This document shows, one piece after another, positions 1 to 64,000 of a stretch of DNA of 64,000 nucleotides. This DNA is from an uncultured Candidatus Saccharibacteria bacterium (GTDB taxonomy: Bacteria > Patescibacteriota > Minisyncoccia > Phycocordibacterales > UBA2100). The position numbers and the translations under genes were made by a program. A model generated the notes under the pieces. That model saw only the letters and a program-made list of their open reading frames with translations. It did no database searches and was not told where the DNA came from. The stretch is from NCBI GenBank assembly GCA_964654205.1, contig CAZZHR010000002.1, forward strand, positions 65,800 through 129,799. Reading direction: 5' to 3'. Each line of letters starts with the position of its first letter. The stretch's first letter is position 1.

Positions 1-111
1 AAGTGCCCGATTGCGGTGCCGCTTGAACGTGCATCCGCAATTACCTCACGAAGCGTGCGCATGTCGCCCAGTATACCGCATCGATAAAAGGTCACGTGGT
101 ACAATCCGCTC

Positions 112-1101
112 ATGCAATACGATGTCCTTGCCATCGGCGATCCCGTTATTGACTGCTTTATCAGACTGAAAGACGCGAAAGTCCACTGCAACATCGACAA
201 CGAGGACTGCGAGCTCTGCGTAAAATTCGGCCAAAAAATCCCCTTCGAATTCGCGGTCGAAGTGCCTGCGGTCGGCAATGCGTCGAATGCCGCTGTCGCG
301 TGCGCACGGCTCGGACTCGCATCCGCTTTCCGCGGTTCGGTGGGCGACGATGCCAACGGCCAGCTCATCATCGACACCTTCGCGAAAAACGGCGTCGCAA
401 CCGAACACATCGTGAAAGAGCCGGGCAAGGTGACGAATTACCACTACGTGCTCTGGTACGAGAGTGAGCGCACCATCCTCATCAAGCACGAGCACTTTAC
501 GTACTCGCTCCCGCAGCTCTCCGGTGCGCCGAAATGGATTTATCTCTCATCGCTCGGCGAAGGGACAGAAAAGTACCAGCACGAGATTGCTGCGTATGCG
601 CAAACGAGTGGTTCCAAACTCGCGTTCCAGCCCGGCACGTTCCAGATAAAACTCGGCGCCGACGAGCTCAAAGATATTTATGCGGCGGCAGAGATAAGCT
701 TCTGCAACAAAGAAGAGGCGCAGCAGATTTTGAAGACAGAGGAGAGCGACCTGAGAAAGCTGCTCGACGGAATGAGGAGCTTGGGTGTGAAGCAGATGGT
801 GATTACGGATGGCAGAAATGGCTCCTACGCGATGGATGAAAAGGGCTCCGCCTGGCACATACCCATGTATCCCGACCCGAAGCCGCCAGTGGAGCGCACC
901 GGCGCGGGCGATGCGACAGCCTCAACGACGGTCGCGTACCTGCTCAAAGGTCTTAGTCTCGAAGAAGCTCTCATGCGCGGGCTGATCAATTCGGCATACG
1001 TCGTGCAAGAAATAGGCGCGCAAAAAGGCCTGCTTACGCCGGAGCACATTGAGGAGCTCTACGCCGCCCGCCCCGCCGACTTTAAAGCAACGGCTCTCTA
1101 G
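112..1101 (+). CDS. PfkB-family carbohydrate kinase (ribokinase-like)
   Basis: 329-aa ORF. Has the N-terminal 'VLAIGDPVIDCF' and the C-terminal 'TGAGDA' anion-hole motif typical of the ribokinase/PfkB fold. No competing ORF. Confidence 0.8.
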   Translation: MQYDVLAIGDPVIDCFIRLKDAKVHCNIDNEDCELCVKFGQKIPFEFAVEVPAVGNASNAAVACARLGLASAFRGSVGDDANGQLIIDTFAKNGVATEHIVKEPGKVTNYHYVLWYESERTILIKHEHFTYSLPQLSGAPKWIYLSSLGEGTEKYQHEIAAYAQTSGSKLAFQPGTFQIKLGADELKDIYAAAEISFCNKEEAQQILKTEESDLRKLLDGMRSLGVKQMVITDGRNGSYAMDEKGSAWHIPMYPDPKPPVERTGAGDATASTTVAYLLKGLSLEEALMRGLINSAYVVQEIGAQKGLLTPEHIEELYAARPADFKATAL

Positions 1102-1170
1102 AGCCATTTTCCCAATATTGACTACCCGTCTAGTCGTGGTATAATTGCAAGAGCAGGGAGGCGTTGAACA

Positions 1171-1869
1171 GTGTGGTGGGTGTCACTCGATTTCTCGAAC
1201 CAACGAGGAACTGTGATGCGTATCAAACTGTGGACTATCGAGGCCAGGTTCTTCCGCACCTCGATTCACATGTCTCATTTCTTTGGCGCGCTCATCTTCG
1301 CGATGATCGTGGGTCCGGGAATTGAGATGCAAAGGATCGCCGAGGCGAGAGCCGAGGCGGCCCGTGAGGCGCGACTCGTGCAACTCCGCAAGGACGAGCA
1401 CGAAATCACGTGTCTCACAAACGTTGCTCACCACGAAGCTCGTGGTGAGATGGTGGGCGTGCGCGAGCTGGTCGCAAAGACTGTGCTTGCAATCGCCGGC
1501 GACAGGATGTCGAAGCTGCCGAAGACCGTGTGCGAACTCGCCAGGGTCAAAGGCATGTTCTCGAACATCCGATACGTCGAGGAGCCGCGCTTCGCTGACG
1601 CGAAATGGGCGGCGATTCACGGGGAAATGAGCGAGGTCTACTACGGACCCCGTACACTTCCCCGCGGCTGGGGGTGCGTGCGTGGGTTCCGAGTCTCCGA
1701 CGACCAATTGGAGAAACTCGGTCCCAAGGCGCTCGCACAGCTGGGCTTCACGGTGAACGCGAAGGGATTGAAGTACTTCGCGGCACACCGAGTACCCGTC
1801 GACACTCGCGGTCGCATAACGTTTTATGCACCGCGAGGCGGGTGCAGCGATCCGACTCCAACGACATAG
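1171..1869 (+). CDS. SleB/CwlJ-like cell wall hydrolase (Hydrolase_2 family); start uncertain (possibly Met at 1216)
   Basis: Motif 'CLTNVAHHEARGE' matches the conserved EARGE core of SleB-type hydrolases. A terminator hairpin lies immediately downstream. The overlapping minus-strand ORF 1183..1956 has no recognisable motifs. Confidence 0.5.
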   Translation: MWWVSLDFSNQRGTVMRIKLWTIEARFFRTSIHMSHFFGALIFAMIVGPGIEMQRIAEARAEAAREARLVQLRKDEHEITCLTNVAHHEARGEMVGVRELVAKTVLAIAGDRMSKLPKTVCELARVKGMFSNIRYVEEPRFADAKWAAIHGEMSEVYYGPRTLPRGWGCVRGFRVSDDQLEKLGPKALAQLGFTVNAKGLKYFAAHRVPVDTRGRITFYAPRGGCSDPTPTT

Positions 1870-1897
1870 TTCCTCCGGCCACGTGGCCGGAATTCCT

Positions 1898-1935
1898 GAC
1901 GGCGCCCTCGTGGCGCCGTCTTCTTTTTTTTGCAT
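1898..1935 (+). terminator. Rho-independent terminator (acggcgccctcgtggcgccgt + T8)
   Basis: GC-rich 8-bp stem (ggcgccct/gtggcgcc) followed by 'cttcttttttttg', directly after the 1869 stop. Confidence 0.55.
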
Positions 1936-1958
1936 CCATGCCACTCTGAACCACATCC

Positions 1959-1992
1959 GTACCGATTCCTATCTATAGATAGGAATCGGTAC
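1959..1992. repeat. 34-bp perfect palindrome gtaccgattcctatcta|tagataggaatcggtac
   Basis: Read directly. The two 17-bp arms are exact reverse complements. It lies in the convergent intergenic region between the hydrolase and tktC. Confidence 0.85.
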
Positions 1993-2012
1993 AGGCAGAT
2001 ACTGAAGTGAGT

Positions 2013-2046
2013 AGGGAACAGGGAGAATTAGGGAACCGGGAGAATA
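2013..2046. repeat. Two tandem 17-bp direct repeats (gggaacagggagaatta / gggaaccgggagaatat)
   Basis: Read directly; 14/17 identical, adjacent to the palindrome. Confidence 0.5.
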
Positions 2047-2091
2047 TGGAGACTCGGGGATTCGCATTTCTTAGACCAGGGCGCGGGCGCT

Positions 2092-3099
2092 CTACGTGCG
2101 CCCCCTTCGCGGGATTACATTCTTTACTGCCGCGACAATATCCTTGACGCCGAGTCCGTATGCCTCGATGAGTTCTGCGGCCGTGCCAGACTCCCCGAAC
2201 TCGTCTTGTACCGCGACGAACTCCATCGGTGTCGGGGCTTCGCGCGCGAGCACTTCCGCTATCGCGCCGCCCAGTCCCCCGTTGACCTGATGTTCTTCCA
2301 CAGAGACGACGCAGCCCGCACGCTTCGCTTCGCGCACGATGGTCTCCGCGTCGATTGGTTTTATCGTATGAATATTAGTGACCGTGACCTGCATTCCCTC
2401 TCCTTCTAGCTGCTTCGCAGCTTTGAGCGCACCATGGAGGAGCGAGCCGGTGGCAAAGAGTGCGACCTGCGGAGAATCTGACTGCCATAGAACATTTGCC
2501 TTGCCGAGTGTGAATGGTGTTTCTGGCGTCGTCATCTGCGGCATCTTTTCACGCTCGACGCGGATGTAGACCGGCGTGTTCGTCTTCGCTGCTGCGATGG
2601 TAGCCTTTTTCGCCTCCTCTGCATCACATGGCGAGAGCACTATCATATTGGGCATCGCTCTCATGAGCGCGAGGTCTTCGAGCATCTGGTGCGTCGCGCC
2701 ATCGGGTCCCGTGAGAAGCCCCGCATGGGAGCCGACTATTTTTACCGGCACGTTGTTGAGCGCGATGGTCGTGCGTATCTGCTCCCAGTTGCGCCCGGGT
2801 GAGAACGCCGCGTACGAGGTGCAAAACGGGATTTTCCCGTAGTTCGCCATGCCCGAGGCCACCGTGACGAGATTTTGCTCCGCGACGCCCACTTGGATAA
2901 ACCGTGCAGGGAATTTTTTCGCGAAGAGGTCCATCTTCGTCGACTCAGTGAGGTCTGCCGAAAGCGCGACGATATTTTCATCCGCCTCGCCGGCTACGAC
3001 GAGTCCCTCGCCAAAACCCTGGCGCGTCGGGGAGAGCGTTCCGCCAGCCGGCGGAGCCCCCCAGATGTCCTCGCGCAGCTTCATTTCAGGATTCAACAT
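2092..3099 (-). CDS. tktB: Transketolase, C-terminal (pyrimidine-binding/C-terminal domain) subunit
   Basis: Strong similarity to the transketolase Pyr/C-terminal half ('GPDGATHQ', 'EDLA'). Start trimmed to 'MLNPEMKL'; the ORF-track start at 3174 overlaps the upstream gene. Confidence 0.85.
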   Translation of the reverse strand: MLNPEMKLREDIWGAPPAGGTLSPTRQGFGEGLVVAGEADENIVALSADLTESTKMDLFAKKFPARFIQVGVAEQNLVTVASGMANYGKIPFCTSYAAFSPGRNWEQIRTTIALNNVPVKIVGSHAGLLTGPDGATHQMLEDLALMRAMPNMIVLSPCDAEEAKKATIAAAKTNTPVYIRVEREKMPQMTTPETPFTLGKANVLWQSDSPQVALFATGSLLHGALKAAKQLEGEGMQVTVTNIHTIKPIDAETIVREAKRAGCVVSVEEHQVNGGLGGAIAEVLAREAPTPMEFVAVQDEFGESGTAAELIEAYGLGVKDIVAAVKNVIPRRGRT

Positions 3100-3101
3100 A
3101 T

Positions 3102-3938
3102 TTATTGAGCTACCGCGCGCAACTCTTCGAGGAACTTCGGCGCCTCGTCCTTCGTCGGCGGTTTGCCGTGCCATTTGTAGTCGTTCTCGATACTCTTGAT
3201 GCCCTTCCCTGGCGTCACATGCGCGAGGATGAGCGTCGGCTTGTCCTGGATCGACTTCGCTTCATCGCACGCAGCGATGAACTGCGCGATGTTATGACCA
3301 TCTATCTCTACGACGTGCCAGCCGAATGCCTCGTACTTTGCCCGCATCGGCTCGAGCGACATCACGTCTTCTGTGTTCCCCTCTATCTGGATATTGTTGC
3401 GGTCCATGATGGCGACGAGGTTCGATAATCGATAGTGTCCGGCGAACATCGCGCCCTCCCACGTGTTGCCCTCTTGCTGCTCACCATCGGACATCGCGCA
3501 AAAAATACGGAACTTTTTGTTGTCCATCCGCGCGGCGTACGCATACCCCGCCGCTTGTGAGAGCCCGCTCCCGAGCGGTCCCGAGGTCGTTTCCACACCT
3601 GGCAACTTCTCTCGCTCTGGGTGCCCCTGGAGACGCGAACCGAACTTGCGGAGCGTCAGGCATTCTTCTACCGGAAAGTATCCCGCATGCGCCATCGTCG
3701 CGTAGCGAACCGGCGTGATGTGACCGTTGGAAAGAAACAGGCGGTCACGCTCCTCCCATTCGGGATTCTTCGGGTCGTTTTTGAGTACGTGGAAATAGAG
3801 TGCGGTGAAAATGTCCGTCATGCCTAAGGGGCCGGCTGTGTGCCCCGAACCTGCCGCCGCCAGCATTTCAATAATCGTCTGTCGAACCTTGTTAGCCTGC
3901 TGTTCCAGCCTCTGTATTTCGGCATCCGTAAGAGCCAT
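3102..3938 (-). CDS. tktA: Transketolase, N-terminal (TPP-binding) subunit
   Basis: 'GSGHTAGPLGMTDIF', 'GHPE', 'SDGEQQEG' TPP-binding motifs. Start trimmed to 'MALTDAEIQ'; the upstream 58 codons overlap rpe. Split transketolase as in archaea and many CPR. Confidence 0.85.
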   Translation of the reverse strand: MALTDAEIQRLEQQANKVRQTIIEMLAAAGSGHTAGPLGMTDIFTALYFHVLKNDPKNPEWEERDRLFLSNGHITPVRYATMAHAGYFPVEECLTLRKFGSRLQGHPEREKLPGVETTSGPLGSGLSQAAGYAYAARMDNKKFRIFCAMSDGEQQEGNTWEGAMFAGHYRLSNLVAIMDRNNIQIEGNTEDVMSLEPMRAKYEAFGWHVVEIDGHNIAQFIAACDEAKSIQDKPTLILAHVTPGKGIKSIENDYKWHGKPPTKDEAPKFLEELRAVAQ

Positions 3939-3945
3939 GACGCGA

Positions 3946-4668
3946 TTATACAGTCTCCGCGAGCACGGGGGGTGTGCATCCGCGCATGGCCCTCTCGTGG
4001 AGGCGAGCGAAGGCCTGGGCAGGATTGTCGCTCTTTGAGATTGCCGAGCCCACGCAGAGTCGATTTGCCCCGGCACGTACGAGGTCCTCGATGTTGGACT
4101 CCCCCACGCCACCGTCTACTGCCACCATGAGGTCGGGGTGTTTTGCATGCAGCTCTTCAACTCGTGAAAGCGCGGTGTCATTGAATGGCTGACCCTGGGG
4201 ACCAATCTTCGTTATAGACATCAGAAGCGCGTAATCAATAGCAGAAACAAATTCATCAATAGCAGCGAGTGGCGTATCAATCTTTAGCGCGAGACCAATC
4301 TCATTCGTTCCAGCACTGCGGCACAATGCGATTGTGCGCTGCACATCCTCTGCCGTGTCGAAGGATTCGACATGAAATACGATTCTCTTGAATCCAGCCT
4401 GAGCGAAGCACTCATAAACATCAAGATTCTGTTTTATCATCAAATGCAACTCCATCGAAACACTTCCTCCTAGCCTCAATTGCCGCAATTCCTCAAGCTG
4501 GGTCACATTGTTGAACGGCCATGTCTTTATATCTACGAACACGCCGTCGTCTATATCCACGTGCATCCAGTCGGTGTACGAACCGACGGATTGCACATAC
4601 GAAGCAACGTCGGACCACTCCCTCGGGACAACCGTCGGAAGTATGTGTGGGTCGCAAAGGTACCTCAT
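3946..4668 (-). CDS. rpe: Ribulose-phosphate 3-epimerase
   Basis: TIM-barrel Rpe motifs 'MHVDIDDGVFV', 'HLMI', 'DGGVG'. Probable start 'MRYLCDPHIL'. Confidence 0.85.
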   Translation of the reverse strand: MRYLCDPHILPTVVPREWSDVASYVQSVGSYTDWMHVDIDDGVFVDIKTWPFNNVTQLEELRQLRLGGSVSMELHLMIKQNLDVYECFAQAGFKRIVFHVESFDTAEDVQRTIALCRSAGTNEIGLALKIDTPLAAIDEFVSAIDYALLMSITKIGPQGQPFNDTALSRVEELHAKHPDLMVAVDGGVGESNIEDLVRAGANRLCVGSAISKSDNPAQAFARLHERAMRGCTPPVLAETV

Positions 4669-4670
4669 TT

Positions 4671-5126
4671 TTATTGTGGACCGACTCGGTAGCTGCCGGT
4701 TGGCTCCGTTGATGGAGAAGCACCTTCCGGTACATTGCACGTATCAGCGGGCGACGGTACGCTCGCTTCCATAACCGCACCAATGCAATACGAGACTACA
4801 GCAGAACCAATCGTGTACGGGGTGTAGTTGTAGTTGCTGCCCGTCGACGGGTCGGTAGGTACCTCTGAAATGTAGCTTGGCGCGAGACCCGCAAGAGCGC
4901 CTGGGTACGCGGGCAGTGACTGAGAAGAATAGTAGAGCTCGAGCGCGACTTGGAGCTGCTTGAGGTCCGAGATGCGACGCGTATCGCGCCCCTTCTCTCT
5001 CGCACTATTGAGTGATGCGAGCACAACAGAAGATAGGAGTCCGATGATAGCCACCACGACGAGAAGCTCTATGAGCGTGAACCCTCGCTGGGTGCTACGT
5101 CGCGATATGCGCAAATCTGTTGACAT
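4671..5126 (-). CDS. Type IV pilin / pseudopilin (prepilin N-terminal methylation domain)
   Basis: N-terminus 'QRGFTLIELLVVVAIIGLL' is a class III signal peptide plus conserved Glu5. 151 aa. Confidence 0.8.
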   Translation of the reverse strand: MSTDLRISRRSTQRGFTLIELLVVVAIIGLLSSVVLASLNSAREKGRDTRRISDLKQLQVALELYYSSQSLPAYPGALAGLAPSYISEVPTDPSTGSNYNYTPYTIGSAVVSYCIGAVMEASVPSPADTCNVPEGASPSTEPTGSYRVGPQ

Positions 5127-5129
5127 GAT

Positions 5130-5348
5130 TTATTGCGGAAGGAGAGGGGGCGCGTCAGAACCACCGGTATTGAATAAGAGAAACGCTCCGACGAGCGCCA
5201 GAACACCAATGCCGATGAGTGTATAGATGGCTGTCTGCCTGTCTCCCACGAGTCCCCACGATACGAGCTTGTCCGCAAAGTCGCCGCGTTCCGCAGCGGG
5301 CGGTCTCCCGAATTCGTCGTTGTTGCTGTCAAAACGCATGTCGCTCAT
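5130..5348 (-). CDS. Small hypothetical membrane protein (single TM)
   Basis: 72-aa ORF packed between rpiB and the pilin gene, with a hydrophobic stretch 'IYTLIGIGVLALVGAFLLF'. No recognised family. Confidence 0.35.
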   Translation of the reverse strand: MSDMRFDSNNDEFGRPPAAERGDFADKLVSWGLVGDRQTAIYTLIGIGVLALVGAFLLFNTGGSDAPPLLPQ

Positions 5349-5392
5349 ACCATGAAGTATACCCTGCGACAGGACAAATCAACACGGGTTGC

Positions 5393-5884
5393 TCACAGTT
5401 GCGTGTCGATGCTCGCGATTCGGCGCGCATGGCGTTCATCACCGGAAAAAGGGGCATCGAGCCAATCTTTGACGGCTTTCTTTGCATCGTCTATAGAGAG
5501 GAATCGGGCACCGAGGGAAAGTGCGTTCGCGTTGTTGTGCTCGCGCGTCGAGACTATCATGTTGAATGTCTTCCCTGCCGCATCGGTCTGTGTCGTGACG
5601 CCGCCGTAGTACACAACAGCGCGAACCCCCTTGAATCGGTTTGCGACGATGGCTTCACCTTGTCCCGAACCCCCCAAGATTACTGCTCTGCTGTCGAATC
5701 CACCCGCAACGTCGGCTGAAAGCTTCCGCGCAGCTCCGGCAACGATGCCGGGATAGTCGTCGGCCGCATCGTACGTGGATGCTCCGCAATCTTCTACCTC
5801 GTAGCCAAGCTCGTCTCGTACAAATGCCACGAGCGTATTTTTCAATTCGAACCCCGCGTGGTCTGCGGCGAAATAGACCTTCAT
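5393..5884 (-). CDS. rpiB: Ribose-5-phosphate isomerase B
   Basis: 'MKVYFAADHAGFELK...' is a canonical RpiB/LacAB N-terminus. Start trimmed to MKVYF. Confidence 0.85.
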   Translation of the reverse strand: MKVYFAADHAGFELKNTLVAFVRDELGYEVEDCGASTYDAADDYPGIVAGAARKLSADVAGGFDSRAVILGGSGQGEAIVANRFKGVRAVVYYGGVTTQTDAAGKTFNMIVSTREHNNANALSLGARFLSIDDAKKAVKDWLDAPFSGDERHARRIASIDTQL

Positions 5885-5885
5885 A

Positions 5886-6905
5886 CTACAGTCGCTTCGC
5901 GACTTCACTCACATGCTCGACGAGCGTGTGCACATATCCCATCTCGTTGTCGTACCACGCGAGCACCTTCACGAGCGTGCCATCTACAACACGAGTCATC
6001 GAGAGGTCGGCGATAGAGCCAAATGGCAGTCCAAGGATGTCGCTCGAGACAAGCGGTTCTTCGCTCACAGCGAAGACTCGCTTCCACCTGTCGCTCTGTG
6101 CCGCTGCCTTCAGGGTGGCGTTCACTTCTTCGGCGCTCGTCGCGCGCTTGGCAACAAAAGTGACATCGACGAGAGAGCCCGCGGGTACGGGCACGCGCAC
6201 CGATACGCCGTCGAACTTTCCCGCAAGCTGCGGATATGCAAGCGCAGTCGCCTTCGCAGCACCGGTCGAGGTCGGCACCATATTGAGCGCAGCAGCACGG
6301 CTTTCGCGGAGATCTTTAGACTTGCCGCCATCTACGAGTGCCTGTGATGCGGTGTATGCGTGCGTCGTATTGAGAATCGCTCGCTCGATGCCTATCGCTT
6401 CATCCAAGATGCCCACGAGGGGTGATGCGGCGTTGGTTGTGCAGGAGGCATTCGATGAAATGTCACACGTGCCCTGGCCGGGCAGGCCGAATTTCGATTC
6501 GTTCGCCCCGATGAGTATGGTCTCAAGCCCATCGCCTTTCCCAGGTGCAGAGATGACGACTTTCTTTGCACCCGCGGTGATGTGTCCGCGCGCTTTTTCA
6601 GCATCGGTGAAGAAACCTGTCGATTCGACGACAATGTCGATGCCGAGGTCTTTCCATGGGAGTTTTTCAGGCTCTTTCTCTGCAGTTATACGCACGTTCC
6701 TCCCCCCTATCACGAGCCCGCCATCGCCCACTGCGACTTCGAATTTCGCCTTTCCATAGACAGAATCGTAGGTGAGGAGATACGCGAGGCTCTCCGCGGG
6801 GGTGAGGTCGTTGACCGCGACGAGTTCGAGGCCAGGCCTATCGTGTATCGCCCGCGCGAACCCCCTGCCAATCCTGCCAAATCCATTGATTGCAATTTTT
6901 GCCAT
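5886..6905 (-). CDS. gap: Glyceraldehyde-3-phosphate dehydrogenase
   Basis: 'MAKIAINGFGRIGR' NAD-binding N-terminus, catalytic 'ASCTTN', 'WYDNE'. The ORF-track N-terminal extension (85 aa) was removed. Confidence 0.9.
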   Translation of the reverse strand: MAKIAINGFGRIGRGFARAIHDRPGLELVAVNDLTPAESLAYLLTYDSVYGKAKFEVAVGDGGLVIGGRNVRITAEKEPEKLPWKDLGIDIVVESTGFFTDAEKARGHITAGAKKVVISAPGKGDGLETILIGANESKFGLPGQGTCDISSNASCTTNAASPLVGILDEAIGIERAILNTTHAYTASQALVDGGKSKDLRESRAAALNMVPTSTGAAKATALAYPQLAGKFDGVSVRVPVPAGSLVDVTFVAKRATSAEEVNATLKAAAQSDRWKRVFAVSEEPLVSSDILGLPFGSIADLSMTRVVDGTLVKVLAWYDNEMGYVHTLVEHVSEVAKRL

Positions 6906-7116
6906 GTGGCGAGTATACCACCCGCGCACAGGTGCTCTTGGGGAGATTTCTGGTGTTATTCCGTAGCGGGTGTGGATGTCGCCCCAGACGGTTCTGATGC
7001 TTCGTTGCTCTCTTCCGATTCCGTCCCCTCGTTGGTATCGGAGTCCTCGGATTCGGTACTCGTTGCCGCAGATGGCTCTTCCGGCACCTCTACTTCCCCG
7101 GCGTTGGGGTCGAACA

Positions 7117-7632
7117 CTATGACAGTACGTTCCGCGAACGTCGAAAAAGAACGTACGCACCGAAAAGGAGTAGGGGTGTGAGGATCACACCGCCCACCAA
7201 ATACGGCGCAGGAAAAACACGTTCACCTTCGACGACAGTGATGGAGAACTCGTTCGCGGCAAGCTCCTCGCCGTCTGCCGTTCTGTAACTCACACTCAGC
7301 GCAAACGTACCCTGCTCTGGGAACGTGTAAAGGAGCGTGGTCGGGCCGAAAGTTTGGAAACGGACTCCGGTCGCAAGAAGTGTTTTTCGCTCTCTCATTA
7401 CCCTCACCCACACATGGTCGAAATGCTCGAACGCGAGGTCTTCTTCTGCTCGCAGTTCAAACTCAAACCGTGACGCGCGCCCGGCTTCGAACGTAGGCTC
7501 ATCGTAGCCAATATCAATGAAAAAAGGTGACGATGTGGCTTCGAGGGAGTATCCGAGCGAATGCGCATTGACTATCGAGTAGGGAGCTACCGCGAGGAAA
7601 AGCAGGAGGATGCAGAACAGCACACGCCGCAT
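7117..7632 (-). CDS. Hypothetical secreted/membrane-anchored protein
   Basis: Signal-peptide-like 'MRRVLFCILLLFLAVAPYSIVNA' and a C-terminal TM helix. No family recognised. Confidence 0.4.
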   Translation of the reverse strand: MRRVLFCILLLFLAVAPYSIVNAHSLGYSLEATSSPFFIDIGYDEPTFEAGRASRFEFELRAEEDLAFEHFDHVWVRVMRERKTLLATGVRFQTFGPTTLLYTFPEQGTFALSVSYRTADGEELAANEFSITVVEGERVFPAPYLVGGVILTPLLLFGAYVLFRRSRNVLS

Positions 7633-7649
7633 GTCTGTCAGTCTATCAT

Positions 7650-7874
7650 TCAACGGTTCGCGTGCATCAGGCATTCCGCTCGGACGTACGGCGGAGTCGC
7701 GTCACAGAAATTCCTCAACCTCACAGTCTTTTGCGCATGCTGATGCAAGTCGACTTTTGCATGACCGAGTGCTGTGTCCATTATCCTGCGCGCCCACTCA
7801 AGCATGCGCGCAGCGAGTATCTCGCCGCTCTCGCGGATGAAGTGGGCAACAGCGCTGATAAAGGACTCGTTCAT
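7650..7874 (-). CDS. Possible small ORF (74 aa), unknown
   Basis: Only an ORF in an otherwise unassigned 200-bp gap. No motifs. Confidence 0.2.
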   Translation of the reverse strand: MNESFISAVAHFIRESGEILAARMLEWARRIMDTALGHAKVDLHQHAQKTVRLRNFCDATPPYVRAECLMHANR

Positions 7875-7875
7875 A

Positions 7876-9141
7876 TCAATTTTCAGGTGTGGTGGTCGCT
7901 TGCTGCACTTGTTCGCTCTCTGTAGCCACTGGCTCGGTAGTTGTCGCTGGGATTTCTATCTCCGTACTTCCTGCTTCGGTATTCGTGCTTCCCATTCCAC
8001 TCTCCGTACTCCCCCCTTCGTTCCCTCCGCTCTCATTCGACGCTTCTTCATTCATACCTCCTATTTCGTCTCCTTGTTCTTCTTGGACTTCTTCTTGGGC
8101 AGGCGTGCTCGTTGCCGAAATCGTGTCGCTCGACGCTTCTTCATTCGTACTTCCTCCTTCTCCTGCTGGACTTTCAACGTTCACATTTTCACTTTCAACC
8201 TGCGGCGGAGCCGCCGGCCTCACATTCCCCGCCTCGCTCACTTCGCCACCCGGATTCGCAGCATCACCCACGAGCACGATGCGGCGCACTGTTATCACTG
8301 CACCGCCTGGGTCTGTCGCGCTGTATTCAATCGAGTGCGCAGTCGTCGTCGAGGTATCGATGCCAGTCCATGTCGCTTTCTCGACGCCGTTGATGCGCAT
8401 ATACACGCCCGCGTTGGTCTGGTATGGATCGACGAGTACCGCGCCGAGGTCTGCGTAGCTCGCACCGAGCGGAATACGCGCCGGATTGTTGCCGAGGAGC
8501 TGCAGACCTATCTTGAGCCCGCTCGCGCTCGTACTTCCTGCTTCGTTACTCGTACTTCCGTTTCCGCTTCCATCTGCGGGACCAAAGACCGCGGCCGCTG
8601 CGGCCACCTGCGGCTGGACGACAGGGGTGTAGCCGGGGAGCGTCTCGGTGCTGTCATCGAGGAATTTGCCGATAAGGCCGCCGTACGACGTCGCTACGGT
8701 GAGCTGCGTCACTGCGCTCCGCGCGTTCTCTTGTGTCTTGCTCAGCCGCGAAGCCTCGCGTTCTATCACTTGCCTGAGCTGCTGCGTCACGTACAGGCCG
8801 AGGTCGCGATACTCGCCGAGGTCTGTCTTCGAGACCTGCATCGTTACTTTTTTGATTACGTCCTTCCAGACGTACTCGTCGACATCTATCGTGTGGAATT
8901 CGTACTCTACGAAATAGTCGTTCTCGTCTTCGGTGACCGCGGTGATGACAGCACGCGGGCTGTAGCTCGAGAGGTCCTTGCCGACGAGGTAGGTGTTGTC
9001 CACGGTGAGCACTTCATGCTGCTGCGAGTAGATGGCCTCCGGATTCGTCGCCGCAAAGACCCCCGTGCCGCCTAGAATCAGGATGCCGAGTGCCACCGGC
9101 ACGGCATTGTGATACTGAAAGAAGTGAAGAAGTGGGGTCAT
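7876..9141 (-). CDS. Hypothetical membrane-anchored secreted protein with acidic/low-complexity C-terminal tail
   Basis: N-terminal TM 'VPVALGILILGGTGVFAA', a possible Ig-like segment ('HSIEYSATDPGGAVITV'), and an E/S/T/G-rich tail. The antisense ORFs 7774..9075 and 7889..8458 are low-complexity artefacts. Confidence 0.45.
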   Translation of the reverse strand: MTPLLHFFQYHNAVPVALGILILGGTGVFAATNPEAIYSQQHEVLTVDNTYLVGKDLSSYSPRAVITAVTEDENDYFVEYEFHTIDVDEYVWKDVIKKVTMQVSKTDLGEYRDLGLYVTQQLRQVIEREASRLSKTQENARSAVTQLTVATSYGGLIGKFLDDSTETLPGYTPVVQPQVAAAAAVFGPADGSGNGSTSNEAGSTSASGLKIGLQLLGNNPARIPLGASYADLGAVLVDPYQTNAGVYMRINGVEKATWTGIDTSTTTAHSIEYSATDPGGAVITVRRIVLVGDAANPGGEVSEAGNVRPAAPPQVESENVNVESPAGEGGSTNEEASSDTISATSTPAQEEVQEEQGDEIGGMNEEASNESGGNEGGSTESGMGSTNTEAGSTEIEIPATTTEPVATESEQVQQATTTPEN

Positions 9142-9171
9142 AGGTGAGAGGTTAGAGTTGATAGTTTTTAG
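9141..9171. repeat. Direct repeat copy 1 (taggtgagaggttagagtt..tagtttttag)
   Basis: Matches 9532..9562 (taggtgcgaggttagagttttt-agtttttag). An inverted partial copy 'aaaacctctaacct' lies at 9600..9613. Confidence 0.7.
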
Positions 9172-9598
9172 TTGATAAGGGTGTACGCAACTTCCCGATA
9201 ATCGCCGTAAGCATTCGCTGTACTTCGTCGAGCAATTCGATGGATTTGGAGAAATCTATACTGGGAAAGAGCCGTTGCGCCGCGAGAAGCTGTGTTTCCA
9301 GCTCCGCGGCTGAACCAGCCGAGACGCATAAGAATTGCGCGTAATCCTTCCTTGTCCCCCTCTTTGTACCCTCGGCTATGTTTGAGGGGATTGATATTGC
9401 GGCGCGCCGCATCTGGCTCATCAGACCAAACTGCTCCGACTGTGGGAGTTTCGCGGTATCGCGGTACATCGTTTCGACAAGACTCATAGCCCTCTGCCAC
9501 ACGACCAAATCCTTGAAAGACCGCACAGGGGTAGGTGCGAGGTTAGAGTTTTTAGTTTTTAGGTTTGAGCTGTGTGTCGTTTTCATATTTCTTTTCAC
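9152..9598 (-). CDS. Four-helix-bundle protein (TIGR02436; 23S rRNA intervening-sequence protein family)
   Basis: Characteristic 'DLVVWQRA...QFGLMSQMRRAAISIPSNIAEGTKRGTRKDYAQFLCVSAGSAAELETQLLAA'. The true start may be a GTG near 9523, just inside the upstream direct repeat. Confidence 0.8.
   Translation of the reverse strand: MKRNMKTTHSSNLKTKNSNLAPTPVRSFKDLVVWQRAMSLVETMYRDTAKLPQSEQFGLMSQMRRAAISIPSNIAEGTKRGTRKDYAQFLCVSAGSAAELETQLLAAQRLFPSIDFSKSIELLDEVQRMLTAIIGKLRTPLSTKNYQL
9532..9562. repeat. Direct repeat copy 2 flanking the four-helix-bundle gene
   Basis: See copy 1. It also pairs with 9600..9613 to form a hairpin spanning the annotated start codon. Confidence 0.7.
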
Positions 9599-9611
9599 TA
9601 AAACCTCTAAC

Positions 9612-10112
9612 CTATAAACTCATCACTACCTTCCCAATAATGTCGACTTGTTGAACTGCTCCGAAGACGCGCCCATCGCTGCTCTTGCTGCGATTGTCAC
9701 CGAGCACAAGGTAATCTTCTGGCCCGAGTTGCATACGAAATGCTCCATTGTTCGTCCCGCCTATCATGCTTCCCGTCTCGTACCTCGTACTCTTTCCTTC
9801 GCTATCAGTGACCGTCACTCCATCTTCGCCAAGCTCTACAAGCTCACCGGGCAAGCCAATCACCCGTTTCACTTCAATCACCTCTTTCTGGTGCGGATTG
9901 CGATGCACGAGTATGTCGCCACGGCTAATGTGGAATCGGTGAGTCACCTTTTCGACGATAACAACGTCGTTCGCAGAAAACGTCGGCTCCATCGAGCCGC
10001 CAGAGACCACGTACGGACGGAAAATGAAAACCGAAGACAGCAGCGCGAGCGCAATGACAGTCGCAATCGTCTCTTTGTGCGTTCGTATCGTTGTGTGCAA
10101 TTGGTACGTCAT
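9612..10112 (-). CDS. lepB: Signal peptidase I
   Basis: 'VVSGGSMEPTF' (catalytic Ser), 'KRVIGLPGE', 'GDNRSKSSDGR' boxes. Confidence 0.85.
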   Translation of the reverse strand: MTYQLHTTIRTHKETIATVIALALLSSVFIFRPYVVSGGSMEPTFSANDVVIVEKVTHRFHISRGDILVHRNPHQKEVIEVKRVIGLPGELVELGEDGVTVTDSEGKSTRYETGSMIGGTNNGAFRMQLGPEDYLVLGDNRSKSSDGRVFGAVQQVDIIGKVVMSL

Positions 10113-10114
10113 AT

Positions 10115-13100
10115 CTAAATTTCCATCCCGAGCATGAGCGCGAGGGCTTGGACGAAGCTGTTTGATGTGGCGGCAGGGGCGGCAGAATATTTGAACGGCT
10201 GCTCCGCGAACGCGGCGTAGACCATTGTGTCGCCGCTCGTGTTGAGGAAGGTGGTTCTTAACTTGAAACCATTGGCTAGAGAATCAATGACGTCTGCGGG
10301 TGCCGACTCTTGAGACGAACCATCGGCGCCCAAAACGCCACTTATTGGATTGTAGGTGTTCCTTGTTGTATCCAACATCCACCAACTACCCGTCGTTCCA
10401 ACCGCGGGCTTAAGCATGACAAACCGCGGCTTGAAGCCGGTGTAGACGAACGGACCGTCGGTCGAGCCATTGCCGGTGTAGGAGCCAAATGCCGACATGC
10501 CGGTCGTGGAGGCAAAGAGGTACGCCGCGTACTCGCTCCCGCCACCTACGCCGCCCGGTGTGCTCGAGGAATCGGTGAGTGCGCCGTTCTCCGTAAATGC
10601 TCCGCCTCGCCCCCTGTTGATGTGCCAATTGTCGCTCGTTCCAGAGAAGTACACATCGGGGACGAGTGTGGAACCGACCCCGATGACGGGCACGGGTTCG
10701 CCATTCGCGTCGATGAAGAAGCGCCTATTGGCTTCGACCGAGAGGTCCAGGCTCGTCCCGAACTTTATCCAAAGGTCTTTGATGTCTCCCGTGAGCTTGA
10801 AGCCCGCGTCCGGTTCCGCCCCCACCGCGAAGTTGCCTCTCGTCCAGTCGATCGTGTCGTTGGTAAGCGTGGAGCCGCCCGAATTGAAGTCGCTCACATC
10901 GTTGCGGTAGACCCAGGCGGAGCCGGTGTTTAGGTCGACCGAGAAGAGGTAGTGCACCCAGCCACTCGAGGCGAGCGTCTGCGTCGAGGAGTTCAGGATC
11001 ATGTCGAAGTTGTTGGACGCGTCGAGCCCCACGACCTGGATCACCTGCGTACCCGCCGTGCGTACGATGTAGAAGCCCGTGCCGAGGTCTCCCGTCGCTG
11101 CGATCGTCTGGTTGGTGCTATCTGCGCCCGTAATGTTGACCCAAAAAGAGACAGTTAACCGTTTGCCGTCCACGACGTCTGTGAGGTTTGCACCGCGCGT
11201 GAGGTAATCGTTGGTACCGTCGAAATGCGCGGCGCCGCCTTTGTTCACATCGGCATTCGTCCCCACGGTGAAGGCGCTTGCGGTAGGCGCGGTGTCGTTC
11301 CAGTAGGTCGCGTCGTCGGCAGTCGCAGCTGTGCTGTTGAGCAATAGATAGTCAGTCGCCGGTGCAGATGTATTGGACGAGTGATAGACCGCCCAATCGC
11401 CGGAGCCCGAAGCTTGTGTGTACGAGCGGAGCATCGCGCTCCCCTGATCGGCGATCGCCACGCTTGTGGCAGAGAGCGCCGCAACCGCGGGGTTCGGAGT
11501 CGTGCCGTCGACGATACCGCTCCCGTCGGCCACCTCTCTCCAATCGGTACCGTCGAAGGCGTACACACGGAGCTCGTTGGTCGTTGAGTCCACGAATGCC
11601 ACTCTGTTGCGGCCCAGCGCCGCCATGCCCGTCGAGCCTCCACTCGATTCGATTGTGAGAGAATTGCCCACCTGAGACCAATTCGTGCCGTCGAAATCAT
11701 ACGCGCGCAGCTGCTTTGTCCCCGAGTAGTCGTAGAGGGCTACGCGCGAAGCCGAGAGCGCCGCGAGGGAAGGGAGTGTGATGCCGCTGATGTTGAGCTC
11801 GTTCCCAGTCAGAGTCCAGTTGGTGCCGTCGAAATCATACGCGCGCAAGTCGTCGTTGGTGCCGTCGATAAAGGCTATGCGGTCGGACAGGAGCCCCGCA
11901 AGCGCGGGAGATCCCACGCCCGAGATGTTGAGCTCGTTGCCGGTCAGCGACCATGTAGAGCCGTTGAAATCGTATGCGCGCAAGTCGTCATTCCCGCTGT
12001 CAATAAATGCGACACGGCTCGAAAGCATAGTTGCGAGCGAGGGCGACCCTATACCCGAGATGCTGAGTCCGCTTCCTGTGAGAGACCAATTCGACGAGCT
12101 CAGGTCGTATGCGCGCAAAGACGCATTCCCGAAATCAACATATGCCACCCTCGTCGCGGAGAGCGCGGCAAGCGCGGGAGTATTGATACCGCTTATCGTG
12201 AGGCTGTTGCTCGTCTGTGCCCAGTCTCCGCGCACCTCTTTCACGAGCATGAAGTCCGGCGCTTTACCGAGCGAATGGCTCACCGTCCTGCTCTTACCCG
12301 TCCCCTTGTACGAGACGATGTCGAACCCGGCCTCCGCCGTCTCTTTCCAGAGCCATGAGATGTAGTTCTTGCCGCTCGTGTTGACGTTGGCCGAGCTCGC
12401 GCCGGAGCCGAGGCTGAAGCCGTTGTCGTCGTACGACGTGAGCGATTCCGTGTCGTCGACATCTTCACCGGCGGTCAGATTGGAGCTGAGCCACGCCTGC
12501 ACCCCGCGCAGAGCATCGAAGAGCGCATGGTTGGTCGAAGCGTCGGTACGGTTCTTTATCCACACGAGGTCGGGGCTAAAGCCGGTAACCGTTGTGCTTG
12601 TACCCGTCTGGTAGACAGACTTTGCCGCACCCGTGCCTGCGTACGCGATCGCATCAAAATAATTCTTCGGCACCACCACATCCGGCTCGGGCAAGTTGGC
12701 GGTCGAGAGTGCTTTGAAGCCAGAGGGCGGTTCGTATCTGAAATATCCCCCCGCCGCCGAGTAGTGCGTCGTCGTAGTTGTCCCTGGCTGACCAAAGTTT
12801 ATTGAAGCGCTTGCACCCGTGTAGACGGCGAGTGATGGAAATACAGGGTCAGCTCCGCTGAGTGTGGCGGCAGCTCCTGTGCCTCCTACTGGGTCACCAC
12901 TGTTCTGCCATGTCCCGTTTTTTGAGAAGTAAATCTTCTTGTTATCCAAATCAAGCGCTACACCGACGACATCGTTCGTTGTAAACGTATTGCCGTACGC
13001 GGCATTGGTCCCTCCGTTGTACGTCGTACCATCATGCCCGTAGTAGCTGATGCCCCCATTAGCAGACGAGCCGCCGGGAAATGCGCCGAGTGTCATCGGA

Positions 13101-14242
13101 GTGAACGCTGTGGAAGTTGCAACCCCGACGAGATAAAAATTACTGCCACTACTCTGTGCACCAGCTGTCACTTCCCAATACCATTTACCACTCGTGACAC
13201 CAATAATTGAGAGTGCCGTAAGAAAATTCCCAGCACTATGAGTCATACTCAAGTTGCCTTGAGAAAGAGTCAGCGAAGAGTTTTTGTAAATCGAGTTAAG
13301 TGTCGCAAACGCGTTCGTCGGGGTGTCGATGACTTGGTCGGTTGCGTCGAGGTTGTTGGCGGTCCAGTTGTTGCCGTTGCCGGATGTGTCGGTGCCAAGC
13401 GCCGCACTGTTGCCAAAGGCGAGCTTGAAGCCATTTGTCCCATACGTGCCCGTGTACGACTTCGGCCGCCAGTATCCATTGGCGTCGTACTCGCCGAAAG
13501 AGGTGGGCGTGAGCGCCTGCCCGTCGACAAAATGTAGGTCGGAGAGGTAGACATCAATCGAGCAACATGCACCCCCTTGTTGCTGACCGATACGATTGTT
13601 CGCATTGGCGAGCGCGAATTGGTACTCAGCGTTTTGTGCGGGATAATTCGCAGCGTCAAACGCCGTAATCTGCATCCCATCGATGTACATCTTCACTCTA
13701 TTCGCTGCAGTCGCATCTGTCGTGTCCCACACAACTACGACATGCATCCATTTTGATGGATCGCGAAAAAGTGCCGAGCTGCGAAGTTCGGCGGAAGTAG
13801 CCCCGCCGAAGGCGAAACTCAGGTTGTCCGCTGCAGCGCCGCCCGCCCCGAATTCAAGCCACGAAGAATTGCTCGACGAACCATCGTAGCCGGCAACTAT
13901 CGTTTGTCTCGTCCCCAAATTCCCCCTTTTTATCCACGTAGATATCGTTCCCTTCTTACGGTCAGCGGGTGCACCGGAGAATGTCTTGCTTAGGTTTGCA
14001 CTGTCATCGTCGTTGAAGCGAGCGCTGTTCGCGATCGTGTACGCCGCCTCCGCCTGCGGGAGTGTGAGAAGCGCAAACTGCGCGCCAAACCACGCCAGCG
14101 CGACAATCGCCGCCACAACCACCCGCCACCTCCACAGCCCGTTCAAAGCGTTCAAGGAGGCGTGCAAGGGGCGCCCTTGCACATGTGCAAGGGCGCCCCT
14201 TGCGCCGGAGATTTTGAGAAACTTGGTGAAGAGATTACTCAT
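10115..14242 (-). CDS. Giant (about 1375 aa) secreted multi-domain protein: LamG-like – SPRY/B30.2 – six ~45-aa tandem repeats – LamG-like
   Basis: N-terminal hydrophobic signal/anchor. SPRY signature 'SGKWYWEVT...NDVVGVALDLDNKKIYFSKNG'. Two concanavalin-A-like (LamG) segments. Six tandem repeats 'LRAYDFDGTNW.LTGNELNISG'. The first ~15 codons overlap the REP-like palindrome, so the true start may be an alternative codon downstream. Confidence 0.75.
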   Translation of the reverse strand: MSNLFTKFLKISGARGALAHVQGRPLHASLNALNGLWRWRVVVAAIVALAWFGAQFALLTLPQAEAAYTIANSARFNDDDSANLSKTFSGAPADRKKGTISTWIKRGNLGTRQTIVAGYDGSSSNSSWLEFGAGGAAADNLSFAFGGATSAELRSSALFRDPSKWMHVVVVWDTTDATAANRVKMYIDGMQITAFDAANYPAQNAEYQFALANANNRIGQQQGGACCSIDVYLSDLHFVDGQALTPTSFGEYDANGYWRPKSYTGTYGTNGFKLAFGNSAALGTDTSGNGNNWTANNLDATDQVIDTPTNAFATLNSIYKNSSLTLSQGNLSMTHSAGNFLTALSIIGVTSGKWYWEVTAGAQSSGSNFYLVGVATSTAFTPMTLGAFPGGSSANGGISYYGHDGTTYNGGTNAAYGNTFTTNDVVGVALDLDNKKIYFSKNGTWQNSGDPVGGTGAAATLSGADPVFPSLAVYTGASASINFGQPGTTTTTHYSAAGGYFRYEPPSGFKALSTANLPEPDVVVPKNYFDAIAYAGTGAAKSVYQTGTSTTVTGFSPDLVWIKNRTDASTNHALFDALRGVQAWLSSNLTAGEDVDDTESLTSYDDNGFSLGSGASSANVNTSGKNYISWLWKETAEAGFDIVSYKGTGKSRTVSHSLGKAPDFMLVKEVRGDWAQTSNSLTISGINTPALAALSATRVAYVDFGNASLRAYDLSSSNWSLTGSGLSISGIGSPSLATMLSSRVAFIDSGNDDLRAYDFNGSTWSLTGNELNISGVGSPALAGLLSDRIAFIDGTNDDLRAYDFDGTNWTLTGNELNISGITLPSLAALSASRVALYDYSGTKQLRAYDFDGTNWSQVGNSLTIESSGGSTGMAALGRNRVAFVDSTTNELRVYAFDGTDWREVADGSGIVDGTTPNPAVAALSATSVAIADQGSAMLRSYTQASGSGDWAVYHSSNTSAPATDYLLLNSTAATADDATYWNDTAPTASAFTVGTNADVNKGGAAHFDGTNDYLTRGANLTDVVDGKRLTVSFWVNITGADSTNQTIAATGDLGTGFYIVRTAGTQVIQVVGLDASNNFDMILNSSTQTLASSGWVHYLFSVDLNTGSAWVYRNDVSDFNSGGSTLTNDTIDWTRGNFAVGAEPDAGFKLTGDIKDLWIKFGTSLDLSVEANRRFFIDANGEPVPVIGVGSTLVPDVYFSGTSDNWHINRGRGGAFTENGALTDSSSTPGGVGGGSEYAAYLFASTTGMSAFGSYTGNGSTDGPFVYTGFKPRFVMLKPAVGTTGSWWMLDTTRNTYNPISGVLGADGSSQESAPADVIDSLANGFKLRTTFLNTSGDTMVYAAFAEQPFKYSAAPAATSNSFVQALALMLGMEI
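11540..12250. repeat. Intragenic tandem DNA repeats, period ~135-138 bp (5-6 units)
   Basis: Recurring strings 'gtgccgtcgaaatcatacgcgcgca(g/a)' at about 11685, 11823, 11960 and 12095, encoding the 45-aa protein repeats. Confidence 0.65.
14164..14203. repeat. 40-bp perfect REP-like palindrome gcaaggggcgcccttgcaca|tgtgcaagggcgccccttgc
   Basis: Arms verified base by base. It sits 3' of the transposase gene and overlaps the annotated 5' end of the giant LamG/SPRY ORF. Confidence 0.8.
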
Positions 14243-14901
14243 ACTTCGTCGAGCATTAATTCTCGGACTGTCGATTTCCGTGCGACGATGTCGTCGAAAG
14301 CGTCTTCAACGAAACGCTGGTACTCGCGCGCACTCTTGAAGTGCTCAAGGATTGTTGCCGTATCACACAATCCCCCGGTATCTGGCGAGAGGTACTCGGC
14401 ATAGCTACTATGCGGCCACTTTCGAGCGTCTCGCACAAGCTTCGCCACTTGGGGATTCACATGAATATAGGCCGAGAGGTGTTTGAGTTGCGTATCGTCT
14501 ACCACATGCACGGCCTTGATGCGATCCTGAAATACATGTCCCACATGATCGTACTTGCGATTGAAGTACATCGAGTAGCTCGTCAGTAGTTTCAGAAAAA
14601 GTTTACTAATCGATACATCTTTGTTCTGTCGTATGAGAAAATGGAAATGATTAGGCATAAGACAGTACACAGCAATCGAGAATGCATCTCTTTCGAATGG
14701 CTCGATGCGAATCTGGACGCGCTTCCCGCCGGTGTGCAAGGGCGCCCCTTGCACATCGCGACCGAGAGAGCGCATAAGTCGGTCTAGGAAAACTCGTGCA
14801 TCCTCATCATCTCGAAGGATGTCCATCTTGCCATTGCCGCGGCTGAAGAGGTGGTACCACTCTCCTGTCGAGAACTCTTTGTAGTCGCGTGAATTTGTCA
14901 T
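14239..14901 (-). CDS. tnpA: IS200/IS605-family Y1 HUH transposase (RAYT-like, Y1_Tnp)
   Basis: 'YHLFSRGNGK', HUH motif 'MPNHFHFLI', and C-terminal 'FQDRIKAVHVVDDTQLKHLSAYIHVNP...WPHSSY', the Y1 transposase signature. It carries a ~21-aa in-frame insertion encoded by the REP half-site. Confidence 0.65.
   Translation of the reverse strand: MTNSRDYKEFSTGEWYHLFSRGNGKMDILRDDEDARVFLDRLMRSLGRDVQGAPLHTGGKRVQIRIEPFERDAFSIAVYCLMPNHFHFLIRQNKDVSISKLFLKLLTSYSMYFNRKYDHVGHVFQDRIKAVHVVDDTQLKHLSAYIHVNPQVAKLVRDARKWPHSSYAEYLSPDTGGLCDTATILEHFKSAREYQRFVEDAFDDIVARKSTVRELMLDEV
14731..14756. repeat. Half-copy of the REP-like element (ggtgtgcaagggcgccccttgcacat) inside the transposase CDS
   Basis: Identical to one arm plus the centre of the 14164..14203 palindrome. 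It encodes 'RDVQGAPLHTGG' in frame. Confidence 0.75.
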
Positions 14902-14911
14902 ACTCGATTAG

Positions 14912-17900
14912 TCATCTAAAGCCCGTGGCAGCCGCGCCGAATACGACGAGCGAGCTGGTCGCATTGGTCGCGACAAATGAGACGAGGTCACATTGGTTGG
15001 CCGTCGTGGTGAGTGTCGGTGCGCTTCCACCCTGCCAGCGCACGACCGCTGGCCAGGTCAGTGTGCGGCTTCCCGTGCCGTCTTGGCACACCACGAGACG
15101 GAGGATTTGCCCCGCGATGAAATTGGAGAATGTAATCGTGCGGTTGCCGCCGAGTGTCACCTTCTGCTGGTTGCCTTCAAGCCAGTTGATAGCCACGGTC
15201 GCGCCGTCGGAGAGACTCCTTTCCACCGTGGTGATAGCGCCACCCGCACCCACCGCAAATTTCGCAAACGGCGTCGATGTACCCACACCCACGTTGCCGT
15301 TGGCGTTGATGACAAAGAGGGACTGCGCTGTGGTGGAAGCGACCTGTATGAAGTTGGTCGAGCTATCCTGCGTCTCTATCGTGAGCTTGGCCGCAGGGGT
15401 CGTGGTGCCGATTCCTGCCGCTGTCTCTACATAGAGCTTGCCCGCTCCAGTCGGCGACGTGGGGCAGCCGGATGCGCAGACAAGGAGGTTGTCGTCGGAG
15501 AGCAGAATGTTTTTGTTGGACGTGTGTATCGTAAGGTCGCCAGTCGAGTCCACTTGGAGCGAGGCGACCGTGGAATCATTGTACGAAATCGCTACCTGAG
15601 GATTCGCCGCTGCAGCCGTCACCGAGAACTTGCGGTACGGCGATGTGGTGCCGACACCGAAGAATCCGGCACTCGTGGCGCGCATCACCTCGGTGAGCGC
15701 GCCACTTTGCAGTGTCGAGAACACGAGGTCGCCCTTCCCGAGCCCGCCGAAGTTCTGTTGCAAGATGCTCGTGATTGCAGAAGTCGTCGTACCCGTGCCG
15801 GTGACATCGAGCGCGCGGAATGAGAGCCGCGATGCGGTCGATGTCGCGCTCGCCGCATTGGTGAGGTAGAGCTGGTCGGCGGTCGCGCCGGAAGATGTGT
15901 TGTAGACATCGAGCTTCGTGCCCGGCGTCGTCGTACCGATGCCGACATTGCCCGTGCTGGTGATGCGCATTCGCTCTTGGCTCGACTCATATCCACCAGT
16001 CCTAAACTGAATACTGTCGGAGCCGCCTGATGCAACATTCCCGTTGGTAAAGAGCACCAGACTAGTATTCGAACCGAAACTCGTGTTTCCGCCGAGACCG
16101 TATCCGACACCAGACCCGTACGCACGGAAGTAGCCTGTCGCAGTATCGCTATGTACAGTGTATGTGCTCTGACCATTGCTATTTGCATTCGTCACCGTGA
16201 CCCCGTCGACGCTCGCTACATTGCTGTACACAGTGAGTTTTGTAGACGGAGTCGTCGTCCCTACCCCCACGTTGCCGGTGTTTGTCACCGCAAAGAGCGA
16301 GCTCGTCGCGCTCGCGGTCGAGCTCGCTATCTCGAAGAGCATCGTATTGGTCTCGCCCGACAGTGCGTGCACTGAGAGCTTAGCCCACGGCGACGACGTG
16401 CCGATACCGAAGCGCGCATTGACCGTATCCCACGTGAGCGTACTCGACGCCGCCATCACGCCGCCGTAGTTGAATTGTATGTTGCCGTTGCCGCCTGCCG
16501 GAGCCGAGCCGCCGGATGCGAGGAGGGAGCCGGAGAAGTATGTGTAGACTGCCGAACCATCGACAGCTGTACCCGTTGAAAGCACCGCTGCTTCGAGATA
16601 GTCGGATGTTCCATTCATGTCGACAATGGTGGTTACTTGCGCCGCATCTGCACCACCCGATCGATAGGGACCGTTTGCTATCGCGACACCGTTCTTACGG
16701 ACAGCTGCCTGACAGTTGTTTGTGGTATTTGTACATCCAACAGACGCGACAACGATATACTTGCCGGCTACCGTAGGTGTGAAGCGGTTGGTCGTTAGGT
16801 CAAAATTGTTGTTGGTATCGTAAGTTTCAGTCGTCCAATCGACCACAAGTACCGTATCGCTCACAGTGGTTGTCGCCGACCCATTGCGATGCACATGGAA
16901 CGCTACCGTAGAAGAAGCGGTTCCAACCGTGCGGTTCGTGTAGACCTTGACCGCGAATCCGCCTGCGCCGCCTGCGCCGCCTGCGCCTCCAGTGCCCGCA
17001 TTTCCAGCGCTACCCCCGGAGCCAACGGTGAAATAGAAAGTCCCCGTCGGACTGCCTACAAGCTCGTACGCGTATCCTCCGCCTCCACCTCCGCCTCCAC
17101 TCCATACGTTGTTGAGATCATTGATTCCGCCGCCAGCCCCTCCTCCTCCGAACGCGTTGCCTGCGCCGCCTGCTGCCGTAGTACCCGCTCCGCCACCCCC
17201 ACCGCGGGCACCATTGCCCCCCGCTCCTCCCACTGCGTACAGATCTTGCGTCTCCCCACCATCCGCATCAATACCAAGCGTGAGTCCGCCTGCACCACCA
17301 ACGAGATTTACTTCGCCACCGGAGCCAGAACCGCCAGATGCCGCAGGCCCATTGGAGCCAGACCCACCGCCTCCGCCCGTCGCACTTAAGTGCGGAGAGG
17401 AGCATGCGACAGAATTGCTTCCGAAGCATGTCGTACCTCCTACGCCACCATTGCCGCCGTTGCCTCCACCGCCACCCCCTCCACCGCCGCCCCAAACCTC
17501 CACTTCTATATATGACGTATCGCTCGGGAGCGTGAGCGTGCCACCGGAGAAGCTCGGTGCGCTGCCGGGGTCTCCGGTGAAGACCACCGACGAGGTTCCC
17601 ACAGTGGAAGTCGCGTATGTTCCTATGAGCGTGTTGCCACCACCTCCGCCTCCACTCGAGCCGCTCCCCGTCCCCGCACACTGTCCGCTCGGGAGCAGGA
17701 AGCAGCCGCTCGTGAGTTGGACGCCACCCGCAAAGGTGGATGTTGCCGAGCCGGTGATATTGAGGAGTGTTGATTGAATGCCGCCAGAGAATGTTGTGGT
17801 GGAAGGCGACCCAAACGTCGCTGCGCCGGTGGATGCCGAGAACGAGAGCGCGGCTACCGTAGAAGTCGACGAGTGCGTCGAGGTGGCGAGGTAGAAGGTG

Positions 17901-20900
17901 CTGCCGATGTTGCGGAGTGTCCAGAGATTGCTGCCGAGCCCGTCCGAGAGCGCGAGCTGCGGACCTGTCGAGCTCGCGACCGTAAGAATATGGTACGGTG
18001 TCGTCGTACCGATGCCGAACGTACCGTTGAAATAGCCGAGACCGTTGTCGAGAATGCGGAAGCGCGTCGTCGAGGCGGAGTCGAAGAATTCCGTGAGTAT
18101 GCCCGTGCCCGTCCCAGATCCCTGCACTGAGAGCTTAGCCCACGGTGACGTGGTGCCGATTCCGACGTTGCCCGTCGAACCCTGAATGAGCATTCTCGTC
18201 GCGTAACTCCCGGCCGTTGCGTTGGCCTTGAAATGGAGGTCGCCATTGTTGCCCGTCTGCCCTATCTCCGCCCAGCCCGTGCCAGTACCCGCGCCGCCGG
18301 TCGTGAATATCATGCTGCCGACGTTGCCTGTACCGGCTCTGTTGAGGAAGAGTCGGAAGTCGCCCGACGTGTCAAAGGCCGCACTCGTACCGAAGACGTC
18401 GAGCTTACTCCCCGGCGTCGTCGTACCGATTCCCACGCTGCCGGTGCTCTTTACCGCCAAAAGGTCACCGCCGGATCCGCTCGATGAGTTGAGCTGCAAG
18501 AGGTCCGCGCTGGAACCGGTATGAAGACTTCCAACGATGACGGGCTTCGCGATGTCGTGCTCGTTGTAGATGTTGAAGATACCTGTAAAGGTCGGGGAGG
18601 TTTTGCCAAAACCGATCTCCCCCGTGGGACTGACGATGAAGGCGTTGACGCCGTCGGTCCTGTTCTGGAAGAAGAGCGCCCCAGCAGGAGTATTGCCGCT
18701 ATCCCCCGCGAGGAAGCCCCATTTCTTACCGCCGGAGTCCGTATTCTGGAGATTGAACCACGGATCGCTGCCGCTCACATGGAACTTCGCGTCGCTTGAA
18801 GCTGCGCCCACGCCGAGCAGACCCTGCACGAGTAGGTTACCTGTCGTCGTCGCGCCGCCTGAGATCGTGAGGCCGCCCGCCTGTGTGCCGTCGCCGATGG
18901 TGGAACTTGCTGTGACACCGAGGCCGCCAGTTACAGCGAGTGTGGTCCACGGACTTACGTTGCCGATACCGACACTTCCACCACCGCTTTGAAGGACGAG
19001 ATTATTCCATGCACCGGCACCGCTGCTCTGTGCGCTGAGTCCAAAATAAGTATTGCCCGTGCTCGCGCCCGACGCTACAAAGAGCACCGAACCGGCTGAA
19101 CCAGAGACCCAATCGCTCGTCGTTATCGCAAGTTGTGAAGGCGCATTACCGCCAGTAATTTGCAACTTACCGTTGGTCGGACTCGCCGTGCCGATACCGA
19201 AGTTGCCGCTGATGCGGTCGACGAAGACGAGCGGCGAGGAGGTACCGACGGTAAAGAGCGAGGTCGATGGCGGCGTCGATGTGCCGACGGCGAGACCGCC
19301 GGAGGCGATTGTGCTCGTCGCCGTCGTCGAAGTGGCGACGAAATATGAAGCGTCGACGAATGACGTAAAGCGAGCATTGCCACTAACGTGAAGCTTATAG
19401 GTGGGAGAGGTATTACCTATACCTACAGAGCCAGCTGTATTGAGGAACAATAAGTCTGTCGCCGCGGCGCCCGTGCTGATGGAAAATCCAGAGCTATCGT
19501 TACCACTGATTCCGACTTTCCATTCTGGAGTCGTACCGCTTCTGACAAAGCTGACATTCGGTGCCACATTTCCGTTTATCAAAATTCCTTGATACGTCGT
19601 TCCTGCAGTCACATGGAGTGGCTGCTGCGGATTTGTTGTTCCAATTCCAACCCGACCGCTTGGGTTCCAAATGCCGGAGCCCGGGAAGAATGCGGTGCCA
19701 GAGACAGAGAGCGCGGTTGAGGACGCATACGGGAACGTGGACGCTGCTGTGGTAGAAGTCGCAGTGAAGATTGGCGCGGTGATGGTGTTGTATGCGGTGA
19801 GTGCGCCGCGCAGGAGTGAGCTGCCCGCGACTGAGAGGTTTCCGCTTGAGTCGATGGTCGTCGTCGCGCTGCCGCCGAAGTACGCAGTGCCAAAGTTGGA
19901 GAAGTTAGTACTCGACGCATTCCCCGAGAATATCTGGAGCGCCGTCCAGTTGTTGGAGACACTTGTGTCCACGGAGCCCCCACCGCCCGTGATACAAGCA
20001 CCGTCTACGGCAAAGCATCCGTCGGCGAGGTTTATTCCATTGGCAAATGTGGTAGTAGCCGAGCCGGTAAAGGTAATATCGCTCAGCGTAGTCCCAGAAA
20101 GGGTACCGCCCGTAATCGTCGAGTCGGAGATATCGACGCTGCTGAGCTGATCGATTTTGTTTGTGTGCGCGACCGTCTGATACACATTGGTAATACTTGC
20201 CGACTGCGCTGTAGAGACACCGGCGACGAGGCTTGTGAGTCGCTGTTCCACGGCTGCGATCCGCGTATCGAGGTCGGCATCCGTGATGCCGCCGACAGAT
20301 GCAACTATGCGCTCGGTCTCGACGATACGTTCAACGACTCGTTCGTTTGTCACCACAGTCGATGTGCTCACAACAACAGGCGTTTGCTGCGATTGCGCTA
20401 CGATAACCTGTGCGCGTTCATACGGATCCATCGTGTCGATGAATCCCGCATCGAGCGGTGTAAGTGCGAGCGAGTTCGTCGCGTCACTCGGGAACACGAT
20501 GTTGTAGACGAACGTGTCGACGCTCGTGTTGACTGCCTTCGCGATGGTGCGCAGCGCATCAGGGAAGAAAGAAAGTGTCGCGCTCGATACTTGTGCGAGC
20601 GCGACCTCGGGATTCTCAACCGCATAGTACGTCGCATCACTCGCCGCGCGCACCGCGCGCGTCGCCACTTCATCAACTCGTACGAGCGACTGCGCGACGC
20701 TCGCCGCCATCTCGCGCGTAGTCTCCGCTGCAAACCGCGCATAGGCTGGGTCGACAAACGCATACGTGCCAAATGTCATGGTGAACGCAACGAGCATCGC
20801 GACAAACTTCTGCAGAAACTCCGTCGCGGGAGAAATCGTGTACACCGGCACGTGCACATGTGCGTGACTCAAAGTACGAGCAACCGCCTCGTGCACGCCC

Positions 20901-21349
20901 GACGGCGCCGCTGCGATAGACGGCATCGCGTGAGCGACCTTCGCGCTCTGCGCCACCGCCGCAGCCTTCAATTTTTCCTGCACATGCTTCGCGTGCGCCG
21001 CCAACGTCTTCGTCACAGGTATTTGTCCGCTCACAGAAAGGGCGCTCTCGACACTCTTTACACTTTCAGATTTCAACTTTATATCTTGTGGCTTATTCTC
21101 CACCCCGTGATATTCACGCACCCGTTCATCCGACAGCTGCTCCCTGCGGATGGTTTTCGCATGCTCTTGCTCCACGAGGTATTTTTGGAGCGAGCCCTCA
21201 TCGACGTACCAGTTCTTGCCGATTCTTCTACCGCGAAGCCTTCCATCACGGCAAAGACGAGCGATGTAGTCGCGAGAGAGCCCTGCACTGGATGAAGCAT
21301 CCCCGGCCGAGAGGTGCTTCTGCCCGTCGAAATATATTTCGTTGCTCAT
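14912..21349 (-). CDS. Giant (about 2146 aa) membrane-anchored surface fibre protein: N-terminal HTH_17-like domain – TM helix – Gly/Ser/Thr-rich tail-fibre-like repeats
   Basis: Start trimmed to 'MSNEIYFDGQKHLSAGDASSSAGLSRDYIARLCRDGRLRGRRIGKNWYVDEGSL' (excisionase/HTH_17-like). TM helix 'FVAMLVAFTMTFGTYAFV'. At least 14 repeats of 'VGIGTT.P..KL.V'. Poly-Gly block 'YIEVEVWGGGGGGGGGG'. Antisense Arg-rich ORFs are artefacts. Confidence 0.75.
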   Translation of the reverse strand: MSNEIYFDGQKHLSAGDASSSAGLSRDYIARLCRDGRLRGRRIGKNWYVDEGSLQKYLVEQEHAKTIRREQLSDERVREYHGVENKPQDIKLKSESVKSVESALSVSGQIPVTKTLAAHAKHVQEKLKAAAVAQSAKVAHAMPSIAAAPSGVHEAVARTLSHAHVHVPVYTISPATEFLQKFVAMLVAFTMTFGTYAFVDPAYARFAAETTREMAASVAQSLVRVDEVATRAVRAASDATYYAVENPEVALAQVSSATLSFFPDALRTIAKAVNTSVDTFVYNIVFPSDATNSLALTPLDAGFIDTMDPYERAQVIVAQSQQTPVVVSTSTVVTNERVVERIVETERIVASVGGITDADLDTRIAAVEQRLTSLVAGVSTAQSASITNVYQTVAHTNKIDQLSSVDISDSTITGGTLSGTTLSDITFTGSATTTFANGINLADGCFAVDGACITGGGGSVDTSVSNNWTALQIFSGNASSTNFSNFGTAYFGGSATTTIDSSGNLSVAGSSLLRGALTAYNTITAPIFTATSTTAASTFPYASSTALSVSGTAFFPGSGIWNPSGRVGIGTTNPQQPLHVTAGTTYQGILINGNVAPNVSFVRSGTTPEWKVGISGNDSSGFSISTGAAATDLLFLNTAGSVGIGNTSPTYKLHVSGNARFTSFVDASYFVATSTTATSTIASGGLAVGTSTPPSTSLFTVGTSSPLVFVDRISGNFGIGTASPTNGKLQITGGNAPSQLAITTSDWVSGSAGSVLFVASGASTGNTYFGLSAQSSGAGAWNNLVLQSGGGSVGIGNVSPWTTLAVTGGLGVTASSTIGDGTQAGGLTISGGATTTGNLLVQGLLGVGAASSDAKFHVSGSDPWFNLQNTDSGGKKWGFLAGDSGNTPAGALFFQNRTDGVNAFIVSPTGEIGFGKTSPTFTGIFNIYNEHDIAKPVIVGSLHTGSSADLLQLNSSSGSGGDLLAVKSTGSVGIGTTTPGSKLDVFGTSAAFDTSGDFRLFLNRAGTGNVGSMIFTTGGAGTGTGWAEIGQTGNNGDLHFKANATAGSYATRMLIQGSTGNVGIGTTSPWAKLSVQGSGTGTGILTEFFDSASTTRFRILDNGLGYFNGTFGIGTTTPYHILTVASSTGPQLALSDGLGSNLWTLRNIGSTFYLATSTHSSTSTVAALSFSASTGAATFGSPSTTTFSGGIQSTLLNITGSATSTFAGGVQLTSGCFLLPSGQCAGTGSGSSGGGGGGNTLIGTYATSTVGTSSVVFTGDPGSAPSFSGGTLTLPSDTSYIEVEVWGGGGGGGGGGNGGNGGVGGTTCFGSNSVACSSPHLSATGGGGGSGSNGPAASGGSGSGGEVNLVGGAGGLTLGIDADGGETQDLYAVGGAGGNGARGGGGGAGTTAAGGAGNAFGGGGAGGGINDLNNVWSGGGGGGGGYAYELVGSPTGTFYFTVGSGGSAGNAGTGGAGGAGGAGGFAVKVYTNRTVGTASSTVAFHVHRNGSATTTVSDTVLVVDWTTETYDTNNNFDLTTNRFTPTVAGKYIVVASVGCTNTTNNCQAAVRKNGVAIANGPYRSGGADAAQVTTIVDMNGTSDYLEAAVLSTGTAVDGSAVYTYFSGSLLASGGSAPAGGNGNIQFNYGGVMAASSTLTWDTVNARFGIGTSSPWAKLSVHALSGETNTMLFEIASSTASATSSLFAVTNTGNVGVGTTTPSTKLTVYSNVASVDGVTVTNANSNGQSTYTVHSDTATGYFRAYGSGVGYGLGGNTSFGSNTSLVLFTNGNVASGGSDSIQFRTGGYESSQERMRITSTGNVGIGTTTPGTKLDVYNTSSGATADQLYLTNAASATSTASRLSFRALDVTGTGTTTSAITSILQQNFGGLGKGDLVFSTLQSGALTEVMRATSAGFFGVGTTSPYRKFSVTAAAANPQVAISYNDSTVASLQVDSTGDLTIHTSNKNILLSDDNLLVCASGCPTSPTGAGKLYVETAAGIGTTTPAAKLTIETQDSSTNFIQVASTTAQSLFVINANGNVGVGTSTPFAKFAVGAGGAITTVERSLSDGATVAINWLEGNQQKVTLGGNRTITFSNFIAGQILRLVVCQDGTGSRTLTWPAVVRWQGGSAPTLTTTANQCDLVSFVATNATSSLVVFGAAATGFR

Positions 21350-21649
21350 GAGCGATGATGCCTGTGGCCGGACGCACGATTTATCTAATATTCTACTACT
21401 CTTTTCGCCAATTGGACGTGTATCGGACACTATTACGTGTGGACAAGCCTAAGCAGAATTTGTACCGGACATTTTTTACATTTTTTCCCACAAGTTCGTA
21501 TCAACGCACAAAAAATTCTCCGTTTTTTTGAAAAAAAGCCTCTTCACTACAACCTCTCACCTCTTACCTACCCCCCTCCTCCCGGCCGACTCGGGCATCC
21601 GAGGAGCGACGTAGAGCGGTATTCCGCGCGTGTGTGGCGCAGAAAATGA

Positions 21650-21672
21650 ACGGCGCCCAATTGGGCGCCGCC
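21650..21672 (-). terminator. Hairpin (ggcgcccaattgggcgcc) downstream of 21696 gene
   Basis: Perfect 7-bp GC stem with a 4-nt loop. The flanking U-tract is weak ('ttcattttc' on the minus strand). Confidence 0.35.
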
Positions 21673-21695
21673 TTAAGGCCTAGTCACTACACGAA

Positions 21696-22697
21696 TCAGC
21701 GCGAATAGCGTACTTCTTTGCTCACGATGGCTTCCAGAAGGTCGATGAGTACTTCGAGGCCACTCGCTGCATTTGCGGTCATGGTCTCAACCGCGCCAAC
21801 ATCTGCCGCCTCGAACATTGCGTAAAGTGATTCACTCTTGATCGACGCAAAGCCATACGACATCACGATGACCACGGTGAGAGCCACGCCCGCTTTTATC
21901 GCCAAAGACTTAGACATTCCGGGCATCCGTCCACGTCGCATGGGTGCCGTCTTGGCCACTGCATGCGGCACAGCACCTGCACGAGCCCGCGTCTCAACAA
22001 TGCGAATCAGTACAGCATTCGGAAGCGGCTCCAACGCCGCGCTTCGCACTTCATCATTCGCCACCGTTTTCACGTCGGCTGTCGCATTTTGAGTGTCGCC
22101 CTTCAGCTGAGGTTTGTTCACCATTGGCATAAGATGCTTCTCGTCCCGGATGTAGGTGTAGTACGAGGTAGGCCTCTCATCTGATCTCAGCCCTTGAGGC
22201 ACATTACTCGGTGCCGGTCGTACCAGGCCTACTGCATCCGCCTGGACTGCAGCGAGAAGCGAATCTTTCTGGGATTTATGCGTCAAAAGGCCGTTTCTCT
22301 CGACATACCAGCGATTCCCTATTTGCCGAGAGAGTATTTTGCCGGCCCGAGCGAGCTGACCAATGTAGTCAGGATTGTAGCCTGTCATTTTCGCGGCCTT
22401 TGCCGCCGAGACATAGTCCTTGCCATCGAAGGTAATGAGTGTGTCGGCTGCGTCCACAGGCCGTATAGGGGCTTCTGGTGGCCTTGGGACGAATGAATCA
22501 GCATTGCGCTTGTACGCTTCGAGTGAGGCAGGATTCACGTACCAGAGCCCGCCTACGCGCTGCGCGTCGATGACTCCACCGCGCGCAAGCTGGCCGACGT
22601 AGTCCTGCGCGTAGCCGTATTCCTTTGCCGCGCGCTTCGAAGATATATATGTCGTTCCGCCGAGATATAGCTGATCTGCCATGATGCAAGTATACAA
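21696..22697 (-). CDS. Membrane-anchored protein with two tandem HTH_17-like domains and a C-terminal TM helix (paralogue of the giant protein's N-terminus)
   Basis: 'ISSKRAAKEYGYAQDYVGQLARGGVIDAQRVGGLWYV' and 'VSAAKAAKMTGYNPDYIGQLARAGKILSRQIGNRWYV' (excisionase-type HTH). TM 'LAIKAGVALTVVIVMSYGF' near the C-terminus. Confidence 0.55.
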   Translation of the reverse strand: MYTCIMADQLYLGGTTYISSKRAAKEYGYAQDYVGQLARGGVIDAQRVGGLWYVNPASLEAYKRNADSFVPRPPEAPIRPVDAADTLITFDGKDYVSAAKAAKMTGYNPDYIGQLARAGKILSRQIGNRWYVERNGLLTHKSQKDSLLAAVQADAVGLVRPAPSNVPQGLRSDERPTSYYTYIRDEKHLMPMVNKPQLKGDTQNATADVKTVANDEVRSAALEPLPNAVLIRIVETRARAGAVPHAVAKTAPMRRGRMPGMSKSLAIKAGVALTVVIVMSYGFASIKSESLYAMFEAADVGAVETMTANAASGLEVLIDLLEAIVSKEVRYSR

Positions 22698-22756
22698 TGA
22701 GCCGCATCTCGGCTTCCCGACTTTCCGAGATTATGTGGACAGCGCAGTTCCTTCGC

Positions 22757-24196
22757 TTACCTCATTACCCCTTTTATGAGAAGCTCTCTCAATACCTCGG
22801 GGTCAGCTGAACCTCTGAGCTGTCGCATACACTGTCCTAACAAAAACTCAAGAGCAGCAGCCTTTCCTGCCCTGTAACCAGCCGCTACATTTGGGTTCGC
22901 GTCGATGACGCTCTTTACGACACCCTCCATAAGCACCGTATCAGTCTTCTGCAACAAGTCGTGCTTCTCCGCGATTGCAATTGGATTACCGCCCCCTTGT
23001 ACCATGAGCGCGAGAATATCTTTTGCAGCTCGAGAGGTTACCTTCCTTTCAGCGACAAGGCCGATAAGCTCCGCAAAGCCATGTGCATCAACAGGGATTT
23101 CGGCGCTTAAAATCGAATCTCGCACTTCGATGTCTCGGACAATTTTTACCAAATCATTCGCAATATAGTTACTCGCAATTGCGAGCTGTCCTGCGGCAAG
23201 CTTTGCCGCAACGGCGTCAAAAAATCTTCCGAATCGCTCATCCTTTACGAACGAATCCGCATCCTCAGGCTTCACGCCAGCCGCCTTGTACCGCGCGCGC
23301 CTTTGCGCAGGCAACTCCGGCAACTTTAAATCTTTAAACATTTCTACCTCTGAAAGCCTCAGGCTCGGTAAATCAGGATCCGGGAAGTATCGATAATCTG
23401 CGCTACCTTCTTTGGTACGCTGCGGGAAAGTCGCCTGCTTCGTCTCATCCCAACCGAGTGTCTGCTTGGTAACCTCGCCTCCAGTCTCAAGAAGCTTCGT
23501 CTGGCGCTCTATCTCGTAGCGCACGGCGCGCTCCATCGCATTAAAAGAATTTAGGTTCTTGATCTCTACGTATCCCATGGAGCGCTCCCCCCTTTTCGCC
23601 ACAGAAACGTTTGCTTCTACGCGCATCTCCCCTTTTTCCATGTTTGCCTCGCTCACGCCAAGCGCCCTGAGCAGTAGCTGCAGCTCGCGCGCAAACTCAC
23701 CCGCCTGCTCCGCGCTATGAATCACCGGCTCCGTAACAAGCTCCATAAGCGGGACACCAGCTCTGTTGTAATCGATAGTGGTCTCACCTGACACCTCGTC
23801 GCCTGCCTGCGCAGGTAGGTGCATCGAACTTGCTGTATCTTCCTCCAAGTGTACGCGCGTAATCGCTACACCGGCAAGCTCCCCTCCTGAAACTAGCGGA
23901 TGCTCGTATTGCGAGATTTGATAGCCCTTTGGCAAATCCGGATAGAAATAGTTTTTACGGTCAAACTCTGCGTAGTCTGCGAGCTTCGAGCCAAGCGCAG
24001 TTCCCACACGCAGTACATGCATGACTGCCTGCTTATTTATTACCGGGAGCGTCCCCGGGTGCGCCATGCACACAGGGCAGATGTTTACGTTGGGTCTTGA
24101 TTCATCAGGGTCATTTTTTGAAGCACAAAACATCTTCGTCTCGGTTCGAAGTTCGGCGTGTATTTCGAGGCCTATGGTGGGCACATACTCAGCCAT
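22757..24196 (-). CDS. gatB: Asp-tRNA(Asn)/Glu-tRNA(Gln) amidotransferase subunit B
   Basis: 479 aa, 'PTIGLEIHAEL', 'ICPVCMAHPGTLPV', with the GatB/YqeY C-terminal domain. Confidence 0.9.
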   Translation of the reverse strand: MAEYVPTIGLEIHAELRTETKMFCASKNDPDESRPNVNICPVCMAHPGTLPVINKQAVMHVLRVGTALGSKLADYAEFDRKNYFYPDLPKGYQISQYEHPLVSGGELAGVAITRVHLEEDTASSMHLPAQAGDEVSGETTIDYNRAGVPLMELVTEPVIHSAEQAGEFARELQLLLRALGVSEANMEKGEMRVEANVSVAKRGERSMGYVEIKNLNSFNAMERAVRYEIERQTKLLETGGEVTKQTLGWDETKQATFPQRTKEGSADYRYFPDPDLPSLRLSEVEMFKDLKLPELPAQRRARYKAAGVKPEDADSFVKDERFGRFFDAVAAKLAAGQLAIASNYIANDLVKIVRDIEVRDSILSAEIPVDAHGFAELIGLVAERKVTSRAAKDILALMVQGGGNPIAIAEKHDLLQKTDTVLMEGVVKSVIDANPNVAAGYRAGKAAALEFLLGQCMRQLRGSADPEVLRELLIKGVMR

Positions 24197-24625
24197 ATGG
24201 CGGCATCATACGACCTCTAAGCCATACGCGGAACACCCATAGAGCCAAAGCCCGCCAATCTGTCAGCACCCCACTCGCCCTGCCATTGCCACCCTATTGC
24301 TGCTCACAGATACCGAAGACTCCGCAGCGGCACCCGTTCGTGCTCTGTACTTCGCTCATCGCTCTTCTCCTGATTGCGAACCCTCGGCCTTACGAGTCTA
24401 CCGAGATGCGTCGCTATACAAAGCCATCTCGGATGCCGAGATAATGTACACGGCAGATGCGAATGTTGTGGGTAGTGTGCTGAATCTTGGCCGACGACGA
24501 GCTGCAGTCCGCGTCGCGTTCAGCATGCAAGTGGAGCTACTCAGTACCTCTTGCCTACCATTGCGGCAAGAACGCGTGAAAATATACGCAACATTAATCC
24601 GCTCATGTAAAGAGCGCTTTTCGTG

Positions 24626-27151
24626 CTACACGACAATGCGCCACCCGTCTGCGAGTAGGGGCTCGGCCTTCTTAAATTTCATTTCCTTGGTCTCAGTGCC
24701 ATTCGTAATAATGACTTTGTCGTTGCGACGGTATTCTTTCTTGCCCGCAATGGGCGCTTGTGCGGTGATACTCCGCGCCGCTCGCGATACCGCTTGTTCC
24801 CCCGCCGTCGCCGTGTGCACTCGCGGCGCCGCTCCGATATGTGGAATTAGTGTTCGTACGTGCGCAGCATACGTCTCCTCTAGCTGCTGGAAAAGCCTGC
24901 GACCTTCTTTTTTGTACTCGACGAGCGGATCGCGCTGTCCGTATGCGCGGAGATTCACGCTCGAGCGCAGGTACTCCATAGCTTCGAGATGCTCCACCCA
25001 GAGAAAGTCGATGCCCTGTAAGAGTATGCGGCGCACCGTCGGGACAAACGCATCCGTAAGCTCCTCTTTCTTTTTCTGTATAGCTTGAGCAAGAGCCTCA
25101 TCAGAGAGCGCGAGCCGCTCGAGCTCAGCCAGTACCGCCCCCTCTCCACCCGTCAGGAGGTCACGGCGACGTGTGTAGATGCTCTTGCGCTGGATGTTGA
25201 GCACATCGTCGTATGCGAGCACATGCTTGCGTGAGTCGAAGTGTATCTCCTCTATTCGCGTCTGCGCCTTCTCGAGCGAGCGCGTGATCATTTTGTTGAA
25301 TATCGGCTCGTCCTCGGGAATATTGAAGCTCCCCATCACCCGCTTGATGACGTCGCTCGCAAAAACGCGCATGAGACTGTCCTCAAGCGAAACGTAGAAC
25401 TGTGTCGCACCCGGGTCCCCTTGTCGGCCTGAGCGGCCACGCAGCTGGTTGTCGATGCGGCGCGCTTCGTGGCGCTCGGTGCCGAGCACAAAGAGGCCGC
25501 CGAGACTTTTTACTTCCTCGTAACTCTCCGGTGTCCCTGGATTGCCGCCGAGCTTAATGTCGACGCCTCGGCCGGCCATGTTGGTCGCGATGGTTACCGC
25601 GCCCTTCTTCCCGGCTTGCGCGACGATCTCACCCTCGCGCTCGTGATTCTTTGCGTTGAGCACTTCGTGCGGGATGCCCTCTTGCTTGAAGTACACCGAG
25701 AGCAGCTCGTTCTTTTCCACCGATACGGTACCGATGAGGACGGGCTGCCCCTTCTCGTGCAGCTCGCGCACGCGCTTCGCTATGGCTTTCATCTTGCCGT
25801 TCTCGGTCTGCAGGATGAGGTCGTCGAGGTCTGTTCGCTGAACGGGCTTGTTGGTCGGCACACTCGCTACGTTCAGGCCATATACCTTGTAGAATTCTTC
25901 GGACGAAGTGGCTGCGGTACCCGTCATGCCCGCGAGCTTGTCGTAGAGGCGGAAATAATTCTGGAAAGTTATCGATGCGAAAGTACGGCTCTCCTGTTGG
26001 ACTGAGACACCCTCCTTTGCCTCTATGGCCTGGTGGAGGCCATCAGACCACCTGCGCCCTGGCTGCATGCGACCCGTGAACTCGTCGACAATGATGACAG
26101 TCCCATCTCGCACTACGTAGTCCTTGTCTCGCTCAAAGAGAGCTTTTGCTCTCACGGCGGTCTCGAGGTGATGCACCATCTTGATGCCAGCATCCGTATA
26201 TATATTGTCTATCCCGAGCGCTGCCTGCGCCTTCTCGATACCTGCATCGGTCATCGCTATCTGTTTGTGCTTTTCGTCTACGGTGAAGTCCTCCTCGCGA
26301 ACCATGCCGCGCGCAATCTGCGCGAATCGCCCGTAGAGCGATTCTGCCTGCGAGACGGGTGCCGAGATAATCAGTGGCGTGCGTGCCTCGTCGATGAGGA
26401 TGGAATCTATCTCGTCGACTATTGCGAACCGGTACCCGCCATCCTGCGGGACGCGCTGACGCAAACCTGCTGCCTCGTATTCAAGGTTGTCGCGGAGGTA
26501 GTCGAAGCCGAATTCATTGTTGGTACCGTAGGTGATGTCGGCGGCATATGCTTCCCCGCGCGTACACGGACGAAGGAAATCTCGCGCCACCTTGAAGCTA
26601 CCTTCTGTATCCTGCTGCGCCTCTTCCTCCGCCTTGAGTTCCGGCGGAACATGCGATGGATCGTATATAAATGACGACTCGTGGTTGAGCACTCCCACGG
26701 TGAGGCCGAGTGCATAGTATATTTGCCCCATCCATGCGCCATCGCGGCGCGAGAGGTAGTCGTTGACAGTGATGACATGTACGCCTTTGCCCTCGAGGGC
26801 GTTGAGGTACGCTGGGAGCGTCGCGACGAGTGTCTTGCCCTCGCCCGTGCGCATCTCTGCGATGCCACCCTGGTGGAGTATCATCCCACCGATGAGCTGC
26901 ACGTCGAAGTGACGTTGACCGAGCGTCCTGCGCGACGCCTCCCTCACCGCGGCAAATGCCTCAGGCGCGAGGCTATCAAGGGATTCCCCGCCCGAAATGC
27001 GGACCTTGAATTCCGCGCTCTTTCCCTTGAGCGCCTCGTCGGTGAGCGCCGTAAACGTGTCTTCAAGTGCATTGACAGCAGCCACAATAGGCTGCGCCTT
27101 GCGGAGCGCCGCGACATTGGTATCTCCGAAGAGTCCTTTCCAAAATGACAT
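24626..27151 (-). CDS. secA: Preprotein translocase ATPase SecA
   Basis: DEAD-motor motifs ('MRTGEGKTLVATL', 'VDEIDSILIDEARTPLIIS') and C-terminal domains. Start trimmed to 'MSFWKGLFG'. Confidence 0.9.
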   Translation of the reverse strand: MSFWKGLFGDTNVAALRKAQPIVAAVNALEDTFTALTDEALKGKSAEFKVRISGGESLDSLAPEAFAAVREASRRTLGQRHFDVQLIGGMILHQGGIAEMRTGEGKTLVATLPAYLNALEGKGVHVITVNDYLSRRDGAWMGQIYYALGLTVGVLNHESSFIYDPSHVPPELKAEEEAQQDTEGSFKVARDFLRPCTRGEAYAADITYGTNNEFGFDYLRDNLEYEAAGLRQRVPQDGGYRFAIVDEIDSILIDEARTPLIISAPVSQAESLYGRFAQIARGMVREEDFTVDEKHKQIAMTDAGIEKAQAALGIDNIYTDAGIKMVHHLETAVRAKALFERDKDYVVRDGTVIIVDEFTGRMQPGRRWSDGLHQAIEAKEGVSVQQESRTFASITFQNYFRLYDKLAGMTGTAATSSEEFYKVYGLNVASVPTNKPVQRTDLDDLILQTENGKMKAIAKRVRELHEKGQPVLIGTVSVEKNELLSVYFKQEGIPHEVLNAKNHEREGEIVAQAGKKGAVTIATNMAGRGVDIKLGGNPGTPESYEEVKSLGGLFVLGTERHEARRIDNQLRGRSGRQGDPGATQFYVSLEDSLMRVFASDVIKRVMGSFNIPEDEPIFNKMITRSLEKAQTRIEEIHFDSRKHVLAYDDVLNIQRKSIYTRRRDLLTGGEGAVLAELERLALSDEALAQAIQKKKEELTDAFVPTVRRILLQGIDFLWVEHLEAMEYLRSSVNLRAYGQRDPLVEYKKEGRRLFQQLEETYAAHVRTLIPHIGAAPRVHTATAGEQAVSRAARSITAQAPIAGKKEYRRNDKVIITNGTETKEMKFKKAEPLLADGWRIVV

Positions 27152-27194
27152 GGATACCCATCCTACCACTGTGCGACTTTTCAATCCATGAAAA

Positions 27195-27222
27195 GAAGAA
27201 GCCTCCTTTCGGAGGCTTCTTC
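27195..27222 (-). terminator. Strong intrinsic terminator (gaagaagcctcc-gaaa-ggaggcttcttc + UUUUC)
   Basis: 12-bp perfect stem and 4-nt loop. The minus-strand transcript continues with 'ttttcatgg'. It lies between the polylysine micro-ORF and secA. Confidence 0.65.
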
Positions 27223-27227
27223 GGGAC

Positions 27228-27298
27228 TACGCGCGCTTCTTGCGCTTCGTGGCCTTCTTTTTCTTGGCTGTCTTTTTCGCCTTCTTTTTCTTTGCCAT
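27228..27298 (-). CDS. Polylysine micro-ORF (23 aa: MAKKKKAKKTAKKKKATKRKKRA)
   Basis: ATG at 27298, TAG at 27228..27230, immediately followed by the terminator. About 74% Lys/Arg. No obvious SD sequence. Confidence 0.3.
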
Positions 27299-27758
27299 GG
27301 TCGTAAATATTTTGAGAGTATTAAACTCGACCTTCGCTTCGCGCGCGAAACGCTACAGCGTTTACATAATTATTGCACTCATGCATGTAAAGAAATGTTT
27401 TTTGAAAAAATTGTGTGGATAACTCTTTTATTTTTTAAAATGTATCTCTGATGTAGAAATCAGTTATATGAAATTACTTTCACAGGAAGATATTCAGTAC
27501 GTACTTGAGAAGACATTTCCTTCCGTACACTCCGCGTCGCTCGCCCATACGCAGAAACACCCTTCTGAGGGGTGTTTCTGAAAGACGCACAGCGGAGGAC
27601 GGGTGCGAGCTCCAAAAAAAGTGAAAGTCTTATGTGAGTGCCGCCGCCCTCCGCAATACGCCCTTTTAGTCCTACGACAAAGAGTAACACCCTGTCCTTG
27701 AGTGACAACCTCTATTCGTTGCACACTACTCAGATACGAGACTTGCGTATAATCAGCC

Positions 27759-27776
27759 ATGGCGGATTATAAACAA
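27759..27776. repeat. 18-bp direct repeat atggcggattataaacaa (copy 1, 3' of the PaaX/Cas2-like gene)
   Basis: Exact match to 28457..28474. Read on the minus strand it contains 'TTGTTTATAAT', a sigma70-like -10 element. Confidence 0.75.
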
Positions 27777-27786
27777 GCGCGTGAGC

Positions 27787-28437
27787 CTATCGTTCTCCCA
27801 AACCGAAGTGCACTCGCAAGGGTTTATCGTACTCGATTGCGTCCGCAATAATGTATCTCACCTCCGTTCGCAGCGATGCGTCTAGCTTCAGAAGCGTTAT
27901 GATTTCTTCACAATCATACGGGTGCACCCATACGCTGTTTTGCAATCGGTGAAAACCAAGTCTCTTTAATATTTCGCGTACACGATCTCGCGTAGAGCGC
28001 CGCGCATGCGGAATGTCGAATATCACGACTCGCCAACGTCCGTCCCATCGACGCGGCCTAGGTATTTCTACGGCCGAAAGCCGGATGCGTTCCGCATGTG
28101 ACTTTCCCCTCTCCGTCAGTATGGGGTAACGTTTGCCCGAGTGCCGCATAAACTCGACCATCCCTTTTTTCTTCAATCTCGAGAGTGTCTCCCGCAGCCT
28201 CTGCGTGGGCTGCGGGGGCAGGATTACATCAAGGTGTTCTCTTTTGATGAGCGCAGCGACTTTCGGCGCCATCACCGCTACCGTGAGAATTCCTCCGAGA
28301 GCGAGCGTACCTATCACAGCTCTTTCTATCGATCCGCGTCTCAACCGCAGACGAACTCCACTCTCCTGGGATACGCGCGATTCTTGCTCACGCCTCTTCT
28401 GGGTATTCTGTTTTTGCCGCATGAGTGCATTGTACAA
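27787..28437 (-). CDS. PaaX-like winged-helix regulator with C-terminal Cas2/VapD-like domain
   Basis: N-terminal 'RLRETLSRLKKKGMVEFMRHSGKRYPILTERGK' (PaaX-type wHTH, 'YxLTxxG'). C-terminal 'WRVVIFDIPHARRSTRDRVREILKRLGFHRLQNSVWVHPYDCEEI' matches the Cas2 core pattern (vvvYDI..rRR..v.k.L..yG.RvQnSVF). No cas1 or CRISPR nearby. Confidence 0.5.
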   Translation of the reverse strand: MYNALMRQKQNTQKRREQESRVSQESGVRLRLRRGSIERAVIGTLALGGILTVAVMAPKVAALIKREHLDVILPPQPTQRLRETLSRLKKKGMVEFMRHSGKRYPILTERGKSHAERIRLSAVEIPRPRRWDGRWRVVIFDIPHARRSTRDRVREILKRLGFHRLQNSVWVHPYDCEEIITLLKLDASLRTEVRYIIADAIEYDKPLRVHFGLGER

Positions 28438-28456
28438 ACTTGTTTATAACTCGCTA

Positions 28457-28474
28457 TGGCGGATTATAAACAAT
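28457..28474. promoter_or_regulatory. 18-bp direct repeat copy 2, 20 bp upstream of the 28437 start; putative promoter/operator
   Basis: Exact repeat. The minus strand reads 'ttgtttataatccgccat'. The adjacent 'tgtttataa' forms an inverted repeat with it. Confidence 0.5.
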
Positions 28475-28526
28475 TCAGGAATGTTCCCTTTAGTCCTGTT
28501 GTGCAGTGTGCATAAACTGAATACCG

Positions 28527-28546
28527 CCCTTTCGGGCGGTACTTCA
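28527..28546 (-). terminator. Hairpin ccgccc-tttc-gggcgg downstream of the O-antigen-ligase-like gene
   Basis: 6-bp GC stem. The minus strand is followed by 'tattcagtttatg'. Confidence 0.35.
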
Positions 28547-28622
28547 GCGACTTTCAATCTGCGAGCCACACTTTGTGGCACTCACGTATTCATTATATGT
28601 ACCGCGCAGCGACGCGCAAGTA

Positions 28623-30854
28623 CTAGAGTACTTCGGCCGTACCGGTACGTATCTGCTCAATGACAGGATCCGCCTGCTCTCCAATACCCGGGATAGCGCG
28701 CTTCGCTTCTTCGAGCGCCGCGATCGCCGCCGCGCGATTGCCGGAGAGGTAGTGTATCGCGGCAAGCGTGAAATAGAGCTGCGCATCCTGTGGATTTGCG
28801 CGGATGGCAGCTTCCCAAATCGGCACCGCGCGCACGAGCTGGTTGGTCGAGCGATACGCGGCGAGCACGCGCGAATCGGCCGCCTGGCCTTTCTCGACGT
28901 ATGGTGCGAGCACCTCTTCTCCCTCAGCCATCTGGCCGTTCAAAATGAGCCCAGAGCCGTAAAGCACGGCCGCAGTCGCGAATGACGCGTCGAGTTCGTG
29001 CGCCTGTTTGTAATACGAGAGCGCCGAGGCGGTATCGCCGCGCGCTATCGCGTTCTCCGCAAGCTGGAACATTATTGCCTGCTTTTTCGGAGAGTCTTCG
29101 AGCGCCCGTTCGTACGCTGCCTTCGCATCGTCGTGCAATCCATAGGCTCCATAGAGCACGCCGAGAAAGAGTGGAAAACGCGCATCCAGCGGCGACATGT
29201 CCTCCTGTTTCCGCATTTCCGATTCCGCGAGCGCAAAGAACTGCTGCTTCGTGGCCTCGGGTATGTCGAGCTGGCTCGCCTGTGCTGCCATTTGCGCGAG
29301 CTGCTCCCGGGCTTCCTGCATGCCAAATGTGCCGAGCTCAATCGACTGCCTCATGTACTCCAGATTCGTTGCAATCTGACCCTGCGGTGCGATCGCCTGG
29401 AGCAGAAGCCTGTTCGCAGCGAGCGGCTTTTGGTTGACACCCCATGCGAGGAAAAGCAGCGCGAGTGCACATGCGAGCGCGATGTACGGGATGTACGCAC
29501 GGTTGACTACTGCGCTCCAGAGCACTTTTGCTTCTTGCGCCTTACTGGCTCGATATGCGATAAACGCGAGCACCGTCCCAAAGAGGATGTAGCTTGTCAC
29601 GTTGTCGAAGACGAAGAAGTTGTGCACGAAGTAGCCCGCGAGGAGTCCCGTGAGTATCGAGCGCTCCGCTATCGAGAATCCATCCGGCCGTCCCGTCAAG
29701 ACACTTCGCCAGAGCGCGAATAGCGCAGCGAAGAATATCGAGAGATACGCGAGCAGGCCGAGCGTTCCCCCTGCGACCCACCAGTCGAAAATGATGTTGT
29801 GCACGCGGTCAAACCACGGCTCCTGGCTGTGCATGCGCGGGTCGTAGTACTTGTCGAAAACGAGCGCGTAATTCTCCTGACCCCAGCCCAAAATGGGCTT
29901 CTCCTGTACACCCTGCCATGCCATCTGCCAGTTGATGAATCGCGCCTTCGTCGTCGCGTCGTCGAGTGAGATGGTCGCAAGACGCTGGAGGAAGCCGATG
30001 CGCTGCACCCACGTCTGCTCTTTCACTAAGAAGAACCCGCCGATAATGACGAGGAGCCCTACCACCATCGCCGCCGACGCTCTCCATGCGTTGCGCGAAT
30101 TTTGAGCCTGCATGAGCACGAGCAGCGCGGAAAGGAGCGCGCCGCCGACGAGACCGAGAATCGCACCGCGCGTACCGGTGAGGAGAAGTGCGATGGTGTC
30201 GAGCACAATGATAGAGCCGTACATAAGCGAGATGCCGACGCGCTTTCCCTCGCCCCTTTCCACCCACTGCTGCGCCCAGAGCATCGCCGCGAGGAATATG
30301 TGGAACAGCATGTATGCAGCGAAGTAGATGGGGTTGCCGAATGTCGCGTCGATGCGGCCGCTCAGTCCCGCTGCTCCACCCTGACCGAGTGCAATCTGGC
30401 CGGTAACTTGGAAGAGGCCGTATATCGAGAGGTACGCCGAGACGCCGAGCGTCGTCCACCACAGCCACCGCCAGAGTTTCTCCGTCTGGAGCATCGAGGC
30501 TGCAACCACGGTGTAGACGAGGAGATGGGCAAGCGTCACCCACCCGTCCATGCGCTCGTAGTTGCTCCAGATGCTCTTAAAGGGGTATTCGCCGAAGATG
30601 TCGGCAAGCCCGATGATGGCAACAAATACAGCGAGTGCCGCGAGCACCCATGAGCGCCGGGGTCTATACGCGGGATTGACGAGTGCGAGCGCGAGCCACG
30701 CTGCCGCGCTTATCTCGACAACGATGCGAAAGGCGAAGTTTTTACCCGTGATGTAGGGGAAAAAGAGCGACGAAGTGACGAGGAGGCACACGAAGGGGAG
30801 CGCAAATACGCCAGCAAGGGCAATGAATCGGAGCGTCTTCTCAAGGACAGTCAT
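28623..30854 (-). CDS. O-antigen ligase/polymerase-like (Wzy_C) polytopic membrane protein with C-terminal TPR repeats
   Basis: About 12 TM helices plus a 'RFINWQMAWQGVQEKPILGWGQENYALVF' periplasmic loop typical of the WaaL/Wzy_C family. C-terminal ~250 aa of TPR-like repeats. Start trimmed to 'MTVLEKTL'. Confidence 0.7.
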   Translation of the reverse strand: MTVLEKTLRFIALAGVFALPFVCLLVTSSLFFPYITGKNFAFRIVVEISAAAWLALALVNPAYRPRRSWVLAALAVFVAIIGLADIFGEYPFKSIWSNYERMDGWVTLAHLLVYTVVAASMLQTEKLWRWLWWTTLGVSAYLSIYGLFQVTGQIALGQGGAAGLSGRIDATFGNPIYFAAYMLFHIFLAAMLWAQQWVERGEGKRVGISLMYGSIIVLDTIALLLTGTRGAILGLVGGALLSALLVLMQAQNSRNAWRASAAMVVGLLVIIGGFFLVKEQTWVQRIGFLQRLATISLDDATTKARFINWQMAWQGVQEKPILGWGQENYALVFDKYYDPRMHSQEPWFDRVHNIIFDWWVAGGTLGLLAYLSIFFAALFALWRSVLTGRPDGFSIAERSILTGLLAGYFVHNFFVFDNVTSYILFGTVLAFIAYRASKAQEAKVLWSAVVNRAYIPYIALACALALLFLAWGVNQKPLAANRLLLQAIAPQGQIATNLEYMRQSIELGTFGMQEAREQLAQMAAQASQLDIPEATKQQFFALAESEMRKQEDMSPLDARFPLFLGVLYGAYGLHDDAKAAYERALEDSPKKQAIMFQLAENAIARGDTASALSYYKQAHELDASFATAAVLYGSGLILNGQMAEGEEVLAPYVEKGQAADSRVLAAYRSTNQLVRAVPIWEAAIRANPQDAQLYFTLAAIHYLSGNRAAAIAALEEAKRAIPGIGEQADPVIEQIRTGTAEVL

Positions 30855-30867
30855 AGCCGGGATTCTA

Positions 30868-31686
30868 TCACGAACGCTTCTTGCGCGTCGGCCGGCCATG
30901 GTCGTCTTCGATGCGGACAATGTCCTCCTCATCGAAATCGCCGTATGCGACCTCCACGACGATGCCGCCTTTCTTCGACTCGAGCCTGTGTACCTGTTTC
31001 TTGCCCACACAGTACGTCTCGCCCCTTTTGAGCCTCACCTGCTCCGCTTTGCCCTTTGCATCGTGGAGGGTCGCTAAGGCATCGCCCTCTACAAGGAGCC
31101 AGCACTCGCTGCGACGATGATGGTATTGCAGACTCAACCGACTCTTGGGCTTTATGTAAATGGTCTTGAGATTCCAGTCCTTGCCACTGTCCCAGCCGTA
31201 GTATTCGCCCCACGGCCGTACTGTTTTCTTCACCGGTTTTGCCGCTTTCGCGATCATCCAGGACGAAGACTGTACTTTCCCTCCGTGACCAACTCGGTAC
31301 TTCCGCGCGATGCCGAGCTCGATGCACACAGAGTCCTCTGGCGTATTCGACTGTACCCTGTCGCCGCCATTGGCGAAGACGTGCGGGCGCAGCTTCCGGA
31401 GCGTGCGCGAGACACTCATATCGGGGTCGTTCTCCGCGTGGTCGGTGAGCACCACCTTGTCGACGAACGGGAGCGACCGTATCATCTCTGCGCGCTCTTT
31501 CTCCGGCATAAAAGCGAAACCTTTCTTAGACTTGAGCCAATTGTCATTGTTGATGATGACAACAAGCTTGTCGCCGAGCTTCTTTGCCTCCTTAAACATA
31601 CGCACATGTCCGATATGGAGTGGGTCGAACCCCCCCGACACAGCGACCCATCGAACCTTTTTGCTACCGTATCGTGCCTTGGCCAT
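30868..31686 (-). CDS. Cytidylyltransferase-like (HxGH) nucleotidyltransferase fused to a C-terminal cupin domain
   Basis: 'VAVSGGFDPLHIGHVRMFKEAKKLGD' (HIGH motif). C-terminal 'WGEYYG...LQYHHRRSECWLLVEGDA' is a cupin_2-like domain, as in the type II mannose-6-phosphate isomerase C-terminus. Confidence 0.65.
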   Translation of the reverse strand: MAKARYGSKKVRWVAVSGGFDPLHIGHVRMFKEAKKLGDKLVVIINNDNWLKSKKGFAFMPEKERAEMIRSLPFVDKVVLTDHAENDPDMSVSRTLRKLRPHVFANGGDRVQSNTPEDSVCIELGIARKYRVGHGGKVQSSSWMIAKAAKPVKKTVRPWGEYYGWDSGKDWNLKTIYIKPKSRLSLQYHHRRSECWLLVEGDALATLHDAKGKAEQVRLKRGETYCVGKKQVHRLESKKGGIVVEVAYGDFDEEDIVRIEDDHGRPTRKKRS

Positions 31687-31718
31687 AGTGGCGTCATCCT
31701 AGCAGAGAGGGCGCACGC

Positions 31719-32459
31719 ATGCGAACTCCTCTATATAATAGGGCTGTGGCGCATATATCACTTATCTTACCCGCGATAGACGAGACGAATTCGCTAGAAG
31801 AGACTGTCCGACTTTCACGTAAGGCACTTTCGTCGCACGACCTCGAGTTTCTCATCGTGACATCTCCCGCCTTTACGACAGGTCCTTGTCTTCGCACAAT
31901 CGAGAATCTGACGACCAACAACCCCGACATTCGACACATCGTGCAAACACTGCCGGGTGTCGGCGGCGCCATACGTAATGCGTTCGATGTTGCGAAGGGC
32001 GAATACACGGTACTCATGGCGAGCGACCTTGAGACTGACCCCGTCGCACTTCCGGCACTCATACAAAAATTGGAGGATGGATTCGACATCGCCGCTACGA
32101 CCCGGTGGCGCGGTGGCGCACATTTCGTAGGCTACCATCCTGTGAAACTTGTATTCAACTACGCATTTCAAAAACTATTTCGCATACTCTACTGGACAGA
32201 CCTCACAGACATGACATACGCATACCGCGCGTACCGCACACCAATAGTAAAACGCATCAGGTGGGAAGAAACGCGGCATCCTTTCCTTTTCGAGAGTATC
32301 GTGAAGCCACTGCGGCTGGGGTACAGAGTGACCGAAGTCGACACCTCATGGAAAGCTCGTTCGGAAGGCGTCTCGCACGGACGACTCACGGACACTCTGA
32401 ACTACGCAAAAGTAGGTCTCAGAGTCCGCTTTATGCCCGCGTCGGAGTTGGTATACTAG
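31719..32459 (+). CDS. Family 2 glycosyltransferase (polyprenyl-phosphate sugar transferase-like, ArnC/DPM1-like)
   Basis: GT-A fold, 'ISLILPAIDE' and 'DLETDP' (DxD region), 246 aa. Confidence 0.7.
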   Translation: MRTPLYNRAVAHISLILPAIDETNSLEETVRLSRKALSSHDLEFLIVTSPAFTTGPCLRTIENLTTNNPDIRHIVQTLPGVGGAIRNAFDVAKGEYTVLMASDLETDPVALPALIQKLEDGFDIAATTRWRGGAHFVGYHPVKLVFNYAFQKLFRILYWTDLTDMTYAYRAYRTPIVKRIRWEETRHPFLFESIVKPLRLGYRVTEVDTSWKARSEGVSHGRLTDTLNYAKVGLRVRFMPASELVY

Positions 32460-32559
32460 CCGCAACTCATATGCGTCCAGCTCTCATCACCCCGATACCA
32501 CAATGCTACGCATTGGCTACGGGGCAGGCCGGCGGCATACCTGGTGAGATTTCCTGACT

Positions 32560-33627
32560 ATGAAAAACAAACCGACACTGATTACTGGAGGTTGCGGCTT
32601 CGTTGGACGCCACCTCACGAAAAGCCTCATCGAACGAGGCTATCGAGAAATATGGATTATTGACAACATCGCTCTTGAGAGTGCACACCGTCCACACAGC
32701 TGGCTCTCGGCACGATGGCAAGAGTCCAGTGAGGGCGACGCGCTCATGTATAAGAAAGATGATGTATCGATACGATTCCTCGAGCGCGACGCGCTCGAAG
32801 TGTTCGCTACCCAGCCCGCCGGCGAATTTCCTCAGTTCGGCGATGTCTTCCACCTTGCTTCTATTGTAGGCGGGCGAACGCTTATCGATGGTGACCCCCT
32901 CCTCGTCGCACGTGACCTCGGTATCGATGCCGCGCTATTTCTTTGGCTCTCCCGTGATTCTATGCGCGCCGAACGCGTACTGTACGCTTCATCATCCGCT
33001 GCCTATCCCACGAGACTCCAGGGAGAGAGTGGTGCTGTCGCGCTCAAAGAGTCATTCATAGAATTCTCGGGCGGAACGCTTGGCCAGCCGGACATGACAT
33101 ACGGCTGGGCGAAACTCACCGGCGAGTACCTCGCAAAGCTCGCGCACGAAAAGTACGGCATGCACGTCGCCTGCGTCCGACCATTTTCCGGATATGGGGA
33201 GGATCAAGACCTCACATATCCCACCCCATCTATCGCTCTGCGTGTCGCACGCGGTGACGACCCCATAGAGGTTTGGGGTACCGGTACGCAAGGGCGCGAT
33301 TTCGTGCACATTGACGACTGCGTCGACGCATTCTTCGCTGTACTCGAGAAAGTGTCCGACGGCTCCGCCATCAATATCGGCACTGGGACGCCCACGACAT
33401 TCATTGAATTGATAGAACGCATGCTTACACTCGAAGGTCGTGCAGCAGGAATCAAGCCTCTTTCTGACAAACCGGTCGGAGTGACGACGCGATATGCGGA
33501 CACTACTATGATGGACGAGCGAGTACAGTGGCAGCCGAAAATATCGCTCGACGAGGGACTGCGCCGTGTACTCGACGGTGCGAGACAACGCCTCGCGGGA
33601 AACCCGCTTCCATTCTGCATCGTATGA
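32560..33627 (+). CDS. NAD-dependent epimerase/dehydratase (extended SDR)
   Basis: 'LITGGCGFVGRHL' Rossmann motif plus a YxxxK region. Confidence 0.75.
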   Translation: MKNKPTLITGGCGFVGRHLTKSLIERGYREIWIIDNIALESAHRPHSWLSARWQESSEGDALMYKKDDVSIRFLERDALEVFATQPAGEFPQFGDVFHLASIVGGRTLIDGDPLLVARDLGIDAALFLWLSRDSMRAERVLYASSSAAYPTRLQGESGAVALKESFIEFSGGTLGQPDMTYGWAKLTGEYLAKLAHEKYGMHVACVRPFSGYGEDQDLTYPTPSIALRVARGDDPIEVWGTGTQGRDFVHIDDCVDAFFAVLEKVSDGSAINIGTGTPTTFIELIERMLTLEGRAAGIKPLSDKPVGVTTRYADTTMMDERVQWQPKISLDEGLRRVLDGARQRLAGNPLPFCIV

Positions 33628-34724
33628 AGACGGCAATCGTCACCACAACGATATACGTGCCGAGACTCTTGGCTTCCTATGCCGACGACGCAAAGAAGCA
33701 CGGACACAACCCTATCTTTATCGTAGTCGCGGACAAGAAAACACCGCCGGAGGCCGAGGCGTTCTGCGCAGAACTCGCGAAAACATCGGGGTTTCGCGTC
33801 GAGTACTTTACGGTCGAGCGTCAGGACGAATACCTCTCTCGCTTCCCTGCACTGAAGGCTCACTTACCGTGGAATTGCATCCAGAGGCGCAATGTCGGGC
33901 TCCTCTATGCGTTTGAAGAAGGTTGCGAGACGATTATTACGATTGACGACGACAACTTCCGCGTAACTGAAGACTACATAGGAGCGCATGTTGTCAGCGG
34001 CGAGCGCGAGTGCGACGTAATCTCGACGACAACAGGCTGGCTCAACGTGTGTACTACTCTGAAAGAAAAGCACGGCCGGACTTTCTATCACCGCGGCTTC
34101 CCCCTCGAGAAGCGTCATCTTGAAGAAAACTGGAAGACACAAACACAGACCGTGCGGCCAGTCGTCAACGCCGGTCTCTGGCTCGGCGACCCGGACGTCG
34201 ACGCCATGGAGCGGCTCTACTGGTCCAATGAGCCGACAGAAGCGACCGAATACACAAGCACGCAAAACTACGCTCCGTCAAAGGGCATATGGACGCCTTT
34301 CAATTCACAGAACACCGCCATTGCGCGCCGAGCTATCCCCGCGTATTTTCTCAGTCCCATGGTCGGCCGGTACGATGACATTTGGGCCGCCTACATCATC
34401 AAAAGAATCGCGGACCACCTTGGCGAGTCCATCGTTTTCGGCGAACCTATCGTTCGACAAGAGCGGAACCCGCACAACTATTGGAAAGATCTCGACAATG
34501 AACGCTACGGGCATGCGCTCACTCTTCGTTTTACGCAGGTGCTCGATTCGATTGACCTAGAGGGAAAGGATTACGGCGAGTGCTACGCGGAACTCGTCGA
34601 CTCGCTGCCGACTACATTTACGTCGCTTGGCAAACTCTCCGACGTGGAGGACGCGTTCGTCGCCGGGTATTTTGAGGGTATGAGAGTATGGCGCGAGACA
34701 TTCCCTACCCAGCCCGGACAGTAA
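33624..34724 (+). CDS. Putative glycosyltransferase (RGP/GT75-like; DxD 'ITIDDDNF')
   Basis: Start trimmed to 'MKTAIVTTTIYVP' (ATGA overlap with the upstream stop). Weak resemblance to reversibly-glycosylated-polypeptide-type transferases. Confidence 0.4.
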   Translation: MKTAIVTTTIYVPRLLASYADDAKKHGHNPIFIVVADKKTPPEAEAFCAELAKTSGFRVEYFTVERQDEYLSRFPALKAHLPWNCIQRRNVGLLYAFEEGCETIITIDDDNFRVTEDYIGAHVVSGERECDVISTTTGWLNVCTTLKEKHGRTFYHRGFPLEKRHLEENWKTQTQTVRPVVNAGLWLGDPDVDAMERLYWSNEPTEATEYTSTQNYAPSKGIWTPFNSQNTAIARRAIPAYFLSPMVGRYDDIWAAYIIKRIADHLGESIVFGEPIVRQERNPHNYWKDLDNERYGHALTLRFTQVLDSIDLEGKDYGECYAELVDSLPTTFTSLGKLSDVEDAFVAGYFEGMRVWRETFPTQPGQ

Positions 34725-35055
34725 CGACGACACCAAGCAGTATCATCGCCAGGCCTATGGCCTGGAAAAGGGTGATGCGCTCGCCGAGGAGAATCGCTGC
34801 ACCTGTAGTGAGCACAAACGTCATACCTATCATAATGGGGTAGCCTACGGCGAGCGGCACAGAGCGCAGCGCGAGGAGGTAGAAACCGAGATTGAGTGCA
34901 AAGAGGACAGCAGCGCTCGCAGCGTACAGATGAGCAGCCGTGAACTCAAACCTAAACAATGCAGAAAAGGAAAACTGATTCGCAGCAGCAAACTTGAGCA
35001 GCACGTTCGCTGCAGCGTTGAGCGTGAAAGCGAGTGCGAGAAACATTAGGTTCAT
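34705..35055 (-). CDS. Small 4-TM SMR/EamA-like transporter (ArnE/ArnF-like flippase subunit candidate)
   Basis: 116 aa, four hydrophobic helices. Size and topology are typical of SMR/ArnE-F proteins. Confidence 0.5.
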   Translation of the reverse strand: MNLMFLALAFTLNAAANVLLKFAAANQFSFSALFRFEFTAAHLYAASAAVLFALNLGFYLLALRSVPLAVGYPIMIGMTFVLTTGAAILLGERITLFQAIGLAMILLGVVVTVRAG

Positions 35056-35069
35056 AGCGTAAGTCTATA

Positions 35070-36614
35070 CTATTCGTCCGACGGTAGCGTGCGCCAAATA
35101 CCGATACCTTTCTCGCCGCCTACCCTATGAATCTCCGAAAGATTCGCCCATGGGCTCTCGACACCCAAGAACTGCCTGTAACGATACTGGATATAGAGAT
35201 CAAAATCTGCAAGATAACCAATATGCTCCTCATCGAGATACGCCCAGAGTCTGCGCTCTCGGAGAGCAGAGGCCGCTTCATTGTTCACAAGCCCGTCGAG
35301 ATTAACGATTCTATGCTCGGAGAAATAGGCTTGCACGCCCGCGTTGAATACACCTATCGTAGAATTCTCGGGCAGGTTCTCGTTCATCCAATGCGCAGCC
35401 TCGTACATGACAAGTTGCTGCGACTGCGCATACCGAAGATCTTTTTCCCAAGCGAAAACAAAAAGGGCTCCGACAGCAAGCGCACAAACTGCTGACGGGA
35501 GTGGTCGCAGCCACCCCCCTTCCCGCCACCTTCCGAGCATCCAGGCTACGAATAGGACGAAGAAGATATTGAACGCCACAAAGTACCATTCTCGAAACGT
35601 CCATCGAATGCTCGCGCTGGTTATGAAATGAAGCAATGTCCCCGCAAAAAGAAAAGCTTCTACTGGCATTTTCAGATTCACAAACCGCTCTCGTGCAGAG
35701 ATTGCCCACGCAATAACTGCACCAATAAACATGAGCGCCAAGAGAGGCGCGCCAGTTTGGTCGATAACCTGGCGTACTGCGCGCTCTGTCATGTATACGA
35801 CTGCTTTCATCTGCACGAAAAGACCCTCTCCGTTGTCTACTTTCACCAATTCATGATTTACGATAGTTGAGGAAACAGACGAAGATGTGAACAGCATGCC
35901 GAAATTCACGAAATTCCACGCAAGCCACGGTGCAACAAAGACTGTCGCTACTAGGCCAGCAGCAATTGAGTGTCGAATACCGACTACGAAGCCGTGTCGA
36001 TACATTAGAAACACGAAAAAGAGCAAGAGGTAGAATACATTGTCGAGTCGGGCAAGCATGAGGAGACCCGCCGCGGCTCCGACGAACAGAAGTCGAAGCA
36101 TTGTCGGCGACTCACTGTAACGGACAGCGGCGAGCACGGTAGTAGATAGAAGCGCCAATGACAGCGGCGTTTCAAGTCCTGACGACATTCCGTAGAGGAC
36201 AAATGGATTGAAGAGCCAGAGTGCTAGTGCACTGGCTTGTACCCAGACACTATTCGTGTACCGGCGCAGAATGAATAAAAGGGTCACTGCGGTCAATGCG
36301 CTCAGAAGCACCGAGAGTGCAAGCGCCGCCCGGACGGGTTCGATATCCATTTCACTGCCCGTGGAAAATATTGAGAAGATTCCCGTGAGCATGACGAGCC
36401 AAAGCGGATGAAATCCATTCGTCGGATTCTCGCCGTCAAAGGTCACGCCGTTCCCCTCAATGATATTGCGCGCGATTTGGAAATAGTAGAATGAATCATC
36501 AGGGATAAGATCCGAGAGCCAGAAAGAGAGCGGCTGAAAGACCATCCACAGCTGGAGTATTAAGCCGACTGCAACAGTCAGGTACGGCAGCGGTCGCGCA
36601 GTCATACGAGTCAA
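35070..36614 (-). CDS. Polytopic membrane glycosyltransferase-like protein (GT-C fold, ArnT/PMT-like)
   Basis: At least 12 TM helices. N-terminal 'DDSFYYFQIARNI' resembles the DE/DD loop motif of GT-C (GT39/GT83) enzymes. Confidence 0.5.
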   Translation of the reverse strand: MTRMTARPLPYLTVAVGLILQLWMVFQPLSFWLSDLIPDDSFYYFQIARNIIEGNGVTFDGENPTNGFHPLWLVMLTGIFSIFSTGSEMDIEPVRAALALSVLLSALTAVTLLFILRRYTNSVWVQASALALWLFNPFVLYGMSSGLETPLSLALLSTTVLAAVRYSESPTMLRLLFVGAAAGLLMLARLDNVFYLLLFFVFLMYRHGFVVGIRHSIAAGLVATVFVAPWLAWNFVNFGMLFTSSSVSSTIVNHELVKVDNGEGLFVQMKAVVYMTERAVRQVIDQTGAPLLALMFIGAVIAWAISARERFVNLKMPVEAFLFAGTLLHFITSASIRWTFREWYFVAFNIFFVLFVAWMLGRWREGGWLRPLPSAVCALAVGALFVFAWEKDLRYAQSQQLVMYEAAHWMNENLPENSTIGVFNAGVQAYFSEHRIVNLDGLVNNEAASALRERRLWAYLDEEHIGYLADFDLYIQYRYRQFLGVESPWANLSEIHRVGGEKGIGIWRTLPSDE

Positions 36615-36650
36615 TGGATTCTAGCGAGTACAGTATGGCATACTACCCGC

Positions 36651-37913
36651 ATGAAACAACGCCTGCTGGGACTGATAGATCAGGCGAGCGGGTTGCTCCG
36701 CACGGATCTCCGCTATTCGATGTCGGGCGGCTTTTTTCTTACGGCCATGCAAATCACGAGCGCTATCATCAGCTTTGGCCTCACAGTAGCGTTCGCCAAC
36801 CTGCTCCCGGTTGATACATATGGTACGTACCGGTACATGCTCGCAGCATACGCCATCCTTTCCATCTTCGCGCTCCCAGGCATAGAGACCGCCCTCATGC
36901 GAGCAGTATCCGTCGGCAAGGAAGGTGCGTTCGCAGAAAGTCTGCGGACCAAATTCCGGTGGGGATTACTAGGCTCGCTCGCCGCCGTCTTCTACGCTGG
37001 TTATCTTTTCTCTCAGGACAGCATGGTAATGGCCGGCCTTTTCATTGTCGTTGCACTCATGCTCCCGGCGATGGAATCCCTAGCCCTGTACAGCACCTTC
37101 TTCAACGGCAAGAAGCTTTTTCGACAGTGGGCTGCGTTCGATATTGCCGCGCAGCTGCTGTCAGTAACGGCGCTCGTTGGGGCGATGATCGCTACGAAAA
37201 ACATCGTAGCGCTCCTGCTCGCCTACTTCCTGCCATACATCATCGTCCGCGTAATCGGAAGCTGGTACGTGAAGGAGTATCACGTGACAAGCGACACACC
37301 AGACAGCGAGCTCATGCCGTACGCTAAATCTGTTACATTCTTTCAAATCATTTCGAAGATTTCTTCCTCGCTCGACCAAATAGTCCTCTACCACGTGCTA
37401 GGTCCCGCGCAGGTCGCCATCTATTCGCTCGCGATGGCTATCCCGAATCGGGCTCAGGGATTATTCAAAATCAGCGGTATTCTCGCGTTCCCCAAATTCG
37501 CCGCCCGAACGAGCGGAGAAGTCGTGTATACGCTACCGAGAAAGATGCTTCTTTTCGGTGCCGGCATCATGCTTGTGTGTGTGGTGTACGTGCTTATAGC
37601 GCCGTACCTATTTGCACTTCTCTTCCCACAATATATGGCATCTCTCACCTACTCGCAGGTCGCGATATTCTTTACACTTTCTGCCGTGACCTACCCGTTT
37701 AGTTCGTTCCTATTTTCGCATAAAAGACTCGCGGAGAATTACGCAATCTCGCTCGGGAGCTTCTTCAGTAAAATTATTGCGCTCGCCGTATTCGTTCCTT
37801 TTTACGGTATCTGGGGCGCGATTATTAGCGTCCTAGTCGCGTCCGCTACCACAACCACGATATCGGTCATCGTACTGTGGCGCGAGCGACGCAGCTCTCC
37901 TGTCGCTTCCTAG
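36651..37913 (+). CDS. Polysaccharide biosynthesis protein / Wzx-type flippase (MOP superfamily)
   Basis: 420 aa with about 12-14 TM helices, a Polysacc_synt-like profile. Confidence 0.65.
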   Translation: MKQRLLGLIDQASGLLRTDLRYSMSGGFFLTAMQITSAIISFGLTVAFANLLPVDTYGTYRYMLAAYAILSIFALPGIETALMRAVSVGKEGAFAESLRTKFRWGLLGSLAAVFYAGYLFSQDSMVMAGLFIVVALMLPAMESLALYSTFFNGKKLFRQWAAFDIAAQLLSVTALVGAMIATKNIVALLLAYFLPYIIVRVIGSWYVKEYHVTSDTPDSELMPYAKSVTFFQIISKISSSLDQIVLYHVLGPAQVAIYSLAMAIPNRAQGLFKISGILAFPKFAARTSGEVVYTLPRKMLLFGAGIMLVCVVYVLIAPYLFALLFPQYMASLTYSQVAIFFTLSAVTYPFSSFLFSHKRLAENYAISLGSFFSKIIALAVFVPFYGIWGAIISVLVASATTTTISVIVLWRERRSSPVAS

Positions 37914-38865
37914 CAATGCAGTACAAGGATATGTAGCGCTTTCTTGTCGGGAGCATGACGAGGTAGATGATGATAGCTGGTATCCCAAATAGAACCGCGT
38001 CCTTCATCGACGCAAGTGTCGCAGTAACAGATATGACTCGCTCCTTCGGACTTCCTATATGAATGTGGCCATCATTCCGGAGTGCGCGCTTGGTTTTGTC
38101 GACAAGACCGAAGGAGAATGCTGTGCCATAGAGGAACCGCAACTTCACAATAAGGTAACGCAGCCCACCGAAGTATCGAGTCATGTAGACAATTTCGAAC
38201 CCATGTCGCTCAAGATACATTTGAAGAGAGTGTCTGTCCCAGCACGTGAGGTGTCGGGGTGGAAGGTCGCCGCGCATGAGCCAGTCGGCATGGTGCCTAT
38301 AAGGCATCGACATGGCGACGTATCCCCCATCTCGAAGTGATTGTTTGACCGCTTCGATAAAGTCGGCGTGATTATCGATATGTTCAAACACGTCAAAAAA
38401 TGTTACGAGGTCGAACTTTCTCTCTGGATGCTTGCGCGCATACTCAATGATGTCCCCGAGCTCGACATTGGGCAGTTGAAAAAGTGTGTTCGCGACCCGT
38501 ACCGCATCTCGATCAAAATCCAGCCCATAGGGATCCCATTTTTGAGAACGTGCGTAGTACAGAAAATTGCCCGTCCCACAGCCGACGTCGAGCACGCGGC
38601 CATACATCGGTGCGAGTTTCGAGATAACTTTGAGATGGTTCCAATTCGGCTTCATAAGCGGATCTCTGTTGCGACCGGCGTATCGTGTATCTTTTTCGTA
38701 CCATTCAGCGCCTGGATTTTTCAAAGGGGACCAAAACCACGCATCGCATGTGCCGCAGTCAAAGAGCATATAGGTTATGCCACTATCTTCGTGTGTGCGA
38801 CCGCGCGGTCTCGCATCGGTTGCTCCGCATAAAGGACATATCGATGCAGGTACCGTCTGTGCCAT
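37867..38865 (-). CDS. Class I SAM-dependent methyltransferase with N-terminal Cys4 zinc ribbon and C-terminal TM helix
   Basis: 'CPLCG...CGTC' ribbon and a 'VLDVGCGTGNF' SAM motif I. Start trimmed to 'MAQTVPAS'; the upstream part of the ORF overlaps the divergent gene. Confidence 0.7.
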   Translation of the reverse strand: MAQTVPASICPLCGATDARPRGRTHEDSGITYMLFDCGTCDAWFWSPLKNPGAEWYEKDTRYAGRNRDPLMKPNWNHLKVISKLAPMYGRVLDVGCGTGNFLYYARSQKWDPYGLDFDRDAVRVANTLFQLPNVELGDIIEYARKHPERKFDLVTFFDVFEHIDNHADFIEAVKQSLRDGGYVAMSMPYRHHADWLMRGDLPPRHLTCWDRHSLQMYLERHGFEIVYMTRYFGGLRYLIVKLRFLYGTAFSFGLVDKTKRALRNDGHIHIGSPKERVISVTATLASMKDAVLFGIPAIIIYLVMLPTRKRYISLYCIARKRQESCVARATVR

Positions 38866-38976
38866 ACAAGAAGTGAATGCGTGACACTTTAGCATGAATT
38901 GAACCGAGTGGCTTAGTCTGATAAGGTTGCTCTGGATGGGCTCTTTGACAGAGGGCCGCAACGAAGGGGTGAAACG

Positions 38977-40740
38977 ATGAAGAAAAAGTTCATCCTCGCG
39001 GCTCGCTATTACAGCATCGAGCCGCTGGGGATCCTGTACTTGGCCGGTCTCGTGAAAGCGATGCCGGACTGGGACTGCAAGGTGGTGCTCGTTCGCGAGT
39101 ACAATTTTGAGGAGCTCTACGATGCCGTGCGAAGCTGGCAGCCTGACCTGGTCGGCTTCCAGATCTGGACGGGATACCACATTCCCGCCTTCGCCGCCTG
39201 CGACCGCATACGGGGTATGGGCGTGCCCGTCGTGATAGGCGGCCCGCACGCTACGTACTTCTCGGATGAATGCAAGAAGCATGCAGAGTGGGTAGTCCAA
39301 GGAAGCGGCTTCGGCCTCCTCCAGAAGATACTCACGGGTCTTGGTGGCGGCGTTCACTTCGACAAGTCGGGCCGAGAAGAGGTTTTCCCCCTTCCTGACC
39401 GCGACGTCGTCTACAATGCGTATCCCGAGTTGGGTAACAGCCCGATTAAGAGCATCTTCGGCTCAGTCGGGTGCCCAATGACGTGCACGTACTGTTATGC
39501 GCCCTCGTTCAACGAGATGCATGGTGGCTTCAAACTAACCGTGCGTCCCGTCGACGACATCGTGCGCGAGGCGAAGGCGATCATGGAGCAGTGGCCACTT
39601 CGAATGGTCTACTTCCAGGACGACATTTTCGGGTACAACATCCGTTGGCTCGAGGAGTTCTCCAAGAAGTGGAAATCCGAGGTTGGAGTCCCGTACCACT
39701 GCCAGATCCGATTGGAGCTGACCCGACACGACAAAGGCGATCAGCGCCTAGACCTCTTCGCTGAAGGCGGCTGCAGCGGCATTACGCTCGCGATAGAAAG
39801 TGGCAACGCTTTTCTTCGCGACCGCGTGCTCTTCCGCCACATGCCCGACGAACTCATCGTCGAGGGATGCCGGAAGATCATGGATCGAGGGATGACGCTC
39901 CGGACGGAGCAGATTCTCGCGGTGCCCTTTAGCGACACGGTCACAGACCTCGCGACGCTCGACCTCAATAACCGTATCAGACCTACGATGGCGTGGACAT
40001 CGATCCTCGCCCCCTATGCCGGGACGGACATGGGCACGATCGCGAAGAATTTCGGATTCTATGACGGCAACAACGATGACCTGTCGGAATCTTTCTTCGA
40101 CAGGAGCGTACTCCGACATGTCGAAGGAGGCCCGCGGGACATCGAGGCAATCGTTGAAAAATCCGGAACTCCCGCGAACGTGCACGCGGCGAAGCAACCG
40201 CTTTTGAGCCTTCGGGCGCACAGGCGCAACAGCTACGACGCAGATGTGGTCGACAAGACTGGATTGAAGCACGGCACTATTCGGTATCTGGACCAGGTCG
40301 ACAACGAGAGGTACTGCAGGGACACCGTTCGTCTTCAGCGCCTGTTCAACTGGCTGGCAATGGTGCCGCAGGCAGCGAAGCTCGGACGCATGCTTGTGGA
40401 CATTCCGGAGGAGGAGTGGACATGGGCACGCATCGGCCGCGAGAGCGAGAAGCACCTGCACGATACGGGCGTCGGCGACGTGGAGTCATGGAAGCGCGAG
40501 CTTGCACGCGAAATGTCCGTCGAGGTATTGCCCGAGCCGATCGCTCAAAACATTCCGTTCTTCGCGCACTTCCCTGCGGGAGGCGTGCTCGCGCGGAGCG
40601 TGGTGGAAAAAGATGTCCTGCGTTCCACGAGAACGACGGGCGAGGCACTCGATGAACTCGGGACACTCGCGCGCCGGCACCTCTTCCACTTCGGCCTCTA
40701 CAAGATCGAAGAAGGATTGGCGCCGATCGCAAGTCGCTGA
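38977..40740 (+). CDS. B12-binding radical SAM enzyme (class B)
   Basis: N-terminal cobalamin-binding Rossmann region, then 'CPMTCTYC' (CxxxCxxC) radical-SAM cluster motif. 587 aa. Confidence 0.8.
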   Translation: MKKKFILAARYYSIEPLGILYLAGLVKAMPDWDCKVVLVREYNFEELYDAVRSWQPDLVGFQIWTGYHIPAFAACDRIRGMGVPVVIGGPHATYFSDECKKHAEWVVQGSGFGLLQKILTGLGGGVHFDKSGREEVFPLPDRDVVYNAYPELGNSPIKSIFGSVGCPMTCTYCYAPSFNEMHGGFKLTVRPVDDIVREAKAIMEQWPLRMVYFQDDIFGYNIRWLEEFSKKWKSEVGVPYHCQIRLELTRHDKGDQRLDLFAEGGCSGITLAIESGNAFLRDRVLFRHMPDELIVEGCRKIMDRGMTLRTEQILAVPFSDTVTDLATLDLNNRIRPTMAWTSILAPYAGTDMGTIAKNFGFYDGNNDDLSESFFDRSVLRHVEGGPRDIEAIVEKSGTPANVHAAKQPLLSLRAHRRNSYDADVVDKTGLKHGTIRYLDQVDNERYCRDTVRLQRLFNWLAMVPQAAKLGRMLVDIPEEEWTWARIGRESEKHLHDTGVGDVESWKRELAREMSVEVLPEPIAQNIPFFAHFPAGGVLARSVVEKDVLRSTRTTGEALDELGTLARRHLFHFGLYKIEEGLAPIASR

Positions 40741-40764
40741 ATTCGTTGCTTCACAGTTCTTCCG

Positions 40765-40800
40765 CCCCGGGCTTGTCCCGGGGCCTTTTCTTTTACTACG
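40765..40800 (+). terminator. Intrinsic terminator (gccccgggc-ttgt-cccggggcc + UUUUCUUUU)
   Basis: GC stem followed by 'ttttctttt', after the rSAM stop. Confidence 0.6.
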
Positions 40801-40821
40801 ATTCCTGGCTATACTCGCCGC

Positions 40822-41259
40822 ATGACAAAGAAACACCCTATCACCGTGGTTGTATCCGGAGGTTTCGACCCTGTACATATCGGCCACGTCCGAATGTTTC
40901 GCGAAGCCAAAAAGCTCGGAGACACGCTTATTGTGGTCTTGAATAATGACAATTGGGTGAAGGACAAAAAGGGGTACGTATTCATGCCCGCCAAGGAGCG
41001 GAAAGAAGTTATTGAAAGCATTAAATATGTTGATAAGGTCGCACTCTCATCTCACATACCAGGCGACGCGGACAAGACCATCGCGCGTGAACTGAGGCGT
41101 ATTAGACCCGATATTTTTGCCAATGGTGGTGGTGCGAAGCATATGCCTGGTAATGAACTCGACACCTGTCGTGAACTCGGCATTCAACTCGCTTACGACG
41201 TGGGGGGCAGAAAGAAAGTTCAGTCGAGCTCGCGGCTCGTACAAAATTCAAGGCACTGA
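40822..41259 (+). CDS. Cytidylyltransferase-like (HxGH) nucleotidyltransferase, paralogue of 30868..31686 N-terminal domain
   Basis: 'VVVSGGFDPVHIGHVRMFREAKKLGD', about 60% identical to the other copy over 120 aa. Confidence 0.65.
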   Translation: MTKKHPITVVVSGGFDPVHIGHVRMFREAKKLGDTLIVVLNNDNWVKDKKGYVFMPAKERKEVIESIKYVDKVALSSHIPGDADKTIARELRRIRPDIFANGGGAKHMPGNELDTCRELGIQLAYDVGGRKKVQSSSRLVQNSRH

Positions 41260-41329
41260 TTGACAATAGTGATGTAAATCTGCATAGTTGCACCGGACCA
41301 TCCCGAAACGATTGGTGTGGGAGACAATA

Positions 41330-42205
41330 ATGCTGACATTAGATGCGGCCACGCTGCTCTCGCGAGCTGCGTACGGCCAAGACATGTTCGTCACGGAAGC
41401 CCAGGTGGCAGAGCGCGGCGAGCGACTCGCGATCAATGTTCCGGAAGGGGCGCGCGTCGCCACCAGTCGCGCGGAGCGGTGGGAGCTCTCGGCTACGAAC
41501 AATCCGAAGTGGCGCTGGTCGCAAGGCGGTGCGCTTCCACTCATGCGTCTGCGCGACGCGATCGTCGCTCCGCTTCAGCTCTCGGATTCGACGTTGCCCT
41601 TGTACGCCAATCACCTTACGGCGGCGACAGGGCTCGCGAGCTCACCCGAGGAATGGGTCAATCCCAGACGCCTTATGCGTGAAGCGTTCGAAGAGATCGC
41701 GATCGCGACGCCGACCGGTATAGCGATTCCCATCTTCAACGACCCCGAACTCGACACGCTTTCCTTCGGCACATTACCTGGGGTTCTGTCGCTCATCGAG
41801 ATGCAGAGTGACTTGCCAGACCTCTTCCACCTCGGTGTGTTCAACCGCGTGCGGGCGCAACACCTGCCACTTCGCGGCGAACGCTCGATTAGCGTGAGTA
41901 TTTTCGGAAGGATCGTCTCGCACATGCGAGCGGTCGCGGTCTTGGACGAGACGACGCGCGGAGTCGATATTATGCATGCGTATCAAATCGATCTGCGTGC
42001 GTGGAGGCTCGACGAGATCTCGCTCTTTTGCGCCGAGTCACGCGACGGTGTGCCGACCAATAGTGAGATCGCTTGTCTCGAGTTCAATGACGACTTCGAG
42101 CCTCTGCGAATCATCCGGTCGTTCAAGACAGGCAAGGCGATTGAGGGCACGGGCTCGATGGAGCGGATCTCGCCGGTTCTGAGGGCGACGCTCGCATCGC
42201 TCTGA
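41330..42205 (+). CDS. Hypothetical protein
   Basis: ORF 41288..42205 with probable start 'MLTLDAATLL'. No family recognised. Followed by a terminator. Confidence 0.4.
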   Translation: MLTLDAATLLSRAAYGQDMFVTEAQVAERGERLAINVPEGARVATSRAERWELSATNNPKWRWSQGGALPLMRLRDAIVAPLQLSDSTLPLYANHLTAATGLASSPEEWVNPRRLMREAFEEIAIATPTGIAIPIFNDPELDTLSFGTLPGVLSLIEMQSDLPDLFHLGVFNRVRAQHLPLRGERSISVSIFGRIVSHMRAVAVLDETTRGVDIMHAYQIDLRAWRLDEISLFCAESRDGVPTNSEIACLEFNDDFEPLRIIRSFKTGKAIEGTGSMERISPVLRATLASL

Positions 42206-42215
42206 AGCACACGCA

Positions 42216-42246
42216 ATCTTGCGAGCCCCGGCGACGCCGGGGCTTG
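42216..42246 (+). terminator. Intrinsic terminator (agccccggcg-acg-ccggggct + UGUUCUUUU)
   Basis: Read directly. Confidence 0.55.
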
Positions 42247-42285
42247 TTCTTTTATATGAGCGCGCAATCGGCTACTATGCATGTA

Positions 42286-43419
42286 ATGAACAGAATCAGG
42301 GTCGCCATAATGACCGACGATTTTGATCCGCGACCAGAGCGGACTTTGTACTATCGCCGCCTCATTGAGCGCCTCATTGCATCCCCAGAGCTGGAAGTTA
42401 CCCTCGTCCATGCGAAAGCGGTGCCAGATGAACCGCTCTATGCGCAGACGCGCGAGGTCATCATGCCGCGTGTACAGCTGCCATTCGGTTCGCGATTCGT
42501 GGCATTTTTGCGCTACTGTTTGACCACCGAGGACCGATACGACATCGTGCACTGGCTGAAACCTCGTATTTTTCCTTTCTTCTGGCTTTTCCCAGCGAGG
42601 CGGATCATCGTTATGGCGCATGGCGGTGGTGACGTGTTTGTTCCAGGCATATGGACCCTCTCACGTCGCATATTTAACTGGACAATGATCTATTTTGGCA
42701 ACCGTATCCATACACTTATTGCAGTATCTGAGTACGCGAATAAAGAAATTGTGTACGCTTACAGAGCGCATCCGGAAAAAGTTGTGACCATCTATAACCC
42801 TGTCGATCCTCTGTACACACAGCCCTTTTCAGAAACTGTCGAGGCAGAGATCCGCCGCGAACACGGGCTAAGGGAGCCCTACTTCTTTTCGATAAGCCGA
42901 TTCCGCCTGCATAAAAATATTGGCCGTACTGTCGAGGCATTCGTGAGATACAGGACAGAACATCCCGAGAGTCGTGAACATCTTGCGCTCGGAGGTGGCT
43001 CGCTCGACGAGTTCGAGACGGCGTACGGCCCTCTTCTCGATTCCCCGTATACTAAGGATATCCACTTCCTAGGATATATCCCTTCCGAACATCTCCCAGC
43101 TCTCTACAGAGGCGCCACTGCGCTCGTATTCATATCGCTCAATGAGGGCTTTGGACTACCTGTCGTCGAGGCTATGGCCTGCAAGACGCCTGTCATCGTT
43201 TCGAATGTGACGTCGCTTCCTGAGATTGCAGGCGACGCTGGTGTCATAGTGGATCCGCAGAGCACCAGCGACGTAGCCGCCGCTATGTCCAGGGTCGCTC
43301 TCGATGAGCCATTTAGGAGGCAGCTCGTGGAGCGTGGGTACAAACGCAGTACATTCTTTACGTGGGACAAGAACTTCGCCTCTGTTCTCGCACTCTACAA
43401 ACGCGCTCTCTCTCAATGA
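42286..43419 (+). CDS. Family 4 (GT-B) glycosyltransferase
   Basis: 'EGFGLPVVEAMACKTPVIVSNVTSLPEIAGDAGVIVDP' is the GT4 E-x7-E region. Confidence 0.75.
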   Translation: MNRIRVAIMTDDFDPRPERTLYYRRLIERLIASPELEVTLVHAKAVPDEPLYAQTREVIMPRVQLPFGSRFVAFLRYCLTTEDRYDIVHWLKPRIFPFFWLFPARRIIVMAHGGGDVFVPGIWTLSRRIFNWTMIYFGNRIHTLIAVSEYANKEIVYAYRAHPEKVVTIYNPVDPLYTQPFSETVEAEIRREHGLREPYFFSISRFRLHKNIGRTVEAFVRYRTEHPESREHLALGGGSLDEFETAYGPLLDSPYTKDIHFLGYIPSEHLPALYRGATALVFISLNEGFGLPVVEAMACKTPVIVSNVTSLPEIAGDAGVIVDPQSTSDVAAAMSRVALDEPFRRQLVERGYKRSTFFTWDKNFASVLALYKRALSQ

Positions 43420-43811
43420 CTATGGAACTCCGCACACCACTTCCCGAAGCTCTCGATCGACTCTCAATCCTCACACTCAAGCTCGAACACACACCCGAGA
43501 ATGATCCTCGACGTACGAGCGTGAAGAAGGAATATGATTTTTATCGCGCCGTGGTGGAAAGCTATCGCACGGATGGTACTCCTGTACAGAACGCGTGGCT
43601 CGATGAGCTTGTAGCGGTCAATCGCACATGCTGGGATATGGAGGACGCCATCCGTGAAGGCAAGGAGGGAGGCCTTACACTAGAGGAAGTAGGTAGGCGT
43701 GCGCTTGAACTAAGAGATCTCAATAAACAACGCATCTCCGTGAAGAATCGGATTGCGAAGGAGTGCGGCCTCGACTTTTTCGAGGTCAAAATACGGCACG
43801 CGTCTGAATAG
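43416..43811 (+). CDS. Hypothetical protein (131 aa)
   Basis: ATGA overlap with the upstream GT4. No family recognised. Confidence 0.35.
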   Translation: MTMELRTPLPEALDRLSILTLKLEHTPENDPRRTSVKKEYDFYRAVVESYRTDGTPVQNAWLDELVAVNRTCWDMEDAIREGKEGGLTLEEVGRRALELRDLNKQRISVKNRIAKECGLDFFEVKIRHASE

Positions 43812-43814
43812 CTC

Positions 43815-44942
43815 CTAGGTTCGCTCTAACGCCTCTTTGACAATCTTGATCACGTAATCCACCTCGTTTTTCTTGAGCTTCGCATACATCGGGAGTGACA
43901 CAGTGCTGCCCGCAATCTTCTCCGCTATGGGAAAATCCCGTGTCTTGAATCCGAACTTCTTCTTGTAGAGCGTAAAAAGGTGGATAGGCGGATAGTTGAT
44001 GACGGCGCCAACACCGTGAGTATTCAAGTATGCGAGTACCGCGTCGCGCTTTTTCGCCTCCACCCAAATGGGAAAGAGATGGTATCCGTGAATCGCGCCA
44101 CGAAGCGCCTCCGGCATTTGAATAGCCAGATTCTTGAAACCGGCGCGATACTTTTTTGCCACCGCTTCTCTTTTTGCGCGCGTCGAATCCGCTTTTCTCA
44201 ACTGCGGCAAGAGCATGGCACCCTGTATATTGTTCATGTTTGCTTTCCATCCAGCCACGTTAATATCGTATGTCTTAAGCCCCGTCCTCTCGCGTTGGGC
44301 GAGCTCCGACGTGATGCCATGTGAACGCAATTGACGCATGAGCGCTGCGACATCATCGCTCTGCGTTGCAAACGCCCCGCCTTCGCCGCTTGTAATTCCT
44401 TTTGTCGCATAAAAACTAAAGCAGGCGCCGAATGACTTTTCGCCCGGCCGAATGCCATCGCGCTTAGCCTCAAGAGCATGTGCAGCGTCCTCGATGACAA
44501 TGAGCTTGTTCCTTTTTGCGATGGAAAGGATTTTCTTCATATCAACCATTTGCCCGTACAGATGGACGGGCAGTATGGCTTTAGTGCGCTTCGTAATGGC
44601 TTTTTCTATGAGGTCCGCGTTGATATTGCCCGTATGCGACTCAACATCAACGAAAACCGGTTTTGCTCCGGTCATCAAAATGACATTCGAACTCGCGACA
44701 AACGACATGGGTGTCGTGATGACCTCGTCTCCTTCCCCTACGCCGGCAGCAAGCAGCGCGAGATGCAACGCGCTCGTACAGCTCATAAGCCCGATTGCAT
44801 GTTTTGTGCCAAGGTATCGAGCGAGTGCCTTCTCAAACGCGTCCACGTCCGCGCCTGTCGTGAGGAAAAGTGACTGCAGCACACCATCGACGGCGGCGCG
44901 TTCCTTTTCTCCCACATTATGTTTAAAAAAAGCCACTTTCAT
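43815..44942 (-). CDS. DegT/DnrJ/EryC1/StrS-family PLP-dependent sugar aminotransferase (ArnB-like)
   Basis: 'TSGEGG', a 'SFYATKGIT' lysine region, 375 aa. Confidence 0.85.
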   Translation of the reverse strand: MKVAFFKHNVGEKERAAVDGVLQSLFLTTGADVDAFEKALARYLGTKHAIGLMSCTSALHLALLAAGVGEGDEVITTPMSFVASSNVILMTGAKPVFVDVESHTGNINADLIEKAITKRTKAILPVHLYGQMVDMKKILSIAKRNKLIVIEDAAHALEAKRDGIRPGEKSFGACFSFYATKGITSGEGGAFATQSDDVAALMRQLRSHGITSELAQRERTGLKTYDINVAGWKANMNNIQGAMLLPQLRKADSTRAKREAVAKKYRAGFKNLAIQMPEALRGAIHGYHLFPIWVEAKKRDAVLAYLNTHGVGAVINYPPIHLFTLYKKKFGFKTRDFPIAEKIAGSTVSLPMYAKLKKNEVDYVIKIVKEALERT

Positions 44943-44943
44943 A

Positions 44944-45930
44944 CTAGACCCTTGATACTTCGGAGAATATCTGTTTGAAAACTTCTATATTGTAGTAGCG
45001 CAGATTGGCGTAGTCGAAAGAAGCATCGTAGTGTTCGTCCAAACCTTTCAGTATCGATGCCACGGAGCCAGTTGGTCTAAATTTGAGCTCTTTCTTAGCC
45101 TTTTCTATGGTCGCGGTGTAATTGCGAAGATCTGGTGAGTTGAGTATCTCGAGTGCTATCTCTACACCGTGCTTCTTTTTAAAGTGCGCTTGTATCTCTT
45201 CGGCTACCGCTCCCACTGTGACGTTGCAACTCGCAATGTTAAACGTACCAGAAACAGCTTGTGGTGCCTCGATAGCGAGGATGTACGCCTGCACGGCGTC
45301 ATCCATATCAAGAAGCGGGCGACCTATCTTGGGATTGTCTACGACTATCTTTTTTCTCAGGCGGGCATTTTTGTACATCGCATTCACAAGGAGGTCGAAG
45401 CGCATGCGCGGACTCCAACCTGATACGGTACCTTTCCGAATCGCAATGACCGAAAAATCTTTGCTCGCGAGAGGCATAAGTGCTTGATTCGCCTGCGCCT
45501 TGGACGCGCCATACGGATACGCAGACGTGAGCGGCGCGTTTTCGTCGCACACTTTCCCGTCGGCATTGCCATACACAGAACACGAATCGGCGAATATGAA
45601 TCGATTGACCCCCGCATGGAGAGCTGCAAATGCCGAATACGCTGGAACGCCAAGATTGCTGATAAAGTTGTACGCGCTCGCATACTGCGCCATCGGATCG
45701 CTCGAGAGACCGGCGAGAAATACGACCGTATCAAACCCTTTAAAAAAATCCTGCGGCACCTTGAGTACGTCGGATTTTACTAGTGTTACGGACTCATCGA
45801 GATGGTTCCCAAACCAGCACGGATCGACGACCGTGACTTTGTACCCGCGCTCAAGCAGCTCGGGAACAAGTCTGGTCCCGATGTATCCTGCCCCACCTAT
45901 TACGCACAGGCTTCGAGGGCTCTTTGTCAT
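44944..45930 (-). CDS. NAD-dependent epimerase/dehydratase (SDR)
   Basis: 'CVIGGAGYIGTRL' Rossmann motif. Confidence 0.75.
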   Translation of the reverse strand: MTKSPRSLCVIGGAGYIGTRLVPELLERGYKVTVVDPCWFGNHLDESVTLVKSDVLKVPQDFFKGFDTVVFLAGLSSDPMAQYASAYNFISNLGVPAYSAFAALHAGVNRFIFADSCSVYGNADGKVCDENAPLTSAYPYGASKAQANQALMPLASKDFSVIAIRKGTVSGWSPRMRFDLLVNAMYKNARLRKKIVVDNPKIGRPLLDMDDAVQAYILAIEAPQAVSGTFNIASCNVTVGAVAEEIQAHFKKKHGVEIALEILNSPDLRNYTATIEKAKKELKFRPTGSVASILKGLDEHYDASFDYANLRYYNIEVFKQIFSEVSRV

Positions 45931-45983
45931 GTTGGCTGTATAGTACGCACAATCGTGGTGTAAATCAAACGTACACGTCTCTC

Positions 45984-46649
45984 CTACTGTCCCGTGTCAC
46001 CCTGCTTATATATTTTTAGAATGTACGTGTGTCCATCGTGTGTAAAATGCGCAGGATATCGTTCGTTGTCGACCACTCGAAGCAAGTTGAATTGCTGGAG
46101 AATGGTTTGATGTATGTCGAGTTCGCTATCTTTGGATTTACGCTTCTTGTACCACGTACTTTCCCCCCGCTGCTCTCTCGGCTCATTGTGTGGATATGCA
46201 TCGATGAATTTAAGTGCGAGTTCAATGGTTTTTTGTCCTTGCGCTTGCTTCAGCTCTTCATTGAGTTCATGTCCTTGAAAATGAATAGTGTCCTTATAGT
46301 AGTACGGTCCCGAATCTACTTTTGCCACAGCCTCGAAGAGCGTTACAGGGATATCATTTTTACCCTCCAATATTTGCCAGGTCAGCGGTGAAAATCCTTG
46401 GCCGAGCGGGAGATCGCTCGGGTGAATCACGATGTTGTGCCTGTGTTTTTGTAGCGTGGACTCCGGCACAATCTTGTCGCAGCTAAGTATGAAGAGGATG
46501 TCGCCTTTCTCTATATCATTTTCCACCCCGAAAATTCTTACTGAGTGTCCTCGCGACTCGATGGCCAACTTAAGTTCAGCAATGTAGGGGTGTATCCAGC
46601 TATTTGGATTATCAACGAATATCGATATTGAGAGGTTTTGCTTTGCCAT
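45984..46649 (-). CDS. Sugar N-formyltransferase (Formyl_trans_N; ArnA-N/Fmt-like)
   Basis: 'HRHNIVIHPSDLPLGQGFSPLTWQILEG' matches the HxSLLPxxRG catalytic motif. Start trimmed to 'MAKQNLSISIF'. Confidence 0.7.
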   Translation of the reverse strand: MAKQNLSISIFVDNPNSWIHPYIAELKLAIESRGHSVRIFGVENDIEKGDILFILSCDKIVPESTLQKHRHNIVIHPSDLPLGQGFSPLTWQILEGKNDIPVTLFEAVAKVDSGPYYYKDTIHFQGHELNEELKQAQGQKTIELALKFIDAYPHNEPREQRGESTWYKKRKSKDSELDIHQTILQQFNLLRVVDNERYPAHFTHDGHTYILKIYKQGDTGQ

Positions 46650-46659
46650 AGCGCAATTA

Positions 46660-47793
46660 TCATCGTCGCGAGCGCTTGTGGTCAAGGAGTTGCGAAAAGA
46701 GTCTCGCCAGTGCGGCCGCGGAGTTTTCTATCGTACGGTCGCCGTAGCGCACCCTTGCTTCTCGGGCGAGGCGCGCCATAAGAGCATCATCAGAGAGTGC
46801 GCGAACAAGCGCGCGGGCAAGCCCCTCTACATCTCGAGGCTCCGCGAGAAGTCCTGTTTCTTCGTGCTTTATGACGTCCGGGATACCGCCCACGTTCGAC
46901 GCCACGATGGGTAGATCTGAAAAGAACGCTTCCGCAAGTACCATGCCTTGCCCTTCCCACACCGAAGGAAATACGAAGATGTCCGCACTTCTCATAAGGT
47001 CTGGTACATCTTTGCGGGCGCCTAGGAAGATGACTCTGTGCTCAATGCCGAGTTCTTTTGCCTCCTGTTTGAGCGAGGCTTCAAGCCCACCTATTCCCGC
47101 TATTGCAAAATATGTGTCTGGCTTATCTTTAAGAACCAGCGGCATCGCCCTTAAGAGGTACGTATGACCTTTTTGTTCTATGAGGCGCCCCACTGTGAGT
47201 ACGAAATGCGCACCCTCTGGTATTCCGATTTCGCGCCGTATCTTTACCCTATCTATCGGCGTAGTGAATTTCGAAAGGTCGACCGCGTTCATTGATATTT
47301 CGTGGATTTTCTTTTGGGGAAAACCAATCACATCACGTGCGTAGACAGATATTGCCTGTGTTTGCGAGAGACACGCATCTGTACATTTAGATAAAACCCA
47401 GTCAGTCCAGATGTATTTTTTGGGAAGTGACGGGATGAGGTTCTGTACGGCCGTCACGATAAGTCGCGTACGAGCAAGGAGGGCTGCCAACCTACCGAAG
47501 AGATCCGACATGAACAGTTGTGTGAAGACGACATCAAATTTCTCCCTACGTATGTACCGATATAGTCGAAAGAACCCGGGTACGTCCCAAAAACCCCTGA
47601 AACCGAAATCAATGTATACGACCGACGGTTTCAGCAGGTCTTTGAAGAAAGAGTACTTTTGCTCGGTGCGGAGTGTCGCGACGGTCACATCTACGTCCTT
47701 CTTTTCTAGTTCGTTCGCGAAGTTTACGACGAGCCGTTGTACACCACCGGGCGCGAGCTCATTCGTCAGCAGAAGCAGCTTGAACTTACTCAT
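46660..47793 (-). CDS. Family 4 glycosyltransferase
   Basis: 'EGQGMVLAEAFFSDLPIVASNVGGIPDVI'. Confidence 0.8.
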   Translation of the reverse strand: MSKFKLLLLTNELAPGGVQRLVVNFANELEKKDVDVTVATLRTEQKYSFFKDLLKPSVVYIDFGFRGFWDVPGFFRLYRYIRREKFDVVFTQLFMSDLFGRLAALLARTRLIVTAVQNLIPSLPKKYIWTDWVLSKCTDACLSQTQAISVYARDVIGFPQKKIHEISMNAVDLSKFTTPIDRVKIRREIGIPEGAHFVLTVGRLIEQKGHTYLLRAMPLVLKDKPDTYFAIAGIGGLEASLKQEAKELGIEHRVIFLGARKDVPDLMRSADIFVFPSVWEGQGMVLAEAFFSDLPIVASNVGGIPDVIKHEETGLLAEPRDVEGLARALVRALSDDALMARLAREARVRYGDRTIENSAAALARLFSQLLDHKRSRR

Positions 47794-48419
47794 GAAGAAG
47801 TGCTCTTTACTGCCGCGACGAGGTATCCGAGCGGATAGCGATTGGTTGAGAATGTCTGCTTTTTGTCCAGACCCACGAGCACGTCATCGAGTACAGAACT
47901 CACCAGGCCATGTGCCTGCGCAAGAAGCGGAACCTTCGAAAGAACGTTATGCGCCACGTGGGACGCCGCCGTAAAGGGACCCTTTCCGATAGGCGTTACC
48001 TGCACGTTGTGGAACTCCGCATCCGCGAATATTTTCTTCAGGGTTTCATCAGTGTAGCGAAAGTAATCGTGCGGCGAGGGGTGTACTTGCATGATGAATG
48101 GCACCGCGAGCAGTATCTTCCCGCCGGGCTTGAGTATGCGGCGACACTCTGAAAGGAATTGCTCGTGATTGTAGATGTGCTCCATGATGTTCATGCATAT
48201 GACACCGTCGTACGACGCGTCTGGGAGCGGAAACTTTTCTTCCAGATCGAAAATGTGCTCCGCGCCCGTCTCCCGCGAGAGATTCACGACCTCCACCTTT
48301 TTCTCTCCGCGCAGAAGCGCGTGATAGCCCGAGCGACTATCGCCCCCGACGTCTAACACACGGCCAGTGAGCTCGTGCTTTTCGAGCTCTCTGTACAGTC
48401 GACGTCTCCAGGGACTCAT
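47790..48419 (-). CDS. Class I SAM-dependent methyltransferase
   Basis: 'VLDVGGDSRSGY' motif I and 'LKPGGKILLAVP' post-I. 209 aa. Confidence 0.7.
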   Translation of the reverse strand: MSPWRRRLYRELEKHELTGRVLDVGGDSRSGYHALLRGEKKVEVVNLSRETGAEHIFDLEEKFPLPDASYDGVICMNIMEHIYNHEQFLSECRRILKPGGKILLAVPFIMQVHPSPHDYFRYTDETLKKIFADAEFHNVQVTPIGKGPFTAASHVAHNVLSKVPLLAQAHGLVSSVLDDVLVGLDKKQTFSTNRYPLGYLVAAVKSTSS

Positions 48420-49444
48420 ATATGCATTTCTCTTCTTAGCATCCCGACCAGTGTACCCAAACTATGATCACGCGCCACTTGCTCACGCAGTTCATTCGTG
48501 CCCGCCGAGCCAAGGAACTGCTCGATCCGATCCGACAGCTGATGAGCATCACCCGCTTTGAACCATAGCTTGTCTCCTGCGAATTGCCGATAATCCTCAC
48601 TGCATGCGATGCTTGTGCATCCACAGGCAACCGCTTCGAAGATGGTCTTGTCGAACATACCGCTCGCGCTCGCGTTGACGAATACCTCGTGCACGGAATA
48701 GATAGCTGGCGTTTCGCTGTTCTTCACGCCTGGATAGAATACTACGTTGTCGGAAAGGTTATTCTCGCGGACGAAACGCTTTTGGTCTTCGAGATACCCA
48801 GCACCTTTTGGCAGTGCGTCGCCGTACATCGAAGCCGTAAAATCAATTCCTCTGCTCTTCAAAATCTTGAACGCCTCGAGCATCACGTGGATATTTTTCG
48901 ATGGTGCAATGCGGCCGAGCGAAAGGATACTGCGCGGTTTACGCTCCATCCCAGGCACTGGCCTGAACATATCAGTGTCAATGCCGACAGGCATCAGTAC
49001 ATTCTTTCGATATTTCGCGACGTACGAGCTTTTCGACGTACAGAATGTTTTATGCGAGAGCGCTACGGCTATATCTGTGACAATCCCGGGCGCCCAGTGA
49101 TTGCGCCAGAGATACACGCGCTTGCCCATGAGCCGCCAGAAGATACCGCCGAGCACGACGTACTCCGGATTCATATGTACGAAGACCGCGTCGTACTCGC
49201 GTCGAAGCGTCCACGCGAGTCGATAAAACCGAAGTATATAAAGCAACCGGTTACCACCAGATTCTTTGCCGAGCGAGTACACCTGTACATTCGCCGGGAC
49301 ATCGTGTGCTCCGACACGCAGCCCCACCGCGTGAATGTGCGGGAACTTCGCCGCAAAAGCACGCAGCCACCCATGGAAAAACCCCAACACGGGGTCTTTC
49401 GTATCTATCGCCTGTGTAAACACGAGAAGCCTCGTCCCGTTCAT
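48416..49444 (-). CDS. Family 4 glycosyltransferase
   Basis: GT-B C-terminal 'FEAVACGCTSIACSED'. Its N-terminus is paralogous to the GT domain of the next gene. Confidence 0.7.
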   Translation of the reverse strand: MNGTRLLVFTQAIDTKDPVLGFFHGWLRAFAAKFPHIHAVGLRVGAHDVPANVQVYSLGKESGGNRLLYILRFYRLAWTLRREYDAVFVHMNPEYVVLGGIFWRLMGKRVYLWRNHWAPGIVTDIAVALSHKTFCTSKSSYVAKYRKNVLMPVGIDTDMFRPVPGMERKPRSILSLGRIAPSKNIHVMLEAFKILKSRGIDFTASMYGDALPKGAGYLEDQKRFVRENNLSDNVVFYPGVKNSETPAIYSVHEVFVNASASGMFDKTIFEAVACGCTSIACSEDYRQFAGDKLWFKAGDAHQLSDRIEQFLGSAGTNELREQVARDHSLGTLVGMLRREMHI

Positions 49445-51441
49445 GATGTGTAGTGCGAATGTTCTCCGCCCTCCCTCGTCAACATTTCGAGCATGTTGGG
49501 GACGACAGAGGAGAGCGCGTGCTCGCGGCGCACGTAGGCACGCGCAAGAGCGCGCGCATGCTCGCGCTTCTCTTCCGAGAGCGCGAGCGCGGCCTTGATA
49601 GCTACGGCTACGCTCTCAGGCGTGACTTCCTCGAGGAACAGCCTCGGCTCGATGACCCGTTGCACCTCCTTTTCTGAGGTAATCACAAGACAGCCGGCCG
49701 CCATCGCCTCATAGAGCGTCTTTTTTGAGCCGTGCGCGGAACCCGCGTGAATGAAAATCTCATGCGATGCGTAGATGCCCGGCGTCTTCTCATGGAGCAC
49801 CGTCCCGCGATACGCGACTGCTCCGCTGCGTTCTGCGTCGGTGAACTGGGAGCGGAGCTTCGCCGCGTACGCTTCATCTCCCGGTCGCGGCTCCCCGTAG
49901 ACATCGAGCGAGAAGTTGTGGACGTTCTCGCGCACCTGCGCGGCGGCCGCGATGACCGACTCGAGTCGCTTCGATTGATGGATGCGGCCCATAAAAAGCA
50001 GCGACTCTTTCGGCGCAGAGCGTAATGCGGAATACATGTCCGTATCGATGCCCATCGGGACGTACCGCGCGTGTGCAAGCCGGGCGGCATACGAATCCTT
50101 GCTCGAATAGAAGACGATGTCGGCGAGCTGCATCGCCATGCGCGCCATCCATGTCGCGCGCGCGTCGTTGTGCCAGAAACCGACGCGCTTGCCGAGCAGC
50201 TTCCAGAGCCACCCGCCGACGACGGCAAACTCGGACGAGAGATGGACGAGTACCGCGTCGTACTCGCGGCGATGCTTCCACGCCACGGAAAGCAGGCGCG
50301 CCGAGTACACGAGTCGGCGGAAGAACCGCCCCACGGCCGACATCGATTCCTTGCCGAGACTGTGTTCAGTCACGTTGGGTGGGAGCCCCCTGTCGCCGTA
50401 GCCGAGGCAGACGACGTGCAGCCTGTGTGCGTGACGTGCAAACTCCCTAAGCCAGCCGTGGAAGTAGCCGAGGAGCGGGTCGGAGCGGTCTACCGATTCA
50501 GTGCAGACGAGCACTTTCACCTCGCCGCGCAGCGAGCTCAATTTCGGGAGCTCCATCCGTTCGAACGGCTCTTTGAGCACCGACTTTCCATACACGCCCT
50601 CAAGGAGGTCGAGGTCTTTGCCCGTGCCGCGGAGGAGTTCGATATTTTTACGCTCCATGGCTTCCAAGAGCGCCGTACCTGCTTCATTGCCAATCTTTGT
50701 GCTGTATTCGCCTCGGAGAGCCGCGACATCTTTGATAAAACAGTGGCCGCCCGCGCCGCGTCCGCTTTTGTGTATCGGGCGAGCGTAGCGATTGTTGACG
50801 AGAGGGTCCGCTTCGATGGCGCGCTGAATCATGTGCCAATTGCAGCCGTGGTGCGCCGCGAGGTCGTACATGAGGTTGAAAAAGAGTATTTGCGTGTAGC
50901 CGCTCCCGTTGTGCGAGTACTTGATGATCTCGGCTTCCGTGCTCGAGCATGTCTGCGCATATGGCGCAGTCGGAAGGACAGAGTGGATGAGCGCTGCGGC
51001 AGCCTTCTGCTTCGGCGTGTCTTCTGTGAGCCCTACGATGTTCATAAAAGGATGCGCCGCGTCGTGCGCCGCGGTCGCCTCGCTGAGAAATTCCGGCGAG
51101 TAGATGACTGTCTTGTCGGGGAACTCGGTCTGTAATACTTTTGCAGTGCCAGGCACGATGGTCGATTTTATGACTGCAACTTTGTTTTTTCCCACGAGCT
51201 CAATTGCGGATCGGACGATCGAGTAGTCGAATCCCGATGGCGTGGTCGGAGTCGGCACTGCGATAAAGACGAGGTCGCACTCAAGCACCTTGTCCCTATT
51301 TCGCACATAGGGCTCTTCGAGGGCATAGCGGACGCACGCATAGCCGCGGCGCTCGAAATCGTCGGCATAATTCTTGCCGATGAATCCCTGCCCTATGAAC
51401 CCGATGAGCGGCGTGTCTTTCATGGCGACGTATACTAGCAA
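49441..51441 (-). CDS. Fusion: UDP-glucose/GDP-mannose dehydrogenase-family N-terminal + central domains joined to a GT4 glycosyltransferase
   Basis: 'IGFIGQGFIGKNY', 'FIAVPTP', 'VIKSTIVPGT', 'SPEFLSEA', catalytic 'GGHCFIKD'. About 70 aa later a GT4 domain begins ('DPLLGYFHGWLREF ... EAMAAGCLVITSE'). The canonical UDP-binding C-terminal domain appears absent. Confidence 0.6.
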   Translation of the reverse strand: MLVYVAMKDTPLIGFIGQGFIGKNYADDFERRGYACVRYALEEPYVRNRDKVLECDLVFIAVPTPTTPSGFDYSIVRSAIELVGKNKVAVIKSTIVPGTAKVLQTEFPDKTVIYSPEFLSEATAAHDAAHPFMNIVGLTEDTPKQKAAAALIHSVLPTAPYAQTCSSTEAEIIKYSHNGSGYTQILFFNLMYDLAAHHGCNWHMIQRAIEADPLVNNRYARPIHKSGRGAGGHCFIKDVAALRGEYSTKIGNEAGTALLEAMERKNIELLRGTGKDLDLLEGVYGKSVLKEPFERMELPKLSSLRGEVKVLVCTESVDRSDPLLGYFHGWLREFARHAHRLHVVCLGYGDRGLPPNVTEHSLGKESMSAVGRFFRRLVYSARLLSVAWKHRREYDAVLVHLSSEFAVVGGWLWKLLGKRVGFWHNDARATWMARMAMQLADIVFYSSKDSYAARLAHARYVPMGIDTDMYSALRSAPKESLLFMGRIHQSKRLESVIAAAAQVRENVHNFSLDVYGEPRPGDEAYAAKLRSQFTDAERSGAVAYRGTVLHEKTPGIYASHEIFIHAGSAHGSKKTLYEAMAAGCLVITSEKEVQRVIEPRLFLEEVTPESVAVAIKAALALSEEKREHARALARAYVRREHALSSVVPNMLEMLTREGGEHSHYTS

Positions 51442-52515
51442 TTATCGCACCCCCGCGGAAGCTACATCAGCGCAGTACGCGGATACATAGTCTTCGAAGC
51501 TTTTGTAAGGATAATCGGCCAAGAACGCGTCATAAGGACCCTCGGCAAACCAGCGCTTGAGCGCATCTCTGTAATCCTTTTCTTCTGTGACGATTGCTCC
51601 CGCTTCTCTGGCGATACCCACGTCGGTCGATAGGACCGGCTTCCCGGCAGCGAGCGCCTCGATGATGACGAGGCCATACCCTTCGTAGCGCGACGTGACA
51701 AGCACGAGGTCGGCGAGCGCGTAGTATGGCGCACTGTCTGTCTCGCCCTCAAAAAAGACGCGCTCGGCCACTTTGAGTTCATGAGCGAGCTTGTCGAGGT
51801 ACGGCCGTTCGCTGCCACCACCCACGATGACGAGGCACGCATCCGTCGGTGCCGCAGCCGCGAACGCCCGGAGCGCGAGGCATGGATTCTTTTCCGCCTC
51901 AAAGCGACCTACATAGAGCAGGCGTTTCGAAAACCGGGCAAACTTTTGCACAAGCTCCGTATCGGGTCTCGCATTGCGTACACGATCAATATCGACAAAG
52001 ATGGGCAGCACCGTTATCGGACATGTGAGCTCGAATGTATCCTGCAGTGAGCGCTTAATGCGCTCGGAAACGACACGAACACGTGATGAGCGTTGCAATA
52101 CGATTCCCGCCATACGGACGCGCAATCTGTTGATCCAAGAATGATTCGCATACGCCGGAGAAAGAAAGTCTGTGTGGACTTGCACATGCAGCGGCTTGCC
52201 GACAAAACGTGATATCACGAGTGCCGTGAGCCCAGCCTCGAATGGATCCTGTGCGGATACGACATCCGGCCATGGCAACCGCGTCGCGAGGAGTAGCGCA
52301 TCTATGCTATACAGCAACTTCGAGAACGACCTCGTAGGATGCACATGAAGCGCCCCATCGCGGATTTCTGTGAACCCATCGTTTTCGAGCGAGAAACCAA
52401 TGATGTCGAGTGCGCCGAATTTCTCAGCGTACGCTTTCTGCCGCGCGTATGCGGGAGAGCCGGGCACCAGGATGCCCCGCTTTGACCTGTCGGCTCCGAT
52501 CTGCAAGACATGCAT
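51442..52515 (-). CDS. Family 4 glycosyltransferase
   Basis: 'EGYGLVIIEALAAGKPVLSTDVG'. Confidence 0.75.
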   Translation of the reverse strand: MHVLQIGADRSKRGILVPGSPAYARQKAYAEKFGALDIIGFSLENDGFTEIRDGALHVHPTRSFSKLLYSIDALLLATRLPWPDVVSAQDPFEAGLTALVISRFVGKPLHVQVHTDFLSPAYANHSWINRLRVRMAGIVLQRSSRVRVVSERIKRSLQDTFELTCPITVLPIFVDIDRVRNARPDTELVQKFARFSKRLLYVGRFEAEKNPCLALRAFAAAAPTDACLVIVGGGSERPYLDKLAHELKVAERVFFEGETDSAPYYALADLVLVTSRYEGYGLVIIEALAAGKPVLSTDVGIAREAGAIVTEEKDYRDALKRWFAEGPYDAFLADYPYKSFEDYVSAYCADVASAGVR

Positions 52516-52529
52516 ACCTCTACAGAGTA

Positions 52530-53687
52530 TCAGCGTGCCGTGAGAATGTCCTCATACAATGTGATGAATGAATTCACCACGTTCGTAAGCTGGAACTGTT
52601 TAGACCTCTCATATGCAGACTTGGCCATTTTATTCCGCAGATCAAGGTTCACTAGAAGTTCCCGAATTTTCTCAGAGAATGCGTCTTCGTCACTCGGATC
52701 GACGAGGAAACCCGTAATCCCATCTTGCACCAATTCCGAGCAACCCCCCACATCGGTGGACACAATAGGAAGGCCGAAGTGCATGGCTTCGATGAAGACG
52801 TTGGGGAATCCCTCTTCGAGAGACGCAGACACGTAGAGCGCGGCGCCTTGAAACTGCGCATACACGTCTGCTGACGATAGGCGTCCTGTAAACGTGACCG
52901 GCACTCGGAGCCGCTTTGCTTCTGACTCGGATTCCTCGCGGATCCTGTCCTGGCCGTCACCGATGAGCACGAGATGTGCATGGGGGGTTTTCGCCTTGGC
53001 GAACGCACGGATTATCGTCGGTATTCTTTTGTGCGGAATGAACCGATTCGCTGACACGACGACAGGCTTGCTATCGTGAGTGAATGTCTTGTACCCGCCG
53101 CCCTCGATGTCGAGCGCATTTGGAATGATTCGGATACTCGCATCCTCGCCTGCTATCGCGCGAATGTTCTTCGCACGGAACTGTGAGGGTGCCCACACCA
53201 CAGAAAAAAGCAGAAGGCCGTGGCGTTCTATCCAAGTCAGGAACCTCGAAAAAACCGAGAAAGAGTAGGTGCCGCCGAAGTCACGGCTTTTTACGTCACT
53301 CGTTGCGTATGTTTCCCACACCCAGTCGCCTGCGAACTTTATGATACTGGGCATGCCTGCGATTTTCGCAAAAAGGCCTGCCACGAATGACAGTGCGCTC
53401 ACGCTGTGCGCATGTAGGATGTCCGGTCGCTCACGCACGATGACCCATGCCAGACATGCAGAACCGACGAGCCAGCGGATGGGCTTATCGAGCGGCGTGC
53501 GAGTGTAGCGCCAACGGTATCGGTACACCGTGTATCCGTCTGGATTCGACAACTCAAAGCGATCCCCTACAGTGACAACAACGGGTGTTACGCCCCTATC
53601 ATTGAGTACACGGCAAAGGTGCCACGACTGCGTTGCGGGCCCTCCTATCATGGGTGGGAAAATGGGCGCGTACATCAAGACTTTCAT
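52530..53687 (-). CDS. Family 4 glycosyltransferase
   Basis: 'EEGFPNVFIEAMHFGLPIVSTDVGGCSELV'. Confidence 0.75.
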   Translation of the reverse strand: MKVLMYAPIFPPMIGGPATQSWHLCRVLNDRGVTPVVVTVGDRFELSNPDGYTVYRYRWRYTRTPLDKPIRWLVGSACLAWVIVRERPDILHAHSVSALSFVAGLFAKIAGMPSIIKFAGDWVWETYATSDVKSRDFGGTYSFSVFSRFLTWIERHGLLLFSVVWAPSQFRAKNIRAIAGEDASIRIIPNALDIEGGGYKTFTHDSKPVVVSANRFIPHKRIPTIIRAFAKAKTPHAHLVLIGDGQDRIREESESEAKRLRVPVTFTGRLSSADVYAQFQGAALYVSASLEEGFPNVFIEAMHFGLPIVSTDVGGCSELVQDGITGFLVDPSDEDAFSEKIRELLVNLDLRNKMAKSAYERSKQFQLTNVVNSFITLYEDILTAR

Positions 53688-53762
53688 ATCTCGATACTAT
53701 ACATGCCTCCTCGCCCGCTCATTGTCCCATTCGTCCGACTGTCACCAGCGACCCGAGCTACG

Positions 53763-54818
53763 CTAGCCACGTTTGGTGGCAAATTTTACCTTTTTGAAGT
53801 ACGCCTGCTGAAGGTCGAGTTGCATCTTCTCAAAGGTGCCCGGCGGCAAAGCTTTAGTCGCAGCAATAATACGACGGATACCCTCCTCCAAGGAGACCTC
53901 TGGCGTGAATCCGAGTACTTTCTTTACTTTCTTCATATCTGCAAGCAGTCGGTACGCATAGATCTGAATAGGGACATTTACACGCACGGGCTTCGGAGTC
54001 TTGACTCCGAGCTGCTTAGCAATGATAGCAAGTACGTCATTGAACGTGTGCTCAATGCCGAAGCCAAGGTTCAGTTCGCAGGTCGGGATATTCTTTTCCA
54101 TCGCCATAATGAAAGCGCGGGCTACGTCGTCGACATAGATGAAATCACGCGTCTGCTTGCCGTCGCCCCATATGACCGGCTTCTGTCCGCCCATGAGCGC
54201 CCACGTAAGGAGCGACGTGATGTTGGCATACCCCAGCTTCGTATGCTCTCCGACTCCGTAGACGGAGAATGGTCGGAAGGCGATGCATTTGAAACCCCAC
54301 CTGTTGCTATAGCGCCTTGCTTCAAGTTCGCACCAATGTTTCGAGCCTGCTTTACTGTCGGGCGGATCGATGGGCATGTCCTCGCGAAATGGCACGCGCG
54401 GCGGCTTGTTCCATTCCTCATAGACGGCGGACGTGGATGCCCATACTATCTTTCTTTTCCCATGCTTGCGCATCGCCTCAAGGATTGTCTTGAACCCGCG
54501 CATCGTAAAGTCGCAGGACTCTACGTCGTTCTCTTCGTACATGATGAACGACGACGGCGCAGCGAGATGGATGATATGGTCTGCTTTTGAGACCAAGTCC
54601 GAAACGAGCTTGTAGTCACGGACGTCGCCCTCTTTCCAGGCTATGTGCGGGGAATTGAGTATTTGGTCGCGATTCGAGAACCGGAAATTATCGAGCGCCG
54701 TGACCCGGTATCCCTTTTCGATAAGTTGCCTCACGAGAGAGCGCCCGATAAAACCTGCTGCGCCTGTCACGAATACGTTTTCACGCAGACCAGACTTTTT
54801 TCGAAACTGTTTTTTCAT
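53763..54818 (-). CDS. NAD-dependent epimerase/dehydratase (SDR)
   Basis: 'VFVTGAAGFIGRSLVRQL'. Start probably 'MKKQFRK'. Confidence 0.75.
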   Translation of the reverse strand: MKKQFRKKSGLRENVFVTGAAGFIGRSLVRQLIEKGYRVTALDNFRFSNRDQILNSPHIAWKEGDVRDYKLVSDLVSKADHIIHLAAPSSFIMYEENDVESCDFTMRGFKTILEAMRKHGKRKIVWASTSAVYEEWNKPPRVPFREDMPIDPPDSKAGSKHWCELEARRYSNRWGFKCIAFRPFSVYGVGEHTKLGYANITSLLTWALMGGQKPVIWGDGKQTRDFIYVDDVARAFIMAMEKNIPTCELNLGFGIEHTFNDVLAIIAKQLGVKTPKPVRVNVPIQIYAYRLLADMKKVKKVLGFTPEVSLEEGIRRIIAATKALPPGTFEKMQLDLQQAYFKKVKFATKRG

Positions 54819-55130
54819 ATGGCGAGGATAGTACCATGGCGGCACTCAAAGTAAAACGGGGCGCGAGGGCGCCCCGTTCCAATCTTGGGCAGGCGGGAAC
54901 GCTACCGCGTTGGCGGACCCGCGAGAAGATAGGGACTCCTCAGAATGAGCTCGGTGATGATGAGAGACGACTGAATCCAGGCGATGGCAATGGTAGCCGG
55001 CGCAAGCGTCAGCATTGCGTACTCCTTCATTCCGAACTCGTTTCCTTGGAGAGGAGAGACAAATGGGAACATTACAGCTCCCTCCTTTCCTACCCAATCA
55101 AACACCCATATCGGTGTTCTCACCAGCGAG

Positions 55131-56354
55131 TTATCCCCTGTTCGTCAGTGGGTCGAAAACCTCCCTTTTCATGCGCTCTGCTATCAGACCCCAGTCGTAC
55201 CGCTCCGCCGCAAGCTCCCTGGCGTTCTTTACGATGCGTGCGGTGAGCGACGGCTCACCCATGTAGCGCCGCACAGCTTTAGCGACTGATTCCGGATTGC
55301 TGACTTCGCAGAAGATGCCTGTCGGTTCCATGTCGGGATTTCTCTCCGGGTCGAAAAGAAAATCTGGTATGCCGCCGACCGGAGTCGCCACCACGGGAAT
55401 GCCCGCAGCGAACGCTTCAACAAACGCATTGCCAAAACCCTCGATAAGCGATGGTCGCACAAAAATGTCGCACATTTTGTAGTACGCCGGCAATTCGTCG
55501 TGACCGATGTGCCCCGCAAAAATTACGCGCCCCCGCACGCCAGATTCCTGCGCTATGCGCTCGAGCTTGGCTTCGTCTTCTCCAGAGCCGGCAATGAGCA
55601 GCTTTACATTCTCGGGCAGGTGCGCGAGCGAGCGAATCGTGTCCTCGACACCGCGCGAGAGTACGAGGCGCGATGCGGTGAAGAGGAATACGTCACCCAT
55701 TTTTTTGTCGTACTTTTCCTTCAACGTGAGGAGTTCATCTTCCGGTATCACACGAGAAAACTTCGCCACGTCGACTGCGTTGGGAATCACTGCTACGTGC
55801 CCCTTGTACCCTATGTTCCGCACCTCCCGCTCCAGAAAATGCGATATAACCTTGATGCGGTCGGCTCTATGGTAGACACGTTTGTACAGCCACCACAGCA
55901 CATAGAGAATCGGTCGACGCTTCGGCATGTCGCTAAACGCTCGGCCGTCCTGTAGCTCAAGCACATACGGCGTCTTGGGGTGCAGATAATTGAAGATCAT
56001 GCCCGCGAAACCCGCCTGGTTCGCCATCATCGACCAGACCGTGTCGTACACATACTTCTGGTCGAGCATCATCGCTTTCACAAATGCCGTAAAAGGGAAC
56101 AGTAGCTTGGCGAACTTGAGAGTAAGCGGCATCATGCGATCCGACACCTTTGGATTTGCAGCAGACGGGCCGATGCGGTGAATCGTTATGTTGCCCCGCC
56201 TCTCGACTTTCGGCAGGGCTCTGTCGAAGCGGAGCGTCACCATGTGAAATTCATACTCGCTGGAATCAATGCGGTCGGTAATTTCTTTTATCGCCACCTC
56301 CGCGCCGCCAACGAAGGGATGGTAAGTGAGCGAGATAATCAGAACGCGTCTCAT
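55131..56354 (-). CDS. Family 4 glycosyltransferase
   Basis: 'IEGFGNAFVEAFAAGIPVVATPVGGIPDFL'. Confidence 0.75.
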   Translation of the reverse strand: MRRVLIISLTYHPFVGGAEVAIKEITDRIDSSEYEFHMVTLRFDRALPKVERRGNITIHRIGPSAANPKVSDRMMPLTLKFAKLLFPFTAFVKAMMLDQKYVYDTVWSMMANQAGFAGMIFNYLHPKTPYVLELQDGRAFSDMPKRRPILYVLWWLYKRVYHRADRIKVISHFLEREVRNIGYKGHVAVIPNAVDVAKFSRVIPEDELLTLKEKYDKKMGDVFLFTASRLVLSRGVEDTIRSLAHLPENVKLLIAGSGEDEAKLERIAQESGVRGRVIFAGHIGHDELPAYYKMCDIFVRPSLIEGFGNAFVEAFAAGIPVVATPVGGIPDFLFDPERNPDMEPTGIFCEVSNPESVAKAVRRYMGEPSLTARIVKNARELAAERYDWGLIAERMKREVFDPLTNRG

Positions 56355-57238
56355 GCCTTCTGTGCCTTTAGTGAATCTATATACTGTTTTACCGTCATCT
56401 GCGGCTTCCAGCCGAATTCCTTTTCCACTCGTGTCGTATCGACGATCGAGTCCATGCGGTTCCCCTTCCGCTCCGGCAGCATGACGATGTTGTCAGTAAA
56501 CATCTTCGCGATATCGAGCACCGTGTGCGATTCAGGACTTCCGAGACCGTACTCATCGCCCTGCCCTTTCTCCCCCACATCGACGAGGCCGCGCGCGATG
56601 TCGCCGGCAAAGGTAAAGTTGCGCTTCTGCGTACCAGGTGAGACCACGGTGATGGGCTCGCCTTTCCAGTACTGCGTCTTGAAACGTCCGATGACGCTCG
56701 CATACGGGCCTTCCGCGAGCTCTTGTTTTCCGTACGCATTGTAGAAATACGTGATGGCGTACGGCATGCTGAACCATGTGCCGTAGTTGCGCACGAGTTC
56801 GGTATTGCTCGCCTTCATCCACGCGTAGGGCGATTGGTCGCGCCCCATGCCGCCATCTGAGAACTTGGTCGACGAACCGGCATACACGATTTTGCACTTC
56901 TGGCCAGATAGATTGCGCTTGCGCCAATACTCGAAGACGCGGAACGTGCCGTGGACGTTGCTCTCCCACACGAGCGGCAAGTCGTCGAAGCTTTGTTCGA
57001 CGCGCGAGTACTCGCCGAGATGGAAAATGATAGCGGGGTTTTCTTTGCCGAGAAGCTGTTCGATGTCTTTCGTATGTCCCTCTACGTACTCCGCTCCCGC
57101 GAAATGATTGTCCTTGCTGCCGATGAAGTAATTGTCGAGCGATACCACCCGATACCCCTTTTCGAGGAGCATCTCGATAAGGTGTGAACCAATCAGACCG
57201 GCGCCACCTGTCACAATGACCGTTTTTTTCTCACTCAT
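56351..57238 (-). CDS. UDP-glucuronate decarboxylase-like SDR (UXS/ArnA-C-like)
   Basis: 'VIVTGGAGLIGSHLIEML...VVSLDNYFIGSKDNH' closely matches the UXS signature 'VDNFFTGRKRN'. 295 aa. Confidence 0.65.
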   Translation of the reverse strand: MSEKKTVIVTGGAGLIGSHLIEMLLEKGYRVVSLDNYFIGSKDNHFAGAEYVEGHTKDIEQLLGKENPAIIFHLGEYSRVEQSFDDLPLVWESNVHGTFRVFEYWRKRNLSGQKCKIVYAGSSTKFSDGGMGRDQSPYAWMKASNTELVRNYGTWFSMPYAITYFYNAYGKQELAEGPYASVIGRFKTQYWKGEPITVVSPGTQKRNFTFAGDIARGLVDVGEKGQGDEYGLGSPESHTVLDIAKMFTDNIVMLPERKGNRMDSIVDTTRVEKEFGWKPQMTVKQYIDSLKAQKA

Positions 57239-57275
57239 GTGTTGAAGCGTACAGTGTGTCGTTACAAAAGCAAAG

Positions 57276-57302
57276 TCGCCGTTTTCTCAAACGGCGACTT
57301 GT
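57276..57302 (-). terminator. Hairpin aagtcgccgtt-ttctcaa-aacggcgactt with UUUUG on minus strand
   Basis: 11-bp stem. Downstream of the 57371 gene and upstream of the UXS start. Confidence 0.45.
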
Positions 57303-57370
57303 AACATGTGTCGTTCACTGGCCGCGGAGCTTGCGAATCTCGTCGGAAGTAAGCCCGAGGTCGCTCGGCG

Positions 57371-57868
57371 TCACCACGCCGCTCGCGAGCACATCGTTGC
57401 GTAGGTGGTCGAGCGCATGATCGGGCTCGGCCCAGACTCGCTCGCGGTGATGCGAACGAACTCCATAGCATGCGCAATCACCGCTGCGCGAAAATACGCG
57501 TCCACGACCTGCTTGGGCATGCCGATGTCAGCGTAGCTCAGGCCTTTCCGCAGTAGATCGTCGAGTTCGCGCCGCCCATGATGCGGATATTCGCCCGGAA
57601 GGGTCTGCCACCGATAGATGCAGTAGCGTACGCTGAAGATGTTCGCGCGCTTGCGAGCGCTCTTCAGCATCGTCTGCGTCACCCTGGTGCCGTCACCGAG
57701 GGTTACGACATGACCGTCCTCGATGAGCCGCGAGAAATCTTCGATGAAGTCGGGCATCTTCAGTGTAAACCAGTTCGACCTCTCCGTTGGCCAGAACCCT
57801 TCGCCGGTCGAAAGGAGCTCTTCGAGCTCTTTCGTGTTGTGTCGTGGTCGCAGTTTGGTGACGCTCAT
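57371..57868 (-). CDS. Hypothetical protein (165 aa)
   Basis: Only ORF filling this gap on the gene-bearing strand. No motifs recognised. Confidence 0.35.
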   Translation of the reverse strand: MSVTKLRPRHNTKELEELLSTGEGFWPTERSNWFTLKMPDFIEDFSRLIEDGHVVTLGDGTRVTQTMLKSARKRANIFSVRYCIYRWQTLPGEYPHHGRRELDDLLRKGLSYADIGMPKQVVDAYFRAAVIAHAMEFVRITASESGPSPIMRSTTYATMCSRAAW

Positions 57869-57927
57869 CTGCGCCTCCCGGTTGCCAATACTCCTACCAT
57901 TATACCACGAATGCCAGACTCAAGCAA

Positions 57928-59136
57928 CTACACCGTATCCTCAACGATGCCCCACTCGCCCTGCCGCTTCCGGCGCACCGCCATCACAGCGCCACCAGTG
58001 AGGAGCGCGAGTGCGACGGGAGCAAACCACCACATGCTCATGCCGAACGATGCGCTTGCGGCAGCGACGGTAGGACGCACCACATCCGTGGCCGATTCTG
58101 GTACCACCTCCACCGCTTCAGTTTCCTCGTCGGGGGCAGCGGGAGAGAGTTGCACGGACGCGCGAGATGCGGGCTTAGGCGCTACACTCGACTGCACCGC
58201 TTGGAATTCGCTCGGCGAGGGCGCTGACGCTGGCGCACTCTGTGTGGGCGCATCACCCGCTTTCATCGCGAGTACGCCGTTGGGGTACGCGAGCTCCGCC
58301 TCCGCTCCTGCAAAAAAGCCGAGTGTTTTCGGAGATACCCGCATCGACGAGCCGGCAAGAATGAAGGAGTTGTCGGGCAGAAGAAATTCGCGCATGAATG
58401 CGCGAATAATCCATGAGGATAGGTCGAGATCTCGATCTGCATGGTTCTCGATTATCACGCTTCCGTCGGACTCAGCGCGAAACGCCAGCCGCGCTGGTTC
58501 TGCTGTGACGACGATACGGTCGCTTGCGGACTCAATGTCCTTAGCAACGGAGAGCACGACGACGTATTTCCCAGGGTACTCATAGTGGTGCGTCACGGTC
58601 GCACCTTCTGCCGTACCCCCATCGCCGAAGTTCCAGTTGAACCGCACATTGTCGAGGGGCTCCTTCTTCTTATTGTAGGCGCGTGCGCGATACGTCGTGT
58701 GCGCACCGACGATGACGACTCTGTCCTCGCCCGCGTCGACGAAGACTGAGGGGTCTGGCGGCGCTACGTATGACGAGACGGGTGCAATCTGCTGTGTCGT
58801 CGCTGTGGTCTGGGTATTCGTCGACTGAGTAGTGGTCGTGCTGGTGTCGGTTCCCGATGTTGTCTGTGCTTGTGATGATCCTCCTGGAGCTTCGCCGACG
58901 GTGATGAGATGTTTAAAATTGTCGAAAGTCGACGGTCCGATGCCATTGACATTGATGATGTCCTCAATTGTCGCGAAGGGGCCGTTCGTCGTCCTGTAAT
59001 CGATTATTCTCTGGGCCAAGGTAGGCCCAATGCCCGGGAGAGTATCGAGCGTTGCGAGGTCCGCCGTGTTGATATTGATGAGCGCATGCGCCGGGAGCGG
59101 CGCAAGAAGCAATATGAGTGCGACAAGCCATCGCAT
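57928..59136 (-). CDS. ComEA-like helix-hairpin-helix DNA-binding protein with PKD domain and C-terminal TM anchor
   Basis: Signal peptide 'MRWLVALILLLAPLPAHA', then 'ININTADLATLDTLPGIGPTLAQRIIDYR...FATIEDIINVNGIGPSTF' (ComEA HhH). PKD-like 'RFNWNFGDGGTAEGATVTHHYEYPGKYVVVLSV'. C-terminal TM 'WWFAPVALALLTGGAVMAV'. Confidence 0.65.
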   Translation of the reverse strand: MRWLVALILLLAPLPAHALININTADLATLDTLPGIGPTLAQRIIDYRTTNGPFATIEDIINVNGIGPSTFDNFKHLITVGEAPGGSSQAQTTSGTDTSTTTTQSTNTQTTATTQQIAPVSSYVAPPDPSVFVDAGEDRVVIVGAHTTYRARAYNKKKEPLDNVRFNWNFGDGGTAEGATVTHHYEYPGKYVVVLSVAKDIESASDRIVVTAEPARLAFRAESDGSVIIENHADRDLDLSSWIIRAFMREFLLPDNSFILAGSSMRVSPKTLGFFAGAEAELAYPNGVLAMKAGDAPTQSAPASAPSPSEFQAVQSSVAPKPASRASVQLSPAAPDEETEAVEVVPESATDVVRPTVAAASASFGMSMWWFAPVALALLTGGAVMAVRRKRQGEWGIVEDTV

Positions 59137-59198
59137 GCACGGTATTATGCGACACGAATCAATGAGAGAGTGTTTGACTATTGAATCGCTGTGGATTC

Positions 59199-61079
59199 TC
59201 AGTTAACACCCTTGTCCTTTGTATCGCCGCCGTTGACGACGCGCTGGAGCACTTGGTTGGATACTTCAGGATTCGCTTGTGACCGCTCCCCGGCGTGATT
59301 CTGTTGCATCTCTGTAGGCTTTTGATGCGGCGTCGCATGGCGAGGACCGCCCTGAGACTTATCAAAGCGTTGCTCACCCCGGCCATGATTGTGGTGCGGC
59401 TGGTGGTCGCGCGACTGCTGTTTATGCGCCTGCTTATCGCGCAATAGCTCGAGCGGCGAGCGAGCGGGTGCTTGAGCTGATGAAATACCCTCGGCACGTG
59501 CCTTTTCTATCGCGTCGCGAAGAGAGTTCCGTCCCGCCTCGGCGCGAGGTTGGGTTGTCACCTGCTCGCGCCGCGGCTCCACCCTGGCAATGGTCGGCTG
59601 CAGTACGGGCGCAGGCGCAGGTGACGGGCGCGACTCGCGCAATCTCTCTGCCGGAGAGATGCTCGGGGGAGGTGTAAAGCCACCATTCGGCCGATAGTCG
59701 CGCCGTTCTTTTTTTTCTTTTGGCGGCGGGATGAACTCTTCTTGCTTAGATTTTATGAGCTCCTCTATCTTCGCCCTTGGTACGCCGAAGGCGTGTCGCG
59801 ACGACATGATGACATCGTCGCGGTATGTGATGTTGGGCGGCTCAATAGGCGGTATGGTCTCTGCCGAAAAGGGCGGCGAACCCACACCATCTATCATGAG
59901 CGTGAGGTAAATCTGCCCGAGGCCGAGATTCACGAGGTCCTCCGGTTCGAACGTGGGCTGGAAGACAGTCTCGAGAACTTCCGCGTCGAATGGACCCACC
60001 CGGAAGACAATGAGCGTGCCGACGTTGCCGAAGACCGCGTCGCGGACTTCCTCTTCCATCTGCTCGATGTACTGGTTGGCCAGCGTGAGCGCGAGCTTGT
60101 ACTTGCGGGATTCTGAGAGAATATCGGCGAATGCCTCGTTCATCATCGACTGGAATTCGTCGACATAAAAGTAGAAGCGAGGCAGTTTCGCAAGACGCAT
60201 CGGCGGTTCGTCTGCACGCGACATCGCAGCAAGGTAAATCTTGACGGTGAGCGCCGAGCCGAGGAGAGAGGCGTTCGTCTCGCCCATGCGTCCTTTTGAG
60301 AGATTGACGATGAAGATTTTCTTCTCATCCATCACTTTGCGCAAATCGAAGGAAGATTTTGCCTGGCCTACAATGTTGCGAATGAGAGGGTTTGAGACGA
60401 ATTGGCCGATTTTGTTCTGGATTGCCGGCAGAGCTTCGCGTGTGTATGTGTCGGTAAAATTCGCAAATTCCTCCACCCAGAACGCTTTGACGATAGGGTC
60501 TGAAACCTTTTCAAGCACCGCATTGCGATACGTTTTGTTGATGAGCATGCGGTTCACGTCGAGCAGCGTCGAGCCTGGATACTCGAGGAGTGCGAGCAGA
60601 GTGTTTTGCAAGATATACTCCATGCGGGCGCTCCACGCGTCCACCCAGATGCGTTTGAGTGCCCCCATGAGACCGGAGACGACGAGGTGCCGCTTGTCAT
60701 ACCCCACGTCCTCCATCACGTTGAATCCAAGGGGGTATTCGGTATCAAACGGCGCGAAGTAGATGACATCACTGATACGCTCCTGCGGGATGAAATCGAG
60801 GAGCTTTTCGGCGGTCGAGCCGTGGGGGTCGATAAAGGCGATGCCTTCCCCATTTTGAATATCCTGAATCGCCATGTTCTCGAGCATGGTCGATTTGCCC
60901 ATGCCGGTCTTGCCGATAACATAGATATGCTTTCCGCGGTCTATCGCGCGGATACCGAACATTTCCCTCTTTCCCCGCGTGTGCGTCGATGCGAAGTAGG
61001 TGATTCGCCTATCGTCGTCGAACTGGTCAGGGTGGGGCTTGTGCTCGCCTGAAGCGTGACTGTCGTGGTGCTCAGACAT
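59199..61079 (-). CDS. VirD4/TraD/TraG-family (type IV coupling protein-like) P-loop ATPase with long disordered C-terminal tail
   Basis: Walker A 'IGKTGMGKST', Walker B 'FYVDEF', and 'LTLANQYIEQM...GNVGTLIVFRVGPFDAEVL' resembling the TraG-D_C Q-motif region. C-terminal about 200 aa is P/Q/R/H-rich. Confidence 0.55.
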   Translation of the reverse strand: MSEHHDSHASGEHKPHPDQFDDDRRITYFASTHTRGKREMFGIRAIDRGKHIYVIGKTGMGKSTMLENMAIQDIQNGEGIAFIDPHGSTAEKLLDFIPQERISDVIYFAPFDTEYPLGFNVMEDVGYDKRHLVVSGLMGALKRIWVDAWSARMEYILQNTLLALLEYPGSTLLDVNRMLINKTYRNAVLEKVSDPIVKAFWVEEFANFTDTYTREALPAIQNKIGQFVSNPLIRNIVGQAKSSFDLRKVMDEKKIFIVNLSKGRMGETNASLLGSALTVKIYLAAMSRADEPPMRLAKLPRFYFYVDEFQSMMNEAFADILSESRKYKLALTLANQYIEQMEEEVRDAVFGNVGTLIVFRVGPFDAEVLETVFQPTFEPEDLVNLGLGQIYLTLMIDGVGSPPFSAETIPPIEPPNITYRDDVIMSSRHAFGVPRAKIEELIKSKQEEFIPPPKEKKERRDYRPNGGFTPPPSISPAERLRESRPSPAPAPVLQPTIARVEPRREQVTTQPRAEAGRNSLRDAIEKARAEGISSAQAPARSPLELLRDKQAHKQQSRDHQPHHNHGRGEQRFDKSQGGPRHATPHQKPTEMQQNHAGERSQANPEVSNQVLQRVVNGGDTKDKGVN

Positions 61080-61087
61080 ACGGGAAG

Positions 61088-61194
61088 TATACCCCGTGAG
61101 ATAGGCGCTCCTCCGGTCTTTAATGCAAATTGGAGCAAAGCAGGATCGACCATGTTTCTAGGCTCACCCCGCACGCATATCTCACGGGGTATAC
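61088..61194. repeat. 17-bp perfect inverted repeats (gtataccccgtgagata ... tatctcacggggtatac) separated by 73 bp, plus adjacent hairpin 61196..61222
   Basis: Verified by reverse complement. Lies in the 5' leader/promoter region of the ATPase gene. Confidence 0.7.
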
Positions 61195-61220
61195 CAAGAA
61201 GCGTCCCTCAGGGACGCTTC

Positions 61221-62489
61221 TTATTGCGCCGAGAGCGCCTGTTTCAAGCTGCTGTATCGATTCGCGGGATCCCAGAAGTACCACGAGGTGAGCCCTGCGT
61301 CGTACGTTGCGCGTGTCTGGTCGAGGATGTCTTGCGCGGTATACGTCTTGCCGTAATTAAAATCCTGCAGCCACGGGCGCAGCATCTTGGGGTCATACAC
61401 CGGTTTCTCGTACACTGCCGGCGTCGACGTGCCGATACGCGTAAAGGCGAGCGACGGGACGGTCGTCGTGGGCGCTTTGAGTCGCCGCACCGCTTCGGCC
61501 ATGGATTGGTACACGACTTTGTACGGGTCACTGTTCGGGTCACTCAGTCCTGCAAAGCCCTTGTTGTAGTGCGATGGGTACACCATGGGCGCGATGTAGT
61601 CGAAATATGGAAGCGCGCGCTCGAGCTGTTGGCCGATACCGAGGTCGTCGGTGAGCACGGTCGTGTAGCCAAAGAGGTCTGCGCTCATGACCGGCACGTG
61701 GCCGCCGTGGTGCGCCGTATCAAATCCCTTTACTTGCTTGTGGAGATACGAGAAGAATTTCTCCAGCTCGCCTGCCCGGTCTGTCGAGGGATAGACGATG
61801 TCGCTCATGACGCCGTCGGATGGCCAACGGACGTAATCGTAATTCAGTTCGTCGAAGCCGAGCTCGTAGCTCTCTCGGCTAAGCTCCACAATGTAGTCCC
61901 AGTGCGGCTCCGAATTGACCGCGATAAATGAGAGGCCCTTGTGGTCTTTCCATGGCTCACCGGGCCGCGCCTTCGACTGCACCGCTCGCTCAGGATGCAC
62001 CTTCGACATGAAGGGGTCTTGGAACACCGTGATGCGTCCTATCACGTAGATTCCTTTTTCATGGAGCGTCGCGATGAACTCGCGCATATCGCCCGCTCCG
62101 CACTTGGCGGCATCCCACGCTGGTTTCAATTCCTCACTCTCGGGCTTGAACGCGATGGTACCTGAGTAATCTTTTATATCGATAACGACCGCGTTGAGCT
62201 TCGTCGAGTCCAAGAGTTCTACAAGGGTGTTGCGGAGCGAGGGCGTCCCCACGGCGCACTGCGTCATGTATATCGCGTACATGGGCTCCGGCGCGGCCAC
62301 GTGACTTACGCGCGCCTTCGGAGCCTCGGGAATCACCACCTTCGGCGTACTGGTCGCACCAGCGCGGATAAATTCTGCCGACGGATTAGAGAGAGAAATG
62401 AACACGCCCGCCGCAACGACGGCGGGTGCCGCGATGCCGAGGAAAACGACGCCTATCCTCGACGCGCTCGTTCGTTTAGAGCTGGACAT
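61221..62489 (-). CDS. Putative TIM-barrel glycoside hydrolase (GH114/DUF4015-like) with N-terminal TM anchor
   Basis: TM 'IGVVFLGIAAPAVVAAGVFI', then 'LNAVVIDIKDYSGTIAF...GIYVIGRITVFQD...DELNYDYVRWPSD'. Start chosen at 'MSSSKRT' (the ORF-track start at 62543 overlaps the next gene). Confidence 0.45.
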   Translation of the reverse strand: MSSSKRTSASRIGVVFLGIAAPAVVAAGVFISLSNPSAEFIRAGATSTPKVVIPEAPKARVSHVAAPEPMYAIYMTQCAVGTPSLRNTLVELLDSTKLNAVVIDIKDYSGTIAFKPESEELKPAWDAAKCGAGDMREFIATLHEKGIYVIGRITVFQDPFMSKVHPERAVQSKARPGEPWKDHKGLSFIAVNSEPHWDYIVELSRESYELGFDELNYDYVRWPSDGVMSDIVYPSTDRAGELEKFFSYLHKQVKGFDTAHHGGHVPVMSADLFGYTTVLTDDLGIGQQLERALPYFDYIAPMVYPSHYNKGFAGLSDPNSDPYKVVYQSMAEAVRRLKAPTTTVPSLAFTRIGTSTPAVYEKPVYDPKMLRPWLQDFNYGKTYTAQDILDQTRATYDAGLTSWYFWDPANRYSSLKQALSAQ

Positions 62490-62724
62490 GCTCGTGACGC
62501 GGTTGCGAGACGTTCTCGGTTTCTGGTCGGCGCGGATTCTCAATGTGGCCGTACCTCCTGCGCACTACGATGCCGAGCGCGATGACGAAAACGCCAACAG
62601 CAAAGAAAATCCACGTGTCCCAGGTGTTGGGAAAGCCCAAAAAAGGAAGTGCTGCGACGAGGACGCCGGAGAGCATGATGAGCGCATCGAGTGTCATGTG
62701 GCCTAGTATATAGCCACGCGGCAT
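62476..62724 (-). CDS. Small hypothetical membrane protein (2 TM)
   Basis: 82 aa, 'LIMLSGVLVAALPFLGF' and 'IFFAVGVFVIALGIVV'. Confidence 0.35.
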   Translation of the reverse strand: MPRGYILGHMTLDALIMLSGVLVAALPFLGFPNTWDTWIFFAVGVFVIALGIVVRRRYGHIENPRRPETENVSQPRHEHVQL

Positions 62725-62771
62725 ACGCTCCTAGTGCACAAACATCTTTATAGTCCTGTGTACCCCTCCCT

Positions 62772-62816
62772 CCCATGAGTGACCTCGTAGGTCACTCATG
62801 GGAGGTCACTCATGGG
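62772..62816. repeat. Triple 13-bp element: cccatgagtgacc / ggtcactcatggg (inverted) / ggtcactcatggg (direct)
   Basis: Read directly. An inverted repeat with a 5-nt spacer is followed 1 nt later by a second direct copy. Confidence 0.7.
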
Positions 62817-62823
62817 TGCGCTT

Positions 62824-63549
62824 TTATGCCGAGGACTGCGGCTCGATGATGACGACAAATTCTCCCCGCTCGGCCTTGCGCTTCTTCAGGTCTGCGGCGA
62901 GTTCTTTCGGCGTACCAGAGAGCATTTCTTCATGGAGTTTCGTGAGCTCGCGACCGATGTGCACTTTGCGAACTTTTACCACCTCAAGCTCCGAGAGGAG
63001 CTTCTGAATGCGGTGAGGCGACTCGAAAAGTACGACCGGGATGCCGCCCTGTGGTGAGCCTGGTCGAACCATCGCGGCGACTCTTTTTACAAATGTCTGA
63101 CGTCCTTTTTTGTGCGGCGCGAATCCAAGGAATGCGAACTCCGGCGACGCAAGCCCTGCAATCGAGAGCGCCGCGGTGAGCGAGCTTGGCCCTGGGATTG
63201 CGTCGACGAGTCCGCCGCCCTCGCGCACAAGTGCGACGAGGCGCGCGCCGGGGTCGGATATGCCCGGCGTCCCCGCGTCCGACACGTAGACCACATGCTC
63301 ACCGCTGAGCACGCGCTCGAGCACTTCTTTCGACTTCTTGCCCTCCATCGCCGCATCGAGTCGCTGGAGCGATTTTCTGATGCCATAGTGTGCGAGCAAC
63401 TTCGACACGACACGCGTGTCTTCTGCGTAGATAACACTGCACTCTTTCAAGTTCCACAGCGCCCGGAATGTGATATCGCCCATGTTGCCGATGGGCGTGG
63501 CGACGATAGAGAGTTTCCCCTGCTCGGTCTCCCTTGAGACTTCGTTCAT
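62824..63549 (-). CDS. rsmI: 16S rRNA (cytidine1402-2'-O)-methyltransferase
   Basis: Tetrapyrrole-methylase fold, 'LSIVATPIGNMGDITFRAL', 'YAEDTR', 'SDAGTPGISDPG'. Confidence 0.85.
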   Translation of the reverse strand: MNEVSRETEQGKLSIVATPIGNMGDITFRALWNLKECSVIYAEDTRVVSKLLAHYGIRKSLQRLDAAMEGKKSKEVLERVLSGEHVVYVSDAGTPGISDPGARLVALVREGGGLVDAIPGPSSLTAALSIAGLASPEFAFLGFAPHKKGRQTFVKRVAAMVRPGSPQGGIPVVLFESPHRIQKLLSELEVVKVRKVHIGRELTKLHEEMLSGTPKELAADLKKRKAERGEFVVIIEPQSSA

Positions 63550-63571
63550 ACGCAGACCCTACCACTGATAC

Positions 63572-63612
63572 AAAAAAGAGAGAAGCCGCGGCGCTTTCGC
63601 GCCGCGGCTTCG
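63572..63612 (-). terminator. Strong intrinsic terminator (gaagccgcggcgc-gaaa-gcgccgcggcttc + UCUCUUUUUUG)
   Basis: 13-bp perfect GC-rich stem with a 4-nt loop. The minus-strand U-tract corresponds to plus 63572..63582. Confidence 0.7.
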
Positions 63613-63629
63613 AGACGATGCCGTGATTG

Positions 63630-63869
63630 TTACTTTTTGCCCGGCGTTCCGAGCAGAAGCTCACCGTACTCGACGAGCTTGCGCCGATTTCGCGGCGTCA
63701 GGCCGTCATAGATGACCTGGACTCTCGACGGGGCGTGGTTCTCATGGCACTGCTTGAGCTGCCGCTTCGCGAGCCCAAGTGCGCTTTCAAGCGCGTAGAC
63801 CGCTTTTGAGGCGGAGCGGTCGAGCCCACGGAACCGGTGGGTCACCCTGCGGGTGATTTTTTTCCTTGG
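63630..63869 (-). CDS. Small basic hypothetical protein (about 80 aa, 'MPRKKITRRVTHRF...')
   Basis: The ORF is followed by a strong terminator, so it is probably real. No family recognised; possibly nucleic-acid binding. Confidence 0.35.
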   Translation of the reverse strand, partial: PRKKITRRVTHRFRGLDRSASKAVYALESALGLAKRQLKQCHENHAPSRVQVIYDGLTPRNRRKLVEYGELLLGTPGKK

Positions 63870-64000
63870 CATTTCAACGTTCTCCTCGCTTCCAGCCCCT
63901 ATGGCCGGTATGTTTGTATTATAGCACACCTTGCGGATAATGCAAGTTCGCCCTATTCCTTGCCTTCGTTCTTAGAAATATGCGCAACGAGCGGTGGAAT

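What the first reader, a model, noticed from the sequence alone, without database searches (positions are those of the whole stretch)
37867..40740. Divergent zinc-ribbon SAM methyltransferase and B12-binding radical SAM enzyme inside the glycan locus
Class B (cobalamin) radical SAM enzymes typically catalyse methylation at unactivated carbons. This one is paired head-to-head (111-bp shared promoter region) with a membrane-anchored SAM MTase and sits among glycosyltransferases. That suggests C-methylation (or another radical modification) of a sugar or lipid carrier, a rare decoration.
Basis: inference. Interest (0 to 1): 0.55.

Follow-up and report, generated by a model that had tools for sequence, protein, structure and literature searches.

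The report
Conserved radical-SAM/methyltransferase pair for surface glycan
Two neighbouring genes in a sugar-coat gene cluster of an ultra-small (CPR) bacterium encode an uncharacterised vitamin-B12-type radical enzyme and a zinc-ribbon methyltransferase; the pair recurs in many CPR bacteria and in one DPANN archaeon and probably modifies a surface sugar, but the exact chemistry is unknown.

Summary
A 587-aa B12-binding-domain radical SAM protein (38977-40740, +) lies head-to-head, 111 bp apart, with a 332-aa four-Cys zinc-ribbon class I methyltransferase (37867-38865, -). Both sit inside a ~29-kb glycan locus.

The rSAM belongs to no curated family. Its best profile and fold matches are weak and are to sugar-acting, non-methylating enzymes (HpnJ, AprD4). 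Unlike the cobalamin-free AprD4 lineage, it keeps recognisable B12-domain motifs.

It founds a tight ~590-aa orthologous group (50-79% identity) with a unique 200-aa C-terminal domain. The group is found mainly in CPR bacteria, and in DPANN archaea at 31-36% identity. It is about as conserved as SecA, so it is not a rare decoration.

In related CPR contigs the same module recurs beside murB-secA: GT4, a small protein, the MTase, the rSAM, GT-C, Wzx and Wzy_C/TPR. Elsewhere, including phage-like contigs, relatives sit next to GT9 "heptosyltransferase" and class I MTase genes.

My best reading is a radical modification of a glycan-precursor sugar, most likely cobalamin-dependent C-methylation (about 0.4), followed by a second methylation by the MTase. 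An AprD4-like dehydration feeding a TcaB9-like C-methyltransferase is a serious rival. No cobalamin genes were seen in the window.

The parts
38977..40740 (+). B12-binding-domain radical SAM protein, 587 aa; founding member of an uncharacterised ~590-aa orthologous group
   Evidence: AF2 model has pLDDT 92.6.
38986..39309 (+). N-terminal Rossmann B12-binding-type domain (residues 4-111). Conserved loops: E15-P-L-G18, [IV]-[WY]64-T-G66-x-H68, and G88-G-P-H91.
   Evidence: PF02310 at 45.1 bits. Most of these positions are invariant or nearly so from CPR to DPANN; position 64 is W or Y, and T65 and H91 are conserved within the CPR set. The motifs are absent in an AprD4-like protein.
39472..39495 (+). 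CxxxCxxC radical SAM [4Fe-4S] motif (C166, C170, C173)
   Evidence: Invariant in all 37 orthologues.
39463..39900 (+). Radical SAM core (residues 163-308)
   Evidence: PF04055 at 49.2 bits. Aligns with AprD4 residues 173-403.
40129..40737 (+). Family-specific C-terminal domain (residues ~385-587; three-stranded sheet plus helices), not matched by any Pfam model
   Evidence: No Pfam hit at E<=5. Confidently modelled. Present in only a few 50%-identity representatives.
37867..38865 (-). Zinc-ribbon class I SAM methyltransferase, 332 aa, with a probable C-terminal membrane anchor
   Evidence: AF2 model has pLDDT 88.6. Best folds are MtmC, KijD1 and TcaB9.
38746..38838 (-). Four-cysteine zinc ribbon of the MTase (C10, C13, C37, C40)
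   Evidence: Invariant in 22 CPR homologues and in the DPANN homologue.
37948..37998 (-). Hydrophobic segment A290-P306 of the MTase (probable membrane anchor)
   Evidence: Read from the sequence. Conserved FGxPA...MLP segment in CPR homologues. Helix 273-304 in the model.
38866..38976 (.). 111-bp divergent intergenic region
   Evidence: No sigma-70 consensus found. A GGGGTG Shine-Dalgarno-like element precedes the rSAM ATG.
40764..40784 (+). GC-rich hairpin followed by a T-run, directly after the rSAM stop codon (intrinsic-terminator-like)
   Evidence: 8 G-C pairs, loop of 5, tail CTTTTCTTTT.
40822..41259 (+). Small CTP_transf_like nucleotidyltransferase (RfaE-domain-II / TagD-like)
   Evidence: A gene of this family lies within 10 kb of the rSAM in 11 of 31 orthologous loci.
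42244..43419 (+). GT4 glycosyltransferase, part of the conserved module
   Evidence: 51-54% identical to the GT4 next to the MTase-rSAM pair in L085-L087, and 43% in L014.
43422..43811 (+). Small DUF4254/DUF6165-like protein (~129 aa) that always follows the module GT4
   Evidence: 53-57% identity in L085-L087; 46% to the L014 homologue.
35070..36614 (-). GT-C (PMT_2 / LA_3751-like) membrane glycosyltransferase of the module
   Evidence: 40-45% identical in L086 and L087.
36651..37913 (+). Wzx-type flippase (Polysacc_synt)
   Evidence: An orthologue in L085 is 30.5% identical; Polysacc_synt genes are also called in L086 and L087.
28623..31010 (-). Wzy_C (O-antigen-ligase-like) plus TPR membrane protein. 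In most related CPR loci it lies just downstream of the rSAM, before murB-secA.

Best explanation
The two genes are the enzymatic core of a conserved cell-surface-glycan module of CPR (Patescibacteria) bacteria. The module comprises a GT4, a small DUF4254-like protein, the zinc-ribbon MTase, the B12-type rSAM, a GT-C, Wzx and Wzy_C/TPR. In related contigs it lies beside murB-secA.

The rSAM uses its [4Fe-4S] cluster and SAM to make a 5'-deoxyadenosyl radical. That radical abstracts a hydrogen from a sugar of a nucleotide- or lipid-linked glycan precursor. In the reading I commit to, methyl-cobalamin held base-off in the N-terminal Rossmann domain then delivers a methyl group to that unactivated carbon, which is C-methylation of the GenK, GenD1 or MoeK5 type. 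The membrane-tethered class I MTase adds a second methyl group (O-, N- or C-) to the same unit before export and transfer.

Shown: the architecture, the retained B12-domain motifs, the conserved pairing and the glycan context.

Inferred: cobalamin binding, methyl transfer, the identity of the sugar and the order of the steps.
For: Architecture:
- PF02310 plus PF04055, both above their cut-offs, and an invariant CxxxCxxC.

B12 domain:
- The most conserved N-domain positions sit on the loops after beta1, beta3 and beta4: E15-P-L-G18, [WY]64-T-G66-x-H68 and G88-G-P-H91.
- The beta3 loop lines up with the loop that supplies the residue under the corrin in TsrM (R69) and TokK (W76) (review PMC12931638).
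- In the Cbl-free AprD4 lineage, 10 of 11 relatives have no PF02310. An AprD4-like protein lacks both the beta3-loop motif and GGPH in a profile alignment.

Glycan role:
- Within 3 kb of the gene in 30 orthologous loci, a GT9 is present in 15, a class I MTase in 11, and either one in 21.
- Full nucleotide-heptose gene sets lie next to it in L022 and L008.
- The same MTase-rSAM pair occurs in L085-L087 and L027.
- The GT9 / Methyltransf_23 / B12-rSAM cassette recurs even on IMG/VR contigs.

Precedent: class B rSAMs that C-methylate sugars, such as GenK (PMC4039129) and the list in PMC12931638.
Against: - A Pfam B12-domain hit and conserved loops do not prove cobalamin binding.
- No B12 transport or salvage gene and no riboswitch is seen in the window genes scanned.
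- CPR and DPANN organisms generally cannot make cobalamin (my own knowledge).
- A dedicated class I MTase beside the rSAM, with a TcaB9-like fold, could account for all the methylation by itself.
- The sugar genes next to the rSAM differ between lineages: NeuB/CMP-sugar, DegT amino sugars, heptose, phosphonate and phosphoramidate sets. The substrate is therefore not identified.
Confidence: 0.4

Rival explanations
1. AprD4- or HpnJ-like chemistry without methyl transfer. The rSAM abstracts a hydrogen from a sugar diol and dehydrates or rearranges it to a deoxy-keto sugar. As in AprD4, the N-terminal domain would be structural or would bind something other than cobalamin. The resulting keto sugar would be the substrate of the neighbouring zinc-ribbon MTase, which C-methylates next to the carbonyl as TcaB9, KijD1 and MtmC do. 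One of the locus SDRs or aminotransferases would finish the sugar.
For: - HpnJ is the top NCBIfam profile for this protein and for most of its nearest relatives tested.
- The MTase's best fold matches are the zinc-domain NDP-ketosugar C3-methyltransferases MtmC, KijD1 and TcaB9, and it has the four-Cys N-terminal domain.
- SDR and aminotransferase genes are abundant in these loci.
- It removes the need for cobalamin in organisms that cannot make it.
Against: - The scores to AprD4 and HpnJ are about a tenth of the family cut-offs.
- The N-terminal domain keeps the B12-type motifs that AprD4-like proteins have lost.
- The MTase has no PF08421 or PF08484 match, and its fold E-values are only slightly better than those for unrelated class I MTases.
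Confidence: 0.3
2. The rSAM does not act on a glycan sugar at all. Instead it acts on the element common to all these loci: the polyprenyl-phosphate carrier, the acceptor (protein or cell-wall polymer), or a lipid. This would explain why the neighbouring sugar genes vary while the rSAM, the exporter and Wzy_C/TPR stay constant.
For: - In CPR loci the constant neighbours are Wzy_C/TPR, an exporter (ABC or Wzx), murB and secA, whereas the sugar-pathway genes differ from locus to locus.
- The rSAM is as conserved as SecA.
- Weak profile matches include lipid-modifying class B enzymes: HpnJ, HpnR and the ladderane lipid rSAM.
Against: - In DPANN archaea, other bacteria and phage-like contigs the gene travels with a GT9 and sugar kinase or nucleotidyltransferase genes, without Wzy_C, murB or secA. 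This points to the sugar.
- No lipid-biosynthesis genes are adjacent.
Confidence: 0.15
3. Fom3-like reaction. The rSAM methylates a small CMP/CDP-activated alcohol, phosphonate or phosphoramidate head group made by the adjacent CTP_transf_like nucleotidyltransferase, and that group is then attached to the glycan.
For: - A CTP_transf_like gene lies directly downstream in the window and within 10 kb in 11 of 31 orthologous loci.
- L008 has a Fom1-like CTP_transf plus PEP-mutase fusion. L026 has a Cj1416-1418-like phosphoramidate gene set; L027 carries homologues of the same three gene clusters.
- PhpK and Sden_1168 P-methyltransferase profiles are among the weak hits.
Against: - No PEP mutase or glutamine-kinase-like gene is in the window.
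- A terminator-like hairpin separates the rSAM from the nucleotidyltransferase.
- Most orthologous loci lack such genes.
- The nucleotidyltransferase scores equally as RfaE domain II, a heptose-1-phosphate adenylyltransferase.
Confidence: 0.08

Closest known systems
AprD4 (radical SAM 1,2-diol dehydratase of apramycin biosynthesis; PDB 6FD2)
   Same: It is the best sequence, profile and fold match. It has the same two-domain layout, a Rossmann-like N-domain followed by the rSAM barrel. It acts on a sugar ring.
   Different: Identity is only about 19%, and the score is 59 bits against a family cut-off of 500. AprD4 binds no cobalamin (PMC12931638), and its relatives lack PF02310, the beta3-loop motif and GGPH, all of which the window protein retains. 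AprD4 has no counterpart of the 200-aa C-terminal domain. It belongs to an aminoglycoside antibiotic pathway, not a surface-glycan locus.
HpnJ (hopanoid-associated class B rSAM, TIGR03471)
   Same: It is the top NCBIfam profile for this protein and for most of its nearest relatives tested. It has class B architecture. It is thought to rearrange a sugar head group rather than methylate it (my own knowledge).
   Different: The score is 60 bits against a cut-off of 577.6. No hopanoid genes are nearby. The match covers only the rSAM core.
Cobalamin-dependent rSAM C-methyltransferases with solved structures (MgmA/QCMT 9CCB, TsrM 6WTE, TokK 7KDX, CysS 9N1B) and the sugar C-methylases GenK, GenD1 and MoeK5
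   Different: Identity is 11-19%. No curated methylase family is matched: PhpK 45, HpnR 20 and BchE 17 bits against cut-offs of 480-650. The C-terminal domain is different. Methyl transfer has not been demonstrated.
TcaB9, KijD1 and MtmC, NDP-ketosugar C3-methyltransferases (compared with the MTase partner)
   Same: An N-terminal four-cysteine zinc domain followed by a class I SAM fold. They are the top Foldseek matches (E 2e-13 to 1e-11).
   Different: Identity is 14-19%. There is no PF08421 or PF08484 match. The C-terminal Methyltransf_14 domain is replaced by a helical segment with a hydrophobic anchor. The margin over other class I MTases is small.

Membership tests
Class B (B12-binding-domain) radical SAM enzymes | Radical SAM core with a CxxxCxxC [4Fe-4S] motif | tested here: met
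   PF04055 at 49.2 bits against 29.5. C166/C170/C173 are invariant in 37 orthologues.
Class B (B12-binding-domain) radical SAM enzymes | N-terminal Rossmann-type B12-binding domain recognisable by sequence | tested here: met
   PF02310 at 45.1 bits against 32.1. 119 of the 120 listed homologues carry it; the exception is a truncated 504-aa entry. The model has a five-strand Rossmann fold.
Class B (B12-binding-domain) radical SAM enzymes | Conserved cofactor-loop motifs (GG motif after beta4; the loop after beta3 that lies under the corrin) | tested here: met
   G88-G-P-H91 and [WY]64-T-G66-x-H68 are conserved from CPR to DPANN. The beta3 loop aligns with the TsrM R69 and TokK Y74-W76 loop. Both motifs are absent in an AprD4-like protein. 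The alignments to TsrM and TokK are weak.
Class B (B12-binding-domain) radical SAM enzymes | Actual binding of, and dependence on, cobalamin | not testable with these tools
   Needs purified protein, or at least cofactor co-folding.
Cobalamin-dependent rSAM methyltransferases (GenK, Fom3, TsrM, HpnP, PhpK and others) | Membership of a curated methylase family, or a close characterised homologue | tested here: not met
   NCBIfam scores: PhpK 44.6 against 600, Sden_1168 27.9 against 575, HpnR 20.3 against 650. No other methylase model reaches E<=0.01. The nearest relatives are also unassigned.
Cobalamin-dependent rSAM methyltransferases (GenK, Fom3, TsrM, HpnP, PhpK and others) | Methyl transfer (SAH formed together with 5'-deoxyadenosine; +14 Da product) | not testable with these tools
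   Requires a biochemical assay.
AprD4 family radical SAM diol-dehydratase (NF033070) | Score above the family cut-off | tested here: not met
   58.8 bits against 500.
AprD4 family radical SAM diol-dehydratase (NF033070) | Degenerate N-terminal domain that does not bind cobalamin | tested here: not met
   The window protein keeps PF02310 and the loop motifs. 10 of 11 AprD4-core relatives have no PF02310. P0391 lacks the motifs.
HpnJ (TIGR03471) | Score above the cut-off, and a hopanoid gene neighbourhood | tested here: not met
   60.2 bits against 577.6. The neighbours scanned with Pfam are glycan genes only; 34705-35055 and 41288-42205 have no Pfam match.
   17.1 bits against 481.
TcaB9 / KijD1 / MtmC sugar C-methyltransferases (for the MTase) | N-terminal four-Cys zinc domain plus a class I SAM domain | tested here: met
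   C10, C13, C37 and C40 are invariant. Methyltransf_23 at 89 bits. These enzymes are the top fold matches.
TcaB9 / KijD1 / MtmC sugar C-methyltransferases (for the MTase) | Pfam Methyltransf_13 (PF08421) and Methyltransf_14 (PF08484) domains | tested here: not met
   Neither is listed, even at E<=5.

The most novel reading that the evidence does not exclude
A cobalamin-dependent radical SAM sugar-modifying enzyme is a near-core part of the surface-glycan machinery of ultra-small CPR bacteria and DPANN archaea. Together with a glycosyltransferase (GT9, or a GT4 plus a small protein) and a class I methyltransferase, it forms a mobile cassette that is also carried on phage-like contigs. The cassette installs an unusual, doubly modified sugar, for example a C- and O-methylated heptose-type sugar. 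If so, organisms that cannot make B12 would depend on host- or community-derived corrinoid to build the surface through which they attach to their hosts.
Probability: 0.15. Interest if true: 0.7.

Novelty: new variant of a known kind. Interest (0 to 1): 0.5.

Why it matters
Class B radical SAM enzymes are a very large and mostly uncharacterised group. This search alone found about 28,000 50%-identity representatives related to this protein.

This family stands out for four reasons:
- It is strongly conserved in CPR bacteria and is present in DPANN archaea, whose cell-surface chemistry is essentially unknown.
- It has a unique C-terminal domain.
- It travels with a glycosyltransferase and a methyltransferase as a compact cassette suitable for heterologous reconstitution.
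- It raises a testable question: do genome-reduced symbionts need external cobalamin to build their envelope?

If it is a sugar C-methylase, or an AprD4-type deoxygenase acting on a surface glycan, it would extend chemistry known only from antibiotic pathways to primary envelope biogenesis.

Tried and rejected
- Literature searches found nothing on this family. I tried CPR/Patescibacteria with radical SAM and B12, heptosyltransferase with B12-binding, O-antigen with B12-binding, and DUF4254.
- An Rfam scan of the window found no cobalamin riboswitch or any other RNA family.
- The sigma-70 scan found no promoter consensus in the 111-bp gap.
- Several first-pass 'MTase' hits (L006, L013, L015) were artefacts. 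The over-extended antisense ORF 37867-39357 overlaps the rSAM gene. I redid the search with the trimmed 332-aa protein.
- I searched with the AprD4 core, reconstructed from printed alignments. It did not recover AprD4 itself, only relatives of 32-51% identity, and I used those instead.
- Residue-level inspection of a cobalamin pocket was not possible, because model coordinates are not returned.
- I considered an auxiliary Fe-S cluster in the N-domain, as in MiaB and RimO, and rejected it. There is no conserved three-Cys set there.
- GT9, GmhA and GmhB homologues were sought in the window and not found. Only two CTP_transf_like genes and a distant PfkB at 112-1101 turned up.
It was repeated with A3.

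Full report
**1. The observation**

The window holds a 587-aa ORF at 38977-40740 on the + strand. It matches Pfam B12-binding (PF02310) at 45.1 bits against a cut-off of 32.1, over residues 4-111. It matches Radical_SAM (PF04055) at 49.2 bits against 29.5, over residues 163-308. The cluster motif is C166-x3-C170-x2-C173.

On the opposite strand, the longest ORF (37867-39357) runs antisense into the rSAM gene. The real start is ATG 38865, giving 332 aa. The N-termini of the homologues support this start.

The 332-aa protein is a class I methyltransferase (Methyltransf_23, 89 bits). It has four invariant cysteines, C10, C13, C37 and C40, forming a zinc ribbon. It also has a conserved C-terminal hydrophobic stretch, A290-P306.

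Pfam scans of the neighbours show that 28.6-57.2 kb is one large glycan locus. It contains:
- Wzy_C/TPR;
- a CTP_transf_like-cupin protein;
- GT2;
- several SDR epimerases;
- an RGP-like protein;
- a GT-C of the PMT_2 type;
- Wzx;
- the MTase and the rSAM;
- a CTP_transf_like nucleotidyltransferase;
- seven proteins with GT4-type (Glycos_transf_1) domains, one of them a UGDH-GT4 fusion;
- a DegT aminotransferase;
- a formyltransferase;
- a second methyltransferase.

A 'shared promoter' is not demonstrated, because a simple sigma-70 scan finds nothing in the gap. The same scan finds a strong terminator-like hairpin (40764-40784) directly after the rSAM stop codon. The rSAM is therefore probably not co-transcribed with the downstream nucleotidyltransferase.

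**2. What the rSAM is**

No NCBIfam family is reached. The best scores are:

| Family | Score (bits) | Cut-off (bits) |
|---|---|---|
| HpnJ | 60.2 | 577.6 |
| AprD4 | 58.8 | 500 |
| PhpK | 44.6 | 600 |
| ApyD | 40.6 | 750 |
| HpnR | 20.3 | 650 |
| BchE | 17.1 | 481 |

Against PDB sequences, the best hit is AprD4 (6FD2, E 3.4e-16, rSAM core only). Next comes the glutamine C-methylase MgmA/QCMT (9CCB, E 5e-5).

An AlphaFold model built on 26 orthologues is confident, with pLDDT 92.6 and pTM 0.90. Its fold neighbours are:

| Search | Ranking |
|---|---|
| Foldseek against PDB | AprD4 (E 1.5e-18), then TsrM, MgmA, MiaB, TokK, CysS |

So this is a class-B-architecture enzyme. It is roughly equidistant, at 11-19% identity, from a cobalamin-free sugar dehydratase and from genuine cobalamin-dependent methylases.

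The last ~200 residues form a well-modelled small sheet plus a helical domain. They match no Pfam model, even at E<=5.

**3. The family**

The protein search found a tight family of ~580-620-aa proteins, 50-70% identical over the full length. Where sources name them, they come from Patescibacteria, Parcubacteria, Kaiserbacteria or Paceibacterota. Sporadic members are named from Stellaceae and Pyrinomonadaceae.

The scan of species-representative genomes added CPR MAGs at up to 79% identity, plus Acidobacteriota and Polyangiales. It also added full-length homologues at 31-36% identity in DPANN archaea (Woesearchaeota, Nanoarchaeota, AR15), in a Methanosarcinales MAG and in a few other bacterial MAGs.

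In the exhaustive profile search, 27,971 representatives scored E<=1e-3 and 1,291 scored E<=1e-30. Only a handful carry the C-terminal domain. The nearest 430-490-aa relatives are also unassigned to any NCBIfam family.

The rest of the window fits a CPR genome: split transketolase, GAPDH, GatB, SecA and giant surface-type proteins.

Within syntenic CPR loci the rSAM is about as conserved as SecA. Its identity to the window protein is 62, 51, 53 and 79% in L005, L007, L020 and L006. SecA in the same loci is 57, 61, 62 and 67% identical.

**4. Does it keep a cobalamin site?**

A 2026 review (PMC12931638) makes three relevant points. Class B enzymes bind cobalamin base-off, with no DxHxxG histidine. 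A residue from the Rossmann domain sits under the corrin, W76 in TokK and R69 in TsrM. AprD4 does not bind cobalamin, although sequence networks place it among B12-rSAMs.

In the 37-sequence CPR-plus-DPANN alignment, the conserved N-domain positions are E15, P16, L17, G18, L22, G66, H68, G88, G89 and P90 (invariant in all or in all but one sequence). Position 64 is always aromatic, W in CPR and Y in DPANN. All except L22 lie on the loops after strands beta1, beta3 and beta4, where a Rossmann domain holds its ligand.

The beta3 loop (VGFQIW64TGYH) lines up with TsrM ...VGVTVR69 in a weak hmmsearch alignment. Through the intermediate relative P0181, it lines up with TokK ...SCY74VW76.

The AprD4 lineage looks different. 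I searched with the AprD4 core, reconstructed from the printed alignments. Of its 11 closest relatives, 10 carry only PF04055 and no PF02310. In contrast, 119 of the 120 listed members of the window's family carry PF02310; the exception is a truncated 504-aa entry.

A profile alignment of the family against the AprD4-like protein P0391 shows a gap at the WTGY motif. It also shows MLGASRSV where the family has IGGPHATY.

The evidence favours a functional cofactor site, but it cannot prove one.

The N-domain has no conserved three-cysteine set, so a MiaB- or RimO-type auxiliary cluster is unlikely.

**5. Genomic context**

I called ORFs in 21 orthologous loci and clustered the neighbours. I then scored 31 loci with HMMs built from those clusters. 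Two context types emerge.

(a) CPR type. In L085, L086 and L087, where the rSAM is 61-65% identical, the same module recurs as in the window:
- a small DUF4254/DUF6165-like protein (53-57% identical to window 43422-43811);
- a GT4 (51-54%);
- the zinc-ribbon MTase (48-54%), here immediately upstream of the rSAM and co-directional with it;
- the rSAM;
- a PMT_2 GT-C (40-45%; in L086 and L087 only);
- Wzx (30.5% in L085);
- Wzy_C/TPR (34% in L085);
- then murB, with secA fragments also called in L087.

In L005, L020, L007, L006 and L168, the order is an ABC exporter, the rSAM, then Wzy_C/TPR, MurB and SecA in the same order (one extra gene follows the rSAM in L007). The upstream sugar genes differ, for example NeuB and CMP-sugar synthetase in L168.

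(b) GT9 type. In nine of the ten loci of the 31-36%-identity group (all the DPANN ones), and in Polyangiales and some CPR loci, a GT9 'heptosyltransferase'-family gene is directly adjacent. Counting all loci, a GT9 lies within 10 kb in 15 of 31. It is often accompanied by RfaE-like PfkB kinase and CTP_transf_like nucleotidyltransferase genes. L022 also has a GmhA-like SIS protein, and L008 a GmhB-like HAD phosphatase. Those two loci therefore hold most or all of the nucleotide-heptose pathway.

Within 3 kb of the rSAM in 30 orthologous loci, a GT9 occurs in 15, a class I MTase in 11, and either one in 21.

The true zinc-ribbon MTase orthologue sits beside the rSAM in the window, L085, L086, L087 and the Woesearchaeota locus L027. 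In L170 it lies about 4.8 kb away, directly upstream of a second, 500-aa B12-rSAM. In L027 the arrangement is again head-to-head, 97 bp apart between the longest ORFs (31% identity, E 3e-32).

Shorter relatives without the C-terminal domain, on IMG/VR contigs, are 37-39% identical. These too are flanked by GT9 and Methyltransf_23 genes, confirmed by Pfam.

The window itself has no GT9, GmhA or GmhB homologue. There the GT4 plus small protein occupy the equivalent position.

Some loci add other head-group chemistry. L008 has a Fom1-like CTP_transf-PEP-mutase fusion. L026 has a Cj1416-1418-like phosphoramidate gene set, and L027 carries homologues of the same three gene clusters.

**6. The methyltransferase**

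It belongs to a tight CPR family of ~318 aa, 47-57% identical. Several of its members appear to lie on the same contigs as rSAM family members, judging by matching contig lengths. L085, L086 and L087 confirm this directly.

Its model (pLDDT 88.6) best matches MtmC, KijD1 and TcaB9. These are NDP-ketosugar C3-methyltransferases that also have an N-terminal four-cysteine zinc domain (E 2e-13 to 1e-11). The margin over other class I methyltransferases is small, and the Pfam domains typical of that family are not detected. So the partner enzyme itself is a candidate sugar C-methyltransferase.

**7. Mechanism**

What is shown:
- a radical SAM enzyme with a retained B12-type domain;
- a conserved link to a glycosyltransferase and a class I methyltransferase;
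- a setting in surface-glycan loci.

What is inferred: the enzyme abstracts a hydrogen from a sugar of a nucleotide- or lipid-linked precursor.

I rank the possible chemistries as follows.

| Reading | Confidence | Main basis |
|---|---|---|
| Cobalamin-dependent C-methylation, followed by a second methylation by the MTase | ~0.4 | Retained B12 motifs; precedent of GenK-type sugar C-methylases |
| AprD4/HpnJ-like dehydration or rearrangement to a keto sugar, which the TcaB9-like MTase then C-methylates | ~0.3 | AprD4 and HpnJ are the nearest characterised enzymes; the MTase fold; no need for B12 in organisms that cannot make it |
| Action on the common carrier or acceptor rather than on a sugar | ~0.15 | Constant Wzy_C/exporter neighbours, variable sugar genes |
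| Fom3-like methylation of a CMP/CDP-activated head group | <0.1 | Adjacent nucleotidyltransferase; phosphonate and phosphoramidate loci |

**8. Novelty and verdict**

The kind of enzyme is known: a class B radical SAM enzyme in sugar modification. This is a distinct, uncharacterised orthologous group. It has its own C-terminal domain, a new biological setting (the envelope glycan module of CPR, and DPANN loci) and a portable three-gene cassette. No literature on it was found.

The functional guess is reasonable but unproven, and the phrase 'rare decoration' understates how conserved the enzyme is. Interest is moderate, at 0.5. Uncharacterised class B rSAMs are common, but this one is unusually conserved in organisms whose surfaces are unknown, and it poses a clear, testable cobalamin-dependence question.

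Noticed in passing
window 14912-21430 (-) and 10115-14242 (-), with 14239-14901 (-) between them: There is a 2172-aa ORF with no Pfam match at all. Next to it is a 1375-aa protein with three DUF7483 stretches plus a SPRY domain. An IS200-like Y1 transposase gene separates them. These look like typical giant CPR surface proteins of unknown function.
   Followed up: no
window 27787-28437 (-): A 216-aa protein with a PaaX_M / Cas2-like domain lies just upstream of the glycan locus. I did not look for a CRISPR array.
   Followed up: no
window 33528-34724 (+): A protein matching the plant-type 'reversibly glycosylated polypeptide' family (RGP; my own knowledge links this family to UDP-arabinopyranose mutases; 37.5 bits) sits in a bacterial glycan locus. 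This hints at arabinofuranose in the glycan. It fits the GT-C (PMT_2) gene here and the UbiA prenyltransferase seen in L170.
   Followed up: no
window 41288-42205 (+): A 305-aa ORF between the nucleotidyltransferase and the module GT4 has no Pfam or NCBIfam match and no homologue in any fetched locus. It is partly overlapped by an opposite-strand ORF (41983-42621). It may be lineage-specific or not a gene.
   Followed up: partly
L008 15341-16855 (+) (Kaiserbacteria): A Fom1-like fusion of a CTP_transf_like nucleotidyltransferase with PEP mutase lies about 4 kb from the rSAM orthologue. It implies a phosphonate-decorated glycan in a CPR bacterium.
   Followed up: partly
L026 2209-6598 (Methanosarcinales MAG); homologous gene clusters in L027 62-2996 (Woesearchaeota): A three-gene set resembles the Campylobacter Cj1416-1418 phosphoramidate pathway (resemblance from my own knowledge). 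It comprises a CTP_transf+PPDK_N+PEP-utilizers protein, a GATase/Peptidase_C26 protein and an NTP_transf_3 protein. It lies next to the GT9-rSAM genes, with the zinc-ribbon MTase also present in L027 (Pfam on the L026 proteins; L027 by clustering).
   Followed up: partly
L169 11549-13066 and L170 3531-5033: A second, shorter (500-505 aa) B12-binding rSAM paralogue occurs in the same CPR glycan loci. In L170 a class I MTase gene lies directly upstream of it; in L169 an MTase lies two genes upstream, with a GT2 between.
   Followed up: no
L171-L177 (IMG/VR contigs): Short-form relatives of the rSAM (37-39% identity in L171-L175, 29-32% in L176-L177; no C-terminal domain) occur on contigs classed as viral. 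In L171, L172, L175, L176 and L177 they are flanked by GT9 genes, with Methyltransf_23 genes as well in all but L172. I did not check whether these contigs are truly phage.
   Followed up: partly
window 49441-51441 (-): A 666-aa fusion of a UDP-glucose/GDP-mannose dehydrogenase with a GT4 glycosyltransferase.
   Followed up: no
window 59199-61079 (-): A TrwB/TraG-like type IV coupling protein lies just beyond the glycan locus.
   Followed up: no
L002/L003 8612-9712 (Stellaceae): In an alphaproteobacterial orthologue (68% identity) the rSAM is not in a glycan locus. It follows an MFS transporter and a GFO/IDH/MocA sugar-type oxidoreductase. This context could help identify the substrate.
   Followed up: no

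Follow-up and report, generated by a model that had tools for sequence, protein, structure and literature searches.

The window analysed here, a 64-kb stretch of DNA, contains a two-gene operon of Kaiserbacteria-type Paceibacteria (Patescibacteria), in which the gene of a VirD4/TrwB-type ATPase is followed by the gene of a large surface protein whose outer tip is swapped among relatives on a conserved anchor. Both open reading frames were confirmed, and both are on the minus strand: the ATPase gene at 59199..61079 (626 aa) and the gene of a type I, C-terminally anchored surface protein at 57928..59136 (402 aa). The original prediction had placed the ATPase gene 60 bp downstream of its neighbour; the adjacency held, with a spacer of 62 nt (59137..59198) in which no terminator was found, but the order did not, as the ATPase gene is transcribed first and the surface-protein gene second. 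The explanation that we tentatively prefer is a membrane-less coupling ATPase that works with the adjacent membrane partner.

The conserved core of the ATPase (residues 22-450, 59730..61016), outlined by alignment and a predicted model, consists of a P-loop nucleotide-binding domain into which an all-alpha domain is inserted. The motifs of Walker A (GKTGMGKS, residues 56-63, 60891-60914) and Walker B (YFYVDEF, residues 303-309, 60153-60176) are intact, and both are invariant in two family alignments. The Pfam profiles TrwB_AAD_bind, T4SS-DNA_transf and TraG-D_C all scored above their curated cut-offs, which bears out the P-loop and the TraG-D_C-like motifs read earlier from the sequence. In the predicted model, helices 127-237 are inserted in the Rossmann-like core, and the overall fold is TrwB-like as in other coupling proteins (T4CPs). 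Judged by its profiles and modelled fold, the protein is classed as a VirD4/TrwB-type coupling protein. Three other classes were rejected: we found no FtsK-type motor domain (FtsK/SpoIIIE), no HerA central domain above the cut-off (HerA), and no combination of an N-terminal VirB4 domain with a C-terminal ATPase (VirB4). The NCBIfam CedD model matched weakly and over the P-loop only (21.3 bits against a cut-off of 600).

The N-terminal transmembrane domain of T4CPs is absent. Walker A lies only about 55 residues from the protein start, and we found no hydrophobic segment in the ATPase, the top 19-residue Kyte-Doolittle mean being 1.27. From its sequence, the product of this gene appears to be cytoplasmic, its N-terminal membrane domain either lost or never present. 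The long disordered tail that had been predicted was confirmed at residues 451-626 (59202..59729); these 176 residues are basic (pI 10.5) and of low complexity, 53% of them are small or polar, and pLDDT is below 50 except in two short conserved helices (519-529 and 608-616). The tail terminates in the motif EVSxxxLQRVVNG, and terminal motifs of the type E[VI][SP]xExLxK[IV]L recur family-wide.

Against 79 GTDB species loci the identity of the ATPase core was 78-91%, and the core was near-invariant in the alignment, the 80 GTDB loci compared being all fairly close relatives; against diverse metagenome loci it was 47-85%. The ATPase occurs much more widely than the pair: its family comprises 20,859 clusters at 50% identity and is apparently chromosomal. 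In other Patescibacteria a membrane-anchored DUF8128 protein is fused to the same ATPase or encoded immediately 5' of it, usually with an HTH protein upstream of this arrangement, and genes such as that for phosphoglycerate kinase follow downstream. Reliance on a separate or fused anchor may therefore be a trait of the family. The surface partner is not a simple replacement of DUF8128, because one metagenome locus (L086) has both, DUF8128 upstream and a protein with a lamin-tail domain (LTD) downstream of the ATPase. Literature searches for DUF8128 found nothing.

In other lineages, the ATPase and a sigma70-r4/HARE-HTH DNA-binding protein together make up a constant module, and some family members have a zinc ribbon. 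These two features, together with the extreme core conservation and the very large, apparently chromosomal family, would suit a housekeeping ATPase acting on the cell's own DNA (chromosome segregation, repair or nucleoid handling) as a stand-in for an FtsK/HerA-type motor, to which the neighbouring gene would be irrelevant. We regard this explanation as improbable.

The mad8 model of the MADS defence system also matched the ATPase (58.9 bits), and a part in anti-phage defence, related to MADS or to HerA/DptH-type modules, was considered. This is very improbable. No other mad, dnd or dpt genes were found adjoining the ATPase gene, the neighbours of the pair in the window being DUF4015, rsmI and glycan genes, and neither the surface partner nor DUF8128 had a PADLOC match. 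The ATPase keeps one conserved chromosomal position and is near-invariant across species, unlike the patchy and fast-moving defence islands.

The surface protein begins with a Sec signal peptide, MRWLVALILLLAPLPAHA (residues 1-18, 59083..59136), recognised by inspection from its hydrophobic core (Kyte-Doolittle mean 2.19) and its AHA cleavage motif. It is followed by a ComEA-type (HhH)2 module forming the swappable distal tip (residues 19-80, 58897..59082), a Thr/Gln/Ser-rich linker with 88% small or polar residues (residues 81-125, 58762-58896), a PKD domain (residues 134-211, 58504..58737; PKD_4 4e-13, PKD 3e-10) and a third ectodomain (residues 212-300, 58237..58503), which was missing from the domains originally listed. 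The conserved C-terminal anchor (57931..58035) is composed of a membrane helix, WWFAPVALALLTGGAVMAV (57976-58035), which is recognised by its hydrophobicity and followed by RRKRQ, and a 15-residue cytoplasmic tail, RRKRQGEWGIVEDTV (57931-57975). Profiles and hydrophobicity agree with the HhH and PKD domains and the inverted topology first proposed, with a signal peptide, an N-terminal HhH and a C-terminal transmembrane segment. A sortase-type sorting signal was rejected: there is no LPXTG, the basic patch is followed by the acidic EW[DN]I[IV]EE, and the NCBIfam LAVTG model scored 18.6 bits against a cut-off of 27.

The third ectodomain is probably a divergent lamin-tail-like module. Pfam LTD (PF00932) gave no match on it in the window protein, and hhalign against LTD was weak (probability 8.8%), aligning only the motif xExxNxxxxxxDLSxW. 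In homologues, a second LTD stretch was matched by Pfam, and in one of them (L007) a weak match (E 0.006) falls on exactly this domain. The domain always accompanies PKD in the relatives.

Canonical ComEA binds DNA through a basic surface and lysines beside the hairpins. In the window protein, HHH_3 (PF12836) matched at 7e-21 (74.6 bits, cut-off 27) and the ComEA HhH-repeat model TIGR00426 at 59.6 bits (cut-off 53.1), indicating a ComEA-type repeat; the full-length ComEA model TIGR01259 failed (67.5 bits against 152.35), its match spanning residues 17-80 only. Both GIG hairpins are present, but the lysine after the first GIGP hairpin is absent, the window protein reading GIGPTLAQRII against GIGPSKAQAV or GIGPAKAQAI in the closest HhH-bearing relatives, and the domain is acidic with a net charge of -4.

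Of about 65 related GTDB species-level loci, 62 retain the pair, with the partner downstream of the ATPase. The median gap between the two genes is -4 nt; they overlap in 25 of 47 pairs and lie within 100 nt of each other in 38 of the 47. The linkage persists despite IS200-type or PaaX-like gene insertions between the genes in four loci (L003, L006, L055 and L166). Whatever the ectodomain, the partners share the C-terminal consensus ...SQVAAA...WWLGA(TM)...RRxGKK-EW[DN]I[IV]EE. A six-frame search of 1.57 Mb gave 62 matches to the membrane helix plus tail, one per locus and none elsewhere, all on the ATPase strand and 0.7-2.3 kb past the ATPase stop. The adjacency of ATPase and partner is not an accident. 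Part of the linkage reflects shared ancestry, since the GTDB loci are closely related and the whole block rsmI-DUF4015-ATPase-partner-epimerase-GT is syntenic across them.

Outside the GTDB loci, metagenome loci with an ATPase identity of no more than 58-68% (L086, L091, L093, L094 and L110) still encode LTD-PKD partners. Three of these (L091, L093 and L094) have different short tails, the canonical tail motif being limited to the closest sub-clade. Downstream of the ATPase, a glycosyltransferase or other gene takes the place of the partner in about half of those clade-A metagenome loci that are more distant (L082, L083, L087, L089, L090 and L092). We found no co-variation of the tail's presence with N- or C-terminal features in the ATPase. 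These observations weigh against the preferred explanation.

The synteny of the entire block and the glycan gene cluster of about 25 kb that borders the pair could also be explained if the ATPase were the ordinary coupling protein of a Patescibacteria monoderm-type T4SS (VirB4, VirB3, VirB6, VirB8 and TrsD) encoded elsewhere. The surface protein would then be an unrelated envelope or adhesin gene travelling by conserved gene order, or the adhesin of the system as in Gram-positive conjugation loci. The fold and the profile matches to T4CPs are consistent with this explanation, as are the Bacillus plasmid homologues, the closest annotated of which is a 412-aa 'DUF87' protein within a transfer operon that also encodes a conjugal transfer protein and has a gene of the relaxase family. 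Most Patescibacteria T4CP genes are also distant from virB4, with only 148 of 5,713 homologues near it according to Quinonero-Coronel et al. 2025 (PMC12102498). We nevertheless consider it rather unlikely, though deserving of weight, because start and stop codons overlap in many of the pairs, the linkage outlasts insertions, the single-copy tail motif occurs nowhere but beside the ATPase gene, and the core conservation between species is far above that usual for T4SS parts.

Among the 62 complete partners, 47 have lamin-tail tips, eight have Ig-like tips and six, all in one sub-lineage, have the HhH tip; in 22 partners the protein is reduced to LTD and anchor. The cytoplasmic tail motif is the sole feature shared by all four ectodomain architectures. 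The ComEA-like module is therefore not the hallmark of the pair, and DNA capture is best read as a specialisation of one sub-lineage.

Patescibacteria are unable to make nucleotides, and the original prediction had read the pair as a candidate DNA-uptake module, in which the ComEA-like receptor would catch DNA and the coupling-type ATPase would pull it inward, either for transformation or as food for a nucleotide auxotroph. In favour of this, the (HhH)2 module is truly of the ComEA type, T4CPs are a family of DNA-dependent motors, the two genes are linked in an operon, and, as predicted, no conjugative relaxase system lies alongside: no relaxase, VirB/T4SS, comEC, comF, virB6 or pilus genes were found among the about 40 of 51 ORFs scanned in the window. 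Fusions of lamin-tail domains with extracellular nucleases and with proteins that bind nucleic acids are frequent. Such domains are present in a large nuclease/nucleic-acid-binding protein of putative DNA-degradation loci, so the lamin-tail tips of the relatives are compatible with nucleic-acid binding (PMC8289736). Import by ATPases of the FtsK/HerA superfamily has a precedent in CedB and CedD of Sulfolobales (PMC11868833), and a further import precedent is ComB of H. pylori (PMC12857230). In the sole genetically tractable species ComEC is required for transformation and not for growth, and the dispensability of comEC for Southlakia growth leaves room for another route (PMC10633639).

Several results count against DNA uptake. 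The HhH tip is confined to a small minority of partners and is acidic, neither a comEC nor a virB6 channel gene was found in the vicinity, and the partner crosses the membrane with one helix only. Conservation of the ATPase family reaches well past the pair, to loci where it has other neighbours, and the match of the window ATPase to CedD is weak and limited to the P-loop. The known T4CPs act in DNA export, and none is known to be an importer. Nothing in the analysis shows import; a machine dedicated to DNA uptake is conceivable, though a long way from being demonstrated, and we hold the proposed uptake module to be unlikely.

The preferred explanation, a coupling ATPase depending on its membrane partner, has a known parallel. 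A recognised subfamily of membrane-less T4CPs works with an adjacent membrane protein, as in TraJ/TraI of pIP501 and the TraG-TraJ pairs, and the membrane-less coupling proteins of Gram-positive plasmids depend on an adjacent small membrane protein (PMC7434980). The window pair resembles them in having a VirD4/TrwB-type ATPase without an N-terminal membrane domain and a neighbouring membrane-protein gene in the same operon. It differs in that there is no surrounding conjugative operon, relaxase or MPF gene among the scanned window ORFs; the partner is large and Sec-exported, with one C-terminal helix and a 15-residue tail, whereas theirs are small and polytopic; the ATPase gene is chromosomal, apparently core and very highly conserved; and the interaction of ATPase and partner is here only a predicted one.

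Other close systems are the canonical T4CPs TrwB (R388), VirD4/Cagbeta and DotL. Evidently, the window ATPase belongs among the VirD4-type T4CP homologues that occur as orphans in Patescibacteria, its gene being chromosomal and distant from any virB4; the study describing them gives their number and their distance from virB4, leaves their role open, and contains no mention of ComEA that a text search could find (Quinonero-Coronel et al. 2025, PMC12102498). The same study reports that the T4CP homologue of Southlakia epibionticum is not essential (PMC12102498), which counts against the preferred explanation. CedB and CedD of the crenarchaeal Ced system, which are experimentally required for DNA import without a relaxase (PMC11868833), are likewise FtsK/HerA-superfamily ATPases in a relaxase-free setting; they belong to the HerA/VirB4 type and have membrane helices as well as N-domains resembling that of VirB4. 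The window has no CedA-like channel.

With ComEA, the surface protein shares the (HhH)2 module with two GIG hairpins, the passing of TIGR00426, and an extracytoplasmic, membrane-tethered location. ComEA has an N-terminal anchor in Gram-positives and is soluble and periplasmic in Gram-negatives, and the window protein matches neither, being inverted relative to Bacillus ComEA. It further differs in its additional PKD and LTD-like domains, its acidic HhH and the absence of comEC/comF linkage among the scanned window ORFs, and in its family the HhH shares its place with at least two other interchangeable tips.

We propose that the surface protein is exported by Sec and spans the membrane once, carrying a swappable ligand-binding tip on a stalk of PKD and lamin-tail-like domains. 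Its cytoplasmic tail may recruit or position the ATPase ring at the membrane, and an event at the cell surface could in this way be coupled to an intracellular step that is driven by ATP. In the sub-lineage of the window the ligand of the tip is probably double-stranded DNA, because the tip is a ComEA-type (HhH)2 module. Any transport, in whichever direction, would need a channel encoded elsewhere, because a single helix cannot conduct DNA. A bolder and distinctly improbable version is that the pair forms a previously unrecognised trans-envelope device, a modular-tip receptor wired by its tail to a motor, whose HhH and lamin-tail forms would capture and import extracellular or host DNA, alone or by feeding a ComEC/VirB6-like channel.

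The intergenic region 5' of the ATPase gene (61080..61220, minus strand), earlier described as a leader rich in inverted repeats, is indeed strongly structured, with an MFE of -76.6 kcal/mol (z = -6.6), but it is not a single element. One part is a terminator-like hairpin (61198-61220) that belongs to the DUF4015 gene upstream and is common to the closest relative; the other is a palindromic insertion of about 102 nt (about 61087-61188; arms 61178-61195 and 61086-61103). A relative with 93% identity (L165) does not contain the insertion, and GGTATAC is duplicated at the insertion ends. The arm motif TATCTCACGGGGT was found again just upstream of start codons in nine other loci. A structured leader is rare (z < -3 in 9 of 79 relatives), and the region had no Rfam match. 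The leader is a local insertion and not a conserved regulatory element. A TATACT box lies 6 nt before the ATG of the ATPase gene.

The orphan ATPases of Patescibacteria now gain concrete and testable partners, the tail-anchored surface protein in one large clade and DUF8128 with the HTH protein in others. If the trans-envelope import device were true, the orphan T4CP genes, which number in the thousands, would gain a function, and one that runs counter to the direction of conjugation. Should the tail prove to dock the motor, two proteins would form a simple link from the cell surface to an ATP-driven DNA motor. Otherwise the pair would still serve as a useful marker operon, and the swap of HhH, LTD and Ig-like tips would illustrate cleanly how domains are shuffled while the anchor stays fixed.

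The ATPase ORF (59199-61079, minus strand) encodes 626 aa, and the ORF of the HhH-bearing surface protein (57928-59136, minus strand, 402 aa) starts 62 nt past its stop codon, with no recognisable terminator in this spacer. Because the ATPase gene is transcribed first and the HhH gene second, the "downstream" position given to the ATPase in the original prediction is valid in plus-strand coordinates only. Upstream of the ATPase gene we found a DUF4015 glycoside-hydrolase-like gene (61221-62543) and rsmI (62824-63549). Downstream of the surface-protein gene lies an orphan ORF of 165 aa (57371-57868, minus strand), and beyond it a run of epimerase, glycosyltransferase, aminotransferase, flippase and Wzy-type genes (about 33.5-57.2 kb). 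The closest homologues belonged to Candidatus Kaiserbacteria and Paceibacterota (Parcubacteria), which places the source of the window among the Patescibacteria.

The orphan ORF, with its own TTGCTT-N17-TATAAT box and terminator hairpin, is contained in a ~670-nt insertion (~57239-57927) that separates the surface-protein gene from the epimerase gene. This insertion is missing in L165, the closest relative (93% identical), and gave no tblastn match in 80 related loci. The ORF product had no match in Pfam or NCBIfam and one faint methyltransferase match in PADLOC (E 0.002). Elsewhere in the window, in the interval 10115-21430, two giant minus-strand ORFs stand on both sides of an IS200-like gene; one encodes 2172 aa with a single weak HTH_17 match, and the other encodes a 1375-aa protein in which DUF7483 repeats and a SPRY domain were recognised. 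They are adjoined by the gene of a 333-aa HTH_17 protein (21696-22697).

The pairing of the two genes was examined in 80 loci taken from species representatives, with ATPase identity of 62-88% to the window. A same-strand signal-peptide protein ending in a membrane helix and a tail (consensus RRxGKK-EW[DN]I[IV]EE) was present in 62 of the ~65 loci with enough downstream sequence. The distance from ATPase stop to partner start had a median of -4 nt, and the genes overlapped in 25 of 47 pairs. The linkage survives an intervening PaaX/Cas2-like gene (L003 and L006) or IS200-type transposase (L055 and L166). Through a six-frame search of 1.57 Mb, every match to the membrane helix plus tail motif was found directly after an ATPase gene, each locus having a single one and the remaining sequence none. 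When a 5.8-billion-protein set was searched with a C-terminal anchor profile, only three matches came back, too few to gauge the spread of the anchored family or the range of its ectodomains. Co-variation of partner type with the ATPase N-terminus or C-terminal motifs was looked for and none was found.

The intervening PaaX_M/Cas2-like proteins have 192-216 aa (L003:4634-5212 and L006:7937-8515), and both of these Pfam domains recur in a protein encoded in the window at 27787-28437. The intervening IS200-type genes encode Y1 transposases and occupy the same inter-gene spot; another such gene is located in the window at 14239-14901.

The ATPase scored above the curated cut-offs of three coupling-protein models (TrwB_AAD_bind, T4SS-DNA_transf and TraG-D_C), whereas the score against the HerA/DUF87 model was under the cut-off. 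The FtsK model was unmatched, and an FtsK-like identity was ruled out. The coupling-protein type named in the original prediction was thereby retained. When a profile of 41 diverse homologues was compared with solved structures, TrwB (2.3e-7) and DotL (3.4e-6) were the best matches, and HerA reached 1e-3. These models place the protein in the VirD4/VirB4 branch of the FtsK/HerA superfamily, nearest to coupling proteins. Annotated plasmid relatives include a 412-aa "DUF87" protein whose gene lies in a Bacillus transfer operon that also contains a relaxase-family gene, in keeping with a coupling-protein origin. The ATPase had also been set apart from conjugative relaxase systems, and this agrees with our scan of ~40 window ORFs, in which no comEC, comF, pilus, relaxase or VirB gene was found. 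That the ATPase is an ordinary T4SS coupling protein is considered rather doubtful.

The N-terminus is only ~55 residues ahead of Walker A, and no hydrophobic segment or membrane domain was found in the ATPase. The C-terminal tail (residues 451-626) is disordered, has a pI of 10.5 and contains two short conserved helices; its terminal motif recurs throughout the family. This motif, which follows the pattern (K)E[VI][SP]xExLxK[IV]L(E/N)G, ends otherwise unalignable disordered tails family-wide (window 59202-59260; metagenome loci L081-L160), and some members have alternative C-termini, either IKPGExIKF or a CxxC...CxxC zinc ribbon (zf_Tbcl_2). At 50% identity the family comprised 20,859 clusters (E <= 1e-3) or 5,663 clusters (E <= 1e-30). 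A diverse homologue alignment was used as input for an AF2 model of the ATPase. The core is 78-91% identical across 79 other species. The alternative that the ATPase is a housekeeping DNA motor was judged quite unlikely.

The top library match of the ATPase was PADLOC mad8 of the MADS defence system (58.9 bits versus 33.9 for the best Pfam coupling-protein model). Nothing else around the ATPase gene resembles a defence island, and the match suggests that mad8 is itself a member of the same T4CP-like branch; a defence role is regarded as highly improbable. Tandem double-ATPase proteins of ~1200 aa were found outside Patescibacteria (P0194, P0234 and P0263), one with an additional C-terminal domain. 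A 395-aa copy, 40% identical, is present on a non-mobilizable alphaproteobacterial plasmid of Sulfitobacter (NZ_CP081110.1, 99994-101181), bordered by transposase and recombinase genes.

From N- to C-terminus, the surface protein consists of a signal peptide, (HhH)2, a Thr/Gln-rich linker, PKD, a third domain (residues 212-300), an acidic linker, a membrane helix and the cytoplasmic tail RRKRQGEWGIVEDTV. No LPXTG motif was found, and a sortase-signal reading of the C-terminus was ruled out. The ComEA-type (HhH)2 module passed TIGR00426, but the full-length ComEA model failed; the module is acidic, and the window copy does not have the lysine found after the first hairpin in relatives. The name "ComEA homologue" is therefore true for one domain and not for the whole protein. 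The third domain is probably a divergent lamin-tail-like domain, and we name it only LTD-like because its hhalign match to the lamin-tail domain (LTD) was weak.

The partner architectures comprised LTD-PKD-LTDlike (25), LTD alone (22), Ig-like-PKD-LTDlike (8), HhH-PKD-LTDlike (6) and PKD-LTDlike (1). The constant element is the anchor with its cytoplasmic tail. The HhH-bearing loci also have the DUF4015 neighbour most similar to that of the window, which points to the HhH forms being one sub-lineage. The HhH tip, a putative DNA-binding module, is a minority specialisation among partners. No channel gene lies nearby and none of the observations demonstrates DNA import; the candidate DNA-uptake module of the original prediction is considered unlikely. 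The Ig-like tips, as well as the glycan cluster beside the pair, are also compatible with a plain adhesin.

The leader ahead of the ATPase gene had been described as rich in inverted repeats. The repeats are present, but they comprise a hairpin at the DUF4015 gene and a recurring insertion, and are not operon-specific. The hairpin, GAAGCGTCCC-TGA-GGGACGCTTC, directly follows the DUF4015 stop codon and is common to the window and L165. The rest of the leader (~61087-61188) was inserted just ahead of the ATPase start codon and measures 102 nt; its ends are inverted (CCCGTGAGATA ... TATCTCACGGG; arms at 61178-61195 and 61086-61103), and GGTATAC is duplicated. In L165 the insertion is missing and DUF4015 and the ATPase are 39 nt apart. 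The arm TATCTCACGGGGT with TATACT-like bases, followed by ATG 6-9 nt on, recurs in nine other loci, where it precedes the ATPase gene as well as unrelated genes, often with an inverted copy 40-75 nt upstream (positions include L002:1539-1614, L005:5977, L022:2559, L028:5926, L007:2005, L010:2800, L017:4478 and L165:111). The 13-mer arm motif had 10 matches versus ~0.05 expected by our own estimate. The insertion is thus a recurring palindromic element close to promoters and no specific regulator of the ATPase operon; its recurrence suggests that it is mobile or reused, and that transcripts are leaderless. A conserved RNA element was ruled out, as there was no Rfam match, the region was unstructured in most relatives and L165 does not contain the insertion.

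Distant homologues were used to seed a metagenome scan, which yielded 80 loci whose ATPases are 47-85% identical. LTD-PKD partners were still present at ~58-68% identity (L086, L091, L093, L094 and L110), there without the canonical tail, and in about half of these distant loci other genes lie downstream of the ATPase. At 49-61% identity, the ATPase gene directly follows a same-strand gene for a ~430-aa protein with an N-terminal membrane helix; the two are separated by -1 to 80 nt in most loci, and a sigma70-r4/HARE-HTH protein is usually encoded ahead of them. In many homologues, the long forms, the domain of the ~430-aa protein is fused N-terminal to the ATPase (P0186, P0187, P0192, P0197, P0205 and P0221). 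The domain is DUF8128 (PF26449), a name for which precomputed Pfam annotation and a UniRef title were the only sources; the domain itself matched nothing in PDB sequences, in NCBIfam or in a local copy of Pfam. No DUF8128 was found in the window and the 80 species loci by tblastn and then HMM. L086 has DUF8128 upstream and an LTD protein downstream of the ATPase, so the two partners are not strictly alternatives. In many other Patescibacteria, the sigma70-r4/HARE-HTH protein, membrane-anchored DUF8128 protein and T4CP-like ATPase form a conserved three-gene module (L101-L141 and L161, e.g. L161:6931-11008), with DUF8128 as a separate gene directly upstream or fused.

The data are consistent with a coupling-type ATPase that has no membrane domain of its own and depends on a membrane partner. 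Such partners were already described in Gram-positive plasmids, where TraJ/TraI of pIP501 and TraG-TraJ pairs combine a membrane-less coupling ATPase with a membrane partner, as we propose for this pair (PMC7434980). In the window's clade, the tail motif is the single conserved cytoplasmic feature of the co-translated neighbour, and we therefore propose that it would serve to dock or position the ATPase, a reading favoured over the others although somewhat short of an even chance. The ATPase family itself is already known. Term searches found no mention of ComEA in PMC12102498, and nothing on DUF8128 was found in the literature searched; within that literature, the ATPase-partner relationships therefore look new. 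The tips give a hint of what may be sensed outside the cell: HhH would point to double-stranded DNA as the ligand, and lamin-tail domains are known from a large nuclease and nucleic-acid-binding protein (PMC8289736).
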